A stretch of DNA of 64,000 bases, taken from positions 13,147 through 77,146 of the IMG/VR virus record IMGVR_UViG_3300050645_000186. One strand, given 5' to 3'. Origin of the DNA: a virus (taxonomy: Duplodnaviria > Caudoviricetes). A model generated the notes under the pieces. That model was not told where the DNA came from, searched no databases, and saw only the letters and a list, made by a program, of their open reading frames with translations. Shown here piece after piece: positions 1 to 64,000 of the stretch. The position numbers were made by a program, and so were the translations under genes. How positions within the stretch are numbered: the stretch's first letter is position 1; each line of letters begins with the position of its first letter.

Positions 1-7
1 CCGGGCC

Positions 8-409
8 ATGCCGCAGCCGCGCGACTACCTTTCCGGCAAGCAGAAAAACGGCAGGGAGCTGATTGCCGTTGAAATATACGAAAAAACGTGGCAGTGGCTC
101 ACCGAAAACCGGTGCGCGCACCTGATCCCCGCGCTGCTGCTGGAGCAGTATGCCATGTCGGTATCCCGCTGGGTGCAGTGTGAGGAATGCATCACCGAGT
201 TTGGCTTCCTCGCCAAGCATCCTACGACCGGTAACGCTATCCCCTCACCGTATGTGGCGATGAGCCAGAGCTTCATGAAGCAGGTCAACAACCTGTGGTA
301 TCAGATTTATCAGGTGGTGCGCGAAAATTGCGCGACAGAGTACAAGGGCGCGACGCCGCACGACGATGCCATGGAGCGCCTGCTCTCGGCACGGAGGGGC
401 GGCAGATGA
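8..409 (+). CDS. Terminase small subunit (P27-like); probably 5'-truncated by the window edge
   Basis: LLEQYAMSVSRWVQCE...GFLAKHPTTGNAIPSPYV; aligns with the C-terminal two-thirds of 43574..44125, where this Met is internal. Confidence 0.85.
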   Translation: MPQPRDYLSGKQKNGRELIAVEIYEKTWQWLTENRCAHLIPALLLEQYAMSVSRWVQCEECITEFGFLAKHPTTGNAIPSPYVAMSQSFMKQVNNLWYQIYQVVRENCATEYKGATPHDDAMERLLSARRGGR

Positions 410-585
410 ACTTTTCCGAAATCAACCGGTTCGTAAAGCGCCTTGCCACCTATAAGGGGAGGATACCCGCGCAGCAGCTCAAGACCCTGCGCGGGCAGGC
501 GCTCTCGGGCGATGTGGCTGGCGCGCAAAAGGGGCTGGAACGAATATGCAAGAAAGCGGGTGCCGCATGGATATCCGAAAAATAA
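406..585 (+). CDS. Small phage hypothetical protein (59 aa)
   Basis: ATG overlaps terS stop (ATGA), GGAGGGG RBS upstream, QQLKTLRGQALSGD. Confidence 0.65.
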   Translation: MNFSEINRFVKRLATYKGRIPAQQLKTLRGQALSGDVAGAQKGLERICKKAGAAWISEK

Positions 586-1862
586 ACGCTGGGCAACTCA
601 ACCCTGCGGCGTACAATCCCCGCCGCGACCTCAAGCCCGGCGATAAGGAATATGAGAAGCTCAAGCGTTCCATATCGGAGTTCGGATATGTCGAACCTGT
701 CATATGGAACGAAAAAACCGGCAGCGTGGTCGGCGGCCACCAGCGGTTGAAGGTGCTGCTCGATATGGGGCATACCGAAATCGACTGCGTGGTGGTCGAT
801 CTGGATGTACAGCGGGAGAAGGCGCTCAACGTCGCCCTCAACAAAATCCAGGGCGAATGGGACGAAACCAAGCTGGCTGAAATCATGGCCGACCTTGACG
901 CGGCTGCGTTCGACGTGGCGCTAACCGGCTTTGACGCTGCCGAGGTTGATGAGCTGCTCAACCGCTTTTATTCCAAAGAAGCGGTGCAGGATGATTTCGA
1001 TGCCGACGCTGAAATGGAACGCATCGAGGCATCTGGCACGGTCACACAACGCGGCGATATCTGGCTGCTCGGCAACCATCGTCTGATGTGCGGCGACTCC
1101 ACCAGCGCGGAGGATTTTGAAAAGCTCATGGACGGTGCGCACGCGCATGTGGCGGTCACCGCCCCGCCCTACGGGGAAGGCATGGAATACGAGAAGGCGG
1201 GCATCGAACCGTGGCTCGACGCCATCCGGCTCGTGGCCCGAAACCTGTGCAGGCACGCGGACATCATCTGCTGGAACTTGGGCGATCTGTATGCGACCGG
1301 CTCGCAGTTTATCGAGCCGACCGGCATGTACAGCGTGAACCTGTTTGGAGAAAACGGGTTCCGACCCATATGGATTCGTATCTGGAAAAAACCTGCTGCA
1401 AGCAAGGCCGCCGGTTCGCAGCATCTGGCCACCAACAAGCCAGTACAGCCGTACGAGTACGTTACCGCCTTCGCCGGGCAGGAAACAGACGCGTACAACG
1501 ATCAGGAATATGTGTGGCTCTCCGCTTTTGCCGGGCACAGCTATCAGTTTGTAAAGCGGCTAACCAAGGAGGAGCGCAAAAAGTGGGGATACGCTGGCAT
1601 ATGGGAGATCGCCCCTGTACGCTCCAGCAAAAAGCATCCGGCCATGTTCCCCGTCGAGCTGCCGTGGCGGTGTATCAAGATGCACTCCGATCCGGGCGGT
1701 ATCGTGCTGGAACCGTTTTCCGGCAGTGGCACCACCATCATTGCGGCGGAGCAGATCGAGCGCCGCTGTTACGCGATGGAGATTTCACCGGTTTATTGCG
1801 ATCTGGCGGTTAAACGGTGGGAGGACTTTACCGGCGAAAAGGCAATAAAAACGGCTTCCTAA
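567..1862 (+). CDS. ParB-like N-terminus + beta-class DNA methyltransferase (catalytic motif reads APPY)
   Basis: YNPR...GYVEPVIWN...GGHQR ParB-like domain; motif IV TAPPY; motif I EPFSGSGTT. Confidence 0.88.
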   Translation: MDIRKINAGQLNPAAYNPRRDLKPGDKEYEKLKRSISEFGYVEPVIWNEKTGSVVGGHQRLKVLLDMGHTEIDCVVVDLDVQREKALNVALNKIQGEWDETKLAEIMADLDAAAFDVALTGFDAAEVDELLNRFYSKEAVQDDFDADAEMERIEASGTVTQRGDIWLLGNHRLMCGDSTSAEDFEKLMDGAHAHVAVTAPPYGEGMEYEKAGIEPWLDAIRLVARNLCRHADIICWNLGDLYATGSQFIEPTGMYSVNLFGENGFRPIWIRIWKKPAASKAAGSQHLATNKPVQPYEYVTAFAGQETDAYNDQEYVWLSAFAGHSYQFVKRLTKEERKKWGYAGIWEIAPVRSSKKHPAMFPVELPWRCIKMHSDPGGIVLEPFSGSGTTIIAAEQIERRCYAMEISPVYCDLAVKRWEDFTGEKAIKTAS

Positions 1863-1993
1863 TAAGGAAGCCGCAGAGTAATCGCAGGAGCAAATGAGAA
1901 GTTGATGAAGGGCGTCTTTACAGTCATACCGGAATACTTGTGTCCCGTTGCCTTACCGATCGCTTTTTGAAGCAATGCAATAATTTTAGTCAT
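1859..1993 (-). CDS. 44-aa antisense moron-like ORF (MTKIIALLQKAIGKATGH...)
   Basis: AAAGGGGGAG RBS upstream of ATG, own predicted promoter, AT-rich insert absent from prophage 2. Confidence 0.5.
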   Translation of the reverse strand: MTKIIALLQKAIGKATGHKYSGMTVKTPFINFSFAPAITLRLPY

Positions 1994-2090
1994 CAGCACT
2001 CCCCCTTTAGTGTTATTCTTCTCATCTGCGTATAATCCTGACGGACCTGTTAGATCTGGTGGATCAGCAAGGGGGCCTTGATCCAATATT

Positions 2091-2118
2091 ATTATACCAT
2101 TTTGTACAAGTTCTTCAA
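2091..2118 (-). promoter_or_regulatory. Sigma70-type promoter for the 44-aa ORF
   Basis: Minus strand TTGAAG-N16-TATAAT with TG extended -10 (TGGTATAAT). Confidence 0.5.
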
Positions 2119-2128
2119 GGAGAATGCG

Positions 2129-3385
2129 ATGAACATACAAAAGCTTCCCGCCGCTAAACTCAAGGCGGCCAAGTATAACCCGCGCCGCGACCTCAAGCCG
2201 GGCGACGCCGAATATGAAAAGCTGCGCCGCTCCATCGAGGAATTTGGCTACGTCGAGCCGGTCATCTGGAACAGCCGCACCGGCAACATCGTGGGCGGCC
2301 ACCAGCGGTACAAGGTGCTCACGGCTATGGGCTATCAGGATATCGACTGCGTGGTGGTCGATCTGGACGAACAGCGCGAGAAGGCGCTTAACGTGGCGCT
2401 CAACAAAATCGGCGGCGAGTTCGATATTCCCCTGCTGACCGATCTGCTACGCGATCTGGGCGCGGACGGCTTCGACGTATCGCTGACCGGCTTCGACGCC
2501 GCCGAGATGGACGATCTGTTCCGCGATAAGCCCGCCGGTGACGTGAAGGAGGACGGCTTCGATGCGGATAAGGCTGTCGCCGAAATCGAAACGCCGGTCA
2601 CGCAGCGCGGCGACGTGTGGCTCTTGGGCAAGCATCGCCTCATGTGCGGCGACAGCACGGATTTGGCCGACGTCAAAACACTCATGGACGGCAAAACGAC
2701 CCGGTTCGTGTTCACCGACCCGCCGTGGAATGTCGATTACGGTTCGGATGCCAAGCACCCAAGCTGGAAACCACGGCAAATTCTCAATGATAAAATGAGC
2801 ACCGAGGCGTTCGGTGCTTTTTTATTGCGCGCGTTTACCTGCATGAAAGAGGTATCCGAACCGGGCTGCATGACATATGTGGTCATGTCCGCACAGGAAT
2901 GGGGCAATCTCATGGACGCCATGACCGGGCTTTCCTATCACTGGTCGAGTACGATCATATGGAAGAAAGATAGCCTGGTGCTCTCCCGCAAGGATTATCA
3001 TACGCAATATGAGCCGATCTGGTACGGCTGGACGGAGGGTTCGCGCCTGTGTCCGCTCAAAGATCGCAAGCAGTCGGACGTATGGGATGTGCCCCGCCCG
3101 AAGGTATCCATAGAGCACCCGACCATGAAGCCGGTGACGCTTGTGGCAAAGGCCATTCTCAACAGCTCGCGCACAGGCGACTTAGCGCTTGACCTGTTCG
3201 GCGGTTCCGGCACGACGCTCATCGCCGCCGAGCAGACCGGGCGCGTGTGCTGCATGATGGAGCTTGATCCGAAATACTGCGATGTGATCGTAAAGCGGTT
3301 CATCGGTCAGGCAGGAAGCGACGAAACGGCGTACCTTATGCGGAATGGGAGCCAGATACCATACGCGGCGGTATCTGCCGATTGA
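2129..3385 (+). CDS. ParB-like + beta-class DNA methyltransferase (DPPW)
   Basis: ParB-like N-terminus; FTDPPW; HPTMKP; DLFGGSGTT. Confidence 0.9.
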   Translation: MNIQKLPAAKLKAAKYNPRRDLKPGDAEYEKLRRSIEEFGYVEPVIWNSRTGNIVGGHQRYKVLTAMGYQDIDCVVVDLDEQREKALNVALNKIGGEFDIPLLTDLLRDLGADGFDVSLTGFDAAEMDDLFRDKPAGDVKEDGFDADKAVAEIETPVTQRGDVWLLGKHRLMCGDSTDLADVKTLMDGKTTRFVFTDPPWNVDYGSDAKHPSWKPRQILNDKMSTEAFGAFLLRAFTCMKEVSEPGCMTYVVMSAQEWGNLMDAMTGLSYHWSSTIIWKKDSLVLSRKDYHTQYEPIWYGWTEGSRLCPLKDRKQSDVWDVPRPKVSIEHPTMKPVTLVAKAILNSSRTGDLALDLFGGSGTTLIAAEQTGRVCCMMELDPKYCDVIVKRFIGQAGSDETAYLMRNGSQIPYAAVSAD

Positions 3386-3443
3386 CCAATTACTGATACG
3401 GCGTTTCACGCCAGAATTTGGTGGTGCTTTCACTCACAAATCT

Positions 3444-3476
3444 CTTGCTTTCTACAGCGTTTAGAGCAATTAATGT
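3444..3476 (+). promoter_or_regulatory. CTTGCT-N-AGAG promoter-like motif, copy 1 of 5
   Basis: CTTGCTTT-N10-TAGAG-caat-TAATGT upstream of 3505. Confidence 0.55.
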
Positions 3477-3504
3477 TACTACCAAAACGGAAGGCGGTAA
3501 CAAC

Positions 3505-4323
3505 ATGAAAATCAACTTCAACGTAGCGGGCGCGAAGCGGAAAGCTCTGGTGGGGGCAATCAGCCGGGAACTGAACGCACCAACCAAATATCTCGGAGCG
3601 CCGACCTTCTCCTATGAAGTGGGCGGCTATACCATTGACAAAAACGGGATACTTGAGGGCGAGGACAATTCGGAGCTGGTCGCCGACCTTTGCGGCCTGC
3701 ACGACTACCGCGCGGAAACAGAGGAATACGATACACCGCTCCCGGCAGCCGCACCTGTCCCCGATGATGTACAAATTCCCTATGAAGCTGCCCTCGGCGG
3801 CAGGGTCAGCCCCTACCGCGACGAGGAAGAACCGCCCGCTTACGGACAGCCCGAAGGTGACGTGCCCGACCGTCTGATCATCGAAATTCCGCTGGAGGGC
3901 TTCACAGACACATCGCTTGAAAACCTCGATCGGCTCATTTCCAGCAAGGCGGCGCTCATCAAGAAGGCCATCAGCGCAGCGGCGCTCACCGTCGAACGGA
4001 CGGAAACGATGTTGAAATTCCCATGGTTCCGCTTCTGCGCGACCAGCGAAGAGGTTGACGCCTACTCCCGGCTTGTCTGTGCCCTTTGTGCGGCGGCGAA
4101 GGAGCAAAAGCGCGTAAACGCAAAAGAAAAAGCCGTGGAGAACGAAAAGTTCGCCTTCCGGGTATTTCTGCTGCGGTTGGGTTTTGTGGGCGATGAGTAT
4201 AAGAACGCCCGAAAAGTCCTGCTCAAGAACCTTTCCGGCAACAGCGCCTTCAAGAACGGCACACCGCCGAAAGCGCTCGAGGAGGCAGGCGAGAATATCG
4301 CAGAAACCGGGAACGGCACATAA
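3505..4323 (+). CDS. Conserved phage protein of the so-called virulence-related family (function unknown)
   Basis: KYLGAPTFSYEVG N-terminus; NEKFAFRVFLLRLGFVGDEYK...LLKNLSGNSAFK C-terminus; homologous to 48127..48867. Confidence 0.75.
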   Translation: MKINFNVAGAKRKALVGAISRELNAPTKYLGAPTFSYEVGGYTIDKNGILEGEDNSELVADLCGLHDYRAETEEYDTPLPAAAPVPDDVQIPYEAALGGRVSPYRDEEEPPAYGQPEGDVPDRLIIEIPLEGFTDTSLENLDRLISSKAALIKKAISAAALTVERTETMLKFPWFRFCATSEEVDAYSRLVCALCAAAKEQKRVNAKEKAVENEKFAFRVFLLRLGFVGDEYKNARKVLLKNLSGNSAFKNGTPPKALEEAGENIAETGNGT

Positions 4324-4362
4324 GGCTTGAAGAAAATCCAAGGGAAACACACGCACAATTAA

Positions 4363-4395
4363 CTTGCTATTAGAGCCTTTCAGAGTGAGTAATGT
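4363..4395 (+). promoter_or_regulatory. CTTGCT-N-AGAG motif, copy 2
   Basis: CTTGCTAT-N10-CAGAG-tgag-TAATGT upstream of 4440. Confidence 0.55.
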
Positions 4396-4439
4396 ACATG
4401 CCAAAAGCAATATACACACTTTGAAAGGCGGACAGCAAG

Positions 4440-5342
4440 ATGTTTGAAACGAAATTTGGCATCGAGGTAGAATTCACGGGGATCACAAGGGAGCAGGCGG
4501 CGCGGGTCGCGGCGGACTTCCTCGGCGGCAGGGTCGAAAGCCTGCGGGATTCCTACGATACGCAGAAGGTTACAGCACCCGACGGCCGGGTTTGGAAATT
4601 TATGAGCGACGGCAGCATCCGCACCGAGAAAAAGGAGCGCGGGCAGACGGTTTCCACCGATAAGAAATACAGCGTCGAGCTGGTCAGCCCGATCCTCGCC
4701 TACCGCGCGGACATCGAAACCCTGCAGGAGCTTATCCGCAAGCTGCGCAAGGCGGGTGGGTTCGCGAACACCTCCTGCGGCATCCACATCCACCTCGACG
4801 GCGCGAACCACACGGCGCGCAGCATCCGTAACTTCATCAACATCATAGCCAGCAAAAACGACCTTTTCTACAAGGCCCTCCAAATTGAGCAGGATCGGGT
4901 ACGCTTTTGCAAAAAGATGGACGCGGCGTTGGTCGAGCGGATGAACCGGAGCAAGCCCGCGACCTTGAGCCAGATCGAAAACATCTGGTATGCAGGCTAC
5001 GGCGAAAGCCGCGACCGCCACTACCATAGCAGCCGGTACCACTTCTTGAACCTGCACAGCTTTTTCTCCGGCCACCATACGGTCGAGCTGCGGGGCTTCA
5101 ATAGCGAACTGCACGCGGGCAAGATACGCAGCTACATCGTCCTTGCCCTCGCCCTGAACAAGCAGGCGCTCACGCAAAAGAGCGCCAGCAGCAGGAAGCC
5201 GCAGGTTGAGAACGAAAAATTCGCGCTGCGCACCTACCTCAACCGCATCGGGCTGATCGGCGACGAGTTCAAAAACTGCCGCGAGCACCTTTGCAAGCAC
5301 CTTACGGGATCGGCGGCATGGCGATTTCGCTCGGCGGCATAG
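4440..5342 (+). CDS. Amidoligase (COOH-NH2 ligase type 2)
   Basis: FGIEVEF, ELVSP, SCGIHIH, RYHFLNL, TVELR motifs. Confidence 0.88.
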   Translation: MFETKFGIEVEFTGITREQAARVAADFLGGRVESLRDSYDTQKVTAPDGRVWKFMSDGSIRTEKKERGQTVSTDKKYSVELVSPILAYRADIETLQELIRKLRKAGGFANTSCGIHIHLDGANHTARSIRNFINIIASKNDLFYKALQIEQDRVRFCKKMDAALVERMNRSKPATLSQIENIWYAGYGESRDRHYHSSRYHFLNLHSFFSGHHTVELRGFNSELHAGKIRSYIVLALALNKQALTQKSASSRKPQVENEKFALRTYLNRIGLIGDEFKNCREHLCKHLTGSAAWRFRSAA

Positions 5343-5481
5343 ATAGGAACGCGGCCCAACGGGGGGGCGGACAGCCGCCCCCTGCGGCGGCGGCCGGGCG
5401 GGGCCGGATGGTTGATTGGATTACGAACGCTGCGCGCCACAGGGCGCAACAGCGGGCGACACGCGCAAGGAGGATAACGCG

Positions 5482-5949
5482 ATGAAAAAGCAGGCAGGCA
5501 AGATATATCTGGCATATGGCAGCAACCTCAATTTGGAACAGATGGCGTACCGGTGCCCGGACGCCAAGGTGCTGGGCGGTACGACGCTCGACGGATACCG
5601 GCTCTTGTTCCGGGGATACAACGGTAGCGCGGTGGCAACGGTTGAAAGGCACGCGGGCGGCAGCGTTCCGGTGCTGCTCTGGCGAATTTCGTCTCGGGAT
5701 GAGGCGGCGCTCGACCGGTACGAAGGTTGGCCGAGGCTGTACCGCAAAGAAACGGTGACGGTGTCTTTCAATGACAAGTCAGTGGAGGCCATGGTTTACA
5801 TCATGAACGAGGGCAGGCCGCTGGGCGGGCCGGGGCTGTTTTATTACGACACCATCATGGACGGATACCTGGACGCGGGCTTCGAACCCGCCGTACTCGA
5901 AAAGGCGGCGCGCTTCTCGGTCAGGCAATCCAGAAAGGCGCGGGTGTAG
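5482..5949 (+). CDS. Gamma-glutamylcyclotransferase family protein
   Basis: YLAYGSNL N-terminal motif; LDRYEG. Confidence 0.88.
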   Translation: MKKQAGKIYLAYGSNLNLEQMAYRCPDAKVLGGTTLDGYRLLFRGYNGSAVATVERHAGGSVPVLLWRISSRDEAALDRYEGWPRLYRKETVTVSFNDKSVEAMVYIMNEGRPLGGPGLFYYDTIMDGYLDAGFEPAVLEKAARFSVRQSRKARV

Positions 5950-5951
5950 GC

Positions 5952-6146
5952 ATGGAGCAGAACTGCCTGATTTCAGATAAGCTGGTTGCGCAGGTGCTCG
6001 CCATCCGCGACAGCGGCAAGGTCAACATGTTCGATGCTCGCGGCGTTCAGGCCGAGGCCAACCGACAGGAATTTTACGATCTGGTCATTTTCCTCGAAGA
6101 ACACCGGAAGGAATACGCGGAATTCATATTGACGGGCAAGCGATAA
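5952..6146 (+). CDS. Small phage protein (DUF5049-like)
   Basis: QVLAIRDSGKVNMFD...EYAEFILTG; homologous to 49083..49271. Confidence 0.75.
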   Translation: MEQNCLISDKLVAQVLAIRDSGKVNMFDARGVQAEANRQEFYDLVIFLEEHRKEYAEFILTGKR

Positions 6147-6161
6147 ACATCCGCTACACAG

Positions 6162-6187
6162 GGAGCTTCACAAGAGGCTCCTTTTTT
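6162..6187 (+). terminator. Intrinsic terminator
   Basis: GGAGCTTC-acaa-GAGGCTCC followed by a T run. Confidence 0.7.
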
Positions 6188-6214
6188 GTTGCGCGTTTTT
6201 TAGAAAAGGAGGCG

Positions 6215-7822
6215 ATGAGGCTGCGGACGCTCAAGAAATACGAGCCGACGCCGTTCATGGTGGCGGGTTCCGAATACGACAATAAAGCGGCGGACATTGC
6301 CGTTTCCTTTATAAATTGCCTCAAGCATACCAAGGGCGAGTGGCACGGCCAGCCGTTCGACCTGATCGATTGGCAGGAGCAGATCATCCGGGACGTGTTC
6401 GGCGTCCTCAAGCCCAACGGCTACCGCCAGTTCAATACCGCATATGTGGAAATCCCGAAAAAACAGGGCAAGTCGGAGCTTGCGGCTGCGGTCGCGCTGC
6501 TTTTGACCTGTGGGGATTATGAGCACGGCGGCGAGGTGTATGGCTGCGCCTCCGACCGTCAGCAGGCGTCCATCGTATTCGATGTGGCCGTGGAAATGGT
6601 GGAGCAATGCCCGGCGCTGAAATCCCGGATCAAGCCGCTGCTCTCCCAAAAGCGATTGGTGTACAAGCCGCTCGGCAGCTTTTATCAGGTACTTTCGGCA
6701 GAAGCGTACACCAAGCACGGCCTGAATGTCCACGGTGTGGTGTTCGACGAGCTGCACGCCCAGCCCGGCCGTAACCTCTATGACGTTATGCTCCACGGCT
6801 CCGGCGATGCGCGCAAGCAGCCGCTGTTCTTCCTAATTACGACGGCGGGCACCGACCGCCACTCCATCTGCTGGGAGGTACACCAGAAGGCGCAAGACAT
6901 CCTGCAGGGCCGCAAGATCGACCCGACCTTTTATCCTATTATATACGGCATTGCGGACAACGACGATTGGACGAACGAAAAGGTGTGGCGAAAGGCCAAT
7001 CCGTCGCTGGATATCACAGTGGATATCGAGAAGCTACGGGTGGCCTGTGAGAACGCCCGGCAGAACCCCGCCGAGGAAAACCTGTTCCGGCAGCTCCGGC
7101 TCAACCAGTGGGTGAAGCAGTCCGTGCGCTGGATGCCCATGGAACGCTGGGATAAATGCGCGTTCGCGGTCGATCCCGAGAGCCTGCGCGGCCGGGCCTG
7201 CTACGGTGGTCTCGACCTTTCCTCCACGACGGACATCACCGCATTCGTGCTGATATTCCCCCCGCAGGATGAAGATGACAAATACATCATCCTCCCGTTC
7301 TTCTGGCTGCCGGAGGACAATGTCGATTTGCGCGTGCGGCGCGATCATGTGCCATATGACGTATGGAAGCAGCAGGGTTTTCTGAAAACCACCGAGGGAA
7401 ACGTGGTGCATTACGGCTTCATCGAGAGCTTCATCGAGGAGCTTGGTACGAAATACGACATCCGGGAGATCGCGTTCGACCGCTGGGGCGCTGTGCAGAT
7501 GGTGCAGAACCTCGAAGGGCTGGGCTTTACCGTCGTTCCGTTCGGGCAGGGCTTCAAGGATATGTCGCCGCCCACCAAGGAGCTTATGAAACTGACTCTC
7601 GAAGAAAAGCTTGCACACGGCGGGCACCCGGTGCTGCGCTGGATGGTGGACAACATCTTCGTGAAGACCGATCCGGCCGGGAACATCAAGCCCGACAAGG
7701 AAAAGAGCACCGAGAAGATCGACGGCGCGGTGGCGACCATCATGGCGCTCGACCGCGCGCTGCGGTGTGGCGGCGATCGTGGCGCTTCGATCTACGACGA
7801 AAGGGGGCTTCTGATTCTGTGA
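6215..7822 (+). CDS. terL: Terminase large subunit
   Basis: Walker A IPKKQGKS, VVFDELH, TTAG, GGLDLS nuclease motif, KIDGAVA. Confidence 0.95.
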   Translation: MRLRTLKKYEPTPFMVAGSEYDNKAADIAVSFINCLKHTKGEWHGQPFDLIDWQEQIIRDVFGVLKPNGYRQFNTAYVEIPKKQGKSELAAAVALLLTCGDYEHGGEVYGCASDRQQASIVFDVAVEMVEQCPALKSRIKPLLSQKRLVYKPLGSFYQVLSAEAYTKHGLNVHGVVFDELHAQPGRNLYDVMLHGSGDARKQPLFFLITTAGTDRHSICWEVHQKAQDILQGRKIDPTFYPIIYGIADNDDWTNEKVWRKANPSLDITVDIEKLRVACENARQNPAEENLFRQLRLNQWVKQSVRWMPMERWDKCAFAVDPESLRGRACYGGLDLSSTTDITAFVLIFPPQDEDDKYIILPFFWLPEDNVDLRVRRDHVPYDVWKQQGFLKTTEGNVVHYGFIESFIEELGTKYDIREIAFDRWGAVQMVQNLEGLGFTVVPFGQGFKDMSPPTKELMKLTLEEKLAHGGHPVLRWMVDNIFVKTDPAGNIKPDKEKSTEKIDGAVATIMALDRALRCGGDRGASIYDERGLLIL

Positions 7823-9045
7823 GCATATTTTCGACGCTGTTCAAGGCGCGCGATAAACCTCAAAACCGACTGCCGGGAAGCGATCCCGGCTTTTTCTTTG
7901 GCGGCACGACTTCCGGCAAATCGGTCAACGAGCGCACGGCCATGCAGACCACGGCGGTGTACGCCTGCGTGCGCATCTTGGCCGAGGCTGTGGCGGGCCT
8001 CCCGCTGCACCTGTACCGGCACAAGCCGGATGGCGGCAAGGAAAAAGCGCTTGAGCATGCGCTGTATTATCTTCTGCACACGGAGCCCAACCCCGAAATG
8101 ACCTCGTTCGCGTTCCGCGAAACCCTCATGAGCCACCTGCTGCTGTGGGGAAATGCCTACGCGCAGATCATCCGGGACGGCACAGGCCGGGTGCTTTCCC
8201 TCTATCCGTTGCTGCCCAGCAAGATGCTCGTGGACAGGACGCCCGCCGGGCAGCTTTTCTACGAATACCGCACGGACACCGGCCCTGTGATCCTGCGTCC
8301 GCAGGATGTGCTGCACATCCCCGGCCTCGGGTTCGACGGCCTGATTGGGTACTCGCCCATCGCCATGGCCAAGAACGCCATCGGCATGGCGATCGCCACG
8401 GAGGAGTACGGCGCGAAATTCTTCGCCAACGGCGCAAACCCCGGCGGCGTGCTGGAGCACCCCGGCGTGGTCAAAGACCCCAAGCGTGTGCGCGAAAGCT
8501 GGAACGCCGTGTATCAGGGCAGCGGCAACGCGCACCGGATCGCCGTGCTCGAAGAGGGCATGAAGTTCAACGCCATCGGCATCCCGCCCGAGCAGGCGCA
8601 GTTTTTGCAGACGCGGAAGTTTCAGATCAACGAGATCGCGCGCATCTTCCGCGTGCCGCCGCACATGGTGGGCGACCTCGAAAAGTCCAGCTTCTCCAAC
8701 ATCGAGCAGCAGAGCTTGGAGTTTGTGAAGTACACGCTCGACCCGTGGGTGGTGCGCTGGGAGCAGGCCGTACAGAAAGCGTTGCTGCTGCCGTCCGAAA
8801 AGCGGGCGTATTTCGCCAAGTTCAACGTGGACGGCCTCCTGCGCGGGGATTACCAAAGCCGCATGACCGGCTACGCTACCGGGCGGCAGAACGGCTGGCT
8901 TTCTACCAACGACATAAGGGAGCTGGAGGATATGAACCGTATCCCGGCGGAGCTGGGCGGCGATCTGTACCTGATCAACGGCAACATGACCAAGCTCGCG
9001 GACGCGGGCATTTTTGCTTCTAAGGAGGAAACGGATGCATCGTAA
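7819..9045 (+). CDS. HK97-family portal protein
   Basis: GTG overlaps terL stop; AVYACVRILAE, GLIGYSPI, IARIFRVPPHM. Confidence 0.95.
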   Translation: MSIFSTLFKARDKPQNRLPGSDPGFFFGGTTSGKSVNERTAMQTTAVYACVRILAEAVAGLPLHLYRHKPDGGKEKALEHALYYLLHTEPNPEMTSFAFRETLMSHLLLWGNAYAQIIRDGTGRVLSLYPLLPSKMLVDRTPAGQLFYEYRTDTGPVILRPQDVLHIPGLGFDGLIGYSPIAMAKNAIGMAIATEEYGAKFFANGANPGGVLEHPGVVKDPKRVRESWNAVYQGSGNAHRIAVLEEGMKFNAIGIPPEQAQFLQTRKFQINEIARIFRVPPHMVGDLEKSSFSNIEQQSLEFVKYTLDPWVVRWEQAVQKALLLPSEKRAYFAKFNVDGLLRGDYQSRMTGYATGRQNGWLSTNDIRELEDMNRIPAELGGDLYLINGNMTKLADAGIFASKEETDAS

Positions 9046-9736
9046 ATTCTGGAATTGGGTGAAGAACGAGGACGGCGCGCGCACCCTGCGTCTCGACGGA
9101 GCAATCGCCGAGGAAAGCTGGCTCGGGGACGAGGTGACGCCCCAGCAGTTCAAGGCGGAGCTACATTCCGGCGAGGGCGATATCACCGTCTGGATCAACT
9201 CGCCGGGCGGGGATGTGTTCGCCGCCGCGCAAATCTATAACATGCTCATGGAGTACAAGGGTAAGGTCACCGTCAAGATCGACGGCATCGCGGCCAGCGC
9301 CGCCTCGGTCATCGCCATGGCGGGCGGCGAGGTGTACATGTCGCCGGTTTCCATGCTCATGATCCACAACCCCATGACCGTTGCCATAGGCGATGCGGGC
9401 GAGATGGCAAAGGCCATCGCCATGCTCGACGAGGTCAAGGAGTCGATCATCAACGCCTACGAATTGAAGTCCGGCCTTTCCCGCGCGCGGATATCCCACC
9501 TGATGGACGCGGAAACGTGGCTCAACGCCAAGAAGGCCGTGGAACTGAAATTCGCGGACGGCATCCTGTTCACCGGGGAGGAGGAAGGCACGCCCGGCGT
9601 ACAGGATTCGGGCGGGCTGATATTCAGCCGACAGGCGGTCACGAATTCCATCCTCAGAAAGCTGCCGCAGCCGGAAAAACACACGGGTATCCCGATCGAG
9701 TCGCTGGAAAAGCGGCTTTCTTTATTGAAGCCATAA
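9035..9736 (+). CDS. ClpP-like prohead protease
   Basis: INSPGGDV, AASAASVIAMAG, MIHNP, ETWL..AV...FAD. Confidence 0.93.
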   Translation: MHRKFWNWVKNEDGARTLRLDGAIAEESWLGDEVTPQQFKAELHSGEGDITVWINSPGGDVFAAAQIYNMLMEYKGKVTVKIDGIAASAASVIAMAGGEVYMSPVSMLMIHNPMTVAIGDAGEMAKAIAMLDEVKESIINAYELKSGLSRARISHLMDAETWLNAKKAVELKFADGILFTGEEEGTPGVQDSGGLIFSRQAVTNSILRKLPQPEKHTGIPIESLEKRLSLLKP

Positions 9737-9755
9737 ATCGAAGGAGGAACTTTAC

Positions 9756-10958
9756 ATGAGCAAAATTCTTGAACTGCGCGAAAAGCGCGCGAAGGCATGG
9801 GAAGCCGCAAAGGCGTTTCTGGACAGCAAGCGCGGCAACGACGGTCTTTTGACCGCCGAGGACGCTGCCGTTTACGACAAAATGGAGGCCGACGTGGTGG
9901 CGCTGGGCAAGGAGGTCGAGCGCCTCGAGCGTCAGGCCGTAGTCGATCTGGAGCTTGCGAAGCCTACCTCCGCGCCCATCACGGGCAAGCCCGCGCACGC
10001 GCCGGACGGCGAGGCCAAGACCGGCCGCGCCACGGACGATTACAGGCGCGCGTTCTGGAACACCATGCGCTCCAAGGCTGCCCGCCCCGAGATTCTGGAC
10101 GCGCTGCAGATCGGCACCGACTCCGAGGGCGGGTTTCTTGTGCCGGACGAGTTCGAACGCATGCTGGTGGAGGCGCTGCAGGAAGAAAACATATTCCGCT
10201 CCCTCGCCAACGTTATCCAGACCTCCAGCGGCGACCGCAAAATTCCGGTTACCACGACCAAGGGTACCGCGTCGTGGGTGGACGAGGAAGGTCTGATACC
10301 CGAGAGCGACGACGCGTTCGGGCAGGTGTCCATTTCGGCGTTCAAGCTCGCAACCATGCTCAAGGTTTCCGAAGAGCTGTTGAACGACAGCGTGTTCAAC
10401 CTTGAGACTTACATCGCCACCGAATTCGCCCGCCGCATCGGCAACCGCGAGGAGGAATCCTTCTTCATCGGCGACGGTGCGGGTAAGCCCACCGGCGTGT
10501 TCGCTGCGGTCGGCGGCGCGGAGCTGGGCGTGACGGCGGCGAGTGCTACCGCCATCACAGCGGACGAGATCATCGACCTGTTCTACTCGCTCAAATCGCC
10601 CTATCGGAAAAAGGCCGTGTTTGTGACCAACGACGCGACCGTGAAGGCGATCCGTAAGCTCAAGGACAATCAGGGCCAGTACCTCTGGCAGCCGTCCATC
10701 ACGGCGGGCGAACCGGATACCATTCTCAACCGCCCCGTCAAGACCTCCGCATATGTCCCCGTGATCGCGTCGGACTCCAAGCCCATCGCGTTCGGCGATT
10801 TCAAGTATTACTGGATCGCGGACAGGCAGGGCCGCTCTTTCAAGCGCCTCAACGAGCTGTACGCGCCCACCGGTCAGGTCGGGTTCATGGCTTCGCAGCG
10901 CGTGGACGGCAAGCTTATCTTGCCCGAAGCCATCAAGGTGCTGCGCATGAAGGCGTAG
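9756..10958 (+). CDS. HK97-fold major capsid protein
   Basis: Coiled-coil delta domain; GGFLVP; GQYLWQP; FGDF; position after protease. Confidence 0.95.
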   Translation: MSKILELREKRAKAWEAAKAFLDSKRGNDGLLTAEDAAVYDKMEADVVALGKEVERLERQAVVDLELAKPTSAPITGKPAHAPDGEAKTGRATDDYRRAFWNTMRSKAARPEILDALQIGTDSEGGFLVPDEFERMLVEALQEENIFRSLANVIQTSSGDRKIPVTTTKGTASWVDEEGLIPESDDAFGQVSISAFKLATMLKVSEELLNDSVFNLETYIATEFARRIGNREEESFFIGDGAGKPTGVFAAVGGAELGVTAASATAITADEIIDLFYSLKSPYRKKAVFVTNDATVKAIRKLKDNQGQYLWQPSITAGEPDTILNRPVKTSAYVPVIASDSKPIAFGDFKYYWIADRQGRSFKRLNELYAPTGQVGFMASQRVDGKLILPEAIKVLRMKA

Positions 10959-10980
10959 CCGGCGAAGGGCGGTGAACGGC

Positions 10981-11292
10981 ATGGAGCTGCTGGAAAAGGT
11001 CAAAAAGAACCTGATCCTCCAACACGACGAGGATGACGCGCTGTTACAAGGCTACATCACCGCCGCCATTTCATATGCCGAGGGCTTTCAGAAGAAAGCA
11101 CCGGGCAGCTATACCGCCGAGGCCAGCATGACGCCCGCCACAGAGCAGGCAATCGTCATGCTGGCCTCGCTCTTTTACGAGAGCCGGGACGGCGGCACGG
11201 GCGGCTTTTTCGCGGACAGCACGCAGGCGGCGCAGCAGGCGTGGGCGACGGTCGACTTGCTGCTGCGGCTGGACAAGGATTGGCAGGTGTAG
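10981..11292 (+). CDS. Head-tail connector (gp6-like)
   Basis: LLEKVKKNL..HDEDDALL; synteny. Confidence 0.85.
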   Translation: MELLEKVKKNLILQHDEDDALLQGYITAAISYAEGFQKKAPGSYTAEASMTPATEQAIVMLASLFYESRDGGTGGFFADSTQAAQQAWATVDLLLRLDKDWQV

Positions 11293-11295
11293 CGC

Positions 11296-11631
11296 ATGGG
11301 CCTTGGAAAGATGGGTGCATTCATAGACATCGTGGCGGTGACGGCTGCCAAGGATGACGAGGGCTTCGCCACAACGACAGATACGGTGCTCGCAAGCGTC
11401 CGGGCACACAAGGAAACGCGCCAAGGGCGCGCGGTGGGATCGAAGGATGCGGGTGTGTTTACGGCGGCAACGACGCTGTTCCGCTTCCGCGCCATCCCCT
11501 CCCTGAAAATCACAACCGCCCACGCGATACGCTGCGGCGGCGAGAGATACTCCATCGCGAGCGTGGCGGATGTGCGTGGCATGTATGTCGAAGTGCTCGC
11601 GGATATCGTGACCCCCAAAGGAGGCGGATGA
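11296..11631 (+). CDS. Head closure / head-tail adaptor
   Basis: DDEGF...VLASVRA...FRFR; synteny. Confidence 0.8.
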   Translation: MGLGKMGAFIDIVAVTAAKDDEGFATTTDTVLASVRAHKETRQGRAVGSKDAGVFTAATTLFRFRAIPSLKITTAHAIRCGGERYSIASVADVRGMYVEVLADIVTPKGGG

Positions 11632-11632
11632 C

Positions 11633-12064
11633 ATGGCGAAAGCGGAAATCCAGATGCCGGAAGAACTCATGGCCTCTTTGGAGGCGCTGGGCGATAAGAC
11701 GGACGGCATCATACAATCGGCGCTCGAAGCGGGCGCGGAGGTAGTGATTTCAAAAGTGCGCGGCAACCTCGCCTCGGCGATCGGGCGCAATCTCAAGGCG
11801 CGGCGGCGCTCTACGGGCGCACTGCTGGCCGCGTTGGGTGTGTCGCCCGTCAAGATCGACCACAACGGCATCCACAACCTTAAGGTCGGGTTCAGCGAGC
11901 CGCGGCGCGGGGGCGGCGTCAACGCCAAGCTCGCCACCATCCTTGAGTACGGCAAGACGGGCCAGCCCGCAAAGCCGTTTTTGAAGCCCGCGCGTTCGGC
12001 GTCGCACGCGCCCTGCATCGCAGCCATGCAGCAGAAGTTCGAGGAGGAGGTCAACGGCATATGA
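11633..12064 (+). CDS. HK97 gp10-like tail completion protein
   Basis: LEYG...QPAKPFLKPA. Confidence 0.85.
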   Translation: MAKAEIQMPEELMASLEALGDKTDGIIQSALEAGAEVVISKVRGNLASAIGRNLKARRRSTGALLAALGVSPVKIDHNGIHNLKVGFSEPRRGGGVNAKLATILEYGKTGQPAKPFLKPARSASHAPCIAAMQQKFEEEVNGI

Positions 12065-12402
12065 GCCTGTTGAAGGAAGTCAAAGTCGTATTCGACGCGC
12101 TCGGTATCCCGGTGGAAACGGGCACGTTCAGCGACCCTCCACCCGATCGGTACGCGCTTATAACCCCCATGTCGGACGTATACGGGCTGTTCGCGGATAA
12201 CCGGGCGCTGTTTGAAACGCAGGAGGCCCGGCTCTCGCTCTTCGACAAGGGTGCGTACACCTCCTTCAAAAACGCGGTGGTCAAGGCGCTGCTTGCGGCG
12301 GGCCTGACCATAACCGGCCGGATATACCTCGGGCGCGAGGCGGACACCGGCTATCACCACTACGCCATCGACGTGGCAAAAGAATACGCACTGGAGGAAT
12401 AA
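12061..12402 (+). CDS. Tail terminator protein
   Basis: PVETG.F...DTGYHHYAID; synteny. Confidence 0.75.
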   Translation: MSLLKEVKVVFDALGIPVETGTFSDPPPDRYALITPMSDVYGLFADNRALFETQEARLSLFDKGAYTSFKNAVVKALLAAGLTITGRIYLGREADTGYHHYAIDVAKEYALEE

Positions 12403-12403
12403 C

Positions 12404-12991
12404 ATGGCAACGATCGGATTGGACAGGCTGTTCTATTCCGCGATCACGGAAGTGGACGGCATTGAAACATACGGCCCGCCCAAGGTGCTGGCAAAGGCCA
12501 TCAAGGCGGATTTGTCCGTCGAGCTTATCGAAGCGATTTTATATGCGGACGACGGCGCGGCGGAGGTCATAAAGGAATTCAAGAGCGGCAAGCTCAGTCT
12601 CGGCGTGGACGATATCGGCACGCCGGTCGCCGAGGAGCTTACGGGCGCTGTGGCCGATGATAACGGCGTGCTCATATCGGGCAGCGAGGATATCGGCGGG
12701 CCTGTCGCGATCGGCTTCCGCGCGCAGAAGGCCAACGGCAAGTACCGGTATTTCTGGCTGTACCGCGTGATATTCGGCCTGCCCGCCACCAACCTGCAGA
12801 CCAAGGGCGACTCGATATCCTTCCAGACGCCCACGATCGAGGGTACGGTCATGCGCCGCAACAAGCTCGACGCGAGCGGCCGCCACCCGTGGAAGGCCGA
12901 AGTCACAGAGGGCGATCCCAACGTCGTCCCGTCCACCATATCGGAATGGTTCTCCGAGGTGTACGAGCCGATTTTCACTTTGCAGCCATAA
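12404..12991 (+). CDS. Major tail protein (phi13-like)
   Basis: MATIGLD; LYADDG; YRYFWLYRV; FQTPTIEG. Confidence 0.9.
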   Translation: MATIGLDRLFYSAITEVDGIETYGPPKVLAKAIKADLSVELIEAILYADDGAAEVIKEFKSGKLSLGVDDIGTPVAEELTGAVADDNGVLISGSEDIGGPVAIGFRAQKANGKYRYFWLYRVIFGLPATNLQTKGDSISFQTPTIEGTVMRRNKLDASGRHPWKAEVTEGDPNVVPSTISEWFSEVYEPIFTLQP

Positions 12992-13000
12992 GGGGGGCAC

Positions 13001-13387
13001 ATGGACAACGAAAGGACGGCATTCATAGAGATTGGCGGGGACGAGTATGCGCTCGTCCTCACCACGCGCGCGACCAAGGAAATCGCCAAGCGGTACGGCG
13101 GCTTGGAGAACCTCGGCGACAAGCTGCTCAAGGCGGAGGATTTCACGCTCGCCATAGACGAGGTGGTATGGCTTTTGACCCTGCTCGCCAATCAGGGCGT
13201 ACAGGTACACAACCTCCTGCATCCGAAGGACACCCGCGAGCTGCTCACCGAGGAAGCTGTGGAGCTTTTGACCTCGCCTGCCGACTTGGCAAAATACAAA
13301 GGCGCGATCATGGAGGCCATGTATCGCGGCACGGCGCGGCACATTCTGAGCGAGGATGATGGCGGAAAAAACGCGCAGGCCGGGTAA
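13001..13387 (+). CDS. Tail assembly chaperone (gpG-like)
   Basis: Between major tail protein and tape measure; KRYGGLENLG. Confidence 0.85.
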   Translation: MDNERTAFIEIGGDEYALVLTTRATKEIAKRYGGLENLGDKLLKAEDFTLAIDEVVWLLTLLANQGVQVHNLLHPKDTRELLTEEAVELLTSPADLAKYKGAIMEAMYRGTARHILSEDDGGKNAQAG

Positions 13388-13575
13388 GCGACGAGGAGTT
13401 GTTTGCCCGGCTGATTTATTACGGGGTAAGCCAGCTCCACCGCGCAGAGCAGGAAGTGTGGCTCATGCCGCTCGGGCACCTGCTCGATCAATGGGAGGCG
13501 CATAAGCAGTTCCACGGGCTGGCAAAGCCCAAGCGAGAGATGTTTATCGAAGATATCATCCCCTATGGCATTTAG
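13369..13575 (+). CDS. -1 frameshift extension of tail assembly chaperone (gpGT-like)
   Basis: Slippery A AAA AAC at 13366-13372; -1 frame open for 69 codons (VSDEELFARLIYYG...IIPYGI*), homologous to 57099..57305. Confidence 0.8.
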   Translation, partial: KRAGRVSDEELFARLIYYGVSQLHRAEQEVWLMPLGHLLDQWEAHKQFHGLAKPKREMFIEDIIPYGI

Positions 13576-13581
13576 CGATCG

Positions 13582-13608
13582 GGCATTCCATTGCGGGATG
13601 CCTTTTTT
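13582..13608 (+). terminator. Intrinsic terminator-like hairpin before the tape measure gene
   Basis: GGCATTCC-attgc-GGGATGCC-TTTTTT. Confidence 0.5.
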
Positions 13609-13638
13609 GCTGCACTTTTTCAGGAAGGCGGTGACGGC

Positions 13639-16227
13639 ATGGCGGATAATTTTGGCTTGAAGATCGGCGTTGAGGGCGAAAAAGAGTTCAAAAAGGCCCT
13701 GCGCGAGATCAATCAGGAGTTCAAGGTGCTCGGCTCCGAAATGAAGCTGGTCACCTCGCAGTTCGACAAGCAGGACAATTCCGTGCAGGCCGTTACCGCC
13801 CGCAAAAAGGTGCTCACAAAGGAAATCGATGAGCAGAAGGAAAAAATCAGCCTGCTGGAAAAGGCGCTTAAAAATTCATCGGATTCCTTCGGCCAGACGG
13901 ACAGCCGCACCAAGGCATGGGCCGTCCAGCTCAACAACGCCAAGGCCGAGCTTAACGATATGGAGCGCGAGCTGGATAAGAACAACGCCGCGCTCGGGGA
14001 GGCCGAGCAGGGTTTCGCTTCCGCTGGCGAGGGTGTCGAAGAGTTCGGCGGCGCTGTTGAGGAAAGCGCCGACCGGACGGAAAAGGCCGGTGGCAGCTTT
14101 GAAAAGATAGGCGGCGTCCTCAAGGGCATCGGGGTTGCCGTGGGCGCGGCCATCATAGCCATCGGCACGGCGGCGGTCGCCGCCAGCGTGAGCTTGGTAA
14201 AGCTGGGTGACGAATACAATCAGGCGGTCAACCAGATTTCCGCCTCTACCGGCGCGACCGGAGCCGAGCTGGAGGCGCTGGGAGCCGTTGCTCGGAATGT
14301 GTACAAGAAGAACTTCGGCGAAAGCATGGCCGATGTGGCCGAGGGCTTATCGGTCGTCAAGAAAACCACAGGACTTTGGGGTGCTGATCTGGAAAAGGCC
14401 ACGGAGTCCGGGTTTGCTTTGCGGGATACGTTCGGCTTTGAAATGCAGGAATCTGCCCGCGCGGCCGGTGCGCTCATAAAGAACTTCGGCGTGAGCGCCG
14501 AGCAGGCGTACAACATTATTGCGGTGGGCGCGCAGAACGGCGCGGACAAAAACGGCGACCTGCTGGACACCCTGAATGAATACTCCGCGCAGTATTCCGC
14601 GCTGGGCCTGTCCGCCGACCAGTTCATCGCGAGCCTGATCAGCGGTGCGGACGCGGGCGCTTTCTCCATTGATAAAGTAGGCGACGCGGTGAAGGAGTTC
14701 AACATCCGTGCCAAGGATGGCAGCGCCACCACGACGCAGGCGTTTGCGACGCTCGGGATGAACGCGGATGACATGATGCGCCGGTTCGCTTCCGGCGGGG
14801 CGGACGCGCAGGCGGCCTTCTTCGAGGTTGTGAGCGCGCTGAACACCATGGAAGATCCGTTGGCGAAGAACAATGCGGCCGTGGCGCTGTTCGGCACCAT
14901 GTACGAGGATTTGGAAGCCAATGTTCTTCCGGTGCTTTCGAGCATGGCGGACGGCGCACAGCAAAACTACGATGCGCTCTCCCAAATCAATAAAATCAAG
15001 TACAGCGACCTCGACACCGCGATCGAGGGCACAAAGCGTTCCCTGCAGGGTGTGTTTTTGCCCGTGGTCAGCGAGGTATCGGCGGGCATCACCGGCGTAT
15101 TCTCTACGCTCGGCAACGCCATCAACGAAGCGAACGGCGATTTTGAACAGATCGCTGCGGCCATCGGTACAGCGATCGGCGACGTTGCCGACATCATCGT
15201 GGAAAAGATGCCGATGTTTCTTGAGCTGGGTCTTAATATCGTCATGGCCATCGGCGGCGCGATCATCGAAAACCTGCCCATGCTGATCGAGGCGTCGGTG
15301 AATATCATCATGACGCTGCTCACCGCGCTGATCGAAGCGCTTCCCCGGATCACGGAGGCAGCGGTGACGCTTGTGCTCACTTTGGTGCAGGGGATTATAG
15401 CAAATCTGCCCGCACTGGTAGAGGCGGCCATTCAAATGATCGTGACGCTGGCGACGGGCTTGGCCGATTCGCTGCCGGAACTGATCCCCTCCATCGTGGA
15501 GGCTATCATTCTCATTGTACAGGTGCTCATACAGAACATGCCCAAGATACTCGACGCGGCGCTCAAGATCATTCAGGGCTTGGCGCAAGGACTTTTAAAC
15601 GCCCTGCCCAAGCTCGTGGACGCGCTGCCTAAGATCATAACGGCGATCATCGACTTCATCGTGAACAACCTGCCCAAGATCATCGAAATGGGCATATCGC
15701 TCACCGTGCAGCTTGCCGTGGGCCTGATTCAGGCCATTCCCCAGCTTGTCAAAGCAATCCCGCAGATCATTTCGGCGATCATCGACGGCTTGGGCAAGGC
15801 GCTCGGCGCGGTGTGGGAAATCGGTAAAAACATCGTCACGGGCCTGTGGAACGGCATCCAAAGCATGGCCTCGTGGATCAAGAGCAAGGTCAGCGATTTT
15901 GTGGGCGGCATCGTCAGCGGTATCAAGGGTGTGCTCGGCATCCGCTCGCCCTCCACCGTGTTCGCCGGGATAGGCGGCCACATGGCGGAGGGCCTTGGCG
16001 TGGGCTTCACAAAGGCCATGGACAGCATACGCCGGGATATGTACGGGGCAATACCGACAGATTTCGATGTGGATGCGCGTCTCGGCACAAGCGGAAGACC
16101 GAACGGTGCGTCCGGCGGCACCACCATCCACCAGAGCATATCGGTGGTCACGCCCAAGGCGCTCAGTGAGCGGGAGCTTTCCCGCGAGTTCAAGAACCTA
16201 TCACGCAAATTGGCGCTGGAACTGTAA
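13639..16227 (+). CDS. Tape measure protein (862 aa)
   Basis: MADNFGLKIG; central DLLDTLNEYS domain; Leu/Ile-rich 11-residue repeats; HGIRSPS-like C-terminal motif (LGIRSPS). Confidence 0.93.
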   Translation: MADNFGLKIGVEGEKEFKKALREINQEFKVLGSEMKLVTSQFDKQDNSVQAVTARKKVLTKEIDEQKEKISLLEKALKNSSDSFGQTDSRTKAWAVQLNNAKAELNDMERELDKNNAALGEAEQGFASAGEGVEEFGGAVEESADRTEKAGGSFEKIGGVLKGIGVAVGAAIIAIGTAAVAASVSLVKLGDEYNQAVNQISASTGATGAELEALGAVARNVYKKNFGESMADVAEGLSVVKKTTGLWGADLEKATESGFALRDTFGFEMQESARAAGALIKNFGVSAEQAYNIIAVGAQNGADKNGDLLDTLNEYSAQYSALGLSADQFIASLISGADAGAFSIDKVGDAVKEFNIRAKDGSATTTQAFATLGMNADDMMRRFASGGADAQAAFFEVVSALNTMEDPLAKNNAAVALFGTMYEDLEANVLPVLSSMADGAQQNYDALSQINKIKYSDLDTAIEGTKRSLQGVFLPVVSEVSAGITGVFSTLGNAINEANGDFEQIAAAIGTAIGDVADIIVEKMPMFLELGLNIVMAIGGAIIENLPMLIEASVNIIMTLLTALIEALPRITEAAVTLVLTLVQGIIANLPALVEAAIQMIVTLATGLADSLPELIPSIVEAIILIVQVLIQNMPKILDAALKIIQGLAQGLLNALPKLVDALPKIITAIIDFIVNNLPKIIEMGISLTVQLAVGLIQAIPQLVKAIPQIISAIIDGLGKALGAVWEIGKNIVTGLWNGIQSMASWIKSKVSDFVGGIVSGIKGVLGIRSPSTVFAGIGGHMAEGLGVGFTKAMDSIRRDMYGAIPTDFDVDARLGTSGRPNGASGGTTIHQSISVVTPKALSERELSREFKNLSRKLALEL

Positions 16228-16236
16228 GGAGGCCGC

Positions 16237-17088
16237 ATGCACATCACATATGAAAACAGCGGCGGAGAAACGCTCACCCTGCGCCAGCGCCGCCCGTACT
16301 TCCTCACAAGCGTGGATGGTACAGGGCAGACACGGCAAAACATACTCACCTTCAAAGCGCCGAATCAGGACGGCGCTTTTTATATTTCCGGCACATTGGA
16401 CATGCGCAACATCACGCTGGAGGGCACGATCGTTGCGGGCAGCACCGACGAGGCGGCAATGCTGCGACAAAGGCTGCTGCGTATCTTTTCCCCCAAGAAG
16501 GCGGGGGTGCTCACGTTTCGCGGCAAGCGCATCCCCTGCAGCGTGGAGGAGGTCGCCTTCGCCCAGCGCAGCAGCGCGCGCACGCCTTCCTTTTTTATCT
16601 CTCTGCTCTGTCCCTCGCCGTTCTTCGAGGACATCGACGAGCTGCGCGTGGAACTTGCGGCATGGACGGCCAAGTTCCGCTTTCTCTTCGAAATCCCCGA
16701 GACCGGCATGGAGTTCGGCGCGCGTGAGCCGAGCCAGATCATATTTGTCGACAACGACGGCGATGTGCCCTGCGGGTGCAGCATCCAGTTCCGGGCGCTG
16801 GGCAGCGTCGTGAACCCCGAGCTCATGAACGTGGACACCGGCGAGGTCATGCGGATTCTTCGCACCATGACGCCCGGCGAGCAGATCACGGTGGACACGC
16901 ACTTTGCCGCCAAACGCGTGCGCAGCGTCATGGGAGGTGTGACGGCGAACGCGTTCCCGGACGTGGATACCGCGTCCACGTTCCTGCAATTGGGCGTGGG
17001 CCGCAACACGCTGCGCTACAGCGCGGCCGAGAACATGGACATGCTGGAGGTCACCATTTTCTTCCGGCCGCAGTATTTGGGGGTATAG
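16237..17088 (+). CDS. Distal tail protein (Dit)
   Basis: Follows tape measure; LLCPSPFF; FLQLGVGRNTLRY. Confidence 0.85.
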   Translation: MHITYENSGGETLTLRQRRPYFLTSVDGTGQTRQNILTFKAPNQDGAFYISGTLDMRNITLEGTIVAGSTDEAAMLRQRLLRIFSPKKAGVLTFRGKRIPCSVEEVAFAQRSSARTPSFFISLLCPSPFFEDIDELRVELAAWTAKFRFLFEIPETGMEFGAREPSQIIFVDNDGDVPCGCSIQFRALGSVVNPELMNVDTGEVMRILRTMTPGEQITVDTHFAAKRVRSVMGGVTANAFPDVDTASTFLQLGVGRNTLRYSAAENMDMLEVTIFFRPQYLGV

Positions 17089-17089
17089 C

Positions 17090-18127
17090 ATGGAGCTTTA
17101 TATATTCGGCGCGGATCGCAGCCTGCTGGGCGTGATCGAGGCATATGAGCACCTGCAATGGACACGGAAGTACAGCGCATGCGGCAGTTTCACGCTTCGC
17201 GCCATTGCGGATACCAACAATCTGAACCTATTGCGCATGGGGCACATCCTGTGGAAGAACGACGATGCCGAGGCCGGGATCATAGACCACATCGAGCTAA
17301 ACGCACAGGAGCAGGAATACATCACCGTCGGTGGGCGGTTTGCGACCGGGCTGCTGGCCCGCAGGATCATCTGGCATACGGAGATGCTGCAGGGCAATCT
17401 CTCGACCGCTGCCGCGCAGCTTCTCGCCAACCATGTGATCGCTCCGTCCGACCCGGACAGGGCGATTTCTGGTATGAGCTTCATTTCGTCACCCCTGTCC
17501 CAAACCGTAACAACGCAGGTTTCCTATCGGAACCTGCTTACCACCGTCGAGGAGTTATGCGCCGCCTGCGACGTGGGCCTGCGCACGGCGTTCGACCCGA
17601 TCACAAGGCTGCTCACCGTCACGCTGTACGAGGGCAGAAGCACTTCGGCGGTATTTTCCAGAGAGTTTGAAAACCTCACCGAACAGGTGTACACGCACAG
17701 CGCGCGGGACTACGCGTGCGTGGCGCTGGTCGGCGGCGAGGGCGAAGGCGAGCTGCGCACAATGGTCACTTCCGGCACCGGCAGCGGCCTTGGCCGGTAC
17801 GAGGTGTTCGTGGACGCAAAATCGCTGCGCAGTGAGGACTTCGGAGAAGGGTACGCGGCCGCGCTTATCCAGCACGGGGATATCCGGCTCAAGGAACTCG
17901 GCGTGGCGCAGAGCTTTGACGCGACGCTCCACAACCAAGGAAATCTGCGCTACCGGGAGGATTTCGACCTGGGCGATATCGTGACGGTGGTTTCCCCGCG
18001 CTGGGGCATATCCATGCGCACGCGCATTACGGAAATCGAGGAAACCTACGGCGCTGACGGTAGGCACATCGACATTGTGCTCGGGCGTGGCGCGCTCACG
18101 CTCGCACAAAAGCTCAAGGGGGTATAA
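17090..18127 (+). CDS. Baseplate hub / minor tail protein (ReqiPepy6 Gp37-like)
   Basis: WTRKY..CGSF; GGEGEG; DFDLGDIVTV..RITEIEE. Confidence 0.8.
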   Translation: MELYIFGADRSLLGVIEAYEHLQWTRKYSACGSFTLRAIADTNNLNLLRMGHILWKNDDAEAGIIDHIELNAQEQEYITVGGRFATGLLARRIIWHTEMLQGNLSTAAAQLLANHVIAPSDPDRAISGMSFISSPLSQTVTTQVSYRNLLTTVEELCAACDVGLRTAFDPITRLLTVTLYEGRSTSAVFSREFENLTEQVYTHSARDYACVALVGGEGEGELRTMVTSGTGSGLGRYEVFVDAKSLRSEDFGEGYAAALIQHGDIRLKELGVAQSFDATLHNQGNLRYREDFDLGDIVTVVSPRWGISMRTRITEIEETYGADGRHIDIVLGRGALTLAQKLKGV

Positions 18128-18129
18128 CC

Positions 18130-18633
18130 ATGGAAAAGAGCGGTTTTTTCAACTCGTCCGGCGGCGACCGCGTGTACGACGCTTCGGACTTCGCCGGGTA
18201 TTTCGCCAAGCTGGTCACCAACGGCATCTTTTACGTCGATACCAATAACCTCAAGGTCGCGGCCTCCGACGGCATGCATGTGCTTGTGGCTCCGGGCAGC
18301 GCGTGGATCAGGGGCTATGCATATGAAAACACGCTCCCGCTGGAGCTGACACTCGCTACGGCCAACGGCGCGCAGCCGCGCATTGACCGGGTGGTGCTGC
18401 GCTTGAGCAACGTGGACAGGAACATCGCGCTCACGATAAAGACCGGCGCGGCGCTGGAAATTCCCATACCGCCCGCCCTGACGCGCACCGTCGAAGTGTA
18501 CGAGCTGGGGCTTGCGGATGTGCTCGTGGGCAAGGGCGTGGTGTCGATCACGCAGGATAAGATCACGGACACGCGGCTTGATTCCGCGCTGTGCGGCACG
18601 GTGAATTCCCTGATCACCGCCGTGTACGAGTAA
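18130..18633 (+). CDS. Baseplate / minor structural protein
   Basis: MEKSGFFNS.GDR.Y; PRIDRVVLR; YELGLAD; homologous to 61776..62279. Confidence 0.75.
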   Translation: MEKSGFFNSSGGDRVYDASDFAGYFAKLVTNGIFYVDTNNLKVAASDGMHVLVAPGSAWIRGYAYENTLPLELTLATANGAQPRIDRVVLRLSNVDRNIALTIKTGAALEIPIPPALTRTVEVYELGLADVLVGKGVVSITQDKITDTRLDSALCGTVNSLITAVYE

Positions 18634-18646
18634 GGCGGTGTGAGAT

Positions 18647-20449
18647 ATGCCGACATTAACCAGACAATGTACCCATGTGTGCGAAATCGACAGGGCTTCC
18701 TCCGATCAGGCCAACGCCAACTCGTGCGATGTAGGCAAATACGCGGCTACGACAAACAACTGCTTTTTCAACTTCGAGAGCCTGAACACGCAGATACCCG
18801 CAGGCTCCACGATCAACAGCGCTTCGCTCGTATTGGCGCAGGTTTTGGGCGGCCACGCCACGACGCTTACCAGCAAGGTTAGCCTGCGCAAGGGGAATTG
18901 GGGCACGTTCACATGGAGCGTCGGCCCACATCTGGCGCGCGACGGCAACCAGTTTATGCTTACCGGCGCAAACGCGGCAACCCGCACGATCGACGTTACG
19001 AACATTGTCCAGTGGATCGTGGACAACAACAGCCCCGATCATATTTTCCGTCTGGAGCGCGTGCCCAACGACCAGAGCGGCACCAACGACGCAAAGCGCT
19101 TTTCCACAACGCCTGCCAACCACAGCATACAGATCAACTACACGCCGCTTGCACCGTGCGGGCCTCCGACCAATGTCACAATATCGCCATCCGTGGCGGA
19201 AACAGAAGCAACGCTCACGTGGAGCGGCGCGACGGGCGGCGGCGCAAACGCCATCACAGGGTATGAGATCGCATACAGCGATTCGCCTGACGGCGAAAAT
19301 TGGGGCTTATGGCAGCCGCCTGCGATTGTGCCTTCTTCCTCGGGCAGCGGTTCGTATACCGTCGCGCCGCCAACGACGCGCGGGCATTACCGGCGGTTTC
19401 GGATACGCACGCGCGGTGCGCTGGGAGAGGCGTATTACTCGGGCTGGGTGACGTCGGGCACCCTGCGCAAAAACGTGCTGCCCTCGCCGCCGGGTGTGTT
19501 TACTGCCGCGCCGGAGGTGTACGAGGGTGGGAGCATCACCCTCTCATGGAGCGGCGTGGTGCCGGGCACCAGCGCAATCAAGTCGTACACGATCCAGAGC
19601 GCAAGCTCCATGGACGGCGGCGTCACATGGTCGGGCTTTGCGCAGCTTGCCACGATCCTGTCCTCCGCGACCTCCGGCAGCACGGTTGTGGCGGCGGATA
19701 TGCGCGACGGGGTCAAGGTTGTGTACCGCATTCGGACGGTAGACAGCTTCGACGCGGCCTCGGCGTATGCGTCGAGCAACATCGTCAGCATGGTCACCGC
19801 GCCGCCCGCGCCTGCGGTATTGGCACCGATATTCGGCAAAACGGCCTACAGCATCATGCCACGGGCGCTGCTCAAGACCGGCGCATATGCGGGCGGAAGC
19901 CAAACGCTACGCATTCGTGTGGATGGAGGGCCATGGTACGACAGCGCGGCCGATCCGGCGCGGTTCTCGGTACCCGGTTCCTTGGGCGGCAACACCGCGA
20001 CCATATTCGTGCCACCACCGCTTTCGCCGGGGAGCCATACCCTCTCGGTCAAGGCGGTCAACGCCGCCACGGGGACGGAAAGCACAGTGGTGACCATATC
20101 CTTCATCATCGCGGCGTCGCCGTTTTCGGCGCTCACCGCCAACGTGACCACGGTCAGGGCGGCGCACATCCAGCAGCTTCGTGACGCGGCCAACGCCGTG
20201 CGGCGCTATTACGGCCTGCCGATACAGGTATGGAAGGAAACCGTCGCGGCTGGCAAAACGCCCGTGTGGCGCTGGCCGCTGCACATCGCGGAGATACGCA
20301 GCGCTGTGGACGATATCGTGAGCGTGATCAATGCTCACGACGCATCCGGCGCGTTCAATGTGCTGCCGGTCGGGTGGCTGCCCTTCACGGCGGGCAGGCC
20401 GCGCGCGGATTTGATGCGACAACTGCAAGACCTGATATTGACGCTTTAG
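18647..20449 (+). CDS. Putative adhesin / receptor-binding protein (DNRLRE-like N-domain, FN3-like repeats, conserved C-terminus)
   Basis: IPAGSTINSASLVL and TIDVTNIVQW; repeated TLTWSG..GG..I..Y.I strands; C-terminus shared with 62297..64000. Confidence 0.7.
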   Translation: MPTLTRQCTHVCEIDRASSDQANANSCDVGKYAATTNNCFFNFESLNTQIPAGSTINSASLVLAQVLGGHATTLTSKVSLRKGNWGTFTWSVGPHLARDGNQFMLTGANAATRTIDVTNIVQWIVDNNSPDHIFRLERVPNDQSGTNDAKRFSTTPANHSIQINYTPLAPCGPPTNVTISPSVAETEATLTWSGATGGGANAITGYEIAYSDSPDGENWGLWQPPAIVPSSSGSGSYTVAPPTTRGHYRRFRIRTRGALGEAYYSGWVTSGTLRKNVLPSPPGVFTAAPEVYEGGSITLSWSGVVPGTSAIKSYTIQSASSMDGGVTWSGFAQLATILSSATSGSTVVAADMRDGVKVVYRIRTVDSFDAASAYASSNIVSMVTAPPAPAVLAPIFGKTAYSIMPRALLKTGAYAGGSQTLRIRVDGGPWYDSAADPARFSVPGSLGGNTATIFVPPPLSPGSHTLSVKAVNAATGTESTVVTISFIIAASPFSALTANVTTVRAAHIQQLRDAANAVRRYYGLPIQVWKETVAAGKTPVWRWPLHIAEIRSAVDDIVSVINAHDASGAFNVLPVGWLPFTAGRPRADLMRQLQDLILTL

Positions 20450-20450
20450 G

Positions 20451-20475
20451 GCGCTCCCACAAGGGAGCGCTTTTT
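20451..20475 (+). terminator. Intrinsic terminator
   Basis: GCGCTCCC-acaa-GGGAGCGC-TTTTT. Confidence 0.8.
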
Positions 20476-20506
20476 AGTTAGAACAACGAGAAAGTGAGGA
20501 TGGCAA

Positions 20507-20920
20507 ATGCGGATTTGGAATGGAATACAGCTTGTTTTCACCGCGATCGGCGGCGGGATCGGCTGGTTTGTGGGAGGGGTGGACGGCGTGCTGATTGCGC
20601 TTATAGCCGTGGTGGCGATCGATTACCTGACCGGCGTGATGTGCGCGGTCGTCGACAAGAAGCTCTCCAGCGAGGTCGGCGCGAAAGGAATTTTCAAGAA
20701 AGTGCTGATATTCGCCCTCGTCGGCGTGGCGCACATGATCGACAGTCAGGTGATCGGAACCGGCAGTACGCTTCGTACTGCCGTGATCTTTTTCTACCTG
20801 AGCAACGAGGGCATCTCCGTCGTGGAAAACGCGGCGCGGTTGGGGGTGCCCGTACCGGACAAGCTGCGGGACATGCTCGCGCAGCTCGCAAATAAGGGGG
20901 ATAAAAACGATGCTGAATAA
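20507..20920 (+). CDS. Holin (phage holin 4 family)
   Basis: Hydrophobic helices; DYLTG; SSEVGAKGIFKK; FYLSNEGISVVEN. Confidence 0.9.
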   Translation: MRIWNGIQLVFTAIGGGIGWFVGGVDGVLIALIAVVAIDYLTGVMCAVVDKKLSSEVGAKGIFKKVLIFALVGVAHMIDSQVIGTGSTLRTAVIFFYLSNEGISVVENAARLGVPVPDKLRDMLAQLANKGDKNDAE

Positions 20921-21653
20921 GTTCATTTCCTATCTTGAGGAACAGGTGCGCAACCACAGCATGTATGTATGGGGCGGACAAGGCGAGCAGGGCCGCCAAG
21001 TAAACGAGGCTTGGATACGCAAGCGCGAGAATAGTACAGCCAACGCCGCGAGGGCGATCGCCTTCTGGCGCAAACAGGTGATCGCGGGCTACGGCGACGT
21101 ACTGCGCGCCTTCGACTGCTCGGGGCTGGCCGTGTATTTCCTGCTGAAAGAGGGCCTGCTCTCGTCTGATACCACGGCGGATGGCCTGATGCGAAAATGT
21201 ACCCGCATTTCCCAAGGCGAGCTGCGGCGCGGCGACTTCGTATTCAAGGTGGATGCGAAGGGTAAGGCGTACCATATCGGGTACATCGTGGACGATGCCC
21301 TGAACGTCATTGAGGCGCAAGGCCGCGACACCGGGGTGGTCAAGTCGCCGCTCAAGGGCTGGAATGCATATGGCAGGCCGCCCTTTTTTAATGCCGTGGC
21401 TACGCCCGCTCCTGCGCCTGCGACCCAAAGCCGTGTATTGACGTTGGTAAAACCCTATATCCAAGGCGCGGACGTAGCCGTGCTGCAGGCGGCTCTCAAA
21501 AAGCGCGGGTATACTGTGGGCACGATCGACGGCGTGTTCGGCCCGAAGGCGGATAAGGCCGTGCGCAGGTTCCAGAAGAAGGCCAAGCTCACAGTGGACG
21601 GTAAGGCTGGGCCTAAGACCAACGCCGCGCTCGGCTTGGAGTGGCGCGGATAA
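20910..21653 (+). CDS. Endolysin: NlpC/P60-like peptidase + peptidoglycan-binding domain
   Basis: FDCSGL...HIG catalytic Cys/His; C-terminal DG.FG..T..AV..FQ...LTVDGKAG. Confidence 0.88.
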   Translation: MLNKFISYLEEQVRNHSMYVWGGQGEQGRQVNEAWIRKRENSTANAARAIAFWRKQVIAGYGDVLRAFDCSGLAVYFLLKEGLLSSDTTADGLMRKCTRISQGELRRGDFVFKVDAKGKAYHIGYIVDDALNVIEAQGRDTGVVKSPLKGWNAYGRPPFFNAVATPAPAPATQSRVLTLVKPYIQGADVAVLQAALKKRGYTVGTIDGVFGPKADKAVRRFQKKAKLTVDGKAGPKTNAALGLEWRG

Positions 21654-21717
21654 ACAATTTATCAACGGATGCGGGGCGCTGCTGCATGCAGCGCCCCGTT
21701 GGTATGGGGGCAAAAGT

Positions 21718-22161
21718 ATGACTTTAGAACAAAAAGAAACCGTGTTCCAAATGCGGGATCAGGGGTTGAGCTATGCAGAAATAGCATCTGCCCTCAAAAT
21801 ATCCAGAAATACTGTGAAGTCTTTTTGTAGACGGAGTTCTCCAACATTAGAGAAAACGGCATTGGATAATAAGCAAGATATGCATGAAAATCACAGCCGT
21901 TGCAAGCAGTGTGGCACCCTGCTTATTACTCATGGGCACAGAGGGAAGCCGAGGCTTTTTTGTTGCGACGCATGCCGCCGTACTTGGTGGAAAGAGAACA
22001 ACAGCGATACACCAAACAGAAAGGCGTATTATCGCTTGATTTGTATGGGGTGCAAACAAGAATTCAAAAGCTACGGCAACAAGGCCCGCAAATACTGCGG
22101 GCATGCCTGTTATATAAGGAACAGATTTGGAGGAGGAGAGCATGACCAAAGAGCAGTTTGA
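21718..22161 (+). CDS. HTH + zinc-ribbon protein preceding the recombinase module
   Basis: GLSYAEIASALKISRNTVKSFCRR; CKQCG...FCCDACR; CMGC...KYCGHACY. Confidence 0.75.
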   Translation: MTLEQKETVFQMRDQGLSYAEIASALKISRNTVKSFCRRSSPTLEKTALDNKQDMHENHSRCKQCGTLLITHGHRGKPRLFCCDACRRTWWKENNSDTPNRKAYYRLICMGCKQEFKSYGNKARKYCGHACYIRNRFGGGEHDQRAV

Positions 22162-22303
22162 GCGGGAGAAGAACTACCGGGTGGCGCTTTCCATAGCCAA
22201 AACCATGCTCGCGCGCGGGCTGATCAACGAGAAGGATTACGCCAAAATCAACACGAAACTGATCGCCAAATATCGTCCCATTTTCAGCGGATTGTGCCGC
22301 TGA
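22142..22303 (+). CDS. Small SHOCT-like protein (53 aa)
   Basis: GGAGGAG RBS; MTKEQFEREKNY...GLINEKDYAKI. Confidence 0.7.
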   Translation: MTKEQFEREKNYRVALSIAKTMLARGLINEKDYAKINTKLIAKYRPIFSGLCR

Positions 22304-22308
22304 ATTAA

Positions 22309-22338
22309 CTTGCTATGTGTGAAACACAGAGGTAACAT
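22309..22338 (+). promoter_or_regulatory. CTTGCT-N-AGAG motif, copy 3 (upstream of recombinase 1)
   Basis: CTTGCTAT-N10-CAGAG-g-TAACAT; shares AATTAACTTGCTAT with copy 2. Confidence 0.5.
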
Positions 22339-22360
22339 GCCTACTGCAAGGAGGGATCGT

Positions 22361-23695
22361 ATGGCAAGAAATATACGGATAATAGGGCCTTTATCGCCCG
22401 CAGCGCCCAAGAAAAAGCGCGTGGCCGCATATGCGCGGGTATCCAGCGGCAAGGACGCAATGCTCCACTCGCTCTCGGCGCAGGTCAGCTACTACAGCGC
22501 CTATATCCAACGTCAGCCGGGCTGGGAATACGCCGGTGTGTACGCGGATGAGGCGCTCACCGGCACCAAGGATGACCGCCCGGAGTTCCAGCGGCTGCTT
22601 GCCGACTGCCGGGCCGGGCAAATCGATATGGTAGTTACAAAGTCCATATCAAGGCTGGCAAGGAACACGGTAACTATGCTGGAGGCGGTGCGCGAACTCA
22701 GGGCGCTGAACATCGATGTGTTCTTCGAAAAAGAGAATATTCACAGTCTGAGCGGGGATGGTGAGCTGATGCTTACCATCCTCGCTTCTTTTGCGCAGGA
22801 GGAAAGCCGGTCGGTCAGCGAAAACTGCAAATGGCGCATCCGCAGTCGTTTTCGGGACGGCGAGCTGGTGGGCCTGAGTTATATGTACGGCTATCGCATA
22901 TGCAAAGGCGTGATCAAGGTTGATTTAGTCGAAGCGGCGGTCGTGAGGCGGGTTTTCCGGGATTGCATCGAAGGCATCGGCGTGGAGACGATCGCAAAGC
23001 GGCTCAACGAGCTGGGCATATCGCAGCGGCGCGGTGGCGAGTGGTCAGGGGCGCGCGTGCTGCACCTGCTGCACAATGAAAAATATACCGGCAACGCCCT
23101 GTTGCAAAAAAGCTACGTCGCCGACCACCTGACCAAGAAGGAACGCCCCAATAAAGGCGTACTCCCCATGTACTTTGCGGAGGGTACGCATCCCGCCATC
23201 ATCGACCGGGGCACATTCGATCGTGCGCAACGGCGGCTTGAAGCCAACAGGAAAAGCAACAACATTTCCAAAGATGCGCCTGCCAGATACCCCTTTTCCG
23301 GCATCATCCAATGTGATAATTGCGGGCAGAAATTCAAGCGCGTCGTGTGCCATGGCAGGCCCTACTGGCAATGCACGACGTATCTTCGTAACGGCAAGGC
23401 CGCCTGCCACACCAAACAGATACCCGAGCCTATTCTGCTGTCGCTTGCGGCACAGGCGCTTGGGCTTTCCGCTTTTGATGAGGCGGCTTTCAACAGCCAA
23501 ATCCAAGAGATGCGCATACCCGCGCACGATCGGGTGATTTTTGTGTTTCACGACGGCCATACGGCGGAGTGCGTATGGCAGGACAATTCGCGCCGGGATA
23601 GCTGGTGTGAGGAGAAAAAGCAGCAGGCGCGCCAGCGTCAGCTTGAATATATGGAAAAGGAGAACAGCCAATGCAACCAAACGCCGCAAGAGTAA
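22361..23695 (+). CDS. Large serine recombinase 1
   Basis: YARVSS catalytic Ser; VYADE; TKSISR; AQEESRS.SEN; recombinase domain; zinc ribbon CDNCG...C. Confidence 0.93.
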   Translation: MARNIRIIGPLSPAAPKKKRVAAYARVSSGKDAMLHSLSAQVSYYSAYIQRQPGWEYAGVYADEALTGTKDDRPEFQRLLADCRAGQIDMVVTKSISRLARNTVTMLEAVRELRALNIDVFFEKENIHSLSGDGELMLTILASFAQEESRSVSENCKWRIRSRFRDGELVGLSYMYGYRICKGVIKVDLVEAAVVRRVFRDCIEGIGVETIAKRLNELGISQRRGGEWSGARVLHLLHNEKYTGNALLQKSYVADHLTKKERPNKGVLPMYFAEGTHPAIIDRGTFDRAQRRLEANRKSNNISKDAPARYPFSGIIQCDNCGQKFKRVVCHGRPYWQCTTYLRNGKAACHTKQIPEPILLSLAAQALGLSAFDEAAFNSQIQEMRIPAHDRVIFVFHDGHTAECVWQDNSRRDSWCEEKKQQARQRQLEYMEKENSQCNQTPQE

Positions 23696-23888
23696 CCGTA
23701 ATCCCTGCGTATACGCGGCCTTCTAATACAGGGCCTGTGGGCCTTGCCTCAAAAAAGCGCGTGGCGGCATATGCCCGTGTATCCACCGATAGCGAGGAGC
23801 AGCTTACCAGTTATGAGGCGCAGGTAGATTACTACACCCGCTATATCAAGGAAAAGGACGAGTGGTCATTCGTTGAAGTCTATACGGA
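23671..23888 (+). pseudogene. Large serine recombinase 2, 5' fragment cut at VYT(D)
   Basis: RVAAYARVSTDSEEQLTSYEAQVDYY...WSFVEVYT then non-homologous AT-rich sequence where DEG is expected; the ORF-track frame to 24099 is a chimera. Confidence 0.85.
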
Positions 23889-23954
23889 AATAATAGTTCC
23901 CTATATGATACGGCTTCGTTTCCGGGATTTCGTTAAAGAATGTAAAAACCTTTT

Positions 23955-24133
23955 GATTTACAGACTTTCTCACACCGAGGGGTGTGCAAAGGTCCTATTT
24001 TTTTGCCCGCTATTTTCGACAGACTATTTTGAACGTGTGCAACTGAGTGTTCACGATGGTAATTTTGCACACCCTTACAACGATGAAGCCGTCCCGTAAC
24101 GATTTACAGGACAGTTCGTTATGAGGGTGTGCA
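23955..24133. repeat. Three TTAC(A/G)G(G)AC...GGGTGTGCA units; two form a 68-bp imperfect palindrome
   Basis: GGGTGTGCA at 23980-23988 (+), 24066-24074 (-), 24125-24133 (+); palindrome 24066-24133 centred on 24100-24103. Confidence 0.7.
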
Positions 24134-24163
24134 TATTGTGCTCTATAGAATAGAGTTGTTTTG

Positions 24164-24517
24164 CTATTCGCAAAGAGAATAAATTTTCGGCATACCGCCA
24201 GAATCTATCACCTTGCCAATTTCAATCAGCCCAAAAACAATCAACGCTCTAACATAAATGTAAGGAGTATCCGTATCGGGGTATAACACTTTCACATACG
24301 GTGCAAGATCATCAAACGAGCCGACACTGTAATTGCTACCATTGCTGTCGGAGACAGCATATGTGGCAGGGTCAAATTTCCCATAGAAATTTTTAACTGC
24401 ATATGCAAAAGCAAATTTTGCAGCAGATGTTCCGTGGTCAAATTTCCCCGTTGCGACCAGTTTATCAGCCACCTCGTTAGCGGCTTTTGATAAGCGGAAA
24501 TTTGTTATATCGTTCAT
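24164..24517 (-). CDS. 117-aa protein, PbeD/DndE-like by position and N-terminus
   Basis: GGAGG RBS; NFRLSKAANEVADKL...AAKFAFAYAV; last gene after the ATPase. Confidence 0.55.
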   Translation of the reverse strand: MNDITNFRLSKAANEVADKLVATGKFDHGTSAAKFAFAYAVKNFYGKFDPATYAVSDSNGSNYSVGSFDDLAPYVKVLYPDTDTPYIYVRALIVFGLIEIGKVIDSGGMPKIYSLCE

Positions 24518-24532
24518 ATCTGTCACCTCCAG

Positions 24533-26527
24533 TTATTGCAGTTCTATTGCTGTATGGAAAGAACCATACTTTCTCAGGCGATATTCTTTTTTGAGTGTGC
24601 TTCCTAAAACCTGTCTGGCGGTCTGCCCATCAATCTCATCAGTGTACGCCAAAAGAATGATCTGATCGGACATTAATGGCAGTGCCTTTGTTATGTTTTT
24701 CTTATGGGTTGGATCGAGACGTCCAAAAGGAGAATCCATTATAATAGGTCCGCTTAAGGGGGCGTTTTTGTGTAAAGCGCCAATCAACGACAGTGCCACA
24801 ATATGCTCAAACCCGGCAGAACGGAATGGTATTATTTCACCGGAACGATGTTGTATGGAGAGGCCATAGTTGTCATTAATTTTTAACGCTGTATAGTCAG
24901 GATCGCTGCTAATGTTGCAGAAAAGCTCTGTAGCATCACGTTCAACTTCCGCTTTTAGTTTGTCACGATATGCAGCGATGCCGTCGTTAAATAACTGATG
25001 GAGTGCTGCACAGATTTCAACCTTTTTTACTGCAAGATTTAAATCCGCATCAGAAGTACCTGCTTTCCGAACTTTTTCTTCAAGGCTTGCTAAAGCAATG
25101 TCGGCTTCTTTTATTTTATCCTTAGTTGCTTGAATACCTTCCTTTAGATTTTCAATCTTTGAATAGCACTTTGCCAAGTTTTGTGCATTCTCTTTTGCGA
25201 CAGCGGTGAGGTCACTTATATTTCCGTAGCGGCTAATCTCATCTCGCAAATCTTTGAACTGACCTTTTGCGTCATCAATCTGCACTAAGAGATCAGCCAG
25301 CTGATCCTCATAAACCTTGAGAACTTGGGCGTCTGTAGCACTCTGCATACTTTCCAAAGATGCCTGTCGGATTTGAAGAGTTTTCATGCGCCCGATTTCT
25401 TCGGTGGACAGTCCGCCAAATTCTCCTGGCTCTTCTTCAAGTCGCTTTTTAAGTGCAATTACGTGAGCTTCATCTACATCCTGGTTACAGCATTCACAAT
25501 GATGCGTTTCTACGATACGTTGAATATATGTCATAAGTCGAGCAACAGACTCATGCGTATTGTGCTTTTGCTGGAGAGTATATAGTTCAGACTTAACCTG
25601 AGATAGAATTTCAGAGGTTTTCTTGCCAATCACATATCTCCAGACATCTTTTGTCGCAACAACAATTGACTGTAAAAGGCCATCACGTGTAGCTTCTTTT
25701 GCAGCAATATCGCTCTCTAAATGCTCCATGTTCTGGATTAATGCTCTGAGATGCTCGTTCTGTTTTCCTTCGTCCTCAAGTTTTGCCCTGAGATTTTGCG
25801 CCTCCTCATATGCTGCTTGAAGCCGCACCAGTTCTTTTGTTTGCTCATCCTTCTTTGCCGTTTCCGATTCAATCTGTGCGGCATACTTTTCTGTCTGCTT
25901 ATTTGCCTGAGCTGCTTTTGTCTGTTCCTTGCGGTATTCGTCAAGGACAAAGGCAGTATCATTAGCGGCGCTTGTCAAAATGGGGACTCCTAAAATTGAT
26001 TCAATAGATTTCTTGATTTTTTCGCCGGCAGAAGTTTCATCTTTCACGAGTTCCTCGTATTCCTGAAGCAATTCACCATCGAATAGGAAAAATCGAGAAA
26101 CATCCTCTGGCATTATTAATGCCAGTTCATGTTCTTTATTTGGAGCAAAATGCCCATCAACCTTAAGAAAAACATCCTGAACATAGTCATCGTTCTTGGA
26201 AGGAACTGTTACACCAGAACGAACACTATATTGACGAGTAAGTTCATATTTTTTTCCATCGTGGAGCATTTTCAATACAACCTTAAAATCGTATTTACCC
26301 GCTTTCATTCCTTCTCGGTTCACCAATTTTAGAATATCTTCTACCGTCTCATGGCGGTATTGGAATCTGCCAAACAAGGCATAACGGAAGAGGTTCAGAA
26401 GCGTGGTTTTCCCATGTCCATTGTCTCCCCAAATAAGGGTAACACCATCCCCATCACCGAAGTCAATTGTCTGCTCACCTTCATAAGGGCCAAAATTATT
26501 GATGGTTATACTCGTAAACTTCAACAT
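24533..26527 (-). CDS. Rad50/SbcC/DndD-like coiled-coil ABC ATPase (PbeC-like)
   Basis: Walker A GDNGHGKT, FFLFDGE, coiled coils with central CECC zinc hook, signature SAG, Walker B IMDSPFGRLD. Confidence 0.85.
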   Translation of the reverse strand: MLKFTSITINNFGPYEGEQTIDFGDGDGVTLIWGDNGHGKTTLLNLFRYALFGRFQYRHETVEDILKLVNREGMKAGKYDFKVVLKMLHDGKKYELTRQYSVRSGVTVPSKNDDYVQDVFLKVDGHFAPNKEHELALIMPEDVSRFFLFDGELLQEYEELVKDETSAGEKIKKSIESILGVPILTSAANDTAFVLDEYRKEQTKAAQANKQTEKYAAQIESETAKKDEQTKELVRLQAAYEEAQNLRAKLEDEGKQNEHLRALIQNMEHLESDIAAKEATRDGLLQSIVVATKDVWRYVIGKKTSEILSQVKSELYTLQQKHNTHESVARLMTYIQRIVETHHCECCNQDVDEAHVIALKKRLEEEPGEFGGLSTEEIGRMKTLQIRQASLESMQSATDAQVLKVYEDQLADLLVQIDDAKGQFKDLRDEISRYGNISDLTAVAKENAQNLAKCYSKIENLKEGIQATKDKIKEADIALASLEEKVRKAGTSDADLNLAVKKVEICAALHQLFNDGIAAYRDKLKAEVERDATELFCNISSDPDYTALKINDNYGLSIQHRSGEIIPFRSAGFEHIVALSLIGALHKNAPLSGPIIMDSPFGRLDPTHKKNITKALPLMSDQIILLAYTDEIDGQTARQVLGSTLKKEYRLRKYGSFHTAIELQ

Positions 26528-26545
26528 AACAAACAACCCTCCTTA

Positions 26546-26737
26546 TTAAATGGTTACCGTCTTCAGAAAATCATCTATGACTTTCTGCGTATCATGTCTT
26601 GCCTTTGTCCTATCATCCTGAGACGAAAATTCCGCATTTACGATATCTTGAATCAATGATGCAGGTATTTTAGGCTGCTGCTTGGCTCTGATTTTTTCCA
26701 ATACGGAAATCAGTTCATTGATTTCGATGTTAGTCAT
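26546..26737 (-). CDS. 63-aa protein between helicase and ATPase (PbeB-like position)
   Basis: GAGGAGG RBS inside the helicase 3' end; start overlaps helicase stop; predicted helical. Confidence 0.65.
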   Translation of the reverse strand: MTNIEINELISVLEKIRAKQQPKIPASLIQDIVNAEFSSQDDRTKARHDTQKVIDDFLKTVTI

Positions 26738-28862
26738 TGTCATCATCCTCCTCAATTCCGGTGTTTTGTAAACTGTTGTAGTCGATCTGGTAATCAACGG
26801 CTATATTTTTCAAATCGGTAACACAGGCAGGGTTTTCTGCGCCTAAACCAAACTGAATCGCTCTTGATAATTCACCGATAATAATCGACATAGACTTTGG
26901 CGTTTCTTCAGATTCGACCACGGGAACCGTAATCGCATCATAAAGATGTGCGAAGAGCTTACCTGGTGAATTTCTTAGAATCCTACCTCTGCGCTGAATG
27001 AATTCTCTTGGATTCTGTGAAGACGCAAGAATCAAAGCGTGTGTGGTAGAAGGAATATCAATACCTTCATCCAAGCACTTAATCGAAACCAAGACGCCGC
27101 CGTTCTTAGAAAAGTATCGGAGCGTCTCGTCTCGATCACCTTCCATATCTGCATAGTATTCAAATGCATCAAAACCAGCGTCAATCGCACCGTTCAATAC
27201 ACTCTTTAACTGTGTGATATTGTCGCAATAGATAATCCAACTCTGGCCTACCACATATTCTCTAAGCAAGAGATTGATGGCCAAGGGAACTTTACCAGAT
27301 GCATTCTTGACAATACGCGCTCTGTTAATCAACAATTGCTTCAAGCGTGTGTTGGAGGTAATACTCGTATCTGAATTTCCATTAGCTTTCATACGAGCCA
27401 TAAGCTGACTTATCTGTTTTGTAATATCGTTCCATTCTTCCTGCTCATTTTGTGTGAGGGTAATGGTGAGTGGGTTATAAAAATACTTTGTTAAAACGCC
27501 GCTTTTTATTGCGTCATCCAATGTATAGGGTGGTGGTACGAGACCGCCAAAATAATCAAAGAGCGCAGACGTTCCTTCGGGATCTCCATATCTGCGTGGC
27601 GTGGCAGATAAGCCCAACCTTGCACCTGCATCTATATTTAAGGCGTTACGTCTCCGTGGGCTTCCCAATCTATGTACTTCGTCAGCCACGACAAACAGAT
27701 GATTACCATGCGATACATTTTTTACAAAATCATCTGAGCAGGCTGTATCCATAGTTGCAAGAATAATGCGATGAGTTGAACCTCCATCACTTGTCCAAGA
27801 TGCCAAAGTTCCGGGCTTTTTCCACTCGTTATTGTTATCCCCGCAAAGAAGATAGTATATTTTATCTTCGAGCAAGGTTTCCCTCAATTCTCGATCCCAT
27901 TGTTTTAATAGGTCTCTTGATGGGACTAAAATCAGTACGACTTCATTTCTCTTAAAAGCATCATGGATTGCACACATGGCAGTGAAAGTTTTTCCGCTGC
28001 CTGTAGCATGTTCAAAAATGCCTCGGCGATTATTCTTTACCCATGCTTCAAGGGCATTTACTTGATGCGGACGGGGTGTGCGGCTGCCAACATGATTACT
28101 TGGTTTCCACTTTTTTGCCTTGTTTTCTTCTACATGGATTTCATCCAGTAATTCGTGCCATTTTACTCCCTCCGCTTTAGTTCGTAATATTTCTTTAGAG
28201 GCACTCGGGAATTGATACACAATAATTCCTGAAACGGATTCTGACCATAGCTTTTCAAAAAATACTGATGCGTCATCAACTCGTTCGGCATCGCGGCTAT
28301 CGAGCCAATCCGGAAATACATCAATAGACTCCATGTTTCCATCGGAAGATAGTCCTCTGTACGTTTCATTCATTGAACCACGGAAGCCCACTTTATTACC
28401 ATCGGAATCCGTGAAAATACCGACTTTGTCGTGAAACAGTCTCCTTGCATTTGGTGATTCTTTGCCAGTTGGAACAGCGATTTTTACATCAATAATGCCT
28501 TTTGAAATCATATATGCAAGTAGCTTTGCTGGAGCAGATAAAAAAGGATCATCAAATAAGGTCTGCACTTCTTTTGCAAGCGACTCCGCGAGCAATTCAT
28601 CATTTTTCGCAGAGTAGCCATTAGCTAACGCAGTGGCATCTTCATCAGATACATACGGTGAACATATCAAGCGCATCTTACCATTGTTATCGATAAATTC
28701 CCGTAAAGCATCCCAGGCAATAATGTAGATTGTGCTTCCAAAATACCCGGAGATTCTATCGTAACGGCTTGAGTGCCTCATGCATGGAAGATAAAACATA
28801 TCAGCTATGTCATGCTCGGCCTTATTATAAGAAGTAAGATATGTTTGTTCCTTAAGACTCAT
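26730..28862 (-). CDS. PLD-family nuclease + SF2 (DEAH) helicase fusion (PbeA-like)
   Basis: HDKVGIFTD...GSMNET (HxK...GSxN); ATGSGKT; ADEVH; LSAT; LDEGIDIP; QRRGRILR. Confidence 0.88.
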   Translation of the reverse strand: MSLKEQTYLTSYNKAEHDIADMFYLPCMRHSSRYDRISGYFGSTIYIIAWDALREFIDNNGKMRLICSPYVSDEDATALANGYSAKNDELLAESLAKEVQTLFDDPFLSAPAKLLAYMISKGIIDVKIAVPTGKESPNARRLFHDKVGIFTDSDGNKVGFRGSMNETYRGLSSDGNMESIDVFPDWLDSRDAERVDDASVFFEKLWSESVSGIIVYQFPSASKEILRTKAEGVKWHELLDEIHVEENKAKKWKPSNHVGSRTPRPHQVNALEAWVKNNRRGIFEHATGSGKTFTAMCAIHDAFKRNEVVLILVPSRDLLKQWDRELRETLLEDKIYYLLCGDNNNEWKKPGTLASWTSDGGSTHRIILATMDTACSDDFVKNVSHGNHLFVVADEVHRLGSPRRRNALNIDAGARLGLSATPRRYGDPEGTSALFDYFGGLVPPPYTLDDAIKSGVLTKYFYNPLTITLTQNEQEEWNDITKQISQLMARMKANGNSDTSITSNTRLKQLLINRARIVKNASGKVPLAINLLLREYVVGQSWIIYCDNITQLKSVLNGAIDAGFDAFEYYADMEGDRDETLRYFSKNGGVLVSIKCLDEGIDIPSTTHALILASSQNPREFIQRRGRILRNSPGKLFAHLYDAITVPVVESEETPKSMSIIIGELSRAIQFGLGAENPACVTDLKNIAVDYQIDYNSLQNTGIEEDDDND

Positions 28863-29385
28863 ATGTACCTCCAAGTAGTTCTTCGTGCATGATATCCATA
28901 CGACGAATTATGGCATCGTACAAAAACTGAGGGCGAGCACATACAATACGCTCATTATTTTTTCTCGTTGTTTCAGATACCTTTGTGCAAAGAGCTTCAA
29001 CAATCACATCAGCCTTAACTTGCATATTGCAACTATATGCAAAATCAAGATGTTTTTCAGCATCCCAAAAAGCAAAAACAATATCTTCGCCGTCCCGTAC
29101 TAATGCACCAATAATAGGCATGCGCCCATCAGAATAGTCAAGATGTCCACGTTCTCCATGCTTTTGACCAGGAAGGATTATTTGAATCTTATATTCGCCT
29201 AAAGCACGACCGCCAGGAGGATTTGTGCAGTTCCATAAGTAAACACGCAGACGTAAGCTTCTTGGACATAAATCCACAAGAAGAGGAAATGATGTCGTGT
29301 CACTATGCCAAGTGACATGATCATCGAGTCCCTCAATGAAAATAGTATTCAATGCTTTTTTACTAAGTCTCTTTTTCTTTGCCAT
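28852..29385 (-). CDS. Uncharacterised 177-aa methylase-associated protein
   Basis: AGGAGG RBS; coupled to both neighbours; RVYLWN...EYKIQI...FAFWDA...S.NMQV...R.NNE resembles, from memory only, the methylase-associated X1 domain. Confidence 0.6.
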   Translation of the reverse strand: MAKKKRLSKKALNTIFIEGLDDHVTWHSDTTSFPLLVDLCPRSLRLRVYLWNCTNPPGGRALGEYKIQIILPGQKHGERGHLDYSDGRMPIIGALVRDGEDIVFAFWDAEKHLDFAYSCNMQVKADVIVEALCTKVSETTRKNNERIVCARPQFLYDAIIRRMDIMHEELLGGTYES

Positions 29386-30232
29386 TATCATGTCCTCCTG
29401 CGATAGAGCGAAGAAGAGAAGCCGCATGTTCTACATATTCTTCTACAACATCAAACCCAACAAAGCGCCGCCCGAGAGACAAAGCTGCATATCCTGTGGT
29501 ACCACTTCCCATCCAAGGATCAACCACTAAGTCGTTTTCTGCTGTTGTAGCTTTTATATATTTTTGTGGCAGATACAACGGCTGCGTGGCTGGATGGTCA
29601 TCAATTCGAGCCGATACCCCTCCGCTTATAATATTCTTTGGTAATGCGCCCAATGGGTTTGGGGCTATTCGTTTATTTTTGCGAACGTATGTGTTGCCGT
29701 TTGAACGGGGCTTGTATTCGTAGGTTTCGTATGTTTGAACACTATGGGATTCATAAGGCCTTCGTATTGCGTCAATATTTATTGTCCATTTAGAGGATTT
29801 TGAAAACCATAGATTCTGTTCATAAGCATCTTGGCAGGCTACCCGAAGTCCCGTGGGTACAGGATTCTCTTTTACCCAAATCTCGATATCAACACAATGC
29901 AATCCCCACGTTTCTTCCATTTCTATTGCGAGTTTTTCTATTACCAATGAACGTTTGGACGAACATTTGGATGTTGATTTCTCCCTGTTCGCTTTAACAT
30001 TTATCACAATAAAGCCATCATCGCGTAGTTTTAAACAAGCTGAATCCAAAAATGGTGACATTTTTCTTATATATTCAGACGATCGCCATACTCCATATTC
30101 ACGTTCTGCATTGGGATATGGAGGTGAACCATAAATGAGTTTTATGGATTTATCTGGAAGCAGAAGCATTCCTTTTGCGCCATCCATTCGTCGGACTGCG
30201 TAGTTGCTCTTATTTATCTCCTGTATTATCAT
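29363..30232 (-). CDS. Beta-class DNA methyltransferase B (SPPY; likely N4-cytosine)
   Basis: GSPPY; HPATQP; DPWMGSGTTG; FVGFD. Confidence 0.9.
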   Translation of the reverse strand: MIIQEINKSNYAVRRMDGAKGMLLLPDKSIKLIYGSPPYPNAEREYGVWRSSEYIRKMSPFLDSACLKLRDDGFIVINVKANREKSTSKCSSKRSLVIEKLAIEMEETWGLHCVDIEIWVKENPVPTGLRVACQDAYEQNLWFSKSSKWTINIDAIRRPYESHSVQTYETYEYKPRSNGNTYVRKNKRIAPNPLGALPKNIISGGVSARIDDHPATQPLYLPQKYIKATTAENDLVVDPWMGSGTTGYAALSLGRRFVGFDVVEEYVEHAASLLRSIAGGHDNGKEKET

Positions 30233-31136
30233 CGGCAACCTCTTCTTGTAAATCCTTTTCATATTGCAATCTCAGAGCGGCAAGACGGCAATAATCAGAA
30301 TTAGCATCAATGCCAATCCATATGCGGTTAAGTCGTTGTGCCACAGCAGCAGTGGTGCCAGAGCCTGAAAATGGATCGAGTACAACATCTCCTGCAGAAC
30401 TTCCAGCAAGAATAAAAAATTCTGCCAGTTTTTCGGGGAAACGTGCAGGGTGGCCAATTCCCTCTTCTTTACATAACTTCATAAAATAATCATTACTGCT
30501 TGTGTTTGCAATTTCAATTACTGTTCCAGGGTCTGAACCACCGTTATCGGTCCACACCTTCTCACAATCGAAATTATGTGTGCTGGGACGTGTATTGTAG
30601 TTTCGATCTCCCTTTCCTTTGCCCTGAAGATATTTTTTCATATCTTTACTGTACGGCTTTCTGATTGGATCCATATTAAATTCCCATGTGTCACCCTTTG
30701 CCAACCAAAAGCAATATTCGTGTGATTTTTTAGTGCGACCATAACCTCCCCTAGAATATACATTTGGAGGAGTCGCAGGATTATACCATATATAGTCGCG
30801 TACAAGATGAAACCCAATTTCTTTACATAATTTCAATAAAAGCTCAAATACATATAGGTGCTGAAAGTTATCTACAACTTTATCGCTGATATTAAGAACG
30901 AAACTGCCATCGTCCTTAAGGATCCGATGCATTTCCCTTGCTTTTGGAATAAACCAATCAACATATTCATCAGGTGGAATCGTGCCATCTACATCGCCAT
31001 AATCACGTTTATCTGCATAGGGAGGAGATGTTAGTATAAGATCAATACTCGAATCTGGTATAGTTTGTAAAACAGTTTCACAGTCACCACATATAAATTT
31101 ATCACGAAACGTGTTTAGCGTTTTTTTCTTTTTCAT
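30210..31136 (-). CDS. Beta-class DNA methyltransferase A (SPPY; likely N4-cytosine)
   Basis: GDC; LTSPPY; HPARFP; DPFSGSGTT; WIGID. Confidence 0.92.
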   Translation of the reverse strand: MKKKKTLNTFRDKFICGDCETVLQTIPDSSIDLILTSPPYADKRDYGDVDGTIPPDEYVDWFIPKAREMHRILKDDGSFVLNISDKVVDNFQHLYVFELLLKLCKEIGFHLVRDYIWYNPATPPNVYSRGGYGRTKKSHEYCFWLAKGDTWEFNMDPIRKPYSKDMKKYLQGKGKGDRNYNTRPSTHNFDCEKVWTDNGGSDPGTVIEIANTSSNDYFMKLCKEEGIGHPARFPEKLAEFFILAGSSAGDVVLDPFSGSGTTAAVAQRLNRIWIGIDANSDYCRLAALRLQYEKDLQEEVADDNTGDK

Positions 31137-31138
31137 TG

Positions 31139-31381
31139 TTACACCTTTTCATTTTCGTTATTAAGTTGCTCTTTGTCATCCAATGAAATTTCCATTATAT
31201 CCGAAATATCACACTTAAGCGCATCGCATATTTTCAAAAGCACATCGGTCGTTAGATTTTCATTTTTTGATAGCTTTGCCATAGAAGCAGTACTAATACC
31301 TGTCGCTTCTCGCAAGTCTTTTCTTTTCATATCTTTATCAATTAAAAGTTTCCAAAGCTTTTTATAACTGACAGTAGACAT
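31139..31381 (-). CDS. Xre/Cro-type HTH regulator heading the operon (controller-like)
   Basis: SYKKLWKLLIDKDM...ISTASMAKLSKNE...LLKICDALKCDISDIM. Confidence 0.88.
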   Translation of the reverse strand: MSTVSYKKLWKLLIDKDMKRKDLREATGISTASMAKLSKNENLTTDVLLKICDALKCDISDIMEISLDDKEQLNNENEKV

Positions 31382-31426
31382 TTTCTACCCCTTCCAATTT
31401 ATTATCGCATAGCTTTAAGAGCATAT

Positions 31427-31445
31427 CGCAAAATAATATTTTGCG
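31427..31445. promoter_or_regulatory. Palindromic operator of the defence operon
   Basis: CGCAAAATA-A-TATTTTGCG, just downstream of the minus-strand -10. Confidence 0.65.
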
Positions 31446-31455
31446 TTCACATATA

Positions 31456-31484
31456 ATTATACGGATTTTTATCGAATAAGTCAA
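31456..31484 (-). promoter_or_regulatory. Sigma70 promoter of the defence operon
   Basis: Minus strand TTGACT-N17-TATAAT. Confidence 0.75.
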
Positions 31485-31539
31485 TAATTTTTAGAAACAT
31501 CTCGGGGGTTATCTATAATATTTTATTTTAGAAGCTCTC

Positions 31540-31568
31540 TTGACATTGACCCAAAAAAGATGTACACT
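31540..31568 (+). promoter_or_regulatory. Sigma70 promoter of the HTH/ImmA pair
   Basis: TTGACA-N17-TACACT. Confidence 0.7.
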
Positions 31569-31570
31569 AT

Positions 31571-31590
31571 TGTTAGCTGTTTAGCTAACA
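31571..31590. promoter_or_regulatory. Palindromic operator, copy 1
   Basis: TGTTAGCT-gttt-AGCTAACA at the predicted transcription start. Confidence 0.75.
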
Positions 31591-31622
31591 GATAACAGAT
31601 ATTTAAAGTTGGAGGTGTCACA

Positions 31623-31997
31623 ATGGAAATTGGAAATAAATCCTTTGGTGAATTACTTACTTTTTTCAGAGAAAAGAAAGATGTAACATTAAGGGAACTG
31701 GCCAGAGGGATTGGCGTTTCCGCACCATTCTTAAGTGATGTTGAAAAAGGAAGGCGCGCTGCCTTGACAGCTGAGCGCATAGAAAAGGTTGTTGTTGTTC
31801 TGCATTTAGATGAAGAGGAAGCAACAGCCCTGTATAATGCAGCCGGGAAACAGAAAAACTCAATTCCTCCAGATTTACCGGAATATATTATGGAACATGA
31901 GTACGTCAGCGCAGCTCTTCGCACAGCCCGCGATCTTGATGCAAGCGAGGAAGAATGGCAGCGATTTGTGGATGATCTGAGGAGGCGAAAAGGATAA
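31623..31997 (+). CDS. Xre-family HTH repressor (ImmR/CI-like)
   Basis: FGELL..FRE...TLRELARGIGVSAPFLSDVEKGRR. Confidence 0.9.
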   Translation: MEIGNKSFGELLTFFREKKDVTLRELARGIGVSAPFLSDVEKGRRAALTAERIEKVVVVLHLDEEEATALYNAAGKQKNSIPPDLPEYIMEHEYVSAALRTARDLDASEEEWQRFVDDLRRRKG

Positions 31998-32000
31998 GGC

Positions 32001-32741
32001 ATGTTTAAACCAGAATTGAGGTATTCTAATACCGGAATTCCTATAATATCAAACGCAGAGATTGATACAATAGGAGAACGAATGATAGTAGATTTTGATA
32101 GTTCTTCTTTATTTAATCCGCACGCAATTGATATTGAAAGATTTGTAGACAAATACCTAAAAATGCCGATTGAATTTATGTACTTATCTCACTGTGGTGT
32201 TTATCTTGGCACGACAGTATTTCAGACGACAAATCGTCTTCCCATTTACATTCCAGAAGAAAATCGAGCAGATTATGCTCATGTAGAGGCTGGCACAATT
32301 GTAATTGATGGCAGTCTTGATAGTGAAAATCAAGAGCATCGTCTGCGTTTCACACTCGGTCATGAAGGCGGACATGGCATTTTTCACCCATCCTATTTTC
32401 TTAATACAATAGGTTCCAGTGAGAGAGATAACACTGGAATATATGTGAGATGTCGTTCGGATTTTAAGGCATCTTGGCAAAATCTCAATGGCTTTCATAA
32501 TATGTCTGATGCCGAACGAGTTGAACAACAGGCTAATCGCTTTTCTGCTGCTGTTTTAATGCCTAAAAGTGCTGTTAAAATTCTACTTGCAGGAAAGCCG
32601 TATGACGGGACGACGGAGTGGATTATTTCTTCGATGACCCAGATTAGCGATACTTTTAACGTTTCTAAAGAAGCAGCTTTTTATCGTCTAAAGGGACTTG
32701 AAATTATAGATGATTATAAAAAAATACCAATTGTAATGTAA
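32001..32741 (+). CDS. ImmA/IrrE-family metallopeptidase
   Basis: RLRFTLGHEGGH (HExxH); EQQANRFSAAVLMP. Confidence 0.88.
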   Translation: MFKPELRYSNTGIPIISNAEIDTIGERMIVDFDSSSLFNPHAIDIERFVDKYLKMPIEFMYLSHCGVYLGTTVFQTTNRLPIYIPEENRADYAHVEAGTIVIDGSLDSENQEHRLRFTLGHEGGHGIFHPSYFLNTIGSSERDNTGIYVRCRSDFKASWQNLNGFHNMSDAERVEQQANRFSAAVLMPKSAVKILLAGKPYDGTTEWIISSMTQISDTFNVSKEAAFYRLKGLEIIDDYKKIPIVM

Positions 32742-32776
32742 AAAATATATGGCGAGAAGGCGCTATATATTTTTTT
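32741..32776. terminator. Hairpin after the peptidase (possibly a bidirectional terminator)
   Basis: AAAAAATATATGGCG-agaagg-CGCTATATATTTTTT. Confidence 0.55.
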
Positions 32777-32784
32777 ACCCAATA

Positions 32785-32804
32785 TGTTAGCTGTTAAGCT
32801 AACA
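32785..32804. promoter_or_regulatory. Palindromic operator, copy 2
   Basis: TGTTAGCT-gtta-AGCTAACA upstream of the early gene block. Confidence 0.75.
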
Positions 32805-32825
32805 GCTACTAAGAAAGGAGATACT

Positions 32826-32993
32826 ATGAATAAAAAAACAAAGTCTCTTAGATGCCCTTGCTGTGGCAAGAGGGCCTGCGACATTTCGGATATTCCCAAG
32901 GAAAAAATTTATATTGAAATGAAATGCCCTCAGTGTCACAACATTGTAAGAATATGGTGTGACAAAGCATCAGTAAAAACCATAAGTTTATAA
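32826..32993 (+). CDS. Small zinc-ribbon protein (55 aa)
   Basis: AGAAAGGAG RBS; CPCCG...CPQC. Confidence 0.7.
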   Translation: MNKKTKSLRCPCCGKRACDISDIPKEKIYIEMKCPQCHNIVRIWCDKASVKTISL

Positions 32994-33009
32994 ATTATTG
33001 TCTATTCAT

Positions 33010-33149
33010 ACCGAGCAACGGAGTCGATTGCGAACTACCAAATGGCCGGATGATTTTGAAACGTAAGGTTTCATAGTCATCTGGCCATTTACGTTTCAAA
33101 ATCGGCTCTTTGCGTTTGTTCCTGACTCCTCTCGGTCACGCCGAAGGCG
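33010..33149 (+). ncRNA. Candidate structured leader RNA with mutually exclusive stems
   Basis: 14-bp stem 33040-33053/33077-33090; perfect 15-bp alternative stem 33052-33066/33089-33103; closing stems 33010-33025/33124-33136. Confidence 0.45.
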
Positions 33150-33163
33150 AGAAAGGAACAAAA

Positions 33164-33781
33164 ATGTCGAGAAACAACGATTCAAAGAAACGCAAGAGCA
33201 ACTACAACCGCAACCGTACCTGCTACCTGTCCTCGGACGGAAAATATTACTGTTACGAGGCTTGGGATCCAGACGCTAAACGCATGGTTACGCAAAAACT
33301 GGAGGTCGGCAAAGACCTGTCACTGGAACTGACGCTTATCCTCGATTCCTCTGACCATGACATGGATTTGAATGACCGTTACCAGGACGAACTGTGCGAT
33401 CCCTTGTTTGAGGCAAAGGCCAACAGCTACATATCGGATCCAAATAACGAGGATGCCGTAGATCCCTGGGATGCGATTGCCGACAAGAGCGGCAGCCCGG
33501 AAGACGCACTGTTCGCCGGGCCGGAGCCGGAGAATCCTCAGGCAGAACAAGTGCGCCGCATCATTGATGAGAACTGTACCGAAGCACAGCAGGATTTCTT
33601 TTTTGAGCATTTCGGCAAGGGTACGCAGCTTGAGGAGATGCGCCAGGCTGAAGCCGAGCAGACGGGCAAGCTGCCGTCCTCTGCGGCAATGACCAACCGC
33701 AAAAACAAAATTATTGATAAGGTCGCCAAATCCTTCGGTGTTGAGCGTGTGAAACGCCATGCTTACCCGAAAAAGGACTGA
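33164..33781 (+). CDS. Sigma-factor-like protein (region 4-like HTH at C-terminus)
   Basis: DHDMDLNDRYQ; CTEAQQDFF...LEEM...SSAAMTNRKNKIIDKV; first large early gene. Confidence 0.55.
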   Translation: MSRNNDSKKRKSNYNRNRTCYLSSDGKYYCYEAWDPDAKRMVTQKLEVGKDLSLELTLILDSSDHDMDLNDRYQDELCDPLFEAKANSYISDPNNEDAVDPWDAIADKSGSPEDALFAGPEPENPQAEQVRRIIDENCTEAQQDFFFEHFGKGTQLEEMRQAEAEQTGKLPSSAAMTNRKNKIIDKVAKSFGVERVKRHAYPKKD

Positions 33782-33836
33782 GCCGTGAACGGCGGCAGAT
33801 ACGGCGGTCGGAGTCCTCCCCGGCCGCTCCCCTCTT

Positions 33837-33865
33837 GGGGGATTGAATTTCTCGGCAGTGAGTGA
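33837..33865 (+). promoter_or_regulatory. GGGGG(A)TTGAATTTC...AGTGA motif, copy 1
   Basis: Near-identical motif at 35605-35632; both precede early genes. Confidence 0.5.
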
Positions 33866-33923
33866 GGAAGGAAATACATTCATCCTCCTCAGCAAGGCCA
33901 ATCAGGGACAGGAGGACCAATAC

Positions 33924-34160
33924 ATGAAAATGCAACACAAAGTACGAATCAATATTGCCGACAGGAACGGCAATAAAAAGGAAGTTTTGCAGAGCGAACA
34001 TATCAGCCTGCCGAAAAGGCTGCTCACCTTTCTTTTTGGGGAATTTTGCGAAATCCTCGTGCTGAAGCCGGGTAAAACCGTGCAGGGCATTGAGATCAAA
34101 GAATTAGGCTCCACGCAAAAGGAAGTATGCACGGATAAGCGGGGTGAGCGGAATGCCTGA
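33924..34160 (+). CDS. Conserved small phage protein (78 aa)
   Basis: AGGAGG RBS; MQHKVRINIAD...RLLTFLFGE. Confidence 0.7.
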   Translation: MKMQHKVRINIADRNGNKKEVLQSEHISLPKRLLTFLFGEFCEILVLKPGKTVQGIEIKELGSTQKEVCTDKRGERNA

Positions 34161-35592
34161 GAACATGGAACTGATGATGCCGATTAAGGCCACTCCGTAT
34201 GAGCACCAAAAGAAAGCCTTTGCTTTTGCCTGCAACCAGTTCGGCGTGTTTGACGATCATCTCAAAAGCCGCGGCACGGCTCTGCTGATGGAAATGGGTA
34301 CCGGCAAGACCATCGTAAGCATTGCCGCGGCTGGTTGTATGTACCAGTACGGCAAGGTCAACCGGGTGCTTGTTGTCGCGCCGCTTTCCATCCTCGGGGT
34401 TTGGGAGGAGGAATTTGAGAAATTTGCTGACTTCCCATATTCCATGACCATCCTCAAGGGTACGTCGGCGAAGAAAAAAGAGCAGCTGACAAAGCTTCCG
34501 GACAAAGGCTTGCAGGTCGTGGTCGTGAATTACGAAAGCGCGTGGCGGCTTGAAAAGGAACTGCTGGCATATAACGCCGACCTGGTGATTGCGGACGAGG
34601 CGCACAAATTGAAGGAGAACCGCACTTCCCAGAGCAAGGGAATGCACCACATCGGCGATAAGGCAAGATACAAGCTGCTCCTTACGGGAACGGTTATCAC
34701 GAACCGCGAACTGGATGTGTTCTCGCAGTACCGTTTCCTCAATCCTCAGATTTTTGGCACATCGTTTTATTCTTTCCGCAACCAATATTTTGATATGGGC
34801 GGCTACGGCAACCATACCCCTGTCTTCCGTAAATGGATGACGGATGAATTCCTGCGGAAGCTCCACTCAGTCGCGTTCCGCGTGACGAAATCGGAGTGCC
34901 TTGATCTTCCGGCAATCACCGAGGAAGTCCGTACTGTTGCTCTGGAGAGGGACGCCGCCAAATTATATGACAGCATTGAGAATGAAAGCTATGCGGAACT
35001 GGACGAGTCGGAGGTTACCACAGCGAACATCCTCACCAGGCTCCTGCGCCTGTCTCAAATCACGGGCGGGCATTTGACCGACGACGACGGTGTGGTCAAT
35101 ACCGTGAGCAGGGCAAAACTTGATGCGCTTTCCGACATCATTGATTCCTGTCTGGCTGAGGATAAAAAGCTTGTCATTATGGCTCGTTTCGTACCGGAAC
35201 TGGACGATATTCAGGAACTTCTCGAAAAGAAAAAGATCGGCTATGCCGTGGTTCGCGGCGGCGTGAAAGATCGTGACAGTGAAATTCATCGTTTTCAATA
35301 TGACAATAAGTGCCGTGTGTTCTTGGGGCAGATTGCGGCGGCCGGATTGGGCATCACGCTCACGGCAGCATCCACAATGGCCTTTTATTCCCTTGATTAT
35401 TCGATGGCGAATTTTGAACAGGCGAAGGCCCGCATCCATAGGGCCGGGCAGAAAGAAAACTGCCATTACATCTATCTCGTATGCCGGAATACAGTCGACC
35501 GCAAGGTGCTGTACGCGCTCCGTAAAAAAATGAACCTCGCCAAAATGCTGGTTGACGATTACCGCAGGGGCAGAAATCCCTTTAAAAACTGA
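34153..35592 (+). CDS. SNF2-family helicase
   Basis: MEMGTGKT; ADEAH; LTGT; GLGITLT; QAKARIHRAGQ. Confidence 0.92.
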   Translation: MPENMELMMPIKATPYEHQKKAFAFACNQFGVFDDHLKSRGTALLMEMGTGKTIVSIAAAGCMYQYGKVNRVLVVAPLSILGVWEEEFEKFADFPYSMTILKGTSAKKKEQLTKLPDKGLQVVVVNYESAWRLEKELLAYNADLVIADEAHKLKENRTSQSKGMHHIGDKARYKLLLTGTVITNRELDVFSQYRFLNPQIFGTSFYSFRNQYFDMGGYGNHTPVFRKWMTDEFLRKLHSVAFRVTKSECLDLPAITEEVRTVALERDAAKLYDSIENESYAELDESEVTTANILTRLLRLSQITGGHLTDDDGVVNTVSRAKLDALSDIIDSCLAEDKKLVIMARFVPELDDIQELLEKKKIGYAVVRGGVKDRDSEIHRFQYDNKCRVFLGQIAAAGLGITLTAASTMAFYSLDYSMANFEQAKARIHRAGQKENCHYIYLVCRNTVDRKVLYALRKKMNLAKMLVDDYRRGRNPFKN

Positions 35593-35604
35593 CCTTTCAC
35601 TTAT

Positions 35605-35632
35605 GGGGGTTGAATTTCCCGGTAGGAAGTGA
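35605..35632 (+). promoter_or_regulatory. GGGGGTTGAATTTC...AGTGA motif, copy 2
   Basis: Matches 33837-33865; runs into the AGGAGG RBS of 35649. Confidence 0.5.
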
Positions 35633-35648
35633 AAGGAGGTAGTCACCG

Positions 35649-36059
35649 ATGGAGAACACAAAAATCTTTGAAATGGCTGACAGACTCAAGTCTCTGCAGG
35701 AACAGAAAAAAGGCCTCGAAGCGCAGACCAAGGCTCTGGGCGCGGAGATCGCCGAACTGGACGAGCAGCTTTCCGATGCCATGACAGAAGCCGAACTTGA
35801 CCGTTTCTCCCGTAACGGCAGCACGTTCTATTTGAAAAGCAGATTGTTCGCGTCTCCGGTATCCGGCCGCAGGGATGAGATGCTGCAGGCTCTGAAAGAG
35901 AATGGCTACGGCAGTCTGGTCGTGGAAACGGTCAACGCAAACACACTCGCATCCTTCATCAAGGAACAGCGGGAAGCCACGGGCGAAGAAGTTCCGGCAT
36001 GGCTCGGCGATACCGTCAGCACTTACGAAAAAGTGTCGGTCGGAATCCGCAAAGCGTAA
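35649..36059 (+). CDS. Phage coiled-coil hypothetical protein
   Basis: RBS; helical N-terminus; TVNANTL.SF. Confidence 0.7.
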   Translation: MENTKIFEMADRLKSLQEQKKGLEAQTKALGAEIAELDEQLSDAMTEAELDRFSRNGSTFYLKSRLFASPVSGRRDEMLQALKENGYGSLVVETVNANTLASFIKEQREATGEEVPAWLGDTVSTYEKVSVGIRKA

Positions 36060-36126
36060 CAGCGCCGATTCAATGCGTCCACGCGTGAATCGCAACTTAT
36101 TTCATTTGATCAGGAGGACATAGATT

Positions 36127-36876
36127 ATGTCAGACAAGAAGAACACGGAAATCGCAGTGAACAAGGGTTTCGCTGCTCTTGCAAACAGAGATGTACTGAA
36201 CGAAGCGATGGCGGATGATTGCCAGGGGCTGGAGTTTTCTTTTGACCGCGTGAAGCTGCCCGCCGGCGGCGGAACGGCGTTTGAGATACCCTCCGCTGAA
36301 GGGGATGAATCGGAAATGGTGAAGGACATCACCGGTGTTATCGTCTACAACCATCCCGCCTTTGCCTACTACCATGACAAGTACACAGGCGGAAACAATC
36401 CGCCGGACTGCGGCTCCTTTGACGGTGTGACGGGCATCGGCACACCCGGCGGGGACTGCCAGAACTGCCCGTATAACAAGTTCGGCAGCGGCGAGGGTCA
36501 GAGCAAGCTGTGCAAAAACAAGCGTATGCTCTATATCCTGCGCGAGGGAGAACTGTTCCCCATCACGCTCTCCCTGCCGACCGGGTCGCTCAAATCCTTT
36601 ACGCATTATGTAAAGAGCCAGCTTTCCCGCGGACGCAAACTGAGCCAGGTCGTCACGAAAATCACGTTGAAGAAAGCAACCAACGCATCCGGCATTGCGT
36701 TTTCCCAGGCGGTCTTTGCCTTTGAACGTATGCTGAGTGCGGAGGAACGCTCTGCTGTCGCAGACGTATCGGATACGGTCAAGGCATACGCCGCAAACCT
36801 CTCTCCGGCATCCTTTATTGACGAGGAGCCGCAGGTCGATGCCGAAACGGGAGAAATTATCGAACCGTTAAAGTAA
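36127..36876 (+). CDS. Phage replication protein, putative ssDNA-binding/annealing
   Basis: GGGTAFEIP; PPDCGSFDG; CQNCPYNKFGS; acidic tail DAETGEIIEPL; lies upstream of polA. Confidence 0.6.
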   Translation: MSDKKNTEIAVNKGFAALANRDVLNEAMADDCQGLEFSFDRVKLPAGGGTAFEIPSAEGDESEMVKDITGVIVYNHPAFAYYHDKYTGGNNPPDCGSFDGVTGIGTPGGDCQNCPYNKFGSGEGQSKLCKNKRMLYILREGELFPITLSLPTGSLKSFTHYVKSQLSRGRKLSQVVTKITLKKATNASGIAFSQAVFAFERMLSAEERSAVADVSDTVKAYAANLSPASFIDEEPQVDAETGEIIEPLK

Positions 36877-36938
36877 GCAGCATAAATGCCCGGAGGGGTG
36901 AAAGGCTCTTCCGGGTATTTCCATAGGAGTGATTACGC

Positions 36939-38864
36939 ATGAATACAGATTACAAATGTGTGACCACGGTGGACGGGATACGGGATTACATCGGCGGCAG
37001 CCGCATTGTTGCTTTCGACTTTGAAACTGCGCCCGATGATCCGTACCGCGAGGAGGAGAAAGCGGCGCTCGACCCGGCAAAAGCGCATATCGCCGGCTGC
37101 TCCTTTTCCGTAAAAGCAGGCACGGGTATTTATGTTCCTATTGCCCACCGCGTTGGCACAAACATAGACAAGGACGCTTTTTTCACATTCCTGGCAGCGT
37201 TTCTTTTGAATAAAACCATTACAAAGATTGCCCACAACATCGCCTTTGAATCCGGGATGGCGTATGCGAGGGGCATCGCGATACAGGCTCCCGTGTACGA
37301 CACGATCTGCGCATCACAGATGAGCCTGAAAAGCCGATATGAGTTCCGCAAGTTGAGCGAAAGCGGTCTGAAACGGCTGGCGGAGGAATTGTTCGGGGAA
37401 CCTCTCCCGTCCTTTTCAAGCGTCACAGCCGGGAAGCACTTTGACGAACTGGACGCGCAGGATGAGGAAACCGTCCGCTACGGCTCTGCCGACTCGGATT
37501 TTGCCCTTCGTCTTTATAACAAATTCAACGAGTGGTTCGACCGCTATCTGCCAAAGCACCGATACATCGTGGAAGAAATCGAAAGCCCTACCGCTGTGTA
37601 TCTCGGCATTATGAAATGCAACGGCATCCCGGTCAACCTCCCTCTGATGCAAGAGCGCAAAACTGAAGCGGAAGCCGAAATGGAGCGCATCCGCGGGGAA
37701 ATCGAATTTATCATCGGAGATGTGAATATCGGGGCGAACTGCTCCACTCAGGCGTTCAAGAATTATCTGTATAAAGATTTGGGACTGCCCATTTTGAAAA
37801 CTACAGAGACAAACCGCGAGGCGGCGGACGATATGACCATGACGCTCCTTAAAGAATGGTGCGATGAGAACCGGCCGGAACTGTCGGGGCTGTTTACGCT
37901 GGTGCAGGAATACCGCAAGTGGGGCAAAATCAAATCCACCTATATTGACGGGTACTTGAAATACTTAAATCCAGTGACGGGCTGCATCCATCCGGAACTG
38001 TTCGCCCTGTCTACGGATACTGGCAGGATGAACTGCCGGAATCCCAACGCGCAGAATATGCCGCGAAAAACCAACGATCCCATTGGCGTCCGGAACTTCA
38101 TCAAAGCGCCGGAGGGCTGTCTTATTCTCTCGCTCGATTTCTCGCAGATAGAGCTTCGGGTCGGCGCGTTTTACTGCCGTGATGAGAGGATGCTCGACAC
38201 CTACCGCAAAAACGGCGATATCCATGCCGCTACGACCAGCGTCATTTTCGGTGTAAGTTATGAAGAAGCTCAGGACAAGCATTCGGAGAACTATAAGGAA
38301 CACAGGACGATTGCCAAAAACGTGAATTTCGGCACGTTCTACGGGCTGTTCCCCAGAGGACTGCAAAAGACGCTGAAATTCAAGGCAGGGGTTGAAAAAC
38401 AGCTAAGTGAATGTGAGGACATTCTCTTTAACCTCAAGCACGGATACAAAGGTTTGACGGCATGGCAGGAAGAAACGAAAGCGGATGCCGCAAGGCGACT
38501 GTATTCCGAAACCTGGCTCGGCAGGCGCAGGTACCTTCCCGGCATTGCGTCGGACAACTGGGGACAGAAGTCGTTTGCGGAGCGGTGCTCACTGAACACA
38601 CCTATCCAAGGAACGGCGGCGGATATTCTGAAACTCGCCATCACAAGGATACTTGCCGGGCTGCCGGAGCGGAAATGGCTGAGGCCCATCCTTCAGATAC
38701 ACGATGAGCTGACTTTCATTATCCCGGAGGACAGGCTGTCGGAAGCGGTGGCTTTTATTCGCACCTGTATGGAAGAAAAGCCTTTCCCGGAGTTTGACCT
38801 TCCGCTGGTCGCGGAGGCTTCCGCGGGACCGACCTTTGGAATGATGGAAGAACTGGAGGACTGA
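36939..38864 (+). CDS. polA: Family A DNA polymerase (3'-5' exonuclease + polymerase)
   Basis: FDFET ExoI; motif A LDFSQIELR; motif B AKNVNFGTFYG; motif C IHDEL. Confidence 0.93.
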   Translation: MNTDYKCVTTVDGIRDYIGGSRIVAFDFETAPDDPYREEEKAALDPAKAHIAGCSFSVKAGTGIYVPIAHRVGTNIDKDAFFTFLAAFLLNKTITKIAHNIAFESGMAYARGIAIQAPVYDTICASQMSLKSRYEFRKLSESGLKRLAEELFGEPLPSFSSVTAGKHFDELDAQDEETVRYGSADSDFALRLYNKFNEWFDRYLPKHRYIVEEIESPTAVYLGIMKCNGIPVNLPLMQERKTEAEAEMERIRGEIEFIIGDVNIGANCSTQAFKNYLYKDLGLPILKTTETNREAADDMTMTLLKEWCDENRPELSGLFTLVQEYRKWGKIKSTYIDGYLKYLNPVTGCIHPELFALSTDTGRMNCRNPNAQNMPRKTNDPIGVRNFIKAPEGCLILSLDFSQIELRVGAFYCRDERMLDTYRKNGDIHAATTSVIFGVSYEEAQDKHSENYKEHRTIAKNVNFGTFYGLFPRGLQKTLKFKAGVEKQLSECEDILFNLKHGYKGLTAWQEETKADAARRLYSETWLGRRRYLPGIASDNWGQKSFAERCSLNTPIQGTAADILKLAITRILAGLPERKWLRPILQIHDELTFIIPEDRLSEAVAFIRTCMEEKPFPEFDLPLVAEASAGPTFGMMEELED

Positions 38865-39286
38865 TGATGTACAAAAATAGCGAAGGCTATGCCGATCCGA
38901 CCGCGGGAGCGGCAATCAGCCGGATTATGAAGGAATATCAGGAGCAGCAAAAACAGCGTTATGCCGACAAGAACCGCCGGAAGATCTATGTGGCTTCCAG
39001 ATACGCCGGCGACGTGGACGCAAATGTCGCGGCGGCGATACGGTACTGCCGCCGTGTAATTGATGAGGGACATATGCCGATTGCGAGCCACCTTCTGTAT
39101 CCGCAAATACTGAACGACGACAATCCAAACGAACGCGAACTGGGGCTGCTGTTTGGCCTGGCGCTTCTCCGCCTGTGCGATGAGGTGTGGGTATTCGGCG
39201 CGGTTTCACCGGGTGTCGCTCGGGAGATTGAAGAGGCGGAGCGGCTGAAAAAAAGGCTGCGATATTTTAAGGAGGCGGACGTATGA
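38864..39286 (+). CDS. DUF4406-like (nucleoside deoxyribosyltransferase-like fold) protein
   Basis: IYVASRY...PIASH...CDEVWVFG..S.GV..EI. Confidence 0.65.
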   Translation: MMYKNSEGYADPTAGAAISRIMKEYQEQQKQRYADKNRRKIYVASRYAGDVDANVAAAIRYCRRVIDEGHMPIASHLLYPQILNDDNPNERELGLLFGLALLRLCDEVWVFGAVSPGVAREIEEAERLKKRLRYFKEADV

Positions 39287-41772
39287 ACGCGACGGCAACC
39301 GATGTTCTCGGCAGTTTGTTTAATCCCTCCGATACCGTCTGCTTCCGCGTCTTTGACGATAAGAAGGATGGCGTGTTTAAAGGGGCAAAGCTGTCGTGCG
39401 AATGCGGGAAATACAAGAGCATAGAAGTAACGCTCAAAAATCACAACGCTATGAACCGCGGTATCTTTTTCGTGGTCAACTACGGCGGGCATGACGATGA
39501 GTCGATTACGCGGATCAACGCGCAGTTTGTGGAGATGGACAAGGACAGCTTTGATGAGCAGCAGAAAAAGATTGACGCATTCCCTCTCCCTCCGTCCATG
39601 ATTATCAAAACGCAGAAATCCTTCCACGCATACTGGTTTATGGATTCCACCGCCAAGGTTGGGCGGTTCCGCATGATACAGACGCAGCTTGTGAAGCATT
39701 TTGACGGAGACCCCATGTGCGTCAACGAGTCAAGGGTGATGCGGCTGCCCGGATTTATGCACTGCAAAAAGGATACTCCCGTAGAGGTAACCTGCGTCAG
39801 TTTCCATCCCGAACGCAAATACACGCAGGATCAGATGTCGGACGTGCTGCCGGAGGTTGACCTTGTACCCGTGGAGAAAAAGAGCGGCACGGAGAAAGGC
39901 ATCGACCAAGTCATGCGTTCGTGTGTTTTCATGCAGCATTGCCGTGACGACGCGGCATCCCTGTCGGAACACGACTGGTATGCCATGATAACGAACCTCG
40001 CTCCTTTTGAGGGCGGCACGAAGATGATACACGACCTTTCGGCTCCCTATCCCGGGTACACAGAAAACAACACGCAGAAGAAAATCAATCATTTCCTGGA
40101 AAGCGGCACAAATCCCATCACCTGCAAGACCATTTGCGAGAAGGGCTATCAATGCCCGAAGTTCGCAGCCGGCGAATGCCCGGTGAAATCCCCTGCGGCA
40201 TGGTGCTATCAGCCGATGAGCGCGGACATTCTGCTGGACATCCTGCACGGGCTTCCCGTCACAGGTGAAGCGATTAAGGATTTGCAGACGGCAAAGCAAT
40301 TCATATCGGACTATTTGTATAACCAGGATGCAGTGACAGCGGACGTGCTTATCAATTCTGAAATCCGTGAGCATTTTAAGCTGAAAACGACGTTTCTAAA
40401 GTCATTGAACACTGTATTCAAGGATGTCAGCAAGGCGTACCAGGCAAGCAAAAGCGCAAAAAGGGCCAGAGCAGGTGCGGCGGTACCGGATTGGTATGAG
40501 CCAAACGAGAAGGGCCTGAGATTCCTGCCGGGCGTGCTTGCTAAAAACCTGGCGGAGGAACAACAGGTGTTCTATGCCGCGGAGCAGCATTTTCATTATC
40601 GCGGCGGAGTTTATCTGGAAATGTCCGAAATGGAGGCGCAGCGGCTCGTGCAGGAAAGAATGCTGGTGCGGGAAACGAAGATGTCACAGATTGTTGACGC
40701 GGAAAAACAGTGGCGGCTCCTGATTCAGCGAGATATTCGCGAACTGAATGCCAATCCGTACATCATCAACGTCCGCAACGGCTTATACAACGTCCTGGAA
40801 GATACGCTGACGGAACACACGCCGGATTATTACTCTACGGTACAGCTGAACGTGACTTACGATAAAAAGGCGGACTGCCCTCGGTTCAAAAAGTTTCTGG
40901 CGGAGTCAATGGGCGGCGACATGGAGCAGGTCGGCCTGATACAGGAGATGCTGGGCTATTTCCTGATACCCGTCAACTCGGCGCAAAAGTGCTTCGTTAT
41001 CGTGGGAGCCGCGTCAGCCGGCAAGTCCGTGCTGCTCCGTGTGCTGAACGATGTTCTGCTCGGCAAGCAGAACGTGTCCAATGTGTCATGGCAGGCGCTG
41101 AACGAGCGCTTTAAGACGGCGGAGCTTTTCGGCAAGCTGGCAAACATCTTTGCCGACCTGCCCACGAAGAACATCGATGATAACGGCATTTTCAAGGCGC
41201 TTGTGGGCGAGGATTATCTGACGGTGGAAAAAAAGAACAAGAACCCGTTCTCGTTCCAGTCGAGCGCAAGACTTCTCTTCTCCTGCAACAGCATCCCCAA
41301 AAATTACGGCGACCGCTCCGAGGGCTTCTACCGCAGGCTCATTATCATACGGTTCAATCACTCCGTTCCAAAGGAAAAGCGTGACCCGGAACTGCTGGAA
41401 AAATTCCGCATGGAGGCGGACGGCATTTTCCTGTTCGCATTGGAAGGACTGCGCAGGCTGATGAACCATCATTATCTGTTCTCCGAAACGCTGGTCAACG
41501 CAAACGAGCTTCAGCAGTACCGGGAGGAGTCTGATTCCGTGCTGTCCTTCTTAAAAGAATACTGCGAATTGGATGCCGCGTATTCAGTCGGCTCTACGGA
41601 ACTGTGGGGTGCATATAAGGGATACTGCGAGGAATGCGGCTTGAAGCCATACTCACAGAAGAACTTCGTACAGCAGATCACGGCGGCTTACCCCAATGTG
41701 ACGCGGGACATTGACCGCATGGCGAAAAGGCGCATTCTGGCGGGAATCCGGCTCGGAGAAGTGCTTGGATAA
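39283..41772 (+). CDS. Primase-helicase (RepB-like primase + D5/P4 SF3 helicase)
   Basis: SFHAYW; SRVMRLPGFMH; INVRNG; Walker A GAASAGKS; FSCN.IP; FYRRLIIIRF. Confidence 0.9.
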   Translation: MNATATDVLGSLFNPSDTVCFRVFDDKKDGVFKGAKLSCECGKYKSIEVTLKNHNAMNRGIFFVVNYGGHDDESITRINAQFVEMDKDSFDEQQKKIDAFPLPPSMIIKTQKSFHAYWFMDSTAKVGRFRMIQTQLVKHFDGDPMCVNESRVMRLPGFMHCKKDTPVEVTCVSFHPERKYTQDQMSDVLPEVDLVPVEKKSGTEKGIDQVMRSCVFMQHCRDDAASLSEHDWYAMITNLAPFEGGTKMIHDLSAPYPGYTENNTQKKINHFLESGTNPITCKTICEKGYQCPKFAAGECPVKSPAAWCYQPMSADILLDILHGLPVTGEAIKDLQTAKQFISDYLYNQDAVTADVLINSEIREHFKLKTTFLKSLNTVFKDVSKAYQASKSAKRARAGAAVPDWYEPNEKGLRFLPGVLAKNLAEEQQVFYAAEQHFHYRGGVYLEMSEMEAQRLVQERMLVRETKMSQIVDAEKQWRLLIQRDIRELNANPYIINVRNGLYNVLEDTLTEHTPDYYSTVQLNVTYDKKADCPRFKKFLAESMGGDMEQVGLIQEMLGYFLIPVNSAQKCFVIVGAASAGKSVLLRVLNDVLLGKQNVSNVSWQALNERFKTAELFGKLANIFADLPTKNIDDNGIFKALVGEDYLTVEKKNKNPFSFQSSARLLFSCNSIPKNYGDRSEGFYRRLIIIRFNHSVPKEKRDPELLEKFRMEADGIFLFALEGLRRLMNHHYLFSETLVNANELQQYREESDSVLSFLKEYCELDAAYSVGSTELWGAYKGYCEECGLKPYSQKNFVQQITAAYPNVTRDIDRMAKRRILAGIRLGEVLG

Positions 41773-41804
41773 GCACATTTCCAGGCATCACCACAAAGAA
41801 ATTC

Positions 41805-41933
41805 GGAACACGAGAACACGTTGGAACACCAAAATCCTATCTCTCTATATATAATACAAAAAAATATATACCCCATATTTTTCACGATAAAAAATACAGT
41901 AAAATGGGATTTCTCGTGTTCCATGTGTTCCAA
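41805..41933. repeat. Inverted GAACAC iteron arrays around an AT-rich spacer (candidate replication origin)
   Basis: GGAACACGAGAA 41805-41816 vs TTCTCGTGTTCC 41911-41922; TTGGAACAC 41821-41829 vs GTGTTCCAA 41925-41933. Confidence 0.55.
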
Positions 41934-41963
41934 GTGTTGAAAATACGGAGGTTTTTGGAACAG

Positions 41964-42248
41964 ATGAAAGAGGCGGACATCGTAAAAGCAATCATGAAGT
42001 ACCTTAAGACCGTGCCGGGGTGCTTCTGCTGGAAAGAGCACGGCGGTATGTACGGGACGGCGGGCATCCCCGATATCATTGCCTGCATTAACGGACGGTT
42101 TTTCGGCTTTGAGGTCAAGACCGACAGCGGCAGACCCACGAAGCTTCAGGAAGCGACCATCCGAAAAATCCTCGCGGCTGGCGGCTCTGCACTGGTGGTG
42201 CGCTCTGTGGACGAGGTGCGAACCGCGGTAAACGGTTCTCTGCGCTGA
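41964..42248 (+). CDS. VRR-NUC nuclease
   Basis: GIPDII...FEVK......TKLQ. Confidence 0.88.
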   Translation: MKEADIVKAIMKYLKTVPGCFCWKEHGGMYGTAGIPDIIACINGRFFGFEVKTDSGRPTKLQEATIRKILAAGGSALVVRSVDEVRTAVNGSLR

Positions 42249-42308
42249 TACGAAGATTCATCGCTCCGATGCAACGATGCCTATTTCCAATCTTAGGAGG
42301 TATCGCAT

Positions 42309-42536
42309 ATGAGCGGCATTACAAATTATGAAAACCTGGCGAACGCCATCATTCTCCAGGCGGTCAAGGATTACCGGGTAGCTTTGAAATGTCTCAAAGC
42401 AAATCCGAGAAACAAGTCCGCGCTGGCGGACAAGGGCGAAATAGAAAGATTTTTTCGTTCGAGTTGGTTTTCGGTACTTACGAGTGTAGACGGTGAGATG
42501 CTGATCCGCTCCCTAAACAGGGAGGCGGACGCATGA
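42309..42536 (+). CDS. Conserved small phage protein
   Basis: YENLANAIILQAVKDYR...ERFFRSSWF. Confidence 0.75.
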   Translation: MSGITNYENLANAIILQAVKDYRVALKCLKANPRNKSALADKGEIERFFRSSWFSVLTSVDGEMLIRSLNREADA

Positions 42537-42943
42537 CAGCCAAAGAATATCTGAACCAGGCGCGGCACCTGGACGCACTCATCAACTGCCGCCTGCGTGA
42601 GATTGACTACTGGAGGGAACTATCAAGCGGCGTCTCAGGCAGCAATTTTGAACCCCATTACAATCCAAACCGTCCGACAGAGGCGCCTTTCGTCAGATGT
42701 CTTGAAAAGATAGACGAAATACAGCGGAACGTGGAAGAGAAGGTCGCGCACCTCATCAAGCTGCGCGACGAGATCAATTCCCGCATCGATATGATTGAGA
42801 ACCGCGAGGAACAGGTGCTTCTCCGATACCGGTATATTGACGGCTTCTCCTGGGAGGAGATATCACAGATGCTGAATGTGTCGCTTCGCACGGTGCACCG
42901 CATACACGGAGCGGCTTTACAGAATTTTTCTGTCCCGGATTGA
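42533..42943 (+). CDS. Late transcriptional activator-like (DUF1492/ArpU-like)
   Basis: MTAKEYLNQA; LLRYRYIDGFSWEEI...SLRTVHRIHG.AL. Confidence 0.8.
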   Translation: MTAKEYLNQARHLDALINCRLREIDYWRELSSGVSGSNFEPHYNPNRPTEAPFVRCLEKIDEIQRNVEEKVAHLIKLRDEINSRIDMIENREEQVLLRYRYIDGFSWEEISQMLNVSLRTVHRIHGAALQNFSVPD

Positions 42944-43017
42944 AAGTTGGCACGGTTTGGCACAGTATGGCACACCCCTCCTGTGCTATCATTACAATAG
43001 CGAAGTAGAATGAAACG

Positions 43018-43050
43018 AGCCTCACGGGAGCAGTCCCGCGGGGCTTTTTG
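43018..43050 (+). terminator. Intrinsic terminator-like hairpin
   Basis: GAGCCTC-ACGGGA-gcag-TCCCGC-GGGGCTT then a T run. Confidence 0.5.
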
Positions 43051-43072
43051 TATATCCGAAGGAGGCGGCGCA

Positions 43073-43432
43073 ATGCCAAGGAAACCGAAACGCCCCTGCT
43101 CCTACCCCGGCTGCCCCAACCTCACGGACGGACAGTACTGTGAGGAGCATCGGCGGCTTGCCGCACAGCAGTACAACAAATACACACGCAGTCCCGACAG
43201 CAACAGGAAATACGGCAGAGCCTGGAAACGAATCCGCGACCGCTACGCCGCGGCGCATCCGCTGTGCGAGCGGTGCCTGAAGGAAGGCCGGCTGACGCCT
43301 GTGGAAGAGGTGCATCACATTCTGCCCGTCTCTCAAGGCGGTGACCACCGGGAAAGCAACCTGATGAGTCTCTGCCAGTCCTGCCACACCAAGATTCATC
43401 TTGAAATGGGTGACAGACAGATCCGCGGCTGA
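43073..43432 (+). CDS. HNH endonuclease (packaging-associated)
   Basis: CSYPGC; CERC...VHHI.P..GG.H..NLMSLCQSCH. Confidence 0.92.
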   Translation: MPRKPKRPCSYPGCPNLTDGQYCEEHRRLAAQQYNKYTRSPDSNRKYGRAWKRIRDRYAAAHPLCERCLKEGRLTPVEEVHHILPVSQGGDHRESNLMSLCQSCHTKIHLEMGDRQIRG

Positions 43433-43520
43433 CCGGCGGGGGTATCAAAATCTCTACACCTGCTTCAAGCGGACAGCGGCGCGGGGCTTTCTGTTAAAAA
43501 ACGCGGTTTCAAACGAGGGA
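43433..43520 (+). other. Candidate cos / packaging-initiation region
   Basis: Non-coding interval between HNH and terS, the usual cos location in HNH-terS-terL phages; exact cut site not identifiable. Confidence 0.35.
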
Positions 43521-43573
43521 ATAGGCACAAAAGAACGCTGCGGCGTTCTTAGCGCAAGAGCGAGGTGATTTTT

Positions 43574-44125
43574 TTGGCGAAGGACGGAACCAACAGAGGC
43601 GGCGCTCGTGTCGGCGCGGGCGCAAAAAAGAAGCCGTTAGCCGACAAAATCGCTGCCGGCAATCCCGGCGGCAGAACACTGACGGTCATGGAGTTTTCCT
43701 GCGCTGCAGATCTTCAGGGTCAGGCGATGCCGGAGCCGAACAAAATGCTCGAAGCAGTCCAAAAGGACGGCAAGACGCTGGTCGCCGGTGAGATTTACAA
43801 AAACACATGGACGTGGCTGAACGAACGCGGCTGCGCGGCGCTGGTCTCTCCGCAGCTTCTGGAGCGATACGCCATGAGCGTCGCCCGCTGGATTCAGTGT
43901 GAGGAAGCGGTCACTACCTACGGCTTTCTGGCAAAGCATCCTACTACGGGCAACGCGATTCAAAGCCCGTATGTGGCGATGGGTCAGAATTACATGAACC
44001 AGACTAACCGGCTGTGGTATGAGATTTTTCAAATCGTCAAGGAAAACTGCACCGGCGAGTACAGCGGCGCAAACCCGCAGGATGACGTAATGGAGCGCTT
44101 GCTCAATGCAAGGAGGGGCAAATGA
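43574..44125 (+). CDS. Terminase small subunit (P27-like)
   Basis: TTG start; MAKDGTNRGGAR; GFLAKHPTTGNAIQSPYV. Confidence 0.88.
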   Translation: MAKDGTNRGGARVGAGAKKKPLADKIAAGNPGGRTLTVMEFSCAADLQGQAMPEPNKMLEAVQKDGKTLVAGEIYKNTWTWLNERGCAALVSPQLLERYAMSVARWIQCEEAVTTYGFLAKHPTTGNAIQSPYVAMGQNYMNQTNRLWYEIFQIVKENCTGEYSGANPQDDVMERLLNARRGK

Positions 44126-44126
44126 C

Positions 44127-45452
44127 GTGGATATACGAAGCCTAAAGCTGTCGGAGCTGAATCCGGCAAAATACAATCCGCGCAAAGAGCTGCGTCCCGG
44201 CGATGCGGAGTTTGAGAAGCTCAAGCGTTCCATCGAGAGCTTCGGCTATGTGGAGCTGATTGTCGTCAACGAGGCGACGGGCTTCACGGTCATTTCCGGT
44301 CATCAGCGGCTCTCCGTTTTGAAAGTACTCGGCTATGAGAGCGCGGAGTGCGTGGTGGTGAGCTTGGACGCCGCCCGCGAAAGGGCGCTCAACATCGCCA
44401 TGAATAAAATTTCCGGCGAGTGGGATACGAAAAAGCTCGAAAACCTGCTCTCGGATTTGAAAGCGGAGGATTTTGACGTTACGCTGACCGGCTTCGACAC
44501 CAGTGAGATCGGGCTTATGCTCAGCGTGGATGATGAAATCGTGCAGGATATTGTGCCGGAGGTCAATGCGGATGAGCCGGCGGTATGCCAGCCCGGCGAC
44601 ATTTGGCAGCTTGGCCGGCATCGGCTGCTCTGCGGCAGCAGTACGGATAAAGACGATGTTGCCAGACTGATGGACGGGCAGCACAGTAAGCTGCTCTTTA
44701 CCTCGCCGCCGTACAGCGATATGCGAACCTACAACGGCGACAAGGAATTGAGCGTGGACAGCATTGCGCAATTCTTGCCTTGCTATGAACCGTTTTCCGC
44801 ACTGCAAGCGGTCAATCTCGGAATCCAGCGCAAGGACGGCGAGGTCTATCCCTATTGGAACGTTTACATCGATACGGCGAAGCAAGCCGGTCTAAAACTG
44901 CTGGCGTGGAATGTGTGGGATAAGCTCACCTGTGGAAGCGTCGGGCAGCAAAGCGCGATGATACCCATCCGGCATGAATGGATATTCTGCTTTGGCAAAG
45001 AGCCGGTGACGGTGAATCCGACGTGGCGTAAGAAGGAAGCCAGCATTTACTCCGGCGGTCGCTACAACAAAATCCGCCAGGCGGACGGCTCCTTTCGGAT
45101 TGCGCGGCGCGGCAATGAAACCGGCGCATTCAAGAAGATGGAAAGCTTGCTGGAGCTGCCGGAGCAGACCAGCCTTGAGTCGGTCACGAAGCAGCTCAGT
45201 GAAAAAGGCAAGATTCGCGCCGAACACCCAGCCACCTTTCCCGTGGCGCTGCCGTCGGAATACATCGTTGCTTTTACCGATGAAAATGACATTGTGGTCG
45301 AGCCCTTTGGCGGCGCGGGTACGACGCTCATCGCCTGTGAACAGCTTGACCGCACCTGCTACATCATGGAATTGGACGCGCACTACTGCGATGTCATCAT
45401 CAAGCGCTGGGAGAATTTCACCGGTCAAACCGCCGTGAAGCAGGAGGAATGA
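44127..45452 (+). CDS. ParB-like + beta-class DNA methyltransferase (SPPY)
   Basis: ParB-like N-terminus; FTSPPY; HPATFP; EPFGGAGTT. Confidence 0.9.
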   Translation: MDIRSLKLSELNPAKYNPRKELRPGDAEFEKLKRSIESFGYVELIVVNEATGFTVISGHQRLSVLKVLGYESAECVVVSLDAARERALNIAMNKISGEWDTKKLENLLSDLKAEDFDVTLTGFDTSEIGLMLSVDDEIVQDIVPEVNADEPAVCQPGDIWQLGRHRLLCGSSTDKDDVARLMDGQHSKLLFTSPPYSDMRTYNGDKELSVDSIAQFLPCYEPFSALQAVNLGIQRKDGEVYPYWNVYIDTAKQAGLKLLAWNVWDKLTCGSVGQQSAMIPIRHEWIFCFGKEPVTVNPTWRKKEASIYSGGRYNKIRQADGSFRIARRGNETGAFKKMESLLELPEQTSLESVTKQLSEKGKIRAEHPATFPVALPSEYIVAFTDENDIVVEPFGGAGTTLIACEQLDRTCYIMELDAHYCDVIIKRWENFTGQTAVKQEE

Positions 45453-45454
45453 TT

Positions 45455-46690
45455 ATGGATGTACGAAAAATACCCGTGGAGCAGCTCATTCCCGCCGACT
45501 ACAATCCCCGTAAGGATTTGAAGCCCGGCGATCCCGAATATGACAAGCTGAAGCGCTCCATCGAGCAGTTCGGTTATGTCGAGCCGCTCATCTGGAACAA
45601 GACCACTGGGCGCGTCGTTGGCGGCCATCAGCGTCTGAAGGTGCTCATCGATATGGGTATTTCAGAAGTAGACTGTGTGGTGGTCGAGCTGCCGGAGGAA
45701 AAGGAAAAGGCACTCAACATTGCGCTGAACAAAATCAGCGGCGAGTGGGATAAGGATAAGCTGGCGCTGCTCATTGCGGATTTGCAGGGGGCGGATTTTG
45801 ATGTATCTCTCACCGGCTTTGACCCTGCGGAGATGGACGATCTGTTCAAGGATAAGGTCAAGGACAAAATCCACGATGATGATTTCGATGTGGAGGCAGC
45901 ACTCAAGGAGCCGGTTATCACCAAGCTCGGAGACGTCTGGACGCTGGGACGGCACCGGCTGGTCTGCGGCGACAGCACCAAATCAGACACCTTTGAGTTG
46001 CTGATGGCCGGTACAAAAGCAAATCTTGTCGTTACCGACCCGCCCTACAATGTGAATTACGAGGGCAGCGCCGGCAAAATCAAGAATGACCATATGGCAA
46101 ACGACGCATTTTACAAGTTCCTGCTGGTGGCATTCCAGAACATCGAAGCGGTTATGGCGGACGACGCCAGTATCTATATTTTCCATTCCGACACCGAAGG
46201 GCTGAATTTCAGGAGAGCCTTTGCGGATGCCGGTTTCTTTTTGTCCGGCTGCTGCATCTGGAAAAAACAGTCACTGGTGCTGGGACGCTCGCCCTATCAG
46301 TGGCAGCACGAGCCGGTGCTGTTTGGCTGGAAGAAAAAAGGCAGGCACCAGTGGTACACCGGTCGCAAGGAAACGACCGTCTGGGAGTTTGACAAGCCCA
46401 AGAAGAACGGCGACCACCCGACCATGAAGCCGATCCCGCTGCTGGCATATCCCATTATGAATTCCAGCATGAGCAACACGCTGGTGCTCGACCCTTTCGG
46501 AGGCTCCGGCAGTACCCTCATCGCCTGTGAGCAGACAGACCGCAGCTGTTACACCATTGAGCTTGATGAAAAGTTCTGCGACGTGATCGTGAAACGCTAT
46601 ATCGAGCAGGTCGGCTCGGCGGACAAGGTTTCCTTACAGCGCGACGGGCTGACGTATGCTTATGCGGAGGTGACTTCCGCGAATAAATGA
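45455..46690 (+). CDS. ParB-like + beta-class DNA methyltransferase (DPPY)
   Basis: VTDPPYN; HPTMKP; DPFGGSGST. Confidence 0.92.
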   Translation: MDVRKIPVEQLIPADYNPRKDLKPGDPEYDKLKRSIEQFGYVEPLIWNKTTGRVVGGHQRLKVLIDMGISEVDCVVVELPEEKEKALNIALNKISGEWDKDKLALLIADLQGADFDVSLTGFDPAEMDDLFKDKVKDKIHDDDFDVEAALKEPVITKLGDVWTLGRHRLVCGDSTKSDTFELLMAGTKANLVVTDPPYNVNYEGSAGKIKNDHMANDAFYKFLLVAFQNIEAVMADDASIYIFHSDTEGLNFRRAFADAGFFLSGCCIWKKQSLVLGRSPYQWQHEPVLFGWKKKGRHQWYTGRKETTVWEFDKPKKNGDHPTMKPIPLLAYPIMNSSMSNTLVLDPFGGSGSTLIACEQTDRSCYTIELDEKFCDVIVKRYIEQVGSADKVSLQRDGLTYAYAEVTSANK

Positions 46691-46754
46691 GCGGCTTCAA
46701 GGATCAGTCCCCCAAAGTCGCTCATTCCTACGATATGAAGTTCGCGCCGTCACA

Positions 46755-46958
46755 TTAGCCCTTCCGTGTCGGCTTGACGTTGACGTCTGGCTTGATATCT
46801 CCGGAAATGTCCCCGTGTTCCGTTTCAAAAGCCTTGATGTTTTCCCGTATCAAAACAAGAATATGGCTGTTGACGGAGCGGCCTTCGTAATCCGCGACAA
46901 AGCCCAGCTTATTCAGCATCTCTTCCTCAATGCGGATGGATACGCTCTTGATTGCCAT
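46755..46958 (-). CDS. Arc-like ribbon-helix-helix protein
   Basis: KSVSIRIEEEMLNKL..VAD.EGRSVNS.I..LI; GAGGTG RBS. Confidence 0.78.
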   Translation of the reverse strand: MAIKSVSIRIEEEMLNKLGFVADYEGRSVNSHILVLIRENIKAFETEHGDISGDIKPDVNVKPTRKG

Positions 46959-47026
46959 AAAATCACCTCACGATAGATATATGATGTATTTATTTTATGG
47001 CCGTTATGTAGTATAATGTTCAAAAC

Positions 47027-47043
47027 AGATATACGGTATATCT
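47027..47043. promoter_or_regulatory. Palindromic operator in a divergent promoter region
   Basis: AGATATAC-G-GTATATCT; TATAAT at 47012-47017. Confidence 0.55.
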
Positions 47044-47069
47044 ATTATATTTTCGGGATGGGAAAAAGA

Positions 47070-47381
47070 ATGAGAGCGTATTTCATCAGCAAACCGAGAA
47101 CGTATCGGGATTTGCTTAAGCCGCATCTGCCGGAAGCGGAGCGTGAATATGAGATTGTCAAGGTCATTGAACTGAGCGGCATCGACTACGAAAACTTCTG
47201 CGAGGACATGCTGGTGGACAGGGAGTTCATTGAGGATAACGCCGAACTGTGCGAGAACGGCGATGCTTTGCGCTGCCTGCTGGTCAAGCAGCGCGGCAAG
47301 CATGAGGGTATTCTTGTGGTGTCGGAGCTTAGCTCTGTAAAGCAAGCTGCGTACTTAGCGTGGGACGAGGCGATGTCATGA
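47070..47381 (+). CDS. Hypothetical protein (103 aa)
   Basis: ORF coupled to the SLOG gene (ATGA overlap). Confidence 0.6.
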   Translation: MRAYFISKPRTYRDLLKPHLPEAEREYEIVKVIELSGIDYENFCEDMLVDREFIEDNAELCENGDALRCLLVKQRGKHEGILVVSELSSVKQAAYLAWDEAMS

Positions 47382-47713
47382 AGGTGGCGGTCATAGGTTC
47401 GAGGGGCTTAAGCGTTCCGAATTTAGAGAAATACCTGCCGGAGGAAACGACGGAAATTGTGTCCGGCGGCGCGAGAGGCGTGGACACCTCCGCCAAAGAA
47501 TACGCACTGGCGCACGGCTTGAAATTAACTGAGTTTCTGCCGGAGTACGACAAGTACGGCCGCGGCGCCCCGCTAAAGCGCAATATTACAATCATCGAGT
47601 ATGCCGATCTTGTGTTGGCGTTCTGGGACGGCAAATCTCATGGAACGAAATTCGTAATTGATCATTGCAGGGAGCGCGGTGTTCCCGTCCGGGTATTTCT
47701 CGCCAAGGCATAA
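47378..47713 (+). CDS. SLOG-superfamily protein (YspA/DUF2493-like)
   Basis: VAVIGSR; IVSGGARGVD; GAPLKRN; AFWDGKSHGT. Confidence 0.82.
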   Translation: MKVAVIGSRGLSVPNLEKYLPEETTEIVSGGARGVDTSAKEYALAHGLKLTEFLPEYDKYGRGAPLKRNITIIEYADLVLAFWDGKSHGTKFVIDHCRERGVPVRVFLAKA

Positions 47714-47789
47714 TCCCCACACTTCCCGCCGAGATAAATTTCGGCGATTTGTGCATACCGGAGAATGTCGTTTTTCTCTACAGAAATGA

Positions 47790-47824
47790 CTTGCTATTTC
47801 AGGCGTTAAGAGGCATATATGTAC
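47790..47824 (+). promoter_or_regulatory. CTTGCT-N-AGAG motif, copy 4
   Basis: CTTGCTAT-N10-AAGAG-gcat-ATATGTAC upstream of 47852. Confidence 0.55.
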
Positions 47825-47851
47825 CTACCAAATGGAAAGGTGGTACAGAAA

Positions 47852-48136
47852 ATGCACGAAAACGACTTAAAAAAAGCGCTCGACGAATTCCTCCAGCAGC
47901 GCATCGACGATTGCGGAGCACGCGGCAACGATGGCTTGCAGGCAGCCTACCAGCAGTTTGAGCGCTGCACCGAAAAACTGAAAAGCTCGCTGACTCCGGA
48001 GCAGCGTCAGGCGTACCTTGAATGGGAAAACGCCTACTCTCTGGTGGACGGCGAGACGATGAACTGCTACTACCGTGCCGGGTTTTCCGACGCGGTATTG
48101 TTTTTCATGGGATGGAGGGATGGAGAATGGAAATGA
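47852..48136 (+). CDS. Small helical hypothetical protein
   Basis: RBS; L.PEQ...Y...E...YRAGF.D. Confidence 0.65.
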   Translation: MHENDLKKALDEFLQQRIDDCGARGNDGLQAAYQQFERCTEKLKSSLTPEQRQAYLEWENAYSLVDGETMNCYYRAGFSDAVLFFMGWRDGEWK

Positions 48137-48867
48137 AATACAACGTCACGGGCAACGACCGCAAGCGGCTGGTTACGGCAATCGCGGAGTTTATGGCGTG
48201 TGCGGCAACGTACAAGGGCGCTCCGACCTTTGCCTACGATGTAGGCTGGCTCACCATCGACAAAAATGGAACCGTCAGTTTTGACGATCACTCCGATAGC
48301 AAGAACGTTGAAAAGCTCATCCAGTATCTGCATGAGCTGGGCTTTGGATCGGAAACCGAGGAAGCCGTCGATTCCCTTATTCTTTCCTATCCGCGGGAGG
48401 ACATTACCGACGCGGCGCTTGAAAACCTGCGTCTGCTGGTGGCAAGCAAGGAGACACTCATCAAAAAGGCACTGGCGGTCGATGCTCTGCCGATTGAGGC
48501 GGACGATGAGAAGGTCAGCTTCCCGTGGTTTGAGGGCTCTCCGACACCGGAGGAAATCAACGCCTACACACACTTTACGAGCAAGCTCATCGCCATGGCG
48601 AAAACGCAGAAGCGCGTAATCGCCAAGGAAAAGGAAACCGAGAACGACAAATACGCATTTCGCTGCTTTCTGCTCCGGCTGGGCTTTATCGGCGACGAGT
48701 ACAAGACGGCACGGAAAATCCTGCTTAAGAACCTCACCGGCAGCGGTGCTTTCAAAAGCGGCAATCCGAAGGTGCAGGAGATGGTCAAACGCATCAATGC
48801 AGACGCTGACCTTTACGACGATGTGATGAGTCTGCAGGACAAGGAGGAAACAGAGAATGAGCAATAA
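48127..48867 (+). CDS. Conserved phage protein of the virulence-related family
   Basis: Homologous to 3505..4323; NDKYAFRCFLLRLGFIGDEYK. Confidence 0.78.
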   Translation: MEMKYNVTGNDRKRLVTAIAEFMACAATYKGAPTFAYDVGWLTIDKNGTVSFDDHSDSKNVEKLIQYLHELGFGSETEEAVDSLILSYPREDITDAALENLRLLVASKETLIKKALAVDALPIEADDEKVSFPWFEGSPTPEEINAYTHFTSKLIAMAKTQKRVIAKEKETENDKYAFRCFLLRLGFIGDEYKTARKILLKNLTGSGAFKSGNPKVQEMVKRINADADLYDDVMSLQDKEETENEQ

Positions 48868-49093
48868 TTTTCCGCCCAGAGAAATTGTGGAGCGTATCCG
48901 CAGGCAGTATCCGGTCGGCAGCCGTGTGGAGCTTGTCAAAATGGACGACCCGCAGGCGCCCCCGGTCGGCACAAAGGGCACCGTGCGCGGCGTGGACGAC
49001 ATCGGCAGCGTGATGGTTGCATGGGACAACGGCTGTGGCCTGTCGGTGGCTTACGGCGCGGACGTCTGCAGGGTGGTGAGCGATGATGAGTGA
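48857..49093 (+). CDS. DUF4314-like protein
   Basis: YPVGSRVELVKMDDP..PPVGT.GTV..VDD.G...V.WDNG. Confidence 0.8.
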   Translation: MSNNFPPREIVERIRRQYPVGSRVELVKMDDPQAPPVGTKGTVRGVDDIGSVMVAWDNGCGLSVAYGADVCRVVSDDE

Positions 49094-49271
49094 AACGGTC
49101 AGGAAGCAAATTCTTGCCGTGCGCGACACCGGACGCACGAATATGTTCGACGTAAACACGGTGCAGCGCATTGCGTATGACATGGAGTTCTACGAACTGG
49201 TGACCTATCTGGAAGAACACCGCCGAGAATACGCGCACTTCATCCTCACCGGAGAGGAACAACGGCTGTAA
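49083..49271 (+). CDS. DUF5049-like protein
   Basis: QILAVRDTGRTNMFD; homologous to 5952..6146. Confidence 0.78.
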   Translation: MMSETVRKQILAVRDTGRTNMFDVNTVQRIAYDMEFYELVTYLEEHRREYAHFILTGEEQRL

Positions 49272-49333
49272 CCTACACAATTGCGAGGGCATACACAAGC
49301 GGAAAAATCGTATAGTATATGCCCGAAATAGAC

Positions 49334-49367
49334 CTTGCTATTCTGTGCTTTTAGAGCGAATATGTAC
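49334..49367 (+). promoter_or_regulatory. CTTGCT-N-AGAG motif, copy 5
   Basis: CTTGCTAT-N10-TAGAG-cga-ATATGTAC upstream of 49408. Confidence 0.55.
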
Positions 49368-49407
49368 CTGCCGCAAGGGAAATACGAACTTACAGGAGGA
49401 CACGACC

Positions 49408-49587
49408 ATGACGGAGAAGCAGCTCAAGCAGGCCAAGAGCCAACTGCCACAGGGCGAGAAATTTGACCGGGCCTACCGCGCCTTTGAAGGCGGCATTCGC
49501 TTGATTTCCAAGAAAGCCGACGGAACGGAAACCCGCTACAATGTCATTTTCGACGCCGACGACAACGTCCGCATCGAGAAATTTTAA
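49408..49587 (+). CDS. Small hypothetical protein (59 aa)
   Basis: AGGAGG RBS; MTEKQLKQAKSQLPQGEKFDRAY. Confidence 0.65.
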   Translation: MTEKQLKQAKSQLPQGEKFDRAYRAFEGGIRLISKKADGTETRYNVIFDADDNVRIEKF

Positions 49588-49703
49588 ACCACCGAAAGAA
49601 AACAGCCGGGGTCAGCCCTTCATGGGGCTGTCTCTCGTACAGATAAATTTTGAAGGACTGCCGATGGCGGTCTATTTTTATGTCCGGAAGGAGGCGGAAG
49701 CTC

Positions 49704-51305
49704 TTGCGAAAGCTGAAAAAATACAAGCAAACGCGCTTTAAGGCGCAGGATTCGACCTATGACAAGGCGGCCGCCGACTACGCCGTGGCATTTATCGAAG
49801 CGCTCTGCCACACCAAAGGAACCTGGGCGGGCAAGCCCTTTGATCTGATTGACTGGCAGGAGCAGATTGTGCGGGATATTTTCGGCACGCTCAAGCCCAA
49901 CGGCTACCGGCAGTTCAACACCGCCTATGTGGAAATCCCCAAAAAGATGGGTAAGTCCGAGCTTGCGGCGGCAATCGCGCTGCTGCTCACCTGCGGGGAT
50001 GGCGAGGAACGCGCCGAGGTGTACGGCTGCGCCGCTGACCGCAATCAGGCCTCCATTGTTTTCAATGTCGCTGCGGATATGGTGCGAATGTGTCCGGCAC
50101 TCGCCAAGCGGGTGAAGATACTGGACGCAACCAAGCGGCTCATCTATCAGCCCACCGGCAGCATTTATCAGGTGCTGTCCGCCGATGTCGGAAACAAGCA
50201 CGGGTTTAATACCCATGGCGTGGTGTTTGACGAGCTGCACACCCAGCCAAACAGAAAGCTCTATGACGTCATGACCAAGGGCAGCGGCGATGCACGAATG
50301 CAGCCGCTGTATTTTCTCATCACCACCGCCGGCGATAACCAGAACAGCATTTGCTGGGAGGTGCATCAGAAGGCGCTCGACATCATCGACGGCAGAAAGC
50401 ACGACCCGACCTTTTATCCCGTCATTTACGGTGCGGCACAGGAGGACGATTGGACGGACCCGAAGGTGTGGCGGAAAGCCAATCCGTCGCTTGGCATTAC
50501 GGTCGGCATGGATAAGGTGAAGGCGGCATTTGAATCGGCAAGGCAGAACCCCGCCGAGGAGAACAGCTTCCGACAGCTGCGCCTCAATCAATGGGTCAAA
50601 CAGTTGGTGCGCTGGATGCCGATGGACAAGTGGGACGCCTGCGCGTTTCCGGTAAATGAAAAAGCGCTGGAAGGCCGCGTCTGCTACGGCGGGCTGGACC
50701 TTTCGTCCTCAACCGACATTACGGCGTTCGTGTTGGTGTTCCCGCCGCTGGATGAAGAGGATAAATACAGCATCCTCCCGTACTTCTGGATACCGGAGGA
50801 CAATATCGGCCTACGTGTGAAGCGTGATCATGTGAATTATGACCTCTGGCAGCGGCAGGGCTTTTTGCAAACCACCGAGGGCAACGTGGTGCATTACGGC
50901 TACATTGAGAAATTCATCGAGCAGCTGGGCGAGCGCTACAATATCCGTGAAATTGCTTTCGACCGCTGGGGAGCCGTGCAAATGGTGCAGAACCTTGAGG
51001 GAATGGGCTTTACGGTTGTTCCATTCGGGCAGGGCTTCAAGGATATGAGTCCGCCCACCAAGGAACTGATGAAGCTGACGTTGGAAGAAAAAATTGCTCA
51101 CGGCGGGCATCCGATCCTGCGCTGGATGATGGATAACATCTTTATCCGAACAGACCCCGCCGGAAATATCAAGGCGGACAAGGAGAAGTCCACAGAAAAG
51201 ATTGACGGCGCGGTCGCCACCATTATGGCACTGGATCGGGCGATTCGGTGCGGCAACGATACGGGCGAGAGCGTTTACGACAAGCGCGGCTTGCTCATTT
51301 GGTAA
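49704..51305 (+). CDS. terL: Terminase large subunit
   Basis: TTG start after AAGGAGG; IPKKMGKS; VVFDELH; GGLDLS; close homolog of 6215..7822. Confidence 0.95.
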   Translation: MRKLKKYKQTRFKAQDSTYDKAAADYAVAFIEALCHTKGTWAGKPFDLIDWQEQIVRDIFGTLKPNGYRQFNTAYVEIPKKMGKSELAAAIALLLTCGDGEERAEVYGCAADRNQASIVFNVAADMVRMCPALAKRVKILDATKRLIYQPTGSIYQVLSADVGNKHGFNTHGVVFDELHTQPNRKLYDVMTKGSGDARMQPLYFLITTAGDNQNSICWEVHQKALDIIDGRKHDPTFYPVIYGAAQEDDWTDPKVWRKANPSLGITVGMDKVKAAFESARQNPAEENSFRQLRLNQWVKQLVRWMPMDKWDACAFPVNEKALEGRVCYGGLDLSSSTDITAFVLVFPPLDEEDKYSILPYFWIPEDNIGLRVKRDHVNYDLWQRQGFLQTTEGNVVHYGYIEKFIEQLGERYNIREIAFDRWGAVQMVQNLEGMGFTVVPFGQGFKDMSPPTKELMKLTLEEKIAHGGHPILRWMMDNIFIRTDPAGNIKADKEKSTEKIDGAVATIMALDRAIRCGNDTGESVYDKRGLLIW

Positions 51306-51320
51306 GGAGGCACACAGCCT

Positions 51321-52634
51321 ATGGGCATACTACAAAGCATTTTTAAAGCCCGCGACAAGCCACAGAAATCTTCCGCTAAAAACCTCGGCGGCAGCAGTTT
51401 TTTGTGGGGCGGCACGACATCGGGCAAGGTCGTCAATGAAAGAACCGCCATGCAGATGACGGCGGTTTACTCCTGCGTCCGCATTCTATCAGAAGCAATC
51501 GCGGGTCTGCCGCTGTTCGTTTACAGGTACAGCGCGGACGGCAGCAAGGAGAAATACCTCGACCATCCGCTGTGGCGGGTTCTGCATGACGAGCCAAATC
51601 CTGAAATGACGAGCTTTGTGTTTCGGGAAACCATGATGAACCACCTGCTGCTGACGGGGAACGCCTACGCGCAGATTATCCGAAACGCGCGCGGCGAGGT
51701 TGTGGCGCTCTACCCGCTCATGCCGGACAGGGTTACGGTGGACAGAGATTCACAGGGGCGGCTGTTCTACCGTTACTATAAAAGCAGCGACGAAGCGCCG
51801 GAGGTCGGAAAGGCAAAGCAAGCAGATATTGTATTCGCTCCGACGGACATTCTCCATGTGCTGGGGCTTGGGTACGACGGTCTGGTGGGCTATTCACCGA
51901 TTGCGATGGCGAAAAACGCCGTGGGCTTGGCAATGGCGGCGGAGGAATACGGCGCGAAGTTTTTCGCCAACGGCGCGGCGCCCTCCGGTGTATTGGAACA
52001 TCCCGGCACCATCAAAGACCCGGAGCGCATCCGGCAAAGCTGGCAGTCCACCTTCGGCGGCTCGGCGAACAGCAACAAAATCGCCGTGCTGGAGGAAGGG
52101 CTCAAGTACACGCCCATCGCCATTTCTCCCGAACAGGCGCAGTTTTTGGAAACGCGAAAATTCCAAATCAATGAAATCGCTCGAATTTTCAGGGTGCCGC
52201 CGCACATGCTGGCCGACCTTGAAAAGTCGAGCTTTTCCAATATTGAGCAGCAGTCGCTGGAGTTCGTGAAATACACACTTGACCCGTGGGTGATTCGCTG
52301 GGAGCAGGCGATGAACAAGTCGCTTCTGCTCGACAGCGAAAAGCGCACGGTGTTTACAAAATTCAATGTGGACGGTCTGCTCCGCGGTGACTATGCCAGC
52401 CGCATGACCGGCTACGCGACCGCAAGGCAAAACGGCTGGATGTCAGCAAATGATATCCGGGAACTGGAGAACCTCGACCGCATACCCGCAGAACAAGGCG
52501 GCGATTTGTATCTCATCAACGGCGCAATGACCAAGCTTGCTGATGCTGGTGCATTTGCGAATACGGCTGCAACAGAAACGGAGGAACCCTCAGATGGACA
52601 GAACCAAACGAAGTCCCGCCCGGGCGCACGATAA
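51321..52634 (+). CDS. HK97-family portal protein
   Basis: AVYSCVRILSE; GLVGYSPI; IARIFRVPPHM. Confidence 0.95.
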   Translation: MGILQSIFKARDKPQKSSAKNLGGSSFLWGGTTSGKVVNERTAMQMTAVYSCVRILSEAIAGLPLFVYRYSADGSKEKYLDHPLWRVLHDEPNPEMTSFVFRETMMNHLLLTGNAYAQIIRNARGEVVALYPLMPDRVTVDRDSQGRLFYRYYKSSDEAPEVGKAKQADIVFAPTDILHVLGLGYDGLVGYSPIAMAKNAVGLAMAAEEYGAKFFANGAAPSGVLEHPGTIKDPERIRQSWQSTFGGSANSNKIAVLEEGLKYTPIAISPEQAQFLETRKFQINEIARIFRVPPHMLADLEKSSFSNIEQQSLEFVKYTLDPWVIRWEQAMNKSLLLDSEKRTVFTKFNVDGLLRGDYASRMTGYATARQNGWMSANDIRELENLDRIPAEQGGDLYLINGAMTKLADAGAFANTAATETEEPSDGQNQTKSRPGAR

Positions 52635-53355
52635 AACGCATTTCTGGAATTGGGACAATGACGAAAACACCGGTATCCGCACCCTATATCTCGACGGCAC
52701 CGTTGCGGACGAAAGCTGGTGGGGCGATGAAATCACACCGCGCATGTTTAAGGATGAGCTGTTTTCCGGTAGCGGCGATATTGTGGTATGGATTAACTCG
52801 CCCGGCGGGGACTGCGTGGCGGCAAGCCAGATTTACACCATGCTCATGGATTATCCGCACGAGGTCACGGTCAAAATCGACGGCATCGCGGCAAGTGCAG
52901 CATCGGTGATTGCTATGGCGGGAACGCAGGTGCTGATGGCGCCCACAGCGCTCATGATGATTCACAATCCATTGACCGTTGCCATCGGCGACACCGAGGA
53001 AATGCAGAAGGCAATCGATATGCTCTCCGAAGTCAAGGAAAGCATCATCAACGCCTACGAAATCAAGACCGGACAGTCGCGGGCAAAAATCTCGCATCTC
53101 ATGGACGGCGAAACCTATATGAACGCCAACAAAGCCATCGAGCTGGGCTTTGCGGACGGCATTCTCGAGGACGCGAAACGCGGCCGCACCGAGGATGTCG
53201 TTTTTGCTTTTTCCCGCAGGGCGGTCACCAATTCGCTTATGAACAAGCTCATCCCGAAATCCGCTCCGATAGCGGAAAAGAAGCTGGACAACGTTCCTAT
53301 GGGCGTTTCCATCACCGAGGCCATGCAGAAGCTGCAGGCTCGTAAATACATTTAA
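52594..53355 (+). CDS. ClpP-like prohead protease
   Basis: INSPGGD; AASAASVIAMAG; MIHNP. Confidence 0.92.
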   Translation: MDRTKRSPARAHDKTHFWNWDNDENTGIRTLYLDGTVADESWWGDEITPRMFKDELFSGSGDIVVWINSPGGDCVAASQIYTMLMDYPHEVTVKIDGIAASAASVIAMAGTQVLMAPTALMMIHNPLTVAIGDTEEMQKAIDMLSEVKESIINAYEIKTGQSRAKISHLMDGETYMNANKAIELGFADGILEDAKRGRTEDVVFAFSRRAVTNSLMNKLIPKSAPIAEKKLDNVPMGVSITEAMQKLQARKYI

Positions 53356-53370
53356 CGGAGGTATTGGATT

Positions 53371-54552
53371 ATGAAAAAAGTACTTGAACTGCGCGAAAAG
53401 CGCGCAAAGGCATGGGACGCGGCAAAGGCGTTTCTTGACGCACGCGCCAAGGACGGCGTGCTCTCTGCCGAAGACAACACAACCTACGACAAGATGCTCG
53501 CGGACGTGGACGCAATGGCGCGGCAGATTGCCATTGAGGAGGACCGCGTCGCACGGGATGCGGAAATGAGCCGCCCCACCAGCGCACCGCTGACCGAAAA
53601 GCCCGGCGCACAGGGAGCAAAACCCGCTTCTCCCCGCGCAACCGCCGAATACCGCGCGGATTTTCTCAACATTCTGCGCGGCAGAGCGCCCGTCAACAAC
53701 GTGCTGAGCACGTCCCCAGACACCGACGGCGGCTATCTGGTTCCGACGGAATTTGAAACGCAGATTGTGACTGGTCTGGAGGAGGCGAACATCATCCGCT
53801 CCATCGCCAAGACCATCAACACCTCGGCGGAGCGCAAAATCCCCATTGCGGCCACCCATTCCACCGCGCAGTGGACGGCGGAAAACGCCGCCTATGTCGA
53901 AAGCAACCCCACATTCGCGCAGAAAACCATTGACGCGTTCAAGCTCACCGACCTTGTCAAGGTTTCCGTGGAGCTGCTTCAGGACAGCATGTTTGATTTG
54001 GAGAGCTACATCGCGCGGGAGTTTGCCAGAGCCTTCGGCATCGCCGAGGAGGAAGCCTTCTGCGTGGGTACCGGAACCGGTCAGCCCACGGGCATTTTCA
54101 CCGCAAGCGGCGGCACGGTGGGCGTGACGGCAAGCTCCCCGACGGCTATCACCGTGGACAATCTCATTGACCTGATTTACGCGCTCAAAAGCCCCTATCG
54201 GAGAAACGCGGTGTTTCTCATGAAAGACATCACCGTATCCGCCCTGCGCAAGCTGAAGGACTCCAACGGTGCGTACCTCTGGCAGCCCTCCGTGCAGGCA
54301 GGTCAGCCGGACCGACTGCTGGGCTATCCGCTCTACACCAGTCCTTATGTGCCGGCGGCGGAGGCGGGTTCGCTCCCGATTGCGTTTGGTGATTTCTCCA
54401 ACTACTGGATTGCCGACCGCATGGGCCGCACGGTACAGCGCCTGAACGAACTCTACGCCGGCAACGGGCAGGTGGGCTTCATCGCCGCCGAGCGCGTGGA
54501 CGGCAAGGTCATTCTCGCCGAGGGCATTCAGCTTCTGCAAATGGGTTCATAA
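53371..54552 (+). CDS. HK97-fold major capsid protein
   Basis: DGGYLVP; GAYLWQP; FGDF; RVDGKV. Confidence 0.95.
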   Translation: MKKVLELREKRAKAWDAAKAFLDARAKDGVLSAEDNTTYDKMLADVDAMARQIAIEEDRVARDAEMSRPTSAPLTEKPGAQGAKPASPRATAEYRADFLNILRGRAPVNNVLSTSPDTDGGYLVPTEFETQIVTGLEEANIIRSIAKTINTSAERKIPIAATHSTAQWTAENAAYVESNPTFAQKTIDAFKLTDLVKVSVELLQDSMFDLESYIAREFARAFGIAEEEAFCVGTGTGQPTGIFTASGGTVGVTASSPTAITVDNLIDLIYALKSPYRRNAVFLMKDITVSALRKLKDSNGAYLWQPSVQAGQPDRLLGYPLYTSPYVPAAEAGSLPIAFGDFSNYWIADRMGRTVQRLNELYAGNGQVGFIAAERVDGKVILAEGIQLLQMGS

Positions 54553-54579
54553 GCATTAAAACGAAAGGAGGCGGCGGTC

Positions 54580-54897
54580 ATGGCACTGGACACCCTGCTT
54601 GAAAAAGTCAAAGCCAATCTGATTCTTTCACATACGGAAGACGACGAGCTTCTGCAGATGTACATCACCGCCGCCGTCCGTTATGCCGAAAGCTATCAGC
54701 ATATCCCGGAGGGCTATTACACAGAAAATACGATGCCGGCAACCACCGAACAGGCGGTCATCATGCTGGCATCGCATTTCTATGAAAGCCGCGACGGTTC
54801 CACCGGCGGCTTTTTCGCCGATTCCGTACAGGCTGGCCGGCAGGTCTGGGACACGGTCAATCTGCTGCTGCGGCTTGACCGGGATTGGAAGGTATGA
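54580..54897 (+). CDS. Head-tail connector (gp6-like)
   Basis: LLEKVKANL; homologous to 10981..11292. Confidence 0.87.
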   Translation: MALDTLLEKVKANLILSHTEDDELLQMYITAAVRYAESYQHIPEGYYTENTMPATTEQAVIMLASHFYESRDGSTGGFFADSVQAGRQVWDTVNLLLRLDRDWKV

Positions 54898-54981
54898 GAG
54901 TCTTGCAAGCAAGACTCTCGAGTTTTATGCTTTTCGGCGTAAACGCTTGCCGAAATTTTGCTTCGCAAAACCGCATAAAAC
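54896..54981. repeat. Intergenic multi-hairpin insert
   Basis: Perfect 11-bp IR 54896-54919; GTTTTATGC/GCATAAAAC enclosing two hairpins; absent at the equivalent prophage 1 junction. Confidence 0.6.
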
Positions 54982-55004
54982 ATCGCAGATAAGGAGTGTT
55001 TGAA

Positions 55005-55340
55005 TTGTCTTTTGGAAAAATGAACAGCTTCATTGACCTCATCTCCAACGCGCCGGTCAAGGACGAGGATGGCTTTGTTACGCAGGGCGACACAGTTCTC
55101 GCCTCGGTGCGCGCCTACAAGGAGGACCGAAACGGCTCGGAGCGCTGGGCGAACAGGGCGGTGTTTTCCGAAGCGTCCGTGCTGTTCCGTTTCCGCAAAA
55201 TCCCCGGCGTCGAGGTCAGCCCGGCGCACTTCATAGTCTGTGAAGAAAAGCGCTATCGGATTACCAGCGCGGAGGACGTGCGCGGGTGCGGGATGTATGT
55301 GGAGTGCCTGTGCGAGCTGGTGGAAGGGAGCATGAATTGA
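55005..55340 (+). CDS. Head closure protein
   Basis: SFGKMNSF; DEDGF...VLASVRAY. Confidence 0.82.
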   Translation: MSFGKMNSFIDLISNAPVKDEDGFVTQGDTVLASVRAYKEDRNGSERWANRAVFSEASVLFRFRKIPGVEVSPAHFIVCEEKRYRITSAEDVRGCGMYVECLCELVEGSMN

Positions 55341-55341
55341 T

Positions 55342-55776
55342 ATGGCACGAATGGAAATGAAGATGCCGGAGGACTTTCTTTTGAAGGTTTCCCGGCTCAA
55401 TGAAAAGACGGACGAAATTCTGCCCCGTGTGCTGGAAGCCGGCGGGCAGGTGGTGCTGGAGCGAGTAAAATCCAACCTTTCCGCTGTCGTCGGCAAAGGC
55501 ACGAAAATTCCGAGCCGCTCCACCGGCGAACTGGAAAGCGCGCTGGGGCTTTCGCCCGCCAAACCCAAGAGGGACGGCTCCGGCTGGAACATCAAGGTCG
55601 GATTTGCCGAGCCGCGCCCGGGCGGCGGCAGTAACGCCAAAATCGCCAATATTCTGGAGTACGGCAAACACGGCCAGCCGCCCAAGCCCTTTTTAAAGCC
55701 GGCGAAAACCCAGAGCCGCAAGGCCTGTATCGAAACGATGAAATCAAAGCTGGACGAGGAGGTGCGGAAAATATGA
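55342..55776 (+). CDS. HK97 gp10-like protein
   Basis: LEYGKHGQPPKPFLKPA. Confidence 0.85.
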   Translation: MARMEMKMPEDFLLKVSRLNEKTDEILPRVLEAGGQVVLERVKSNLSAVVGKGTKIPSRSTGELESALGLSPAKPKRDGSGWNIKVGFAEPRPGGGSNAKIANILEYGKHGQPPKPFLKPAKTQSRKACIETMKSKLDEEVRKI

Positions 55777-56111
55777 GCGTGCTTTCAGAACTCAATACGC
55801 TTCTCACGCCCATTCTCCCGGTGGAGACGGGCGTTTTTTCCGGTATCCCGCCCGACGAATATCTGGTGCTGACGCCGCTGACGGACGATTTCGCCCTGTT
55901 CGGCGACAACGCGCCGCTGATGGATGTGTCCGAGGTGCGGATTTCGCTCTTTTCCAAGGGCAATTACCTGCAGCGCAAACGTCAGATTACGCAGGCACTT
56001 TTGAATGCCGGATTTACCATCACGGCACGCACCTATGTCGGGCATGAGGACGATACCGGCTACCACCACTATGCGATTGACACCGCGCAGTCTTATGAAA
56101 CGGAGGAATGA
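55773..56111 (+). CDS. Tail terminator protein
   Basis: PVETGVF; DTGYHHYAID. Confidence 0.78.
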   Translation: MSVLSELNTLLTPILPVETGVFSGIPPDEYLVLTPLTDDFALFGDNAPLMDVSEVRISLFSKGNYLQRKRQITQALLNAGFTITARTYVGHEDDTGYHHYAIDTAQSYETEE

Positions 56112-56114
56112 TTT

Positions 56115-56714
56115 ATGGCGACCATTGGAATGGATAAGCTCTATTACGCAAAAATCACCGAAGCCGAGGACGGCGAGGAAACCTATGACACCCCGGAAAT
56201 TCTCGCAAAGGCCATCTCGGCAGAATTGTCCGTGGAGCTTGCCGAGGCGACCCTTTATGCCGATGACGGCGCGTCGGAGGTGGTCAAAGACTTCAAGTCC
56301 GGCAAGCTGACACTGGGCGTGGACGATATCGGCATTACCGCCGCGCAGAATCTCACCGGCGCTTTGGCGGACGACAACGGCGTGCTGATTTCCGCCGGAG
56401 AAAACATCGCCCCGCCGGTGGCCATCGGCTTCCGCGCCCTGCGTGCAAACGGCAAGTACCGCTACTTCTGGCTGTACCGCGTCATTTTCGGCATCCCGTC
56501 CACCAATCTGCAGACCAAGGGCGACTCCATCACCTTTCAAACGCCCAGCATTGAAGGCACAGTCATGCGCCGCAACAAACCGGATTCCAAGGGAACGCAC
56601 CCGTGGAAGGCGGAGGTTTCCGAGGGCGCCGCAGGCGTTACATCCGAAACCATCTCCGGCTGGTTCGGGCAGGTGTACGAACCGACCTACACCGAAGCGA
56701 CGTCCGGCGAATAA
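56115..56714 (+). CDS. Major tail protein
   Basis: Close homolog of 12404..12991. Confidence 0.92.
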   Translation: MATIGMDKLYYAKITEAEDGEETYDTPEILAKAISAELSVELAEATLYADDGASEVVKDFKSGKLTLGVDDIGITAAQNLTGALADDNGVLISAGENIAPPVAIGFRALRANGKYRYFWLYRVIFGIPSTNLQTKGDSITFQTPSIEGTVMRRNKPDSKGTHPWKAEVSEGAAGVTSETISGWFGQVYEPTYTEATSGE

Positions 56715-56727
56715 GGAGGGATGACGC

Positions 56728-57117
56728 ATGGAAAACGAACGAGCCGCCGTAATCAAAATCGGCGGAAAAGACTATGAACTGATTCTCACCACACGCGCCA
56801 CCAAGGAAATCGCGCGGCGCTACGGCGGGCTGGAGAACCTCGGCGAAAAGCTGATGAAGTCCGAAAATTTTGAAATGGCGCTGGATGAGATTGTCTGGCT
56901 TCTTACCCTGCTGGCGAATCAGTCCATCCTGATTCACAACCTCAAAAACAAGGACGCGCCGCAGGAGCTGCTCACCGAAGAGGACGTGGAGCTATTGACC
57001 TCGCCGCTGGATCTGGCGGTGTACAAGAACGCCATCACCGAAGCGATGTTCAAGGGAACAGCGCGGAATGTGGAGAGTGAGGAGGAAACCTCCTCAAAAA
57101 ACGCGGAAGTCGGGTAA
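56728..57117 (+). CDS. Tail assembly chaperone (gpG-like)
   Basis: RRYGGLENLG; homolog of 13001..13387. Confidence 0.87.
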   Translation: MENERAAVIKIGGKDYELILTTRATKEIARRYGGLENLGEKLMKSENFEMALDEIVWLLTLLANQSILIHNLKNKDAPQELLTEEDVELLTSPLDLAVYKNAITEAMFKGTARNVESEEETSSKNAEVG

Positions 57118-57305
57118 ACACGGAAGAGCTGTTTACCCGACTTTTGTATTACGGAACGGTGCAGATGGGCATGGGCGCGGAGGAATTCTGGCTGATGCCC
57201 ATCGGGCTGTTTCTGGATTTATGGGCCTGTCACAAACAGTTTCTCGGCATGGAAAAGCCGAAGCAAATCTTTTCGATTGACGATATCATCCCGCCGGGGA
57301 TTTGA
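57099..57305 (+). CDS. -1 frameshift extension (gpGT-like)
   Basis: A AAA AAC at 57096-57102; -1 frame open for 69 codons (VNTEELFTRLLYYG...IIPPGI*). Confidence 0.8.
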   Translation, partial: KRGSRVNTEELFTRLLYYGTVQMGMGAEEFWLMPIGLFLDLWACHKQFLGMEKPKQIFSIDDIIPPGI

Positions 57306-57322
57306 AGGGAGGTGAGCGGCAG

Positions 57323-59749
57323 ATGGCGGATAATTTCGGCCTGAAAATCGGCGTTGAGGGTGAAAAAGAGTTCAAAAAAGCACTCTCAGATATCAATCAA
57401 AGCTTCAAAGTCCTCGGATCGGAAATGACGCTGGTCACCAGCCAGTTTGACAAGCAGGACAAATCCGTGCAGGCGGCTGCCGCCCGCAGCGAAGTCCTCA
57501 ACAAGCAGATTGACGCCCAGAAAGCGAAAATCGAAACCCTGCGCGCCGCTCTGCAAAACGCCTCCGACTCCTTCGGCGAAAACGACCGCCGCACCCAGAA
57601 CTGGCAGATTCAGCTGAACAAGGCGCAGGCGGAACTCAACGGCATGGAGCGCGAGCTGTCAGAATCCGCCGAGGGCGCGGATAATTTGGGGAATGAGCTG
57701 AAGGAAAGCGGCAACGAAGCGGAAAAGTCCGGCTCCAAGTTTGAAAAGCTGGGCGGCGTTTTAAAGGGCGTCGGTGTTGCGATGGGCGCGGTCGTAGTCG
57801 CCGCAGGTGCCGCCGCCGTCAAGCTCGGCAAGGAAGTCGTCGCCGCCTACGCGGACTACGAACAGCTGGTGGGCGGCGTGGACACGCTGTTCAAAGATTC
57901 CAGCGCGGCTGTCCAGAGCTATGCCGCCAATGCCTTCAAAACCGCCGGCATGTCCGCCAACGAATACATGGAGACGGTCACCAGCTTTTCGGCCAGCCTG
58001 ATTCAGTCCCTCGGCGGAGACACCGCTAAAGCGGCAAAGGCGGCGGACACGGCGATTACCGATATGTCCGACAACGCCAACAAGATGGGCACAAGCATTT
58101 CCTCCATTCAGGACGCCTATCAGGGCTTTGCCAAGCAGAATTACACGATGCTCGACAATTTAAAACTCGGCTACGGCGGCACAAAAACGGAGATGGAGCG
58201 GCTGCTTGCCGACGCCGAAAAGCTGTCCGGGCAGAAATACGACATCAGCAATCTGAACGATGTGTACGCGGCTATCCATGTCATTCAGACGGAAATGGGC
58301 ATTACGGGAACCACCGCCAAGGAAGCGACCGAAACCATCAGCGGCTCTATTGCCGGGATGCAGTCCGCCATCGGCAACCTGACGGCGGGGCTGGGCGACG
58401 CGGACGCGGATATTCAGCTGCTGATCGGCAACGTGGTGGAAGCGTTTCAAAACGTGGTCAAAAACATCACGCCGGTGATTGAGAACATCGTCGCCGCCCT
58501 GCCTGCCGCTTTGGACGGCATTCTGCAGGCGGTCGGGGAACTGCTCCCCACGCTGCTGTCCACCGTGGTCAGCCTGTTCACGCAGGTGCTCGACACGCTT
58601 CTGACGCTTCTGCCCCAGTTAATTCCGGCGGCCGTGGACGCGGTCATGACCATTGTTTCCGCCCTCATCGACAGTCTGCCGCTTCTCATTGATGCGGCGG
58701 TGCAGCTGGTGACTGCTCTGGTGGAAGGCATCGGAAATGCGCTCCCCCAGCTGATTCCCGCGGCGGTAAACGCCGTGACTACCATCGTGCAGGGCCTGAT
58801 TGACAACCTGCCGATGCTGCTGGAGGCGGCGCTGCAGCTCATTCTCGGACTGGCGCAGGGTCTGCTCGACGCCATCCCGCAGCTGGTGGCGGCGCTCCCC
58901 ACCATCATCACCGCACTGGTGAATTTCCTCATTGGCTCGATTCCGCAGATTGTGCAGGCAGGGATTTTGTTGCTTACCTCCCTTGTGCAGGCTTTGCCGC
59001 AGATTATTGAGGCGGTGACGGCGGCGATTCCTCAGATTGTGGACGGCCTTGTGAACGCGCTGATTCTTTCCATCCCCCTCATTGTGGATGCGGGCGTGAA
59101 ACTCCTTATCGCGCTGATCCAGAACCTGCCGCTCATCATCGCGACAGTCGTTTCCGCCATCCCGCAGATTGTCGCCGCGCTGTCGAGCGCCTTCGCCGGC
59201 AACACCGGGAAAATCATCACGGCGGGTGTCAAACTGCTGGTGTCGCTGATTGCCAATCTGCCCTCCATCATCGTGGAAGTCGTCAAGGCGGTGCCGCAGA
59301 TCGTGGCGGGCCTCGTCCGGGCGTTCACCGGCTACATCGGGCAGATGGCGCAGGTGGGCGGCAACCTCATCAAGGGATTGTGGCAGGGCATTTCGGACGC
59401 CGGTGCGTGGCTGTGGAACAAAATCAGCGGCTTCTTTGGCGGCATTGTGGACCGCATAAAGGCCTTCTTCGGCATCCATTCGCCCTCGACGCTGTTTGCC
59501 GGTCTTGGCCGGAACATGGGCGAAGGCATCGGCGTGGGGTTCGAGGACGCGATGGCTTCTGTGTCGCGTGAGATGCAAAACGCCATCCCCACAAGCTTTT
59601 CCGTAAGTGCCGGCATGGCCGGGCGGACGGTTTCCGCCGGCACAAGCATCACGCAGAATATCTCGGTGGTCAGCCCTAAGGCGCTGTCCGAAAAGGAGCT
59701 TGCCCGGGAATTTAAGAACCTCTCGCGCAAGCTGGCGCTGGAGTACTAA
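57323..59749 (+). CDS. Tape measure protein (808 aa)
   Basis: MADNFGLKIG; central YADYEQLVGGVDTLF domain; 11-residue repeats; FGIHSPS. Confidence 0.93.
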   Translation: MADNFGLKIGVEGEKEFKKALSDINQSFKVLGSEMTLVTSQFDKQDKSVQAAAARSEVLNKQIDAQKAKIETLRAALQNASDSFGENDRRTQNWQIQLNKAQAELNGMERELSESAEGADNLGNELKESGNEAEKSGSKFEKLGGVLKGVGVAMGAVVVAAGAAAVKLGKEVVAAYADYEQLVGGVDTLFKDSSAAVQSYAANAFKTAGMSANEYMETVTSFSASLIQSLGGDTAKAAKAADTAITDMSDNANKMGTSISSIQDAYQGFAKQNYTMLDNLKLGYGGTKTEMERLLADAEKLSGQKYDISNLNDVYAAIHVIQTEMGITGTTAKEATETISGSIAGMQSAIGNLTAGLGDADADIQLLIGNVVEAFQNVVKNITPVIENIVAALPAALDGILQAVGELLPTLLSTVVSLFTQVLDTLLTLLPQLIPAAVDAVMTIVSALIDSLPLLIDAAVQLVTALVEGIGNALPQLIPAAVNAVTTIVQGLIDNLPMLLEAALQLILGLAQGLLDAIPQLVAALPTIITALVNFLIGSIPQIVQAGILLLTSLVQALPQIIEAVTAAIPQIVDGLVNALILSIPLIVDAGVKLLIALIQNLPLIIATVVSAIPQIVAALSSAFAGNTGKIITAGVKLLVSLIANLPSIIVEVVKAVPQIVAGLVRAFTGYIGQMAQVGGNLIKGLWQGISDAGAWLWNKISGFFGGIVDRIKAFFGIHSPSTLFAGLGRNMGEGIGVGFEDAMASVSREMQNAIPTSFSVSAGMAGRTVSAGTSITQNISVVSPKALSEKELAREFKNLSRKLALEY

Positions 59750-59761
59750 AGGAGGGATGGC

Positions 59762-60613
59762 ATGGAACTGACCTATATCAATGAATCGGGAGAGAAACTG
59801 ACGCTCCGGCAGGCAAAGCCGTTTTTTCTGACAAAGCTGGACGGCGCAGGAAGTGTCCGCCAGACCGTCAATACCTTTCAGGCGCCCCAGCAGGACGGCG
59901 CTTTTTTTATCTCCTCCGCGCTGGATATGCGCAACATCACGCTGGAAGGCACGATTGCGGCAGGAACGCCAAACAAAGCCTACGAGTACCGCAGACAGTT
60001 TTTGAAGATATTCACGCCCAAACAGCAGGGCACGCTGACCTACCGGAACCGGCAGATTGCCTGTGTGGTGGAGGAAGCCGGGTTCGCCGCCTCCGGCAGG
60101 GAGCGCGCGCCGGGCTTTTTCGTCAGCCTGCTGTGTCCCTCGCCCTTTTTTGAGGCGCTTGCGGAAGTCCGCGCGGAACTTGCCCGCTGGACGCCGCTGT
60201 TTCATTTTGTGCTGGAAATCCCAGAGGAAGGCGTGGAATTCGGCTCCCGCCAGCCCAGCCAGATTATCACGGTAGAAAATCCCGGGGACGTGTCCTGCGG
60301 CTGCCGGATTGTGTTCCGCGCGCTGGGCGAAGTGGAAAACCCGGAACTGATGGACGTTTCTACGGGCGAATATGTCCGCCTGAACACCGTCCTGACCGCC
60401 GGCGAGGAAATCCGCATCTACACCCATTTTGCGGGCAAGCGGGTGGTGCGGCTGCAGAGCGGAGAGGAAGTCAGCGTGTTCAGCCTGCTGGACACCGGCT
60501 CGACCTTCCTGCAGCTGTCTCCCGGTACGACCACGCTCCGCTATGACGCGGCGGCGAGCAAGGAACTGCTGGAGGTCAGCCTGTACTACCGCCCGCAGTA
60601 TCTGGGGGTTTAG
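59762..60613 (+). CDS. Distal tail protein (Dit)
   Basis: Homolog of 16237..17088. Confidence 0.86.
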   Translation: MELTYINESGEKLTLRQAKPFFLTKLDGAGSVRQTVNTFQAPQQDGAFFISSALDMRNITLEGTIAAGTPNKAYEYRRQFLKIFTPKQQGTLTYRNRQIACVVEEAGFAASGRERAPGFFVSLLCPSPFFEALAEVRAELARWTPLFHFVLEIPEEGVEFGSRQPSQIITVENPGDVSCGCRIVFRALGEVENPELMDVSTGEYVRLNTVLTAGEEIRIYTHFAGKRVVRLQSGEEVSVFSLLDTGSTFLQLSPGTTTLRYDAAASKELLEVSLYYRPQYLGV

Positions 60614-60720
60614 TGTGAAAATGCGCGCTGATGCGCCGCCTTTTCACACAACAAAAAGGACTTGAAATCCAAAAATCAGGGCTTTCATGCGCTGGCGCGC
60701 ACCGCCCTTTTTGAAAGGGG
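60613..60720. repeat. Intergenic hairpin insert with two GCGC-loop units
   Basis: GTGTGAAAA/TTTTCACAC 60613-60649; units GCGC-tgat-GCGC and GCGC-tggc-GCGC each followed by CCGCC(C)TTTT; absent in prophage 1. Confidence 0.55.
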
Positions 60721-60730
60721 TAAATTTTCA

Positions 60731-61771
60731 ATGGAACTGTATGTTTTTGATGCAAACCGCCAGCCTGCCGGCGTAGTGGAGTCGTTTGAATATCTGCGCT
60801 GGACAAGGCGGTATGCCCAGTGCGGAAGCTTTGAGCTCAAGGCCATCGCCACAGCGGAAAACCTCGCCCTGCTGACGCTGGGGAACATCTTATGGAAAAG
60901 CGGCGGTGAGGAAGCCGGCGTGATTGAGTATGCGGAAATCTCACAGGACGAAAAGGAGCTCATCACCGTCAGCGGGAGGTTCGCCGTTTCCTACCTTGCC
61001 CGGCGCATTGTGTGGGACACGGAAATCCTAAACGGCACGCTCGCCGACTGCGTGGGGCAGCTTTTGGATAATCATCTCATTAATCCGGGCAACACCGACC
61101 GGCGGATGGACTTCCTTGACTACGACGGCGGCGGGCTGTCGGACCCGGTCAGCACGCAGATTTCTTACAAAAACCTCATGGACGCAGTGGCCGGCTTATG
61201 CGAAGCGGCGGACGCGGGCATCAAGGCGGTTTTCAGTCCACAATCCCGCACGTTTACGATTCAGCTGTACAAGGGCGCTGCGTCGCAGGCGGTGTTCTCG
61301 TGGGAGTATGAAAATCTCACGTCCCAGACCTTCACGAAAAGCGCCTCGGACTATGCCAACGTGGCGCTGATCGGCGGCGAGGGCGAAGGCTTGGAGCGCG
61401 TCTTTGCCGTGTATGGGGAAAGCGAGGGTGCCGAACGCCGGGAGGTGTTTGTGGACGCCAAAGCGCTGCGCTCCGAGGATTTCGGGGATGAATACACCGC
61501 CGCCCTGCTCTTTCAGGGGCAGAGCAAGTTAAGCGAGCTTGCGATGGCGCAGTCCTTTGACGCATCCGTCAATCCCCACGGCAATCTGGTCTACGGCACG
61601 GATTTCGACCTTGGGCAGACCGTGAAGGTGGTTTCAAAAAAATGGGGCGTGACGCTTACCGCCCGCATTACGGAGATTGAGGAGAGCTACGACGCCGCCG
61701 GGCAGAGTCTGGACATCACCTTCGGCAAGGGCGTGCTCACGCTGGCTCAAAAATTAAAACAGGAAGGGTGA
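60731..61771 (+). CDS. Baseplate hub / Gp37-like minor tail protein
   Basis: Homolog of 17090..18127. Confidence 0.82.
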   Translation: MELYVFDANRQPAGVVESFEYLRWTRRYAQCGSFELKAIATAENLALLTLGNILWKSGGEEAGVIEYAEISQDEKELITVSGRFAVSYLARRIVWDTEILNGTLADCVGQLLDNHLINPGNTDRRMDFLDYDGGGLSDPVSTQISYKNLMDAVAGLCEAADAGIKAVFSPQSRTFTIQLYKGAASQAVFSWEYENLTSQTFTKSASDYANVALIGGEGEGLERVFAVYGESEGAERREVFVDAKALRSEDFGDEYTAALLFQGQSKLSELAMAQSFDASVNPHGNLVYGTDFDLGQTVKVVSKKWGVTLTARITEIEESYDAAGQSLDITFGKGVLTLAQKLKQEG

Positions 61772-61775
61772 TACG

Positions 61776-62279
61776 ATGGAGAAAAGCGGTTTTTTCAACA
61801 GCACAAGCGGCGACCGGATGTACGACGCCGCCGACTTCGCGGGGTATTTTGCAAAGCTGGTGTCAAACGGCATCTTCTACGCCAATGCCGTCAATCTGCG
61901 TGTAACGCCGGGCGGCGGGCTGTCGGTGAATATCCTCGCCGGCAGTGCGTGGATCAACGGCTATTCGTATGAAAATACAGAAGAACTGAACCTGACGCTT
62001 GCGGCGGCGGACGGCGTCAATCCCCGCATCGACCGGGTGGTCGTCCGCTGGGACGCGGTGGAGCGCAAGATTTCCGCGGCAGTGCTGACGGGAACGGCGG
62101 CAGCTTCTCCCACCGCGCCGGACATTACCCGAAACGACAATCTTTATGATTTGGTTCTGGCGGATGTTCAGATTCCTGCCGGCGCGGTATATATCGCCAC
62201 ACAGCATCTGACGGACAAAAGGCTGGACACTGCCCTGTGCGGCACGGTCAATTCGCTGATTACGGCGGTCTATGAATGA
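61776..62279 (+). CDS. Baseplate / minor structural protein
   Basis: Homolog of 18130..18633 with the same length. Confidence 0.78.
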   Translation: MEKSGFFNSTSGDRMYDAADFAGYFAKLVSNGIFYANAVNLRVTPGGGLSVNILAGSAWINGYSYENTEELNLTLAAADGVNPRIDRVVVRWDAVERKISAAVLTGTAAASPTAPDITRNDNLYDLVLADVQIPAGAVYIATQHLTDKRLDTALCGTVNSLITAVYE

Positions 62280-62296
62280 AAGGCAGGTGATTTACA

Positions 62297-64000
62297 GTGG
62301 CGGATATCAACGGCGTAACCCTGAACGCGGGCAGCGGCCCAACGGTTTACTACACCATCACCTATTCCAAAAGCCGGCCGAACAACAGCCAGATGACCTA
62401 CAATTTTACCATTGCGGCGGCGCTGGGTTCTTCCGGTTCCTACATCCACAGCGGCTACGCGCTTTTATGCACCATTACCGTCAACGGCTCGTCCGGGCAG
62501 GTACGCATCAAGGCGGCGGACAATGACAACTGGGACGGCACCACGCCCCGCTACCTCTATGTGACGGTGACCTGCTCGTCCACCACCGGCAATGCCGCAC
62601 AGGGCGTGCGCTTTCGGGTGGTATCGGACGGGCGGATGTCGCTGAGCTCCGGCGTCATCGACAATTCCAGCTATACCGTAACCAGCTCCGCGCTTCTGAC
62701 CACCGCCTGCGGCGCGCCGTCCGCCTGTTCCGTTTCCCCGACGGTGGCGGAGGGAAATGCCGCGCTCTCATGGAGCGGCGCTTCCGCCGGGACGAACAAC
62801 GCCATTACCGGCTTTGAAATCCAGTACAGCGATTCTGCCAACAATGCCGACTGGGGAAGCTGGACGGCACTGACTACCGTTTCCTCATCCTCTGCATCAG
62901 GAAGTTTATCCGTTGCTCCTCCATCTACACGGGGCAGTTACCGCCGGTTCCGGATACGGACGCAGGGCGCGGCCGGCTCAAGCTACTATTCAGGCTGGAC
63001 GGTATCCTCCAATTCCGTGCGGAAAAACACGCCGCCCGAAAAAGCGTCCGTTTTAACGGCGTCCCCCTCGGTTTACAGCGAAGGGCCGATTACCCTGACA
63101 TGGAGCGGCGCGTCGGGCGGCACCAGTCCCATCAAGGGGTATATGCTGGCAAGCAAAACCTCGACGGACGGCTCAACATGGACATCGTGGAATGTGCTGG
63201 AAAATTTCGATCTCTCCGCGTCCTCCGGGACACGCACGGCGGCGGCTTCCACCACGCCCGGCACCTACACGAAATACGGCCTGTGGACCATTGATACGCT
63301 GGATGTGTATTCCGCCGAGCAGGTGTCCAACACCATCCTCTGCGTGGCGGCCGCCTGCGATGAACCGACAATCGCGGCACCGAAAAATGGCGCTTTCACC
63401 TACAACCTGAATCCCCGCGTGCTGCTGACCACCGGCGCGCAGCCGAACGAACAGGTAGTGCAGGTAAAAATCGGCGCTGAAAGCTGGCAGGATGGCGTGA
63501 ACAATCCGTCCCTGTTCTCCCCCAGCGGCGCGGTCGGCGGCAGTGCGGCGGTAATGTTCAAGGCTGAATCACAGACGGCGGGAGCAAAAACGCTCACGGT
63601 ACGGTGCGTCAATCCTGACTTTGAAGCGCCCAGCGCGGAAATTTCCCGCTCATTGACCGTGCTGGCGTCTCCGTTTGAGGAGATTTCGGCCAACGAGACC
63701 AAGGTGAAGGCTTCCCACATCACGGCGCTTCGCACCGCCATCAACATCGTGCGAAACTACTACGGCCTTGCGCCGGTTTCGTGGAGCGAGGAAATTACCT
63801 CAGGCAGAACAGAAGTGAAAAACTGGCCGCTGCACATTCTGGAAATCCGCTCAGCTGTGGAGCCGGTGATTGCGGTTATCAATCAGTACAGCACCGACTC
63901 GGGCTTTGCCGTTCCGGAGCCGGACTGGGAGGAGCTCGGCACGGGCAGACCGAGGGCGGCGGCGATGAATCAGCTTTCCGAACTGATTCTGTCGCTGTAA
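62297..64000 (+). CDS. Putative adhesin / receptor-binding protein
   Basis: Different N-terminal beta-rich domain; FN3-like repeats and C-terminus homologous to 18647..20449; TAA at 63998-64000. Confidence 0.72.
   Translation: MADINGVTLNAGSGPTVYYTITYSKSRPNNSQMTYNFTIAAALGSSGSYIHSGYALLCTITVNGSSGQVRIKAADNDNWDGTTPRYLYVTVTCSSTTGNAAQGVRFRVVSDGRMSLSSGVIDNSSYTVTSSALLTTACGAPSACSVSPTVAEGNAALSWSGASAGTNNAITGFEIQYSDSANNADWGSWTALTTVSSSSASGSLSVAPPSTRGSYRRFRIRTQGAAGSSYYSGWTVSSNSVRKNTPPEKASVLTASPSVYSEGPITLTWSGASGGTSPIKGYMLASKTSTDGSTWTSWNVLENFDLSASSGTRTAAASTTPGTYTKYGLWTIDTLDVYSAEQVSNTILCVAAACDEPTIAAPKNGAFTYNLNPRVLLTTGAQPNEQVVQVKIGAESWQDGVNNPSLFSPSGAVGGSAAVMFKAESQTAGAKTLTVRCVNPDFEAPSAEISRSLTVLASPFEEISANETKVKASHITALRTAINIVRNYYGLAPVSWSEEITSGRTEVKNWPLHILEIRSAVEPVIAVINQYSTDSGFAVPEPDWEELGTGRPRAAAMNQLSELILSL

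Follow-up and report, generated by a model that had tools for sequence, protein, structure and literature searches.

Genes and features of the locus

The window, as we call the whole 64,000-nucleotide stretch of DNA analysed here, is the final 64 kb of an IMG/VR provirus record (G000, 1-77146), and it contains the recombination module of one phage, prophage 1, directly followed by the left part of another, prophage 2. The features of this locus are the following:

21718-22161, + strand: small HTH protein of prophage 1, 147 aa, opening its recombination module (Pfam Sigma70_r4_2/HTH_23)
22127-22303, + strand: SHOCT_2 protein of prophage 1, 58 aa (Pfam PF20612, E 1e-22)
22361-23695, + strand: recombinase 1, an intact large serine recombinase of 444 aa, A-type (Resolvase, Recombinase and Zn_ribbon_recom)
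23671-23888, + strand: recombinase 2, 5' fragment comprising 72 codons and GA, which forms the B arm of attL (Pfam; 86% identity to the N-terminus of the homologue P0002)
23671-24099, + strand: hybrid frame P0001, 142 aa, the recombinase 5' fragment reading on into the phage end
23887-23888, no strand: GA crossover dinucleotide, bases 1-2 of the Asp codon (the sole bases common to all junctions and the attP contig L136)
23889-23911, no strand: P' arm of prophage 2, 17 bases and then TGATAC (exact or near-exact in every left junction)
23889-24163, no strand: conserved non-coding left end of prophage 2 (kept in G001, G002, L086-L089 and L136)
24164-31381, - strand: low-GC, defence-type cargo operon of eight genes (Pfam; gene calls of L097-L104 and L129)
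31623-32741, + strand: lysogeny module of prophage 2, an XRE-type HTH protein (31623-31997) and an ImmA/IrrE peptidase (Pfam Peptidase_M78; HTH_3 and Peptidase_M78 in L129)
33175-64000, + strand: conserved body of prophage 2 with replication, packaging, head and tail genes, ending at a tail-gene stop codon (Pfam calls of L090)

A SHOCT_2 gene is also located upstream of the recombinases in prophage 2 and in other targeted prophages, and the counterpart of the 147-aa HTH protein in the prophage 2 module has 141 aa. The frame of recombinase 2, which opens with the ATG at 23671, shares 25 bases with the end of recombinase 1, and its N-terminus (…KKRVAAYARVSTDSEEQ…WSFVEVYT) is typical of large serine recombinases. 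The gene reads normally for 72 codons up to GAA GTC TAT ACG GA, and is followed from 23889 by AATAATAGTTCCC. The break thus falls between the second and third base of the Asp codon (after its GA) in the Y-x-D-E-G motif of recombinase 2, where the left end of prophage 2 starts; recombinase 1 reads GVYADE at the homologous position. On the 142-aa frame, Pfam recovers the Resolvase model at positions 1-43 of 145 only, and around 24 kb, just beyond the break, the GC content declines from 54% to about 40%.

The interruption of recombinase 2 at this point, first described in a sequence-only reading of the window, is read directly in the frame, and the identical 142-aa hybrid frame is found on contigs of three further assemblies (JGI 3300050334 and the Logan assemblies SRR17288841 and SRR17288840). 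The stretch 23528-27500 is also spanned, with zero differences, by a contig from run X2, a further sample of that study. The presence of the identical junction in other assemblies (four in all) shows that it is not an assembly artefact, and it is not a product of chance either, because the sequence on its right is joined, always at this codon, to at least eight different recombinase genes (see below).

Both ends of the source record coincide exactly with gene boundaries, its 5' end lying inside the ImmA/XRE module of prophage 1 and its 3' end being the stop codon of a prophage 2 tail gene. The window therefore stops at this codon because the record was trimmed at gene boundaries, and, as the trimming falls on the last base of the window, nothing past 64000 is readable there. 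The possibility that the far end of prophage 2 lies inside the record was thus ruled out; in the whole record, no Resolvase or Recombinase domains were found besides those of recombinase 1 and the recombinase 2 fragment. The idea that everything downstream of the break is a second prophage in complete order was right about the second phage and wrong about its completeness, since the holin, lysin, cargo and recombinases lie beyond the window. The record is rated 100% complete, yet it contains parts of two phages, neither of them whole ("one and a half phages"), and this fusion under a rating of complete is of relevance to provirus callers.

Body and cargo of prophage 2

From 33175 on, prophage 2 shows 92-95% nucleotide identity to two other viral contigs from IMG/VR, G001 and G002, and roughly 9 kb between the left end and the lysogeny genes is swapped for different cargo among contigs. 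As the body is conserved and the adjoining 9 kb or so is replaced, the break corresponds to the phage's own left end followed by a variable cargo bay. The eight genes of the window's operon encode HTH_26, two N6_N4 methylases, MTaX1, a PLD-helicase, a 63-aa protein, an AAA_23 ATPase and a 117-aa protein. Other defence-like genes occupy the bay in relatives (G001, G002, L136 and L137), among them a YgjP-like gene and one for an 868-aa protein in L136, and C5 methylase, HhH-GPD, AAA_15, MC2 and CTD6 genes in L137.

The 567-aa tail protein encoded in the last 1.7 kb of the window is residue-for-residue identical on many ENA and Logan contigs, which continue with an ABC-transporter insert, holin, GH25 lysin, cargo, HTH, SHOCT_2 and two recombinases; one of them (L095), running on toward the recombinases, comes from sample SRR17288841. 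The ABC transporter and an ArsR-type regulator are located between the tail and lysis genes (L090 11761-13881). Between the lysin and the recombinases lies a 5.5-kb cargo composed of DUF5320, DUF134, NifB-like, two CbiA, Lactamase_B, Mrp and flavin reductase genes (L090 15776-21264). An interpretation of the DUF5320, CbiA and flavin-reductase genes as host DNA, which would give prophage 2 a right end without recombinases, was rejected, as they are phage cargo preceding the recombinase module.

This module has the same layout as that of prophage 1, namely the small HTH protein, SHOCT_2, and two large serine recombinases, here called LSR-A (517 aa) and LSR-B (525 aa; sizes from L134), each with Resolvase, Recombinase and Zn ribbon domains in Pfam. 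Downstream of LSR-B follow a 71-aa HTH protein, GmrSD, a 201-aa protein, GNAT and a 48-aa frame. In most copies, but not in L117, SHOCT_2 and LSR-A are separated by an IS110 (L110 10774-12003), which might affect recombinase activity. Prophage 2 has a size of roughly 55-57 kb and is very probably a temperate siphovirus-type phage of Clostridia with Oscillospiraceae/Eubacteriales-like hosts.

The far end of prophage 2 and the rejoined recombinase 2

Contig L134 carries, in this order, LSR-A, LSR-B, HTH, GmrSD, the 201-aa protein, GNAT, the 48-aa frame and a phage right end reading …GCGATAACC-GA, as also on L135, after which comes CGAGGGCATTTCC… (encoding DEGISATNTK). Across contigs, the right end reads …TTGTATCAATTATGATGCGATAACC-GA, and the flank after the GA varies by contig. 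The partner of the 72-residue fragment was searched for with residues 73-529 of P0002, an intact 529-aa homologue (86% identical to the fragment). This search retrieved P0121, a protein of 470 aa that starts with 13 residues from the phage P arm and continues as DEGISATNTKHRDGF…, and whose gene directly follows LSR-A, LSR-B, GmrSD, GNAT and the phage end. P0121 is recorded in exactly two assemblies, SRR17288841 and SRR17288840, which are the two Logan assemblies with the window's left junction, one of them probably the source of the window itself.

When window positions 23671-23888 are joined in silico to L134:6968-8339, a frame of 529 codons with a single terminal stop is obtained, which aligns to P0002 (529 aa) without gaps, at 84% identity both to the left and to the right of the joint. 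Because the joined halves align gaplessly, the insertion is exact and only GA is duplicated. The right junction is seen on separate contigs (L134 and L135) rather than on one contig continuous with the window, and the remainder, the last 457 codons of the gene, has an estimated position some 17-19 kb beyond the window end. The expected arrangement at the far end, the recombinases of prophage 2 followed by a 3' remainder starting with DEG, is therefore present on both contigs, which come from junction-carrying samples. The closest intact homologue is P0002, at 84-86% identity, and no uncut copy of the window's own allele was found. Among the assembled contigs (as opposed to the raw reads) of four runs, neither an empty recombinase 2 site nor the attP of this phage was present, a result that has no bearing on excision.

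Behind the recombinase 2 remainder, an OLD-type ATPase (AAA_15 and TOPRIM) and a UvrD-type helicase form a Gabija-like pair (L134 8578-11329), after which comes a palindrome similar to those at the right ends of related phages. The pair is probably end cargo of prophage 1, and the palindrome probably its right end. The OLD/UvrD cargo mirrors the GmrSD/GNAT cargo at the equivalent position of prophage 2.

Relatives in IMG/VR that share the tail protein (L077, L079, L080, L082 and L084) were rejected as guides to the right end of prophage 2, as they carry other recombinase modules. In L077, L079, L080 and L082, the tail genes are about 90% identical, yet the two-recombinase module is different. 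These four phages end in a palindrome with a 20-bp stem (L077 13400-13546, L079 15450-15574, L080 11250-11310 and L082 16790-16905), after which comes ...TATATGGT and then either the 3' end of a tRNA gene, of which there are two different ones, or other DNA. The loop of the palindrome is inverted in L080 relative to L077 and L082.

Attachment sites and target motif

Taken together, the two phage ends define an attP of the form GTATCA-N17-GA-N17-TGATAC, about 50 bp long and with imperfect inverted symmetry around the core. This symmetry is limited to the outer hexamers, and a search for a P arm that would simply be the P' arm in reverse complement found none. L136, a contig of a related element, contains exactly GTATCA-N17-GA-N17-TGATAC with cargo genes on both sides, an arrangement that is an unintegrated attP or possibly a head-to-tail joint. 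The GA is the only sequence common to 13 types of left junction and 11 types of right junction, with no longer target duplication, and its suggested role as the core is borne out by every junction examined. The same limits delineate a deleted derivative of 3.75 kb (L089), found on one metagenome contig, which has both arms, a GA at each end, and is inserted in bacterial DNA.

Three exact GGGTGTGCA boxes (at 23980, 24066 and 24125) lie within 154 bases inside the left end (region 23980-24133), out of four exact copies in the whole 64-kb window, and similar boxes lie about 60-90 bases inside the right end (L135 about 4906). Over the whole window the motif is not enriched (12 matches against 13.6 expected), and only the local cluster of three exact boxes stands out. 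Located outside the roughly 50-bp core attP, these boxes could be candidate binding sites for accessory proteins.

In recombinase targets, the bases to the left of the GA follow roughly G-N-N-R-T-N-T-W-Y-R-C-N and those to the right Y-N-A-N-G-G-N-A-T, the shared bases corresponding to the codons of (V/I)(Y/F)x-D-x-G-I. Near-consensus sites occur in the genes for LSR-A and LSR-B as well, the one in LSR-B reading …ATCTACACG-GA-CGAAGGAATC….

Recurrent insertion into recombinase genes

The 35-mer to the right of the break occurs exactly in G001 and G002, where it adjoins different recombinase genes at the same codon; both end in …GIFA before the break and differ in nucleotides, and both contigs likewise end short of the right end. 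Further flanks were collected by scans of genome and metagenome collections and by look-ups with the 117-aa protein, whose gene is located immediately within the element. Eight of the 13 distinct left-flank types are recombinase genes cut after (Y/F/V)-x, the other five being a DNA methylase gene cut after …VDCIYI, three other DNAs and the phage's own other end. On the right, recombinase remainders starting with D(E/Y/D)G(I)(S/T)G make up seven of the 11 distinct junction types, next to a methylase remainder starting with DPPYNTG and three other DNAs. The two methylase halves are complementary, as L086 ends in …VDCIYI and L132 starts with DPPYNTG, giving …CIYI-D-PPYNTG.

We also surveyed hybrid frames, taking the 35 database proteins of at least 124 aa whose 70 C-terminal residues are encoded by the P' arm, a count that is biased toward in-frame coding targets. 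Recombinase N-termini from several subfamilies, cut at the same codon, account for 31 of these 35 and cover the phage A type, the phage B type and the YCRLSRDD transposon type; the remaining four are a methylase, two other proteins and one attP frame. This survey bears out the view that the conserved Y-x-D-x-G codons of recombinase genes serve as attB. Of the junction types seen in the DNA itself, about two thirds fall in recombinase genes and about a third outside, and the specificity for this target is therefore a preference and not absolute.

The targeted recombinases belong to very different elements (Mob_Pre/RepA_N islands, Rep_trans islands, prophages and lone fragments), and some are A-type and B-type genes of similar prophages, that is, close relatives. 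Near-identical phage ends thus adjoin many distinct target gene clusters, including recombinase subfamilies, the methylase gene and other sites, and a related junction is carried by a cultured isolate, Caproicibacter sp. BJN0012 (CP142518.1), whose left junction is located at about 346 kb.

Two sets of contigs display variation beside the right end. In L119 (6725) and L123 (6725-11357), the right end is joined to one host region at points separated by 3-4 kb, within a gene for a sulfur transporter in L119 and ahead of a 207-aa gene in L123, which looks like a deletion or re-insertion beginning exactly at the GA. In L120, L124 and L125 (6569-8104), the T run of the right end is one base shorter and its TGA is lost, with the result that the 48-aa frame of the phage reads into the recombinase remainder and gene callers give a "recombinase" of 506-511 aa whose N-terminus is foreign. 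Just the final 1.4 kb of the phage is present in L120 and L124.

Integration model and alternative explanations

In the model that we propose, prophage 2 would integrate by means of its own large serine recombinase or recombinases, through attP x attB recombination in which the strands cross over at the GA that begins the Asp codon. Its preferred attB would be the DNA encoding (Y/F)-x-D-x-G-I-S-G in the catalytic domain of serine recombinases, represented here by the second recombinase gene (B-type, 529 aa) of the resident prophage 1, which is now split. We regard this model as a whole, from the use of the recombinase motif as attB to the splitting of recombinase 2 of prophage 1 by prophage 2, as highly probable. 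LSR-A and/or LSR-B are the presumed catalysts at the GA, because three-domain recombinases, a 2-bp core, a symmetric attP and conservative rejoining are all found here, and their neighbours, the genes for the 141-aa HTH, SHOCT_2 and 71-aa HTH proteins, are candidates for directionality factors. The insertions are codon-specific and share only the GA, unlike those of Mu-like transposable phages, which use a DDE transposase, insert almost at random and duplicate several bp of the target, and no DDE-type transposase of its own was seen in the gene calls for the phage body, the IS110 being a separate insertion.

An alternative origin for the 23671 fragment would be an attP located inside the phage's own recombinase gene, the fragment then being the normal right end of prophage 1 or the result of swapped 5' ends. 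Such a reading is favoured by the relatives L077, L080 and L082, which have an intact second recombinase and no third recombinase fragment behind it. However, the relatives of this type carry a different recombinase module, beside tRNA genes or other non-recombinase DNA. Moreover, both junctions have non-recombinase DNA on their phage side, with a non-coding P' arm and a P arm located 3.5 kb downstream of an intact LSR-B, behind the GmrSD and GNAT cargo, and within the record no phage left end has a recombinase 3' part; we thus consider this origin extremely improbable. A deletion, rearrangement or chimeric assembly could also have fused a truncated recombinase to unrelated DNA with no site-specific insertion, and the trimming of this metagenome record at gene boundaries, the rearranged DNA that can adjoin the left end in L089, and the deletion beside the right end suggested by L119 and L123 would all be compatible with such events. 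Nevertheless, four assemblies share the junction, dozens of different flanks all break at one and the same codon and adjoin an identical phage base, and the two halves of recombinase 2 fit to the codon. A deletion or assembly join, which had been named as the outcome that would speak against a site-specific insertion, is therefore refuted as the source of this junction, and a fusion of this kind has next to no probability.

Even with a real insertion, the motif may be no more than a neutral, widespread landing site, a portable safe harbour borne by other mobile elements, in which any disabling of prophage 1 is a side effect. This explanation, to which we give about the same weight as to its negation, agrees with the very different elements that carry the targets, with the use of pseudo-sites in the methylase gene and in intergenic DNA, and with the near-consensus sites in the phage's own recombinase genes; the targeting of Fic-domain DNA by TndX has been explained likewise (PMC4430133). 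On the other hand, the targets within close relatives, in A- and B-type genes of similar prophages, would also suit competition between phages. Disabling or trapping of the resident, a form of phage-on-phage parasitism, is plausible. That the use of the motif has evolved in order to cripple competitors, with a rival prophage, ICE or IME locked in the chromosome until the invader leaves, seems to us rather doubtful. The neutral explanation and parasitism fit the data equally well and differ only in the selective advantage that they assume. If crippling is indeed the advantage, the nucleophile-less fragment with DNA-binding domains could interfere with the rival's relatives, and the invader would gain an attB in any host with such elements.

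Predicted consequences of the insertion

The insertion separates recombinase 2 into a 72-residue piece with the catalytic serine region and a 457-residue piece with the DNA-binding domains, and the right end of prophage 1 would be displaced by some 55-57 kb. In this state, prophage 1 is predicted to be unable to excise, and the excision of prophage 2 would restore recombinase 2. Both recombinases are needed in the CcrA and CcrB pair; if the same holds for prophage 1, it would by analogy stay trapped for as long as prophage 2 is present.

In the usual account, a serine integrase picks one host gene. As the relatives of prophage 2 insert in many recombinase genes, the phage lands in a conserved motif of an enzyme on which other mobile elements depend for their movement, and, this motif being essential to every serine recombinase, the target travels on other mobile elements. 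The chemistry is that of an ordinary serine integrase, with a GA core as in TndX, whereas the evolved target is unusual. Such insertions explain why prophages occur in tandem or nested in Clostridia of the gut and of digesters, predict that residents are immobile for as long as the invader occupies them, and provide a natural instance of mobile elements in conflict with, or hitch-hiking on, one another. For integrase engineering, they offer a well-defined attP and a degenerate attB fixed by coding constraint, with dozens of natural variants.

Comparison with known systems

The clostridial elements Tn5397, with TndX, and Tn4451, with TnpX, share with this phage the GA core, the preference for a conserved domain as target and the use of secondary sites. 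TndX crosses over at a central GA, and prefers Fic-domain DNA in addition to using secondary sites (PMC4430133). In contrast to the TndX and TnpX elements, the present phage has roughly 55-57 kb and a two-gene recombinase module, and targets the catalytic domain of serine recombinases. DUF4368 is present in 63% of the multi-targeting, transposon-type clade of large serine recombinases (PMC10083194), and a Pfam scan found none in LSR-A and LSR-B; the spread of near-identical phage ends over many distinct target gene clusters is a trait shared with this clade. The same survey of targets reported enrichment for magnesium chelatases, competence, secretion and HNH genes "among others", and a word search of its text and supplements found no resolvase among the enriched targets (PMC10083194).

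ICEs of the Tn1806 family, which have triple serine integrases, target the methyltransferase genes hsdM and snf2-MTase, and some of these methylase targets lie inside other ICEs, producing nested composites (PMC12942858). The present phage resembles them in its occasional insertion in the DPPY motif of a methylase, but the Tn1806-family elements have a different core, for which 4-bp repeats (TGGG/GGGA) are reported, and another target family, and are conjugative elements rather than phages. In the full-text literature we found no description of a phage or element with a serine-recombinase motif as its regular attB, a weak result given that most subscription journals are outside this scope. The sole precedent found for a recombinase gene as landing site is the ICE Tn7740 of Clostridioides difficile, a single case with no motif and with other, unrelated sites, whereas here the same codon is used in at least 15 clearly different recombinase genes and both att arms are defined.

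Among prophages that split genes by means of serine integrases are SPbeta in spsM, skin in sigK and A118 in comK, and SprA/YokA, the integrase of SPbeta, ranks with the nearest solved structures. These systems are similar to prophage 2 in that a phage with a large serine recombinase resides within a coding sequence, where its precise excision would reconstitute the gene. In contrast to SPbeta, skin and A118, which occupy single host genes, the target here is a gene family carried on other mobile elements, and the "host" of the insertion is another prophage.

Follow-up and report, generated by a model that had tools for sequence, protein, structure and literature searches.

A methylase- and MTaX1-linked Pbe-type cassette, a candidate defence system, in a Clostridia prophage

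Gene content and organization

The window (the whole stretch of 64,000 nucleotides analysed) is part of a 77-kb IMG/VR provirus record, IMGVR_UViG_3300050645_000186. Between positions 24164 and 31381, eight ORFs that overlap or are set close together lie on its minus strand, with one near-consensus promoter upstream (Table 1), as had been described in an earlier, sequence-only reading. The gene order is HTH_26, MT1, MT2, MTaX1, PbeA, a small protein, PbeC and PbeD, with successive junctions of +2, -53, -23, -11, -8, +18 and +15 nt, and each of the eight refined starts is preceded by a GGAGG-type ribosome-binding site. The GC fraction of the stretch is 0.41, against 0.55–0.60 in the flanks.

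Table 1. Features of the cassette, in order of transcription (window coordinates)
Feature	Description	Position	Strand	Refined start	Basis
Cassette promoter	TTGACT, 17-nt spacer, TATAAT	31456..31484	-		Sigma-70 match at 11/12 consensus positions
Palindrome	19 bp, CGCAAAATA-T-TATTTTGCG, just 3' of the -10	31427..31445	-		Read directly from the sequence
HTH_26	Cro/C1-type regulator, 80 aa, first gene	31139..31381	-	31381	Pfam HTH_26, 8e-21
MT1	Beta-class N4-cytosine DNA methylase (predicted), 308 aa	30210..31136	-	31136	Pfam N6_N4_Mtase, 1e-50
MT2	Second beta-class methylase, 299 aa	29363..30262	-	30262	Pfam N6_N4_Mtase, 1e-38
MTaX1	Candidate site reader/adapter, 177 aa	28852..29385	-	29385	Pfam MTaX1, 1e-22; 81 bits (cut-off 25)
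PbeA	N-terminal HKD (PLD) nuclease and SF2 helicase, 710 aa	26730..28862	-	28862	PADLOC PbeA, 5e-216
Small protein	PbeB / Sp-DndD, 63 aa, between PbeA and PbeC	26546..26737	-	26737	Ortholog match
PbeC	Coiled-coil ABC ATPase with Cys hook, 664 aa	24533..26527	-	26527	PADLOC PbeC, 1e-222
PbeD	DndE-like (modelled), two ribbon-helix-helix repeats, 117 aa	24164..24517	-	24517	AF2 model and Foldseek

In nine aligned copies of the promoter (the window and eight other loci, including L005 and L008, both in unrelated context), TTGAC is invariant and the -10 region is conserved. The palindrome is a candidate operator, to which the HTH_26 protein may bind; several relatives have a GCAAA...TTTGC inverted repeat in the corresponding position. 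All eight genes are under purifying selection (dN/dS 0.01–0.18 against three diverged copies) and the same gene order recurs elsewhere, so the arrangement is not due to chance.

Regulator and methylases

The HTH_26 regulator (dN/dS 0.05) shares 71% identity with the leader HTH of an Ssp-Pbe cassette in locus L021, described below. Of the solved relatives of MT1, M.PvuII, an N4-cytosine enzyme, matches best (1.2e-51, over the full length). MT2, which is about 28% identical to MT1, also aligns with M.PvuII over its full length (1.3e-16). The SPPY motifs that the sequence-only reading had named for the two methyltransferases lie at residues 37 (MT1) and 46 (MT2), with GSGTT at 258 and 252. Since M.PvuII is the best or only full-length solved relative of both, and both carry SPPY, the two are classed by sequence as PvuII-like N4-cytosine enzymes.

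MTaX1

The fourth gene, given previously as a 177-aa "X", is real and of that size, but X is not unnamed: it is the Pfam domain MTaX1. The closest structural matches of its AF2 model (pLDDT 94) are PD-(D/E)xK nucleases at Z 5–7.5, a range that the tool calls common. E64-x-K66, E145 and R162 are conserved, and Y49 occupies the position of the catalytic Asp. New here is this modelled fold, which is restriction-endonuclease-like but has a non-canonical active site. Also new is the place of MTaX1 in locus L016, where it replaces the N-terminal DNA-binding head of a LlaJI-type McrB-like AAA_5 subunit; an RE_LlaJI nuclease and two C5 methylases are encoded alongside. Other MTaX1 fusions involve AAA_5, a NOV_C nuclease, an HTH and a methylase, and in L022 MT2 is joined to MTaX1 (MT2::MTaX1). 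Fusions and gene order suggest that MTaX1 is a site reader or adapter linking the methylases to PbeA. From the model it might itself cut DNA instead of reading it, given that E-x-K is kept in a nuclease fold.

The Pbe effector block

PbeA matches Pfam ResIII, Helicase_C and PLDc_2, and scores 343 bits against TIGR04095, under the cut-off of 600. Its HKD motif (H144, K146, GSMN) and SF2 helicase motifs I, II, III and VI are intact and invariant across 18 homologs. PbeC belongs to the CxC clade, sister to DndD, and scores 176 bits against the DndD model TIGR03185, under its cut-off of 245.85; it has a Walker A motif (GDNGHGKT) and, at the coiled coil's apex, a Cys pair (HCECC) that is kept in six diverged PbeC proteins. 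The small protein, the fastest-evolving gene of the cassette (dN/dS 0.09–0.18), reaches just 14 bits against Pfam Sp-DndD, and can be placed in that family by way of its ortholog in L019 (45% identity), which at 29.4 bits passes the cut-off of 27.2. For PbeD none of the sequence models searched, Pfam and PADLOC among them, gave a match. Its AF2 model (pLDDT 88.5) shows a beta-alpha-alpha pattern twice, and the best 12 Foldseek PDB matches listed (ranks 1–17) are all DndE (4lrv, 5wtu, 7x4e), at TM 0.51–0.70 and probability 0.89–1.0; PbeD models as a DndE fold.

The Pbe-like effector block that the sequence-only reading proposed is upheld by these matches, and its domain calls (HTH, methylases, PLD and SF2 helicase, hook-bearing ABC ATPase) all held. 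The PADLOC matches of PbeA and PbeC, the Pfam match of MTaX1, the DndE fold, the Sp-DndD ortholog and the intact catalytic motifs place the cassette, almost certainly, in the CxC-ABC-ATPase/DndE ("PbeABCD") class, in its methylase-/MTaX1-linked form.

Prophage context and distribution

The prophage setting read from the window is confirmed, and the record is that of a provirus. The cassette has the left attachment end on one side and the ImmR/ImmA switch on the other, and is lysogenic-conversion cargo of a temperate Clostridia phage (gut/digester); outside the cassette the prophage encodes two more methylases, ParB-fused and of a kind usual in phages. The cassette order recurs in 9 genome or virus loci, 2 cultured or complete genomes and dozens of metagenome loci, and its carriers, in different genera, include a prophage, an ICE-like element and the Mogibacterium pumilum chromosome. 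Near-identical copies occur in DNA runs of 11 studies (digesters, sludge, bioreactors). RNA-library contigs from two studies cover the cassette, which is only a hint of transcription, as such libraries can hold DNA.

Methylase- and MTaX1-linked systems anchored on a CxC ABC ATPase and DndE were reportedly described by Krishnan et al. in 2020 (NAR 48:10045), going by the part of Rakesh 2024 that treats them. That part (PMC10853773, Fig. 4A iv, citing Krishnan 2020) includes MTaX1 among the components of CxC-ABC/DndE systems, together with the HKD-SF2 protein, the small protein and permuted N4-cytosine methylases. Earlier, methyltransferases had been found to adjoin 155 of 320 solitary pbeAC loci, and a pairing of methylation with Pbe was proposed (Xiong 2019, PMC6459918). 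The remark in the sequence-only reading that such loci were known from computational work was correct; its identification of the system stands, while the novelty it claimed was overstated. Comparisons of genomes had catalogued the methylase-linked form of the Pbe cassette before. A literature search found no functional study of any methylase-linked Pbe cassette.

One cassette

The metagenome survey comprised 80 loci, 54 of which were of sufficient length to judge MTaX1-PbeA adjacency. PbeA directly follows MTaX1 in 53 of these 54 loci of this MTaX1 subfamily; 40/40 loci have PbeA as well as PbeC and 38/40 have PbeD, and at least one methylase lies directly upstream of MTaX1 in 55/57. In L005 and L008 homology to the window starts and ends at the cassette borders (24144/24165 to 31382). 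Because of this linkage and these borders, the overlaps and close spacing behind one promoter, the MT2::MTaX1 fusion and the shared leader in L021, the eight genes are regarded as one self-contained mobile cassette, not two neighbouring systems.

The sequence-only reading had also proposed that methylation takes the place of phosphorothioate (PT) marking. No DndC was found in the 77-kb record, in keeping with that reading, and no DndC-type PAPS reductase in five cassette-bearing MAGs, which may be incomplete (each gave 1 to 4 first-look candidates, of which none passed); their cassettes are 88–94% identical in PbeA. In two gut phage contigs (MT835493.1 and MT835506.1; L020 and L021) the HTH_26 regulator and a Pbe block are accompanied by Ssp sulfur genes, and SspD-B-C-A occupies the slot held in the window by MT1-MT2-MTaX1. 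These contigs lend direct comparative support to a swapped mark, with methylation as the putative self mark; methylation in place of PT has been proposed before (Xiong 2019, PMC6459918; for methylcytosine, Rakesh 2024, PMC10853773).

Proposed mode of action and alternatives

The explanation that best fits the whole, and that we hold to be moderately likely, is a methylase-marked mobile Pbe defence cassette, carried as phage cargo and working as a reader coupled to a nuclease-translocase. Acting at the palindrome that covers the transcript start, the HTH_26 protein would repress the one promoter. Host and prophage DNA would receive N4-methylcytosine from MT1 and MT2, each enzyme probably serving a different strand of an asymmetric site; one-methylase variants make up 12 of the 57 loci, which means that an asymmetric site does not apply throughout. 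MTaX1 would report unmethylated sites and tie the methylases to PbeA, whose HKD nuclease, mounted on an SF2 translocase, may attack or stall unmethylated incoming DNA, comparable to a Type III Res. PbeC, with its predicted Zn hook, and PbeD, as a double ribbon-helix-helix DNA binder, could scan DNA or clamp it, a role already proposed for DndD-DndE, and the small protein would restrain the machine, after Rakesh 2024. The cassette would thereby restrict unmarked DNA, and an R-M-like mode of action is judged somewhat probable. "Restriction" may be the wrong word, since archaeal Dnd-Pbe halts viral replication with no visible DNA cleavage (Xiong 2019, PMC6459918).

That the locus holds two independent neighbours, a Type II/IIS-like R-M system (HTH controller, two methylases and an MTaX1 endonuclease) beside a solitary PbeABCD, is very unlikely. 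The conserved residues of MTaX1 in a PD-(D/E)xK-type model would suit an endonuclease, a short HTH heading an R-M operon resembles a controller protein, and in L016 and L017 MTaX1-containing proteins stand with two C5 methylases and no Pbe genes. Against this, MTaX1 shares 23 nt with MT2 and 11 nt with PbeA and is followed by PbeA almost throughout its subfamily, and the HTH_26 leader also heads an Ssp and Pbe cassette that lacks a methylase. MTaX1 in L016 is the head of an NTPase whose nuclease is the separate LlaJI protein, and in the strand before its E-x-K the cassette MTaX1 has Y49 instead of a conserved Asp.

Two further readings accept the effector block and differ on the mark. The cassette might be an abortive-infection or suicide device in which the small protein holds Pbe off until infection frees it against the cell's own DNA or replication, methylation being regulatory or anti-restrictive (an alternative in Rakesh 2024); we consider this unlikely. 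The small protein, with the highest dN/dS of the operon, is read in that paper as a negative regulator or sensor of viral triggers (PMC10853773), archaeal Pbe does not degrade viral DNA (Xiong 2019, PMC6459918), and prophages often carry exclusion systems; but the methylase upstream of MTaX1 in nearly all loci, the PT-writing module that replaces the methylases in sister cassettes, a self-mark signature, and the fusion joining mark-writer to restriction side argue for a self mark. It is most improbable that Pbe depends on dnd or ssp genes at another site of the host chromosome, with the methylases as unrelated phage anti-restriction enzymes. The only characterised Pbe system is PT-dependent (Xiong 2019, PMC6459918), this prophage also has the two ParB-fused methylases, and the absence of DndC concerns the record and five MAGs other than the window's host. 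However, those MAGs carry close relatives of the cassette, the TIGR04095 and TIGR03185 scores are under the cut-offs, and a cassette that moves across prophages, ICE-like elements and chromosomes cannot lean on a rare host trait.

Comparison with known systems

The archaeal DndCDEA-PbeABCD systems of Haloterrigena jeotgali and Natrinema A29 (PMC6459918) share the order PbeA, PbeB, PbeC, PbeD. The window cassette is bacterial and phage-borne, lacks dndCDEA and has two methylases and MTaX1 as its mark-writing genes, and its PbeA and PbeC fall under the NCBIfam cut-offs for the dnd-linked equivalogs. With the Ssp(PT)-Pbe cassette of L021 it shares the order HTH_26 leader, modification module, PbeA, small ORF, PbeC and a small protein at the PbeD position, with PbeA identity of 31–33%. 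There the slot holds Ssp-type genes (a PAPS-reductase/Fer4 protein, DUF4007, a 1196-aa protein and a cysteine desulfurase), MTaX1 is lacking, and a GmrSD (SspE-like) gene then follows.

In Type III R-M (Mod/Res) an SF2 "ResIII" translocase-nuclease is likewise encoded after a methylase, asymmetric-site logic is likely in both, and NCBI labels a 70%-identical PbeA as "type III restriction endonuclease subunit R". The nuclease of the cassette is an N-terminal HKD domain, whereas that of Type III is a C-terminal PD-(D/E)xK; two small PvuII-like N4-cytosine methylases stand in place of one Mod, and MTaX1, ABC ATPase and DndE subunits are added. LlaJI-type R-M, which combines two methylases with the McrB-like NTPase R1 and the nuclease R2, has the same logic of two methylases, reader and NTP-driven nuclease, but uses C5 methylases, AAA_5 and LlaJI where the cassette has SF2-HKD and an ABC ATPase. 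In DISARM, MADS and the PADLOC system Hma, too, a methylase is combined with genes for helicase, ATPase and nuclease. The PADLOC search of the cassette gave no DrmA or DrmB match, a weak one for DrmD, and none for any Hma model; the MAD3-MAD4 core of MADS is an OLD-type ATPase-nuclease, and Hma has a helicase, an m5C methylase and an ATPase.

The nearest likeness is to the methylase-/MTaX1-linked CxC/DndE systems as treated in that part of Rakesh 2024 (citing Krishnan 2020), with which the window cassette shares its parts list and from which it differs little in kind. Relative to that description, which is computational only, the window copy has two N4 methylases, not C5 or mixed ones, and adds the HTH_26 leader, a defined promoter with its palindrome, and a prophage location.

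Organization and genomic setting of the cassette

Eight ORFs on the minus strand form the cassette. In order, they encode an HTH_26 protein, the methylases MT1 and MT2, MTaX1 (177 aa), PbeA, a small protein of 63 aa, PbeC and PbeD (117 aa). The junctions between successive genes are +2, −53, −23, −11, −8, +18 and +15 nt, with start codons picked to fit both the ribosome-binding sites and the homologs. The G+C content of this stretch (0.38–0.43) is lower than that of the flanking prophage DNA (0.52–0.62). The cassette promoter precedes the first ATG by ~75 nt, and its TTGAC and −10 region are kept in nine aligned copies (the window and eight other loci). Values of dN/dS are 0.01–0.18 in all eight genes, including those of 63 and 117 aa, as computed against copies that are nearly saturated at synonymous positions. 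The eight ORFs are real genes. The sequence-only reading, in which a prophage carries an eight-gene minus-strand block under one promoter, is borne out: all the ORFs were found, a single strong promoter precedes them, and phage genes of two tandem prophages flank them (Table).

The 77-kb provirus record comprises two tandem, related prophages of siphovirus type (PHROGs). DNA of the replication genes is 65–73% identical between prophages 1 and 2, and there is no cassette in prophage 1 within the 2 kb before its helicase. This marks the cassette as accessory cargo. After the serine integrase of prophage 1 comes an ORF of 142 aa that matches the integrase family over its first ~70 residues and diverges beyond them; the integrase and this partial integrase-like ORF fit the earlier idea of a nested or tandem integration. 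In related prophages, the PbeD end is faced by a gene for a serine recombinase (about 39–47% identical to Int1). The two adjacent ParB-N-fused methylases of prophage 2, which lie in its late-early region and are separate from the cassette methylases, are probably phage anti-restriction enzymes.

Features of the window and of loci compared with it (window positions unless a locus is named)
Feature	Position	Strand	Remarks
Prophage 1, terminase	6215		
Prophage 1, tape measure	13591		
Prophage 1, endolysin	20910		
Prophage 1, serine integrase	22310–23695		
Truncated recombinase ORF	23671–24099		between the prophages, followed by the cassette
80-bp element	24061–24139		recurs in two compared loci (L001, L007), at differing distances from PbeD
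Cassette, eight ORFs	24164–31381	minus	
Gene 1, HTH_26 (Cro/C1-type) protein		minus	Pfam
19-bp perfect palindrome	31427–31445		downstream of cassette promoter; read from sequence
Cassette promoter	31484–31456	minus	TTGACT, 17 nt, TATAAT; 11/12 match; sole strong match on that strand
Palindrome TGTTAGCT-AAAC-AGCTAACA	31540–31590		upstream of ImmR; overlaps plus-strand promoter-like site
Promoter-like site	31540–31568	plus	TTGACA, 17 nt, TACACT; upstream of ImmR
ImmR (HTH)/ImmA (M78 peptidase)	31623–32741	plus	prophage 2; divergent pair, adjoining the cassette
Second copy of ImmR palindrome	about 32785		after ImmA, by the account of the sequence-only reading
Prophage 2, after ImmR/ImmA			helicase, PolA, primase, two ParB-fused methylases, terminase, portal, capsid, tape measure
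Two adjacent ParB-N-domain-fused DNA methylases, prophage 2	44106–46690	plus	phrog_498, 2.7e-99 and 1.7e-187
L018, Mogibacterium pumilum PbeC	11327–13352 (locus CP016199.1 512337–532466)		two called genes, of 385 and 280 aa
L020 and L021, gut phage contigs MT835493.1 and MT835506.1	1381–16000 of locus		PbeA, small ORF, PbeC and PbeD-position gene
L016, LlaJI-type unit	5651–11889 (locus G048:C1:1008000–1025000)		MTaX1-headed McrB-like protein beside RE_LlaJI nuclease and two C5 methylases
L017, MTaX1 between methylases	6394–9750 (locus G032:C28)		C5 methylase, 390-aa MTaX1 protein, second C5 methylase
L022, MTaX1–MT2 fusion	520–7367 of locus		MTaX1 fused to MT2 C-terminus, single 442-aa protein

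ImmR/ImmA adjoins the cassette in 17 of the 38 metagenome loci (among L026–L075) with enough upstream DNA, and also in M. pumilum. The identity of the pair (ImmR 63–90%) declines in step with that of the cassette. Window-type phage genes occur beyond ImmR/ImmA in only 8 of these 17 loci; the remaining ones have another PolA/DUF2800 phage module, a serine recombinase with a SocA antitoxin, FRG/DUF2971 genes or a Y-family polymerase. ImmR/ImmA could be a lysogeny switch that is swapped along with adjoining cargo, or a damage-responsive cassette regulator of the CapH/CapP kind. The palindromes around ImmR/ImmA are probably ImmR operators of the phage switch.

The Pbe effector genes

From their model, ortholog and fold matches, genes 5 to 8 are PbeABCD in the published order. 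PbeA (PADLOC PbeA, 5e-216; Pfam PLDc_2, ResIII and Helicase_C) has an N-terminal HKD part and a complete set of HKD and SF2 helicase motifs (H144-x-K146, GSMN, ATGSGKT, DEVH, SAT and QRRGRILR). The 63-aa protein between PbeA and PbeC is under purifying selection; it scores 14.2 bits against Sp-DndD (Pfam), below the cut-off of 27.2, and its ortholog (45% identical) in L019, an ICE-like element, scores 29.4 bits, above the same cut-off. PbeC matches PADLOC PbeC at 1e-222, while the best DndD model reaches only 4e-54. It has a Walker A motif and a Cys pair (HCECC) at the coiled-coil apex; six diverged PbeC proteins retain this pair as CxC or CxxC. PbeD gave no match to any Pfam, PADLOC or NCBIfam sequence model, and its profile found only noise among PDB sequences (LptD, E about 1). 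Its AF2 model (pLDDT 88.5) has a beta-alpha-alpha arrangement that occurs twice, i.e. two ribbon-helix-helix repeats, and the best 12 Foldseek matches shown against the PDB (ranks 1–17) are without exception DndE (TM 0.70 at most). Judged from this model, the gene directly after pbeC encodes a DndE cognate. The proposed succession of PLD-helicase, small protein, zinc-hook ABC ATPase and small protein stands, and when the helicase and the ATPase were compared with the PADLOC models, PbeA and PbeC scored best.

Methylases and exchange of the modification genes

MT1 and MT2 had been described as two SPPY methyltransferases, and both are indeed beta-class N6_N4 methylases (Pfam N6_N4_Mtase) in which SPPY, as motif IV, precedes GSGTT. 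In 1995, Malone, Blumenthal and Cheng reportedly found that SPPY in motif IV marks N4-cytosine enzymes and DPPY marks N6-adenine enzymes. M.PvuII, a solved N4-cytosine methylase, is matched by MT1 over its whole length (1.2e-51) and aligns with MT2 end to end (1.3e-16); a match of MT2 to CcrM is limited to the SAM-binding end. Both proteins are predicted N4-cytosine methylases, with M.PvuII as their best full-length solved relative.

In the archaeal system, the Pbe block goes with genes (dnd) for phosphorothioate (PT) modification. The sequence-only reading had seen no DndC in the window, and TIGR03183 has no match in the whole 77-kb record. It had also called for a search of the host genome for dnd genes. 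This search was carried as far as five cassette-bearing MAGs (PbeA 88–94% identical), which may be incomplete and in which DndC (TIGR03183) likewise had no match; the window's own host lay outside it.

Two gut phage contigs (L020 and L021) have a PbeA that is 31–33% identical, a small ORF, PbeC and a gene for 163–185 aa at the position of PbeD. In L021 the HTH_26 leader is 71% identical to that of the cassette. Between this leader and PbeA, a Pfam scan found PAPS-reductase/Fer4 (SspD-like), DUF4007 (SspB), a 1196-aa protein with no Pfam family match and a cysteine desulfurase, a block that makes up an Ssp-type PT module; a GmrSD (SspE-like) gene lies downstream of the Pbe genes. The upstream ORFs of L020 match those of L021 in size, and gene identities were read from L021. 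The modification slot of one chassis thus takes either PT genes or methylases with MTaX1. This exchange is the clearest comparative support for the "swapped mark" that had been proposed. We know of no earlier description of an Ssp PT module combined with a Pbe block and an SspE-like gene.

MTaX1

Gene 4, called only "X" in the sequence-only reading, belongs to Pfam MTaX1 (PF20296, "methylase-associated X1"; 81.2 bits, cut-off 25). An exhaustive HMMER search for the domain gave 246 clusters, and it is rare in Clostridia (3/400 genomes). Its structural model (pLDDT 94) has no Foldseek match in the PDB at an E of 0.001 or better. In a wide VIA-align search, 10 of the best 12 matches are PD-(D/E)xK nucleases: I-Ssp6803I (Z 7.5), Hjc (7.2) and RecU (6.7), with NhoI, Eco15I and DpnI at 4.6–5.3; all of these fall below Z 8, where a match may reflect a common arrangement. 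Y49, R60, E64, K66, D/E108, N120, Q122, E145 and R162 are conserved. The E-x-K is kept, and a Tyr occupies the position in the preceding strand where the catalytic Asp would be expected.

MTaX1 occurs as the N-terminal head of McrB-like AAA_5 proteins and in fusion with a NOV_C nuclease domain; directly upstream of PbeA, it is also found joined to HTH and alpha-CTD-like modules. An example of the last kind is a 695-aa protein on the contig of the homolog P0085, with alpha-CTD/HhH and sigma-r4 HTH modules, MTaX1 at its end and PbeA directly next. The unit of L016 is a LlaJI-type R-M system whose McrB-like subunit has MTaX1 in place of its N-terminal DNA-binding domain. In L017, the protein between the two C5 methylases consists of MTaX1 and an unmatched C-terminal part of 220 aa. 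Overall, fusion partners and gene order tie MTaX1 to a methylase by gene fusion and to PbeA by constant adjacency. The domain partners point to a DNA-reading role, and the pattern of fusion and adjacency would suit an adapter or reader; a nuclease is compatible with it as well.

Distribution and possible transcription

The same eight genes in the same order occur in eight genome loci, from MAGs of Oscillospiraceae, Ruminococcus and other Clostridia of gut and rumen, and on one IMG/VR contig. Over all genes and loci, identity lies between about 63 and 98% (PbeA 75–94%). Two of these loci (L005 and L008) have unrelated flanks; their DNA homology to the window runs only from 24144/24165 to 31382, which fixes the ends of the cassette. 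More distant copies (45–78% identity) are found in the complete genome of M. pumilum (CP016199.1) and in the ICE-like element L019, which has a relaxase and three integrases. The M. pumilum copy may be inactive because its PbeC is split in two. Both copies have an SfsA-family gene after PbeD, which is absent there in the window.

A scan of metagenome contigs with a 9-sequence MTaX1 alignment gave 80 loci (37–87% identity), a survey biased by its scan patterns toward the MTaX1 subfamily of the query. PbeA directly follows MTaX1 in 53 of the 54 loci long enough to judge, PbeA and PbeC are both present in 40/40 and PbeD in 38/40. Among 57 loci, two upstream N4/N6-type methylases are found in 43, one in 12 and none was detected in 2; cassettes with one methylase are common among the more distant MTaX1 relatives. 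Among Clostridia from digesters and the gut, the cassette is common and sits on prophages and ICE-like elements, and near-identical DNA is present in runs of 11 studies of anaerobic digesters, sludge and bioreactors.

RNA-library contigs from two studies cover the cassette, which is no more than a hint of transcription. Contigs of two RNA runs (X15 and X16) are nearly missing on the lytic genes (33.3–40 kb) and on prophage 1 (20–23.3 kb), and a DNA run (X3) covers both regions; this gap in contig cover is given no weight as evidence. The left flank of these RNA contigs diverges from the window at 23887.

Mode of action

An R-M-like mode of action, each step of which we infer, is adopted as the model. 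The HTH_26 protein would set expression of the cassette, and MT1 and MT2 would write m4C on resident DNA. MTaX1 would sense unmethylated sites and license PbeA, PbeC and PbeD would scan or clamp DNA, and the small protein would restrain the complex. A rival reading takes the first four genes as a Type II R-M system with its controller, which would need a stand-alone endonuclease with a complete PD-(D/E)xK site. MTaX1 has a nuclease-like fold (Z 5–7.5) and a conserved E-x-K, with Tyr at the position expected for Asp. That the methylase and Pbe genes are two independent systems side by side is quite improbable, given the gene overlaps, the MTaX1–PbeA adjacency (53/54) and the shared HTH chassis.

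The cassette is unlikely to be a suicide or Abi device in which methylation has no protective role, and dependence of the Pbe block on PT made by the host is hardly to be expected. A bolder reading is offered with more doubt than confidence: MTaX1 may be built on a disarmed restriction-endonuclease fold and read specific sequences in a methylation-sensitive way, and the cassette may represent a distinct modular class of ATP-dependent R-M. If this were true, sites without methylation, often asymmetric ones, would be passed by MTaX1 to NTP-driven machines of very different kinds: in this cassette an HKD-SF2 translocase together with a Zn-hook ATPase (Rad50-like) and a double-RHH clamp, in other systems McrB/LlaJI motors. 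The cassette might then stall replication instead of cutting, and its mark module would be exchangeable between N4-methylcytosine and Ssp phosphorothioate, with the regulator in common.

Comparison with known systems

The earlier statement that MTase-adjacent pbe loci had been noted computationally proved correct (PMC6459918; PMC10853773). Xiong 2019 (PMC6459918) found that 155 of 320 solitary pbeAC have MTases within 10 kb, and proposed a pairing with methylation. Rakesh 2024 (PMC10853773) re-annotates PbeA to PbeD in agreement with the present assignments and cites Krishnan 2020 for the same parts list with permuted N4-cytosine methylases and MTaX1. The methylase-linked Pbe (CxC-ABC/DndE) form has been predicted since 2019–2020 (PMC6459918; Krishnan 2020 via PMC10853773). 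The literature searched, with most subscription journals outside it, contained no test of this form. The cassette thus belongs to a computationally described class without known experiments and is not a new kind; a specialist would not find it surprising as a discovery.

It is well suited to a first experimental test, being 7.4 kb with its own promoter and regulator, intact catalytic motifs, defined boundaries and cover by RNA-library contigs. At stake is whether methylated bases can serve a Rad50-like/DndE scanning complex as the mark in place of backbone sulfur, and also the function of MTaX1 and the effect of a prophage-borne system of this size on phage and plasmid traffic in anaerobic communities.

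Type III R-M was rejected, as the cassette nuclease is an N-terminal HKD and not a C-terminal PD-(D/E)xK as in Res; moreover, a single Mod gives specificity in type III, whereas the cassette has two PvuII-like methylases with ABC ATPase and DndE subunits. DISARM was rejected for want of a DrmA or DrmB match in PADLOC (only a weak DrmD, 5.5e-5, on helicase motifs), and MADS and Hma likewise, with no PADLOC match to MAD3/MAD4 or HmaA/HmaB/HmaC. The PT-dependent Dnd-PbeABCD of Xiong 2019 has dndCDEA, whereas DndC has no match in the cassette's record or the five MAGs. All four parts (PbeA, PbeB, PbeC and PbeD) of the PbeABCD or CxC ABC-ATPase-DndE-anchored system are found in the cassette. As in the methylase/MTaX1-linked CxC systems (Rakesh 2024, Fig. 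4A iv), predicted cytosine methylase genes replace the PT genes and MTaX1 is present. To what is known of that class the present analysis adds evidence on the fold and the fusions of MTaX1, the exchange of methylase and Ssp genes next to a shared HTH, the ends of the cassette, its promoter and palindrome, and the counts from the survey.
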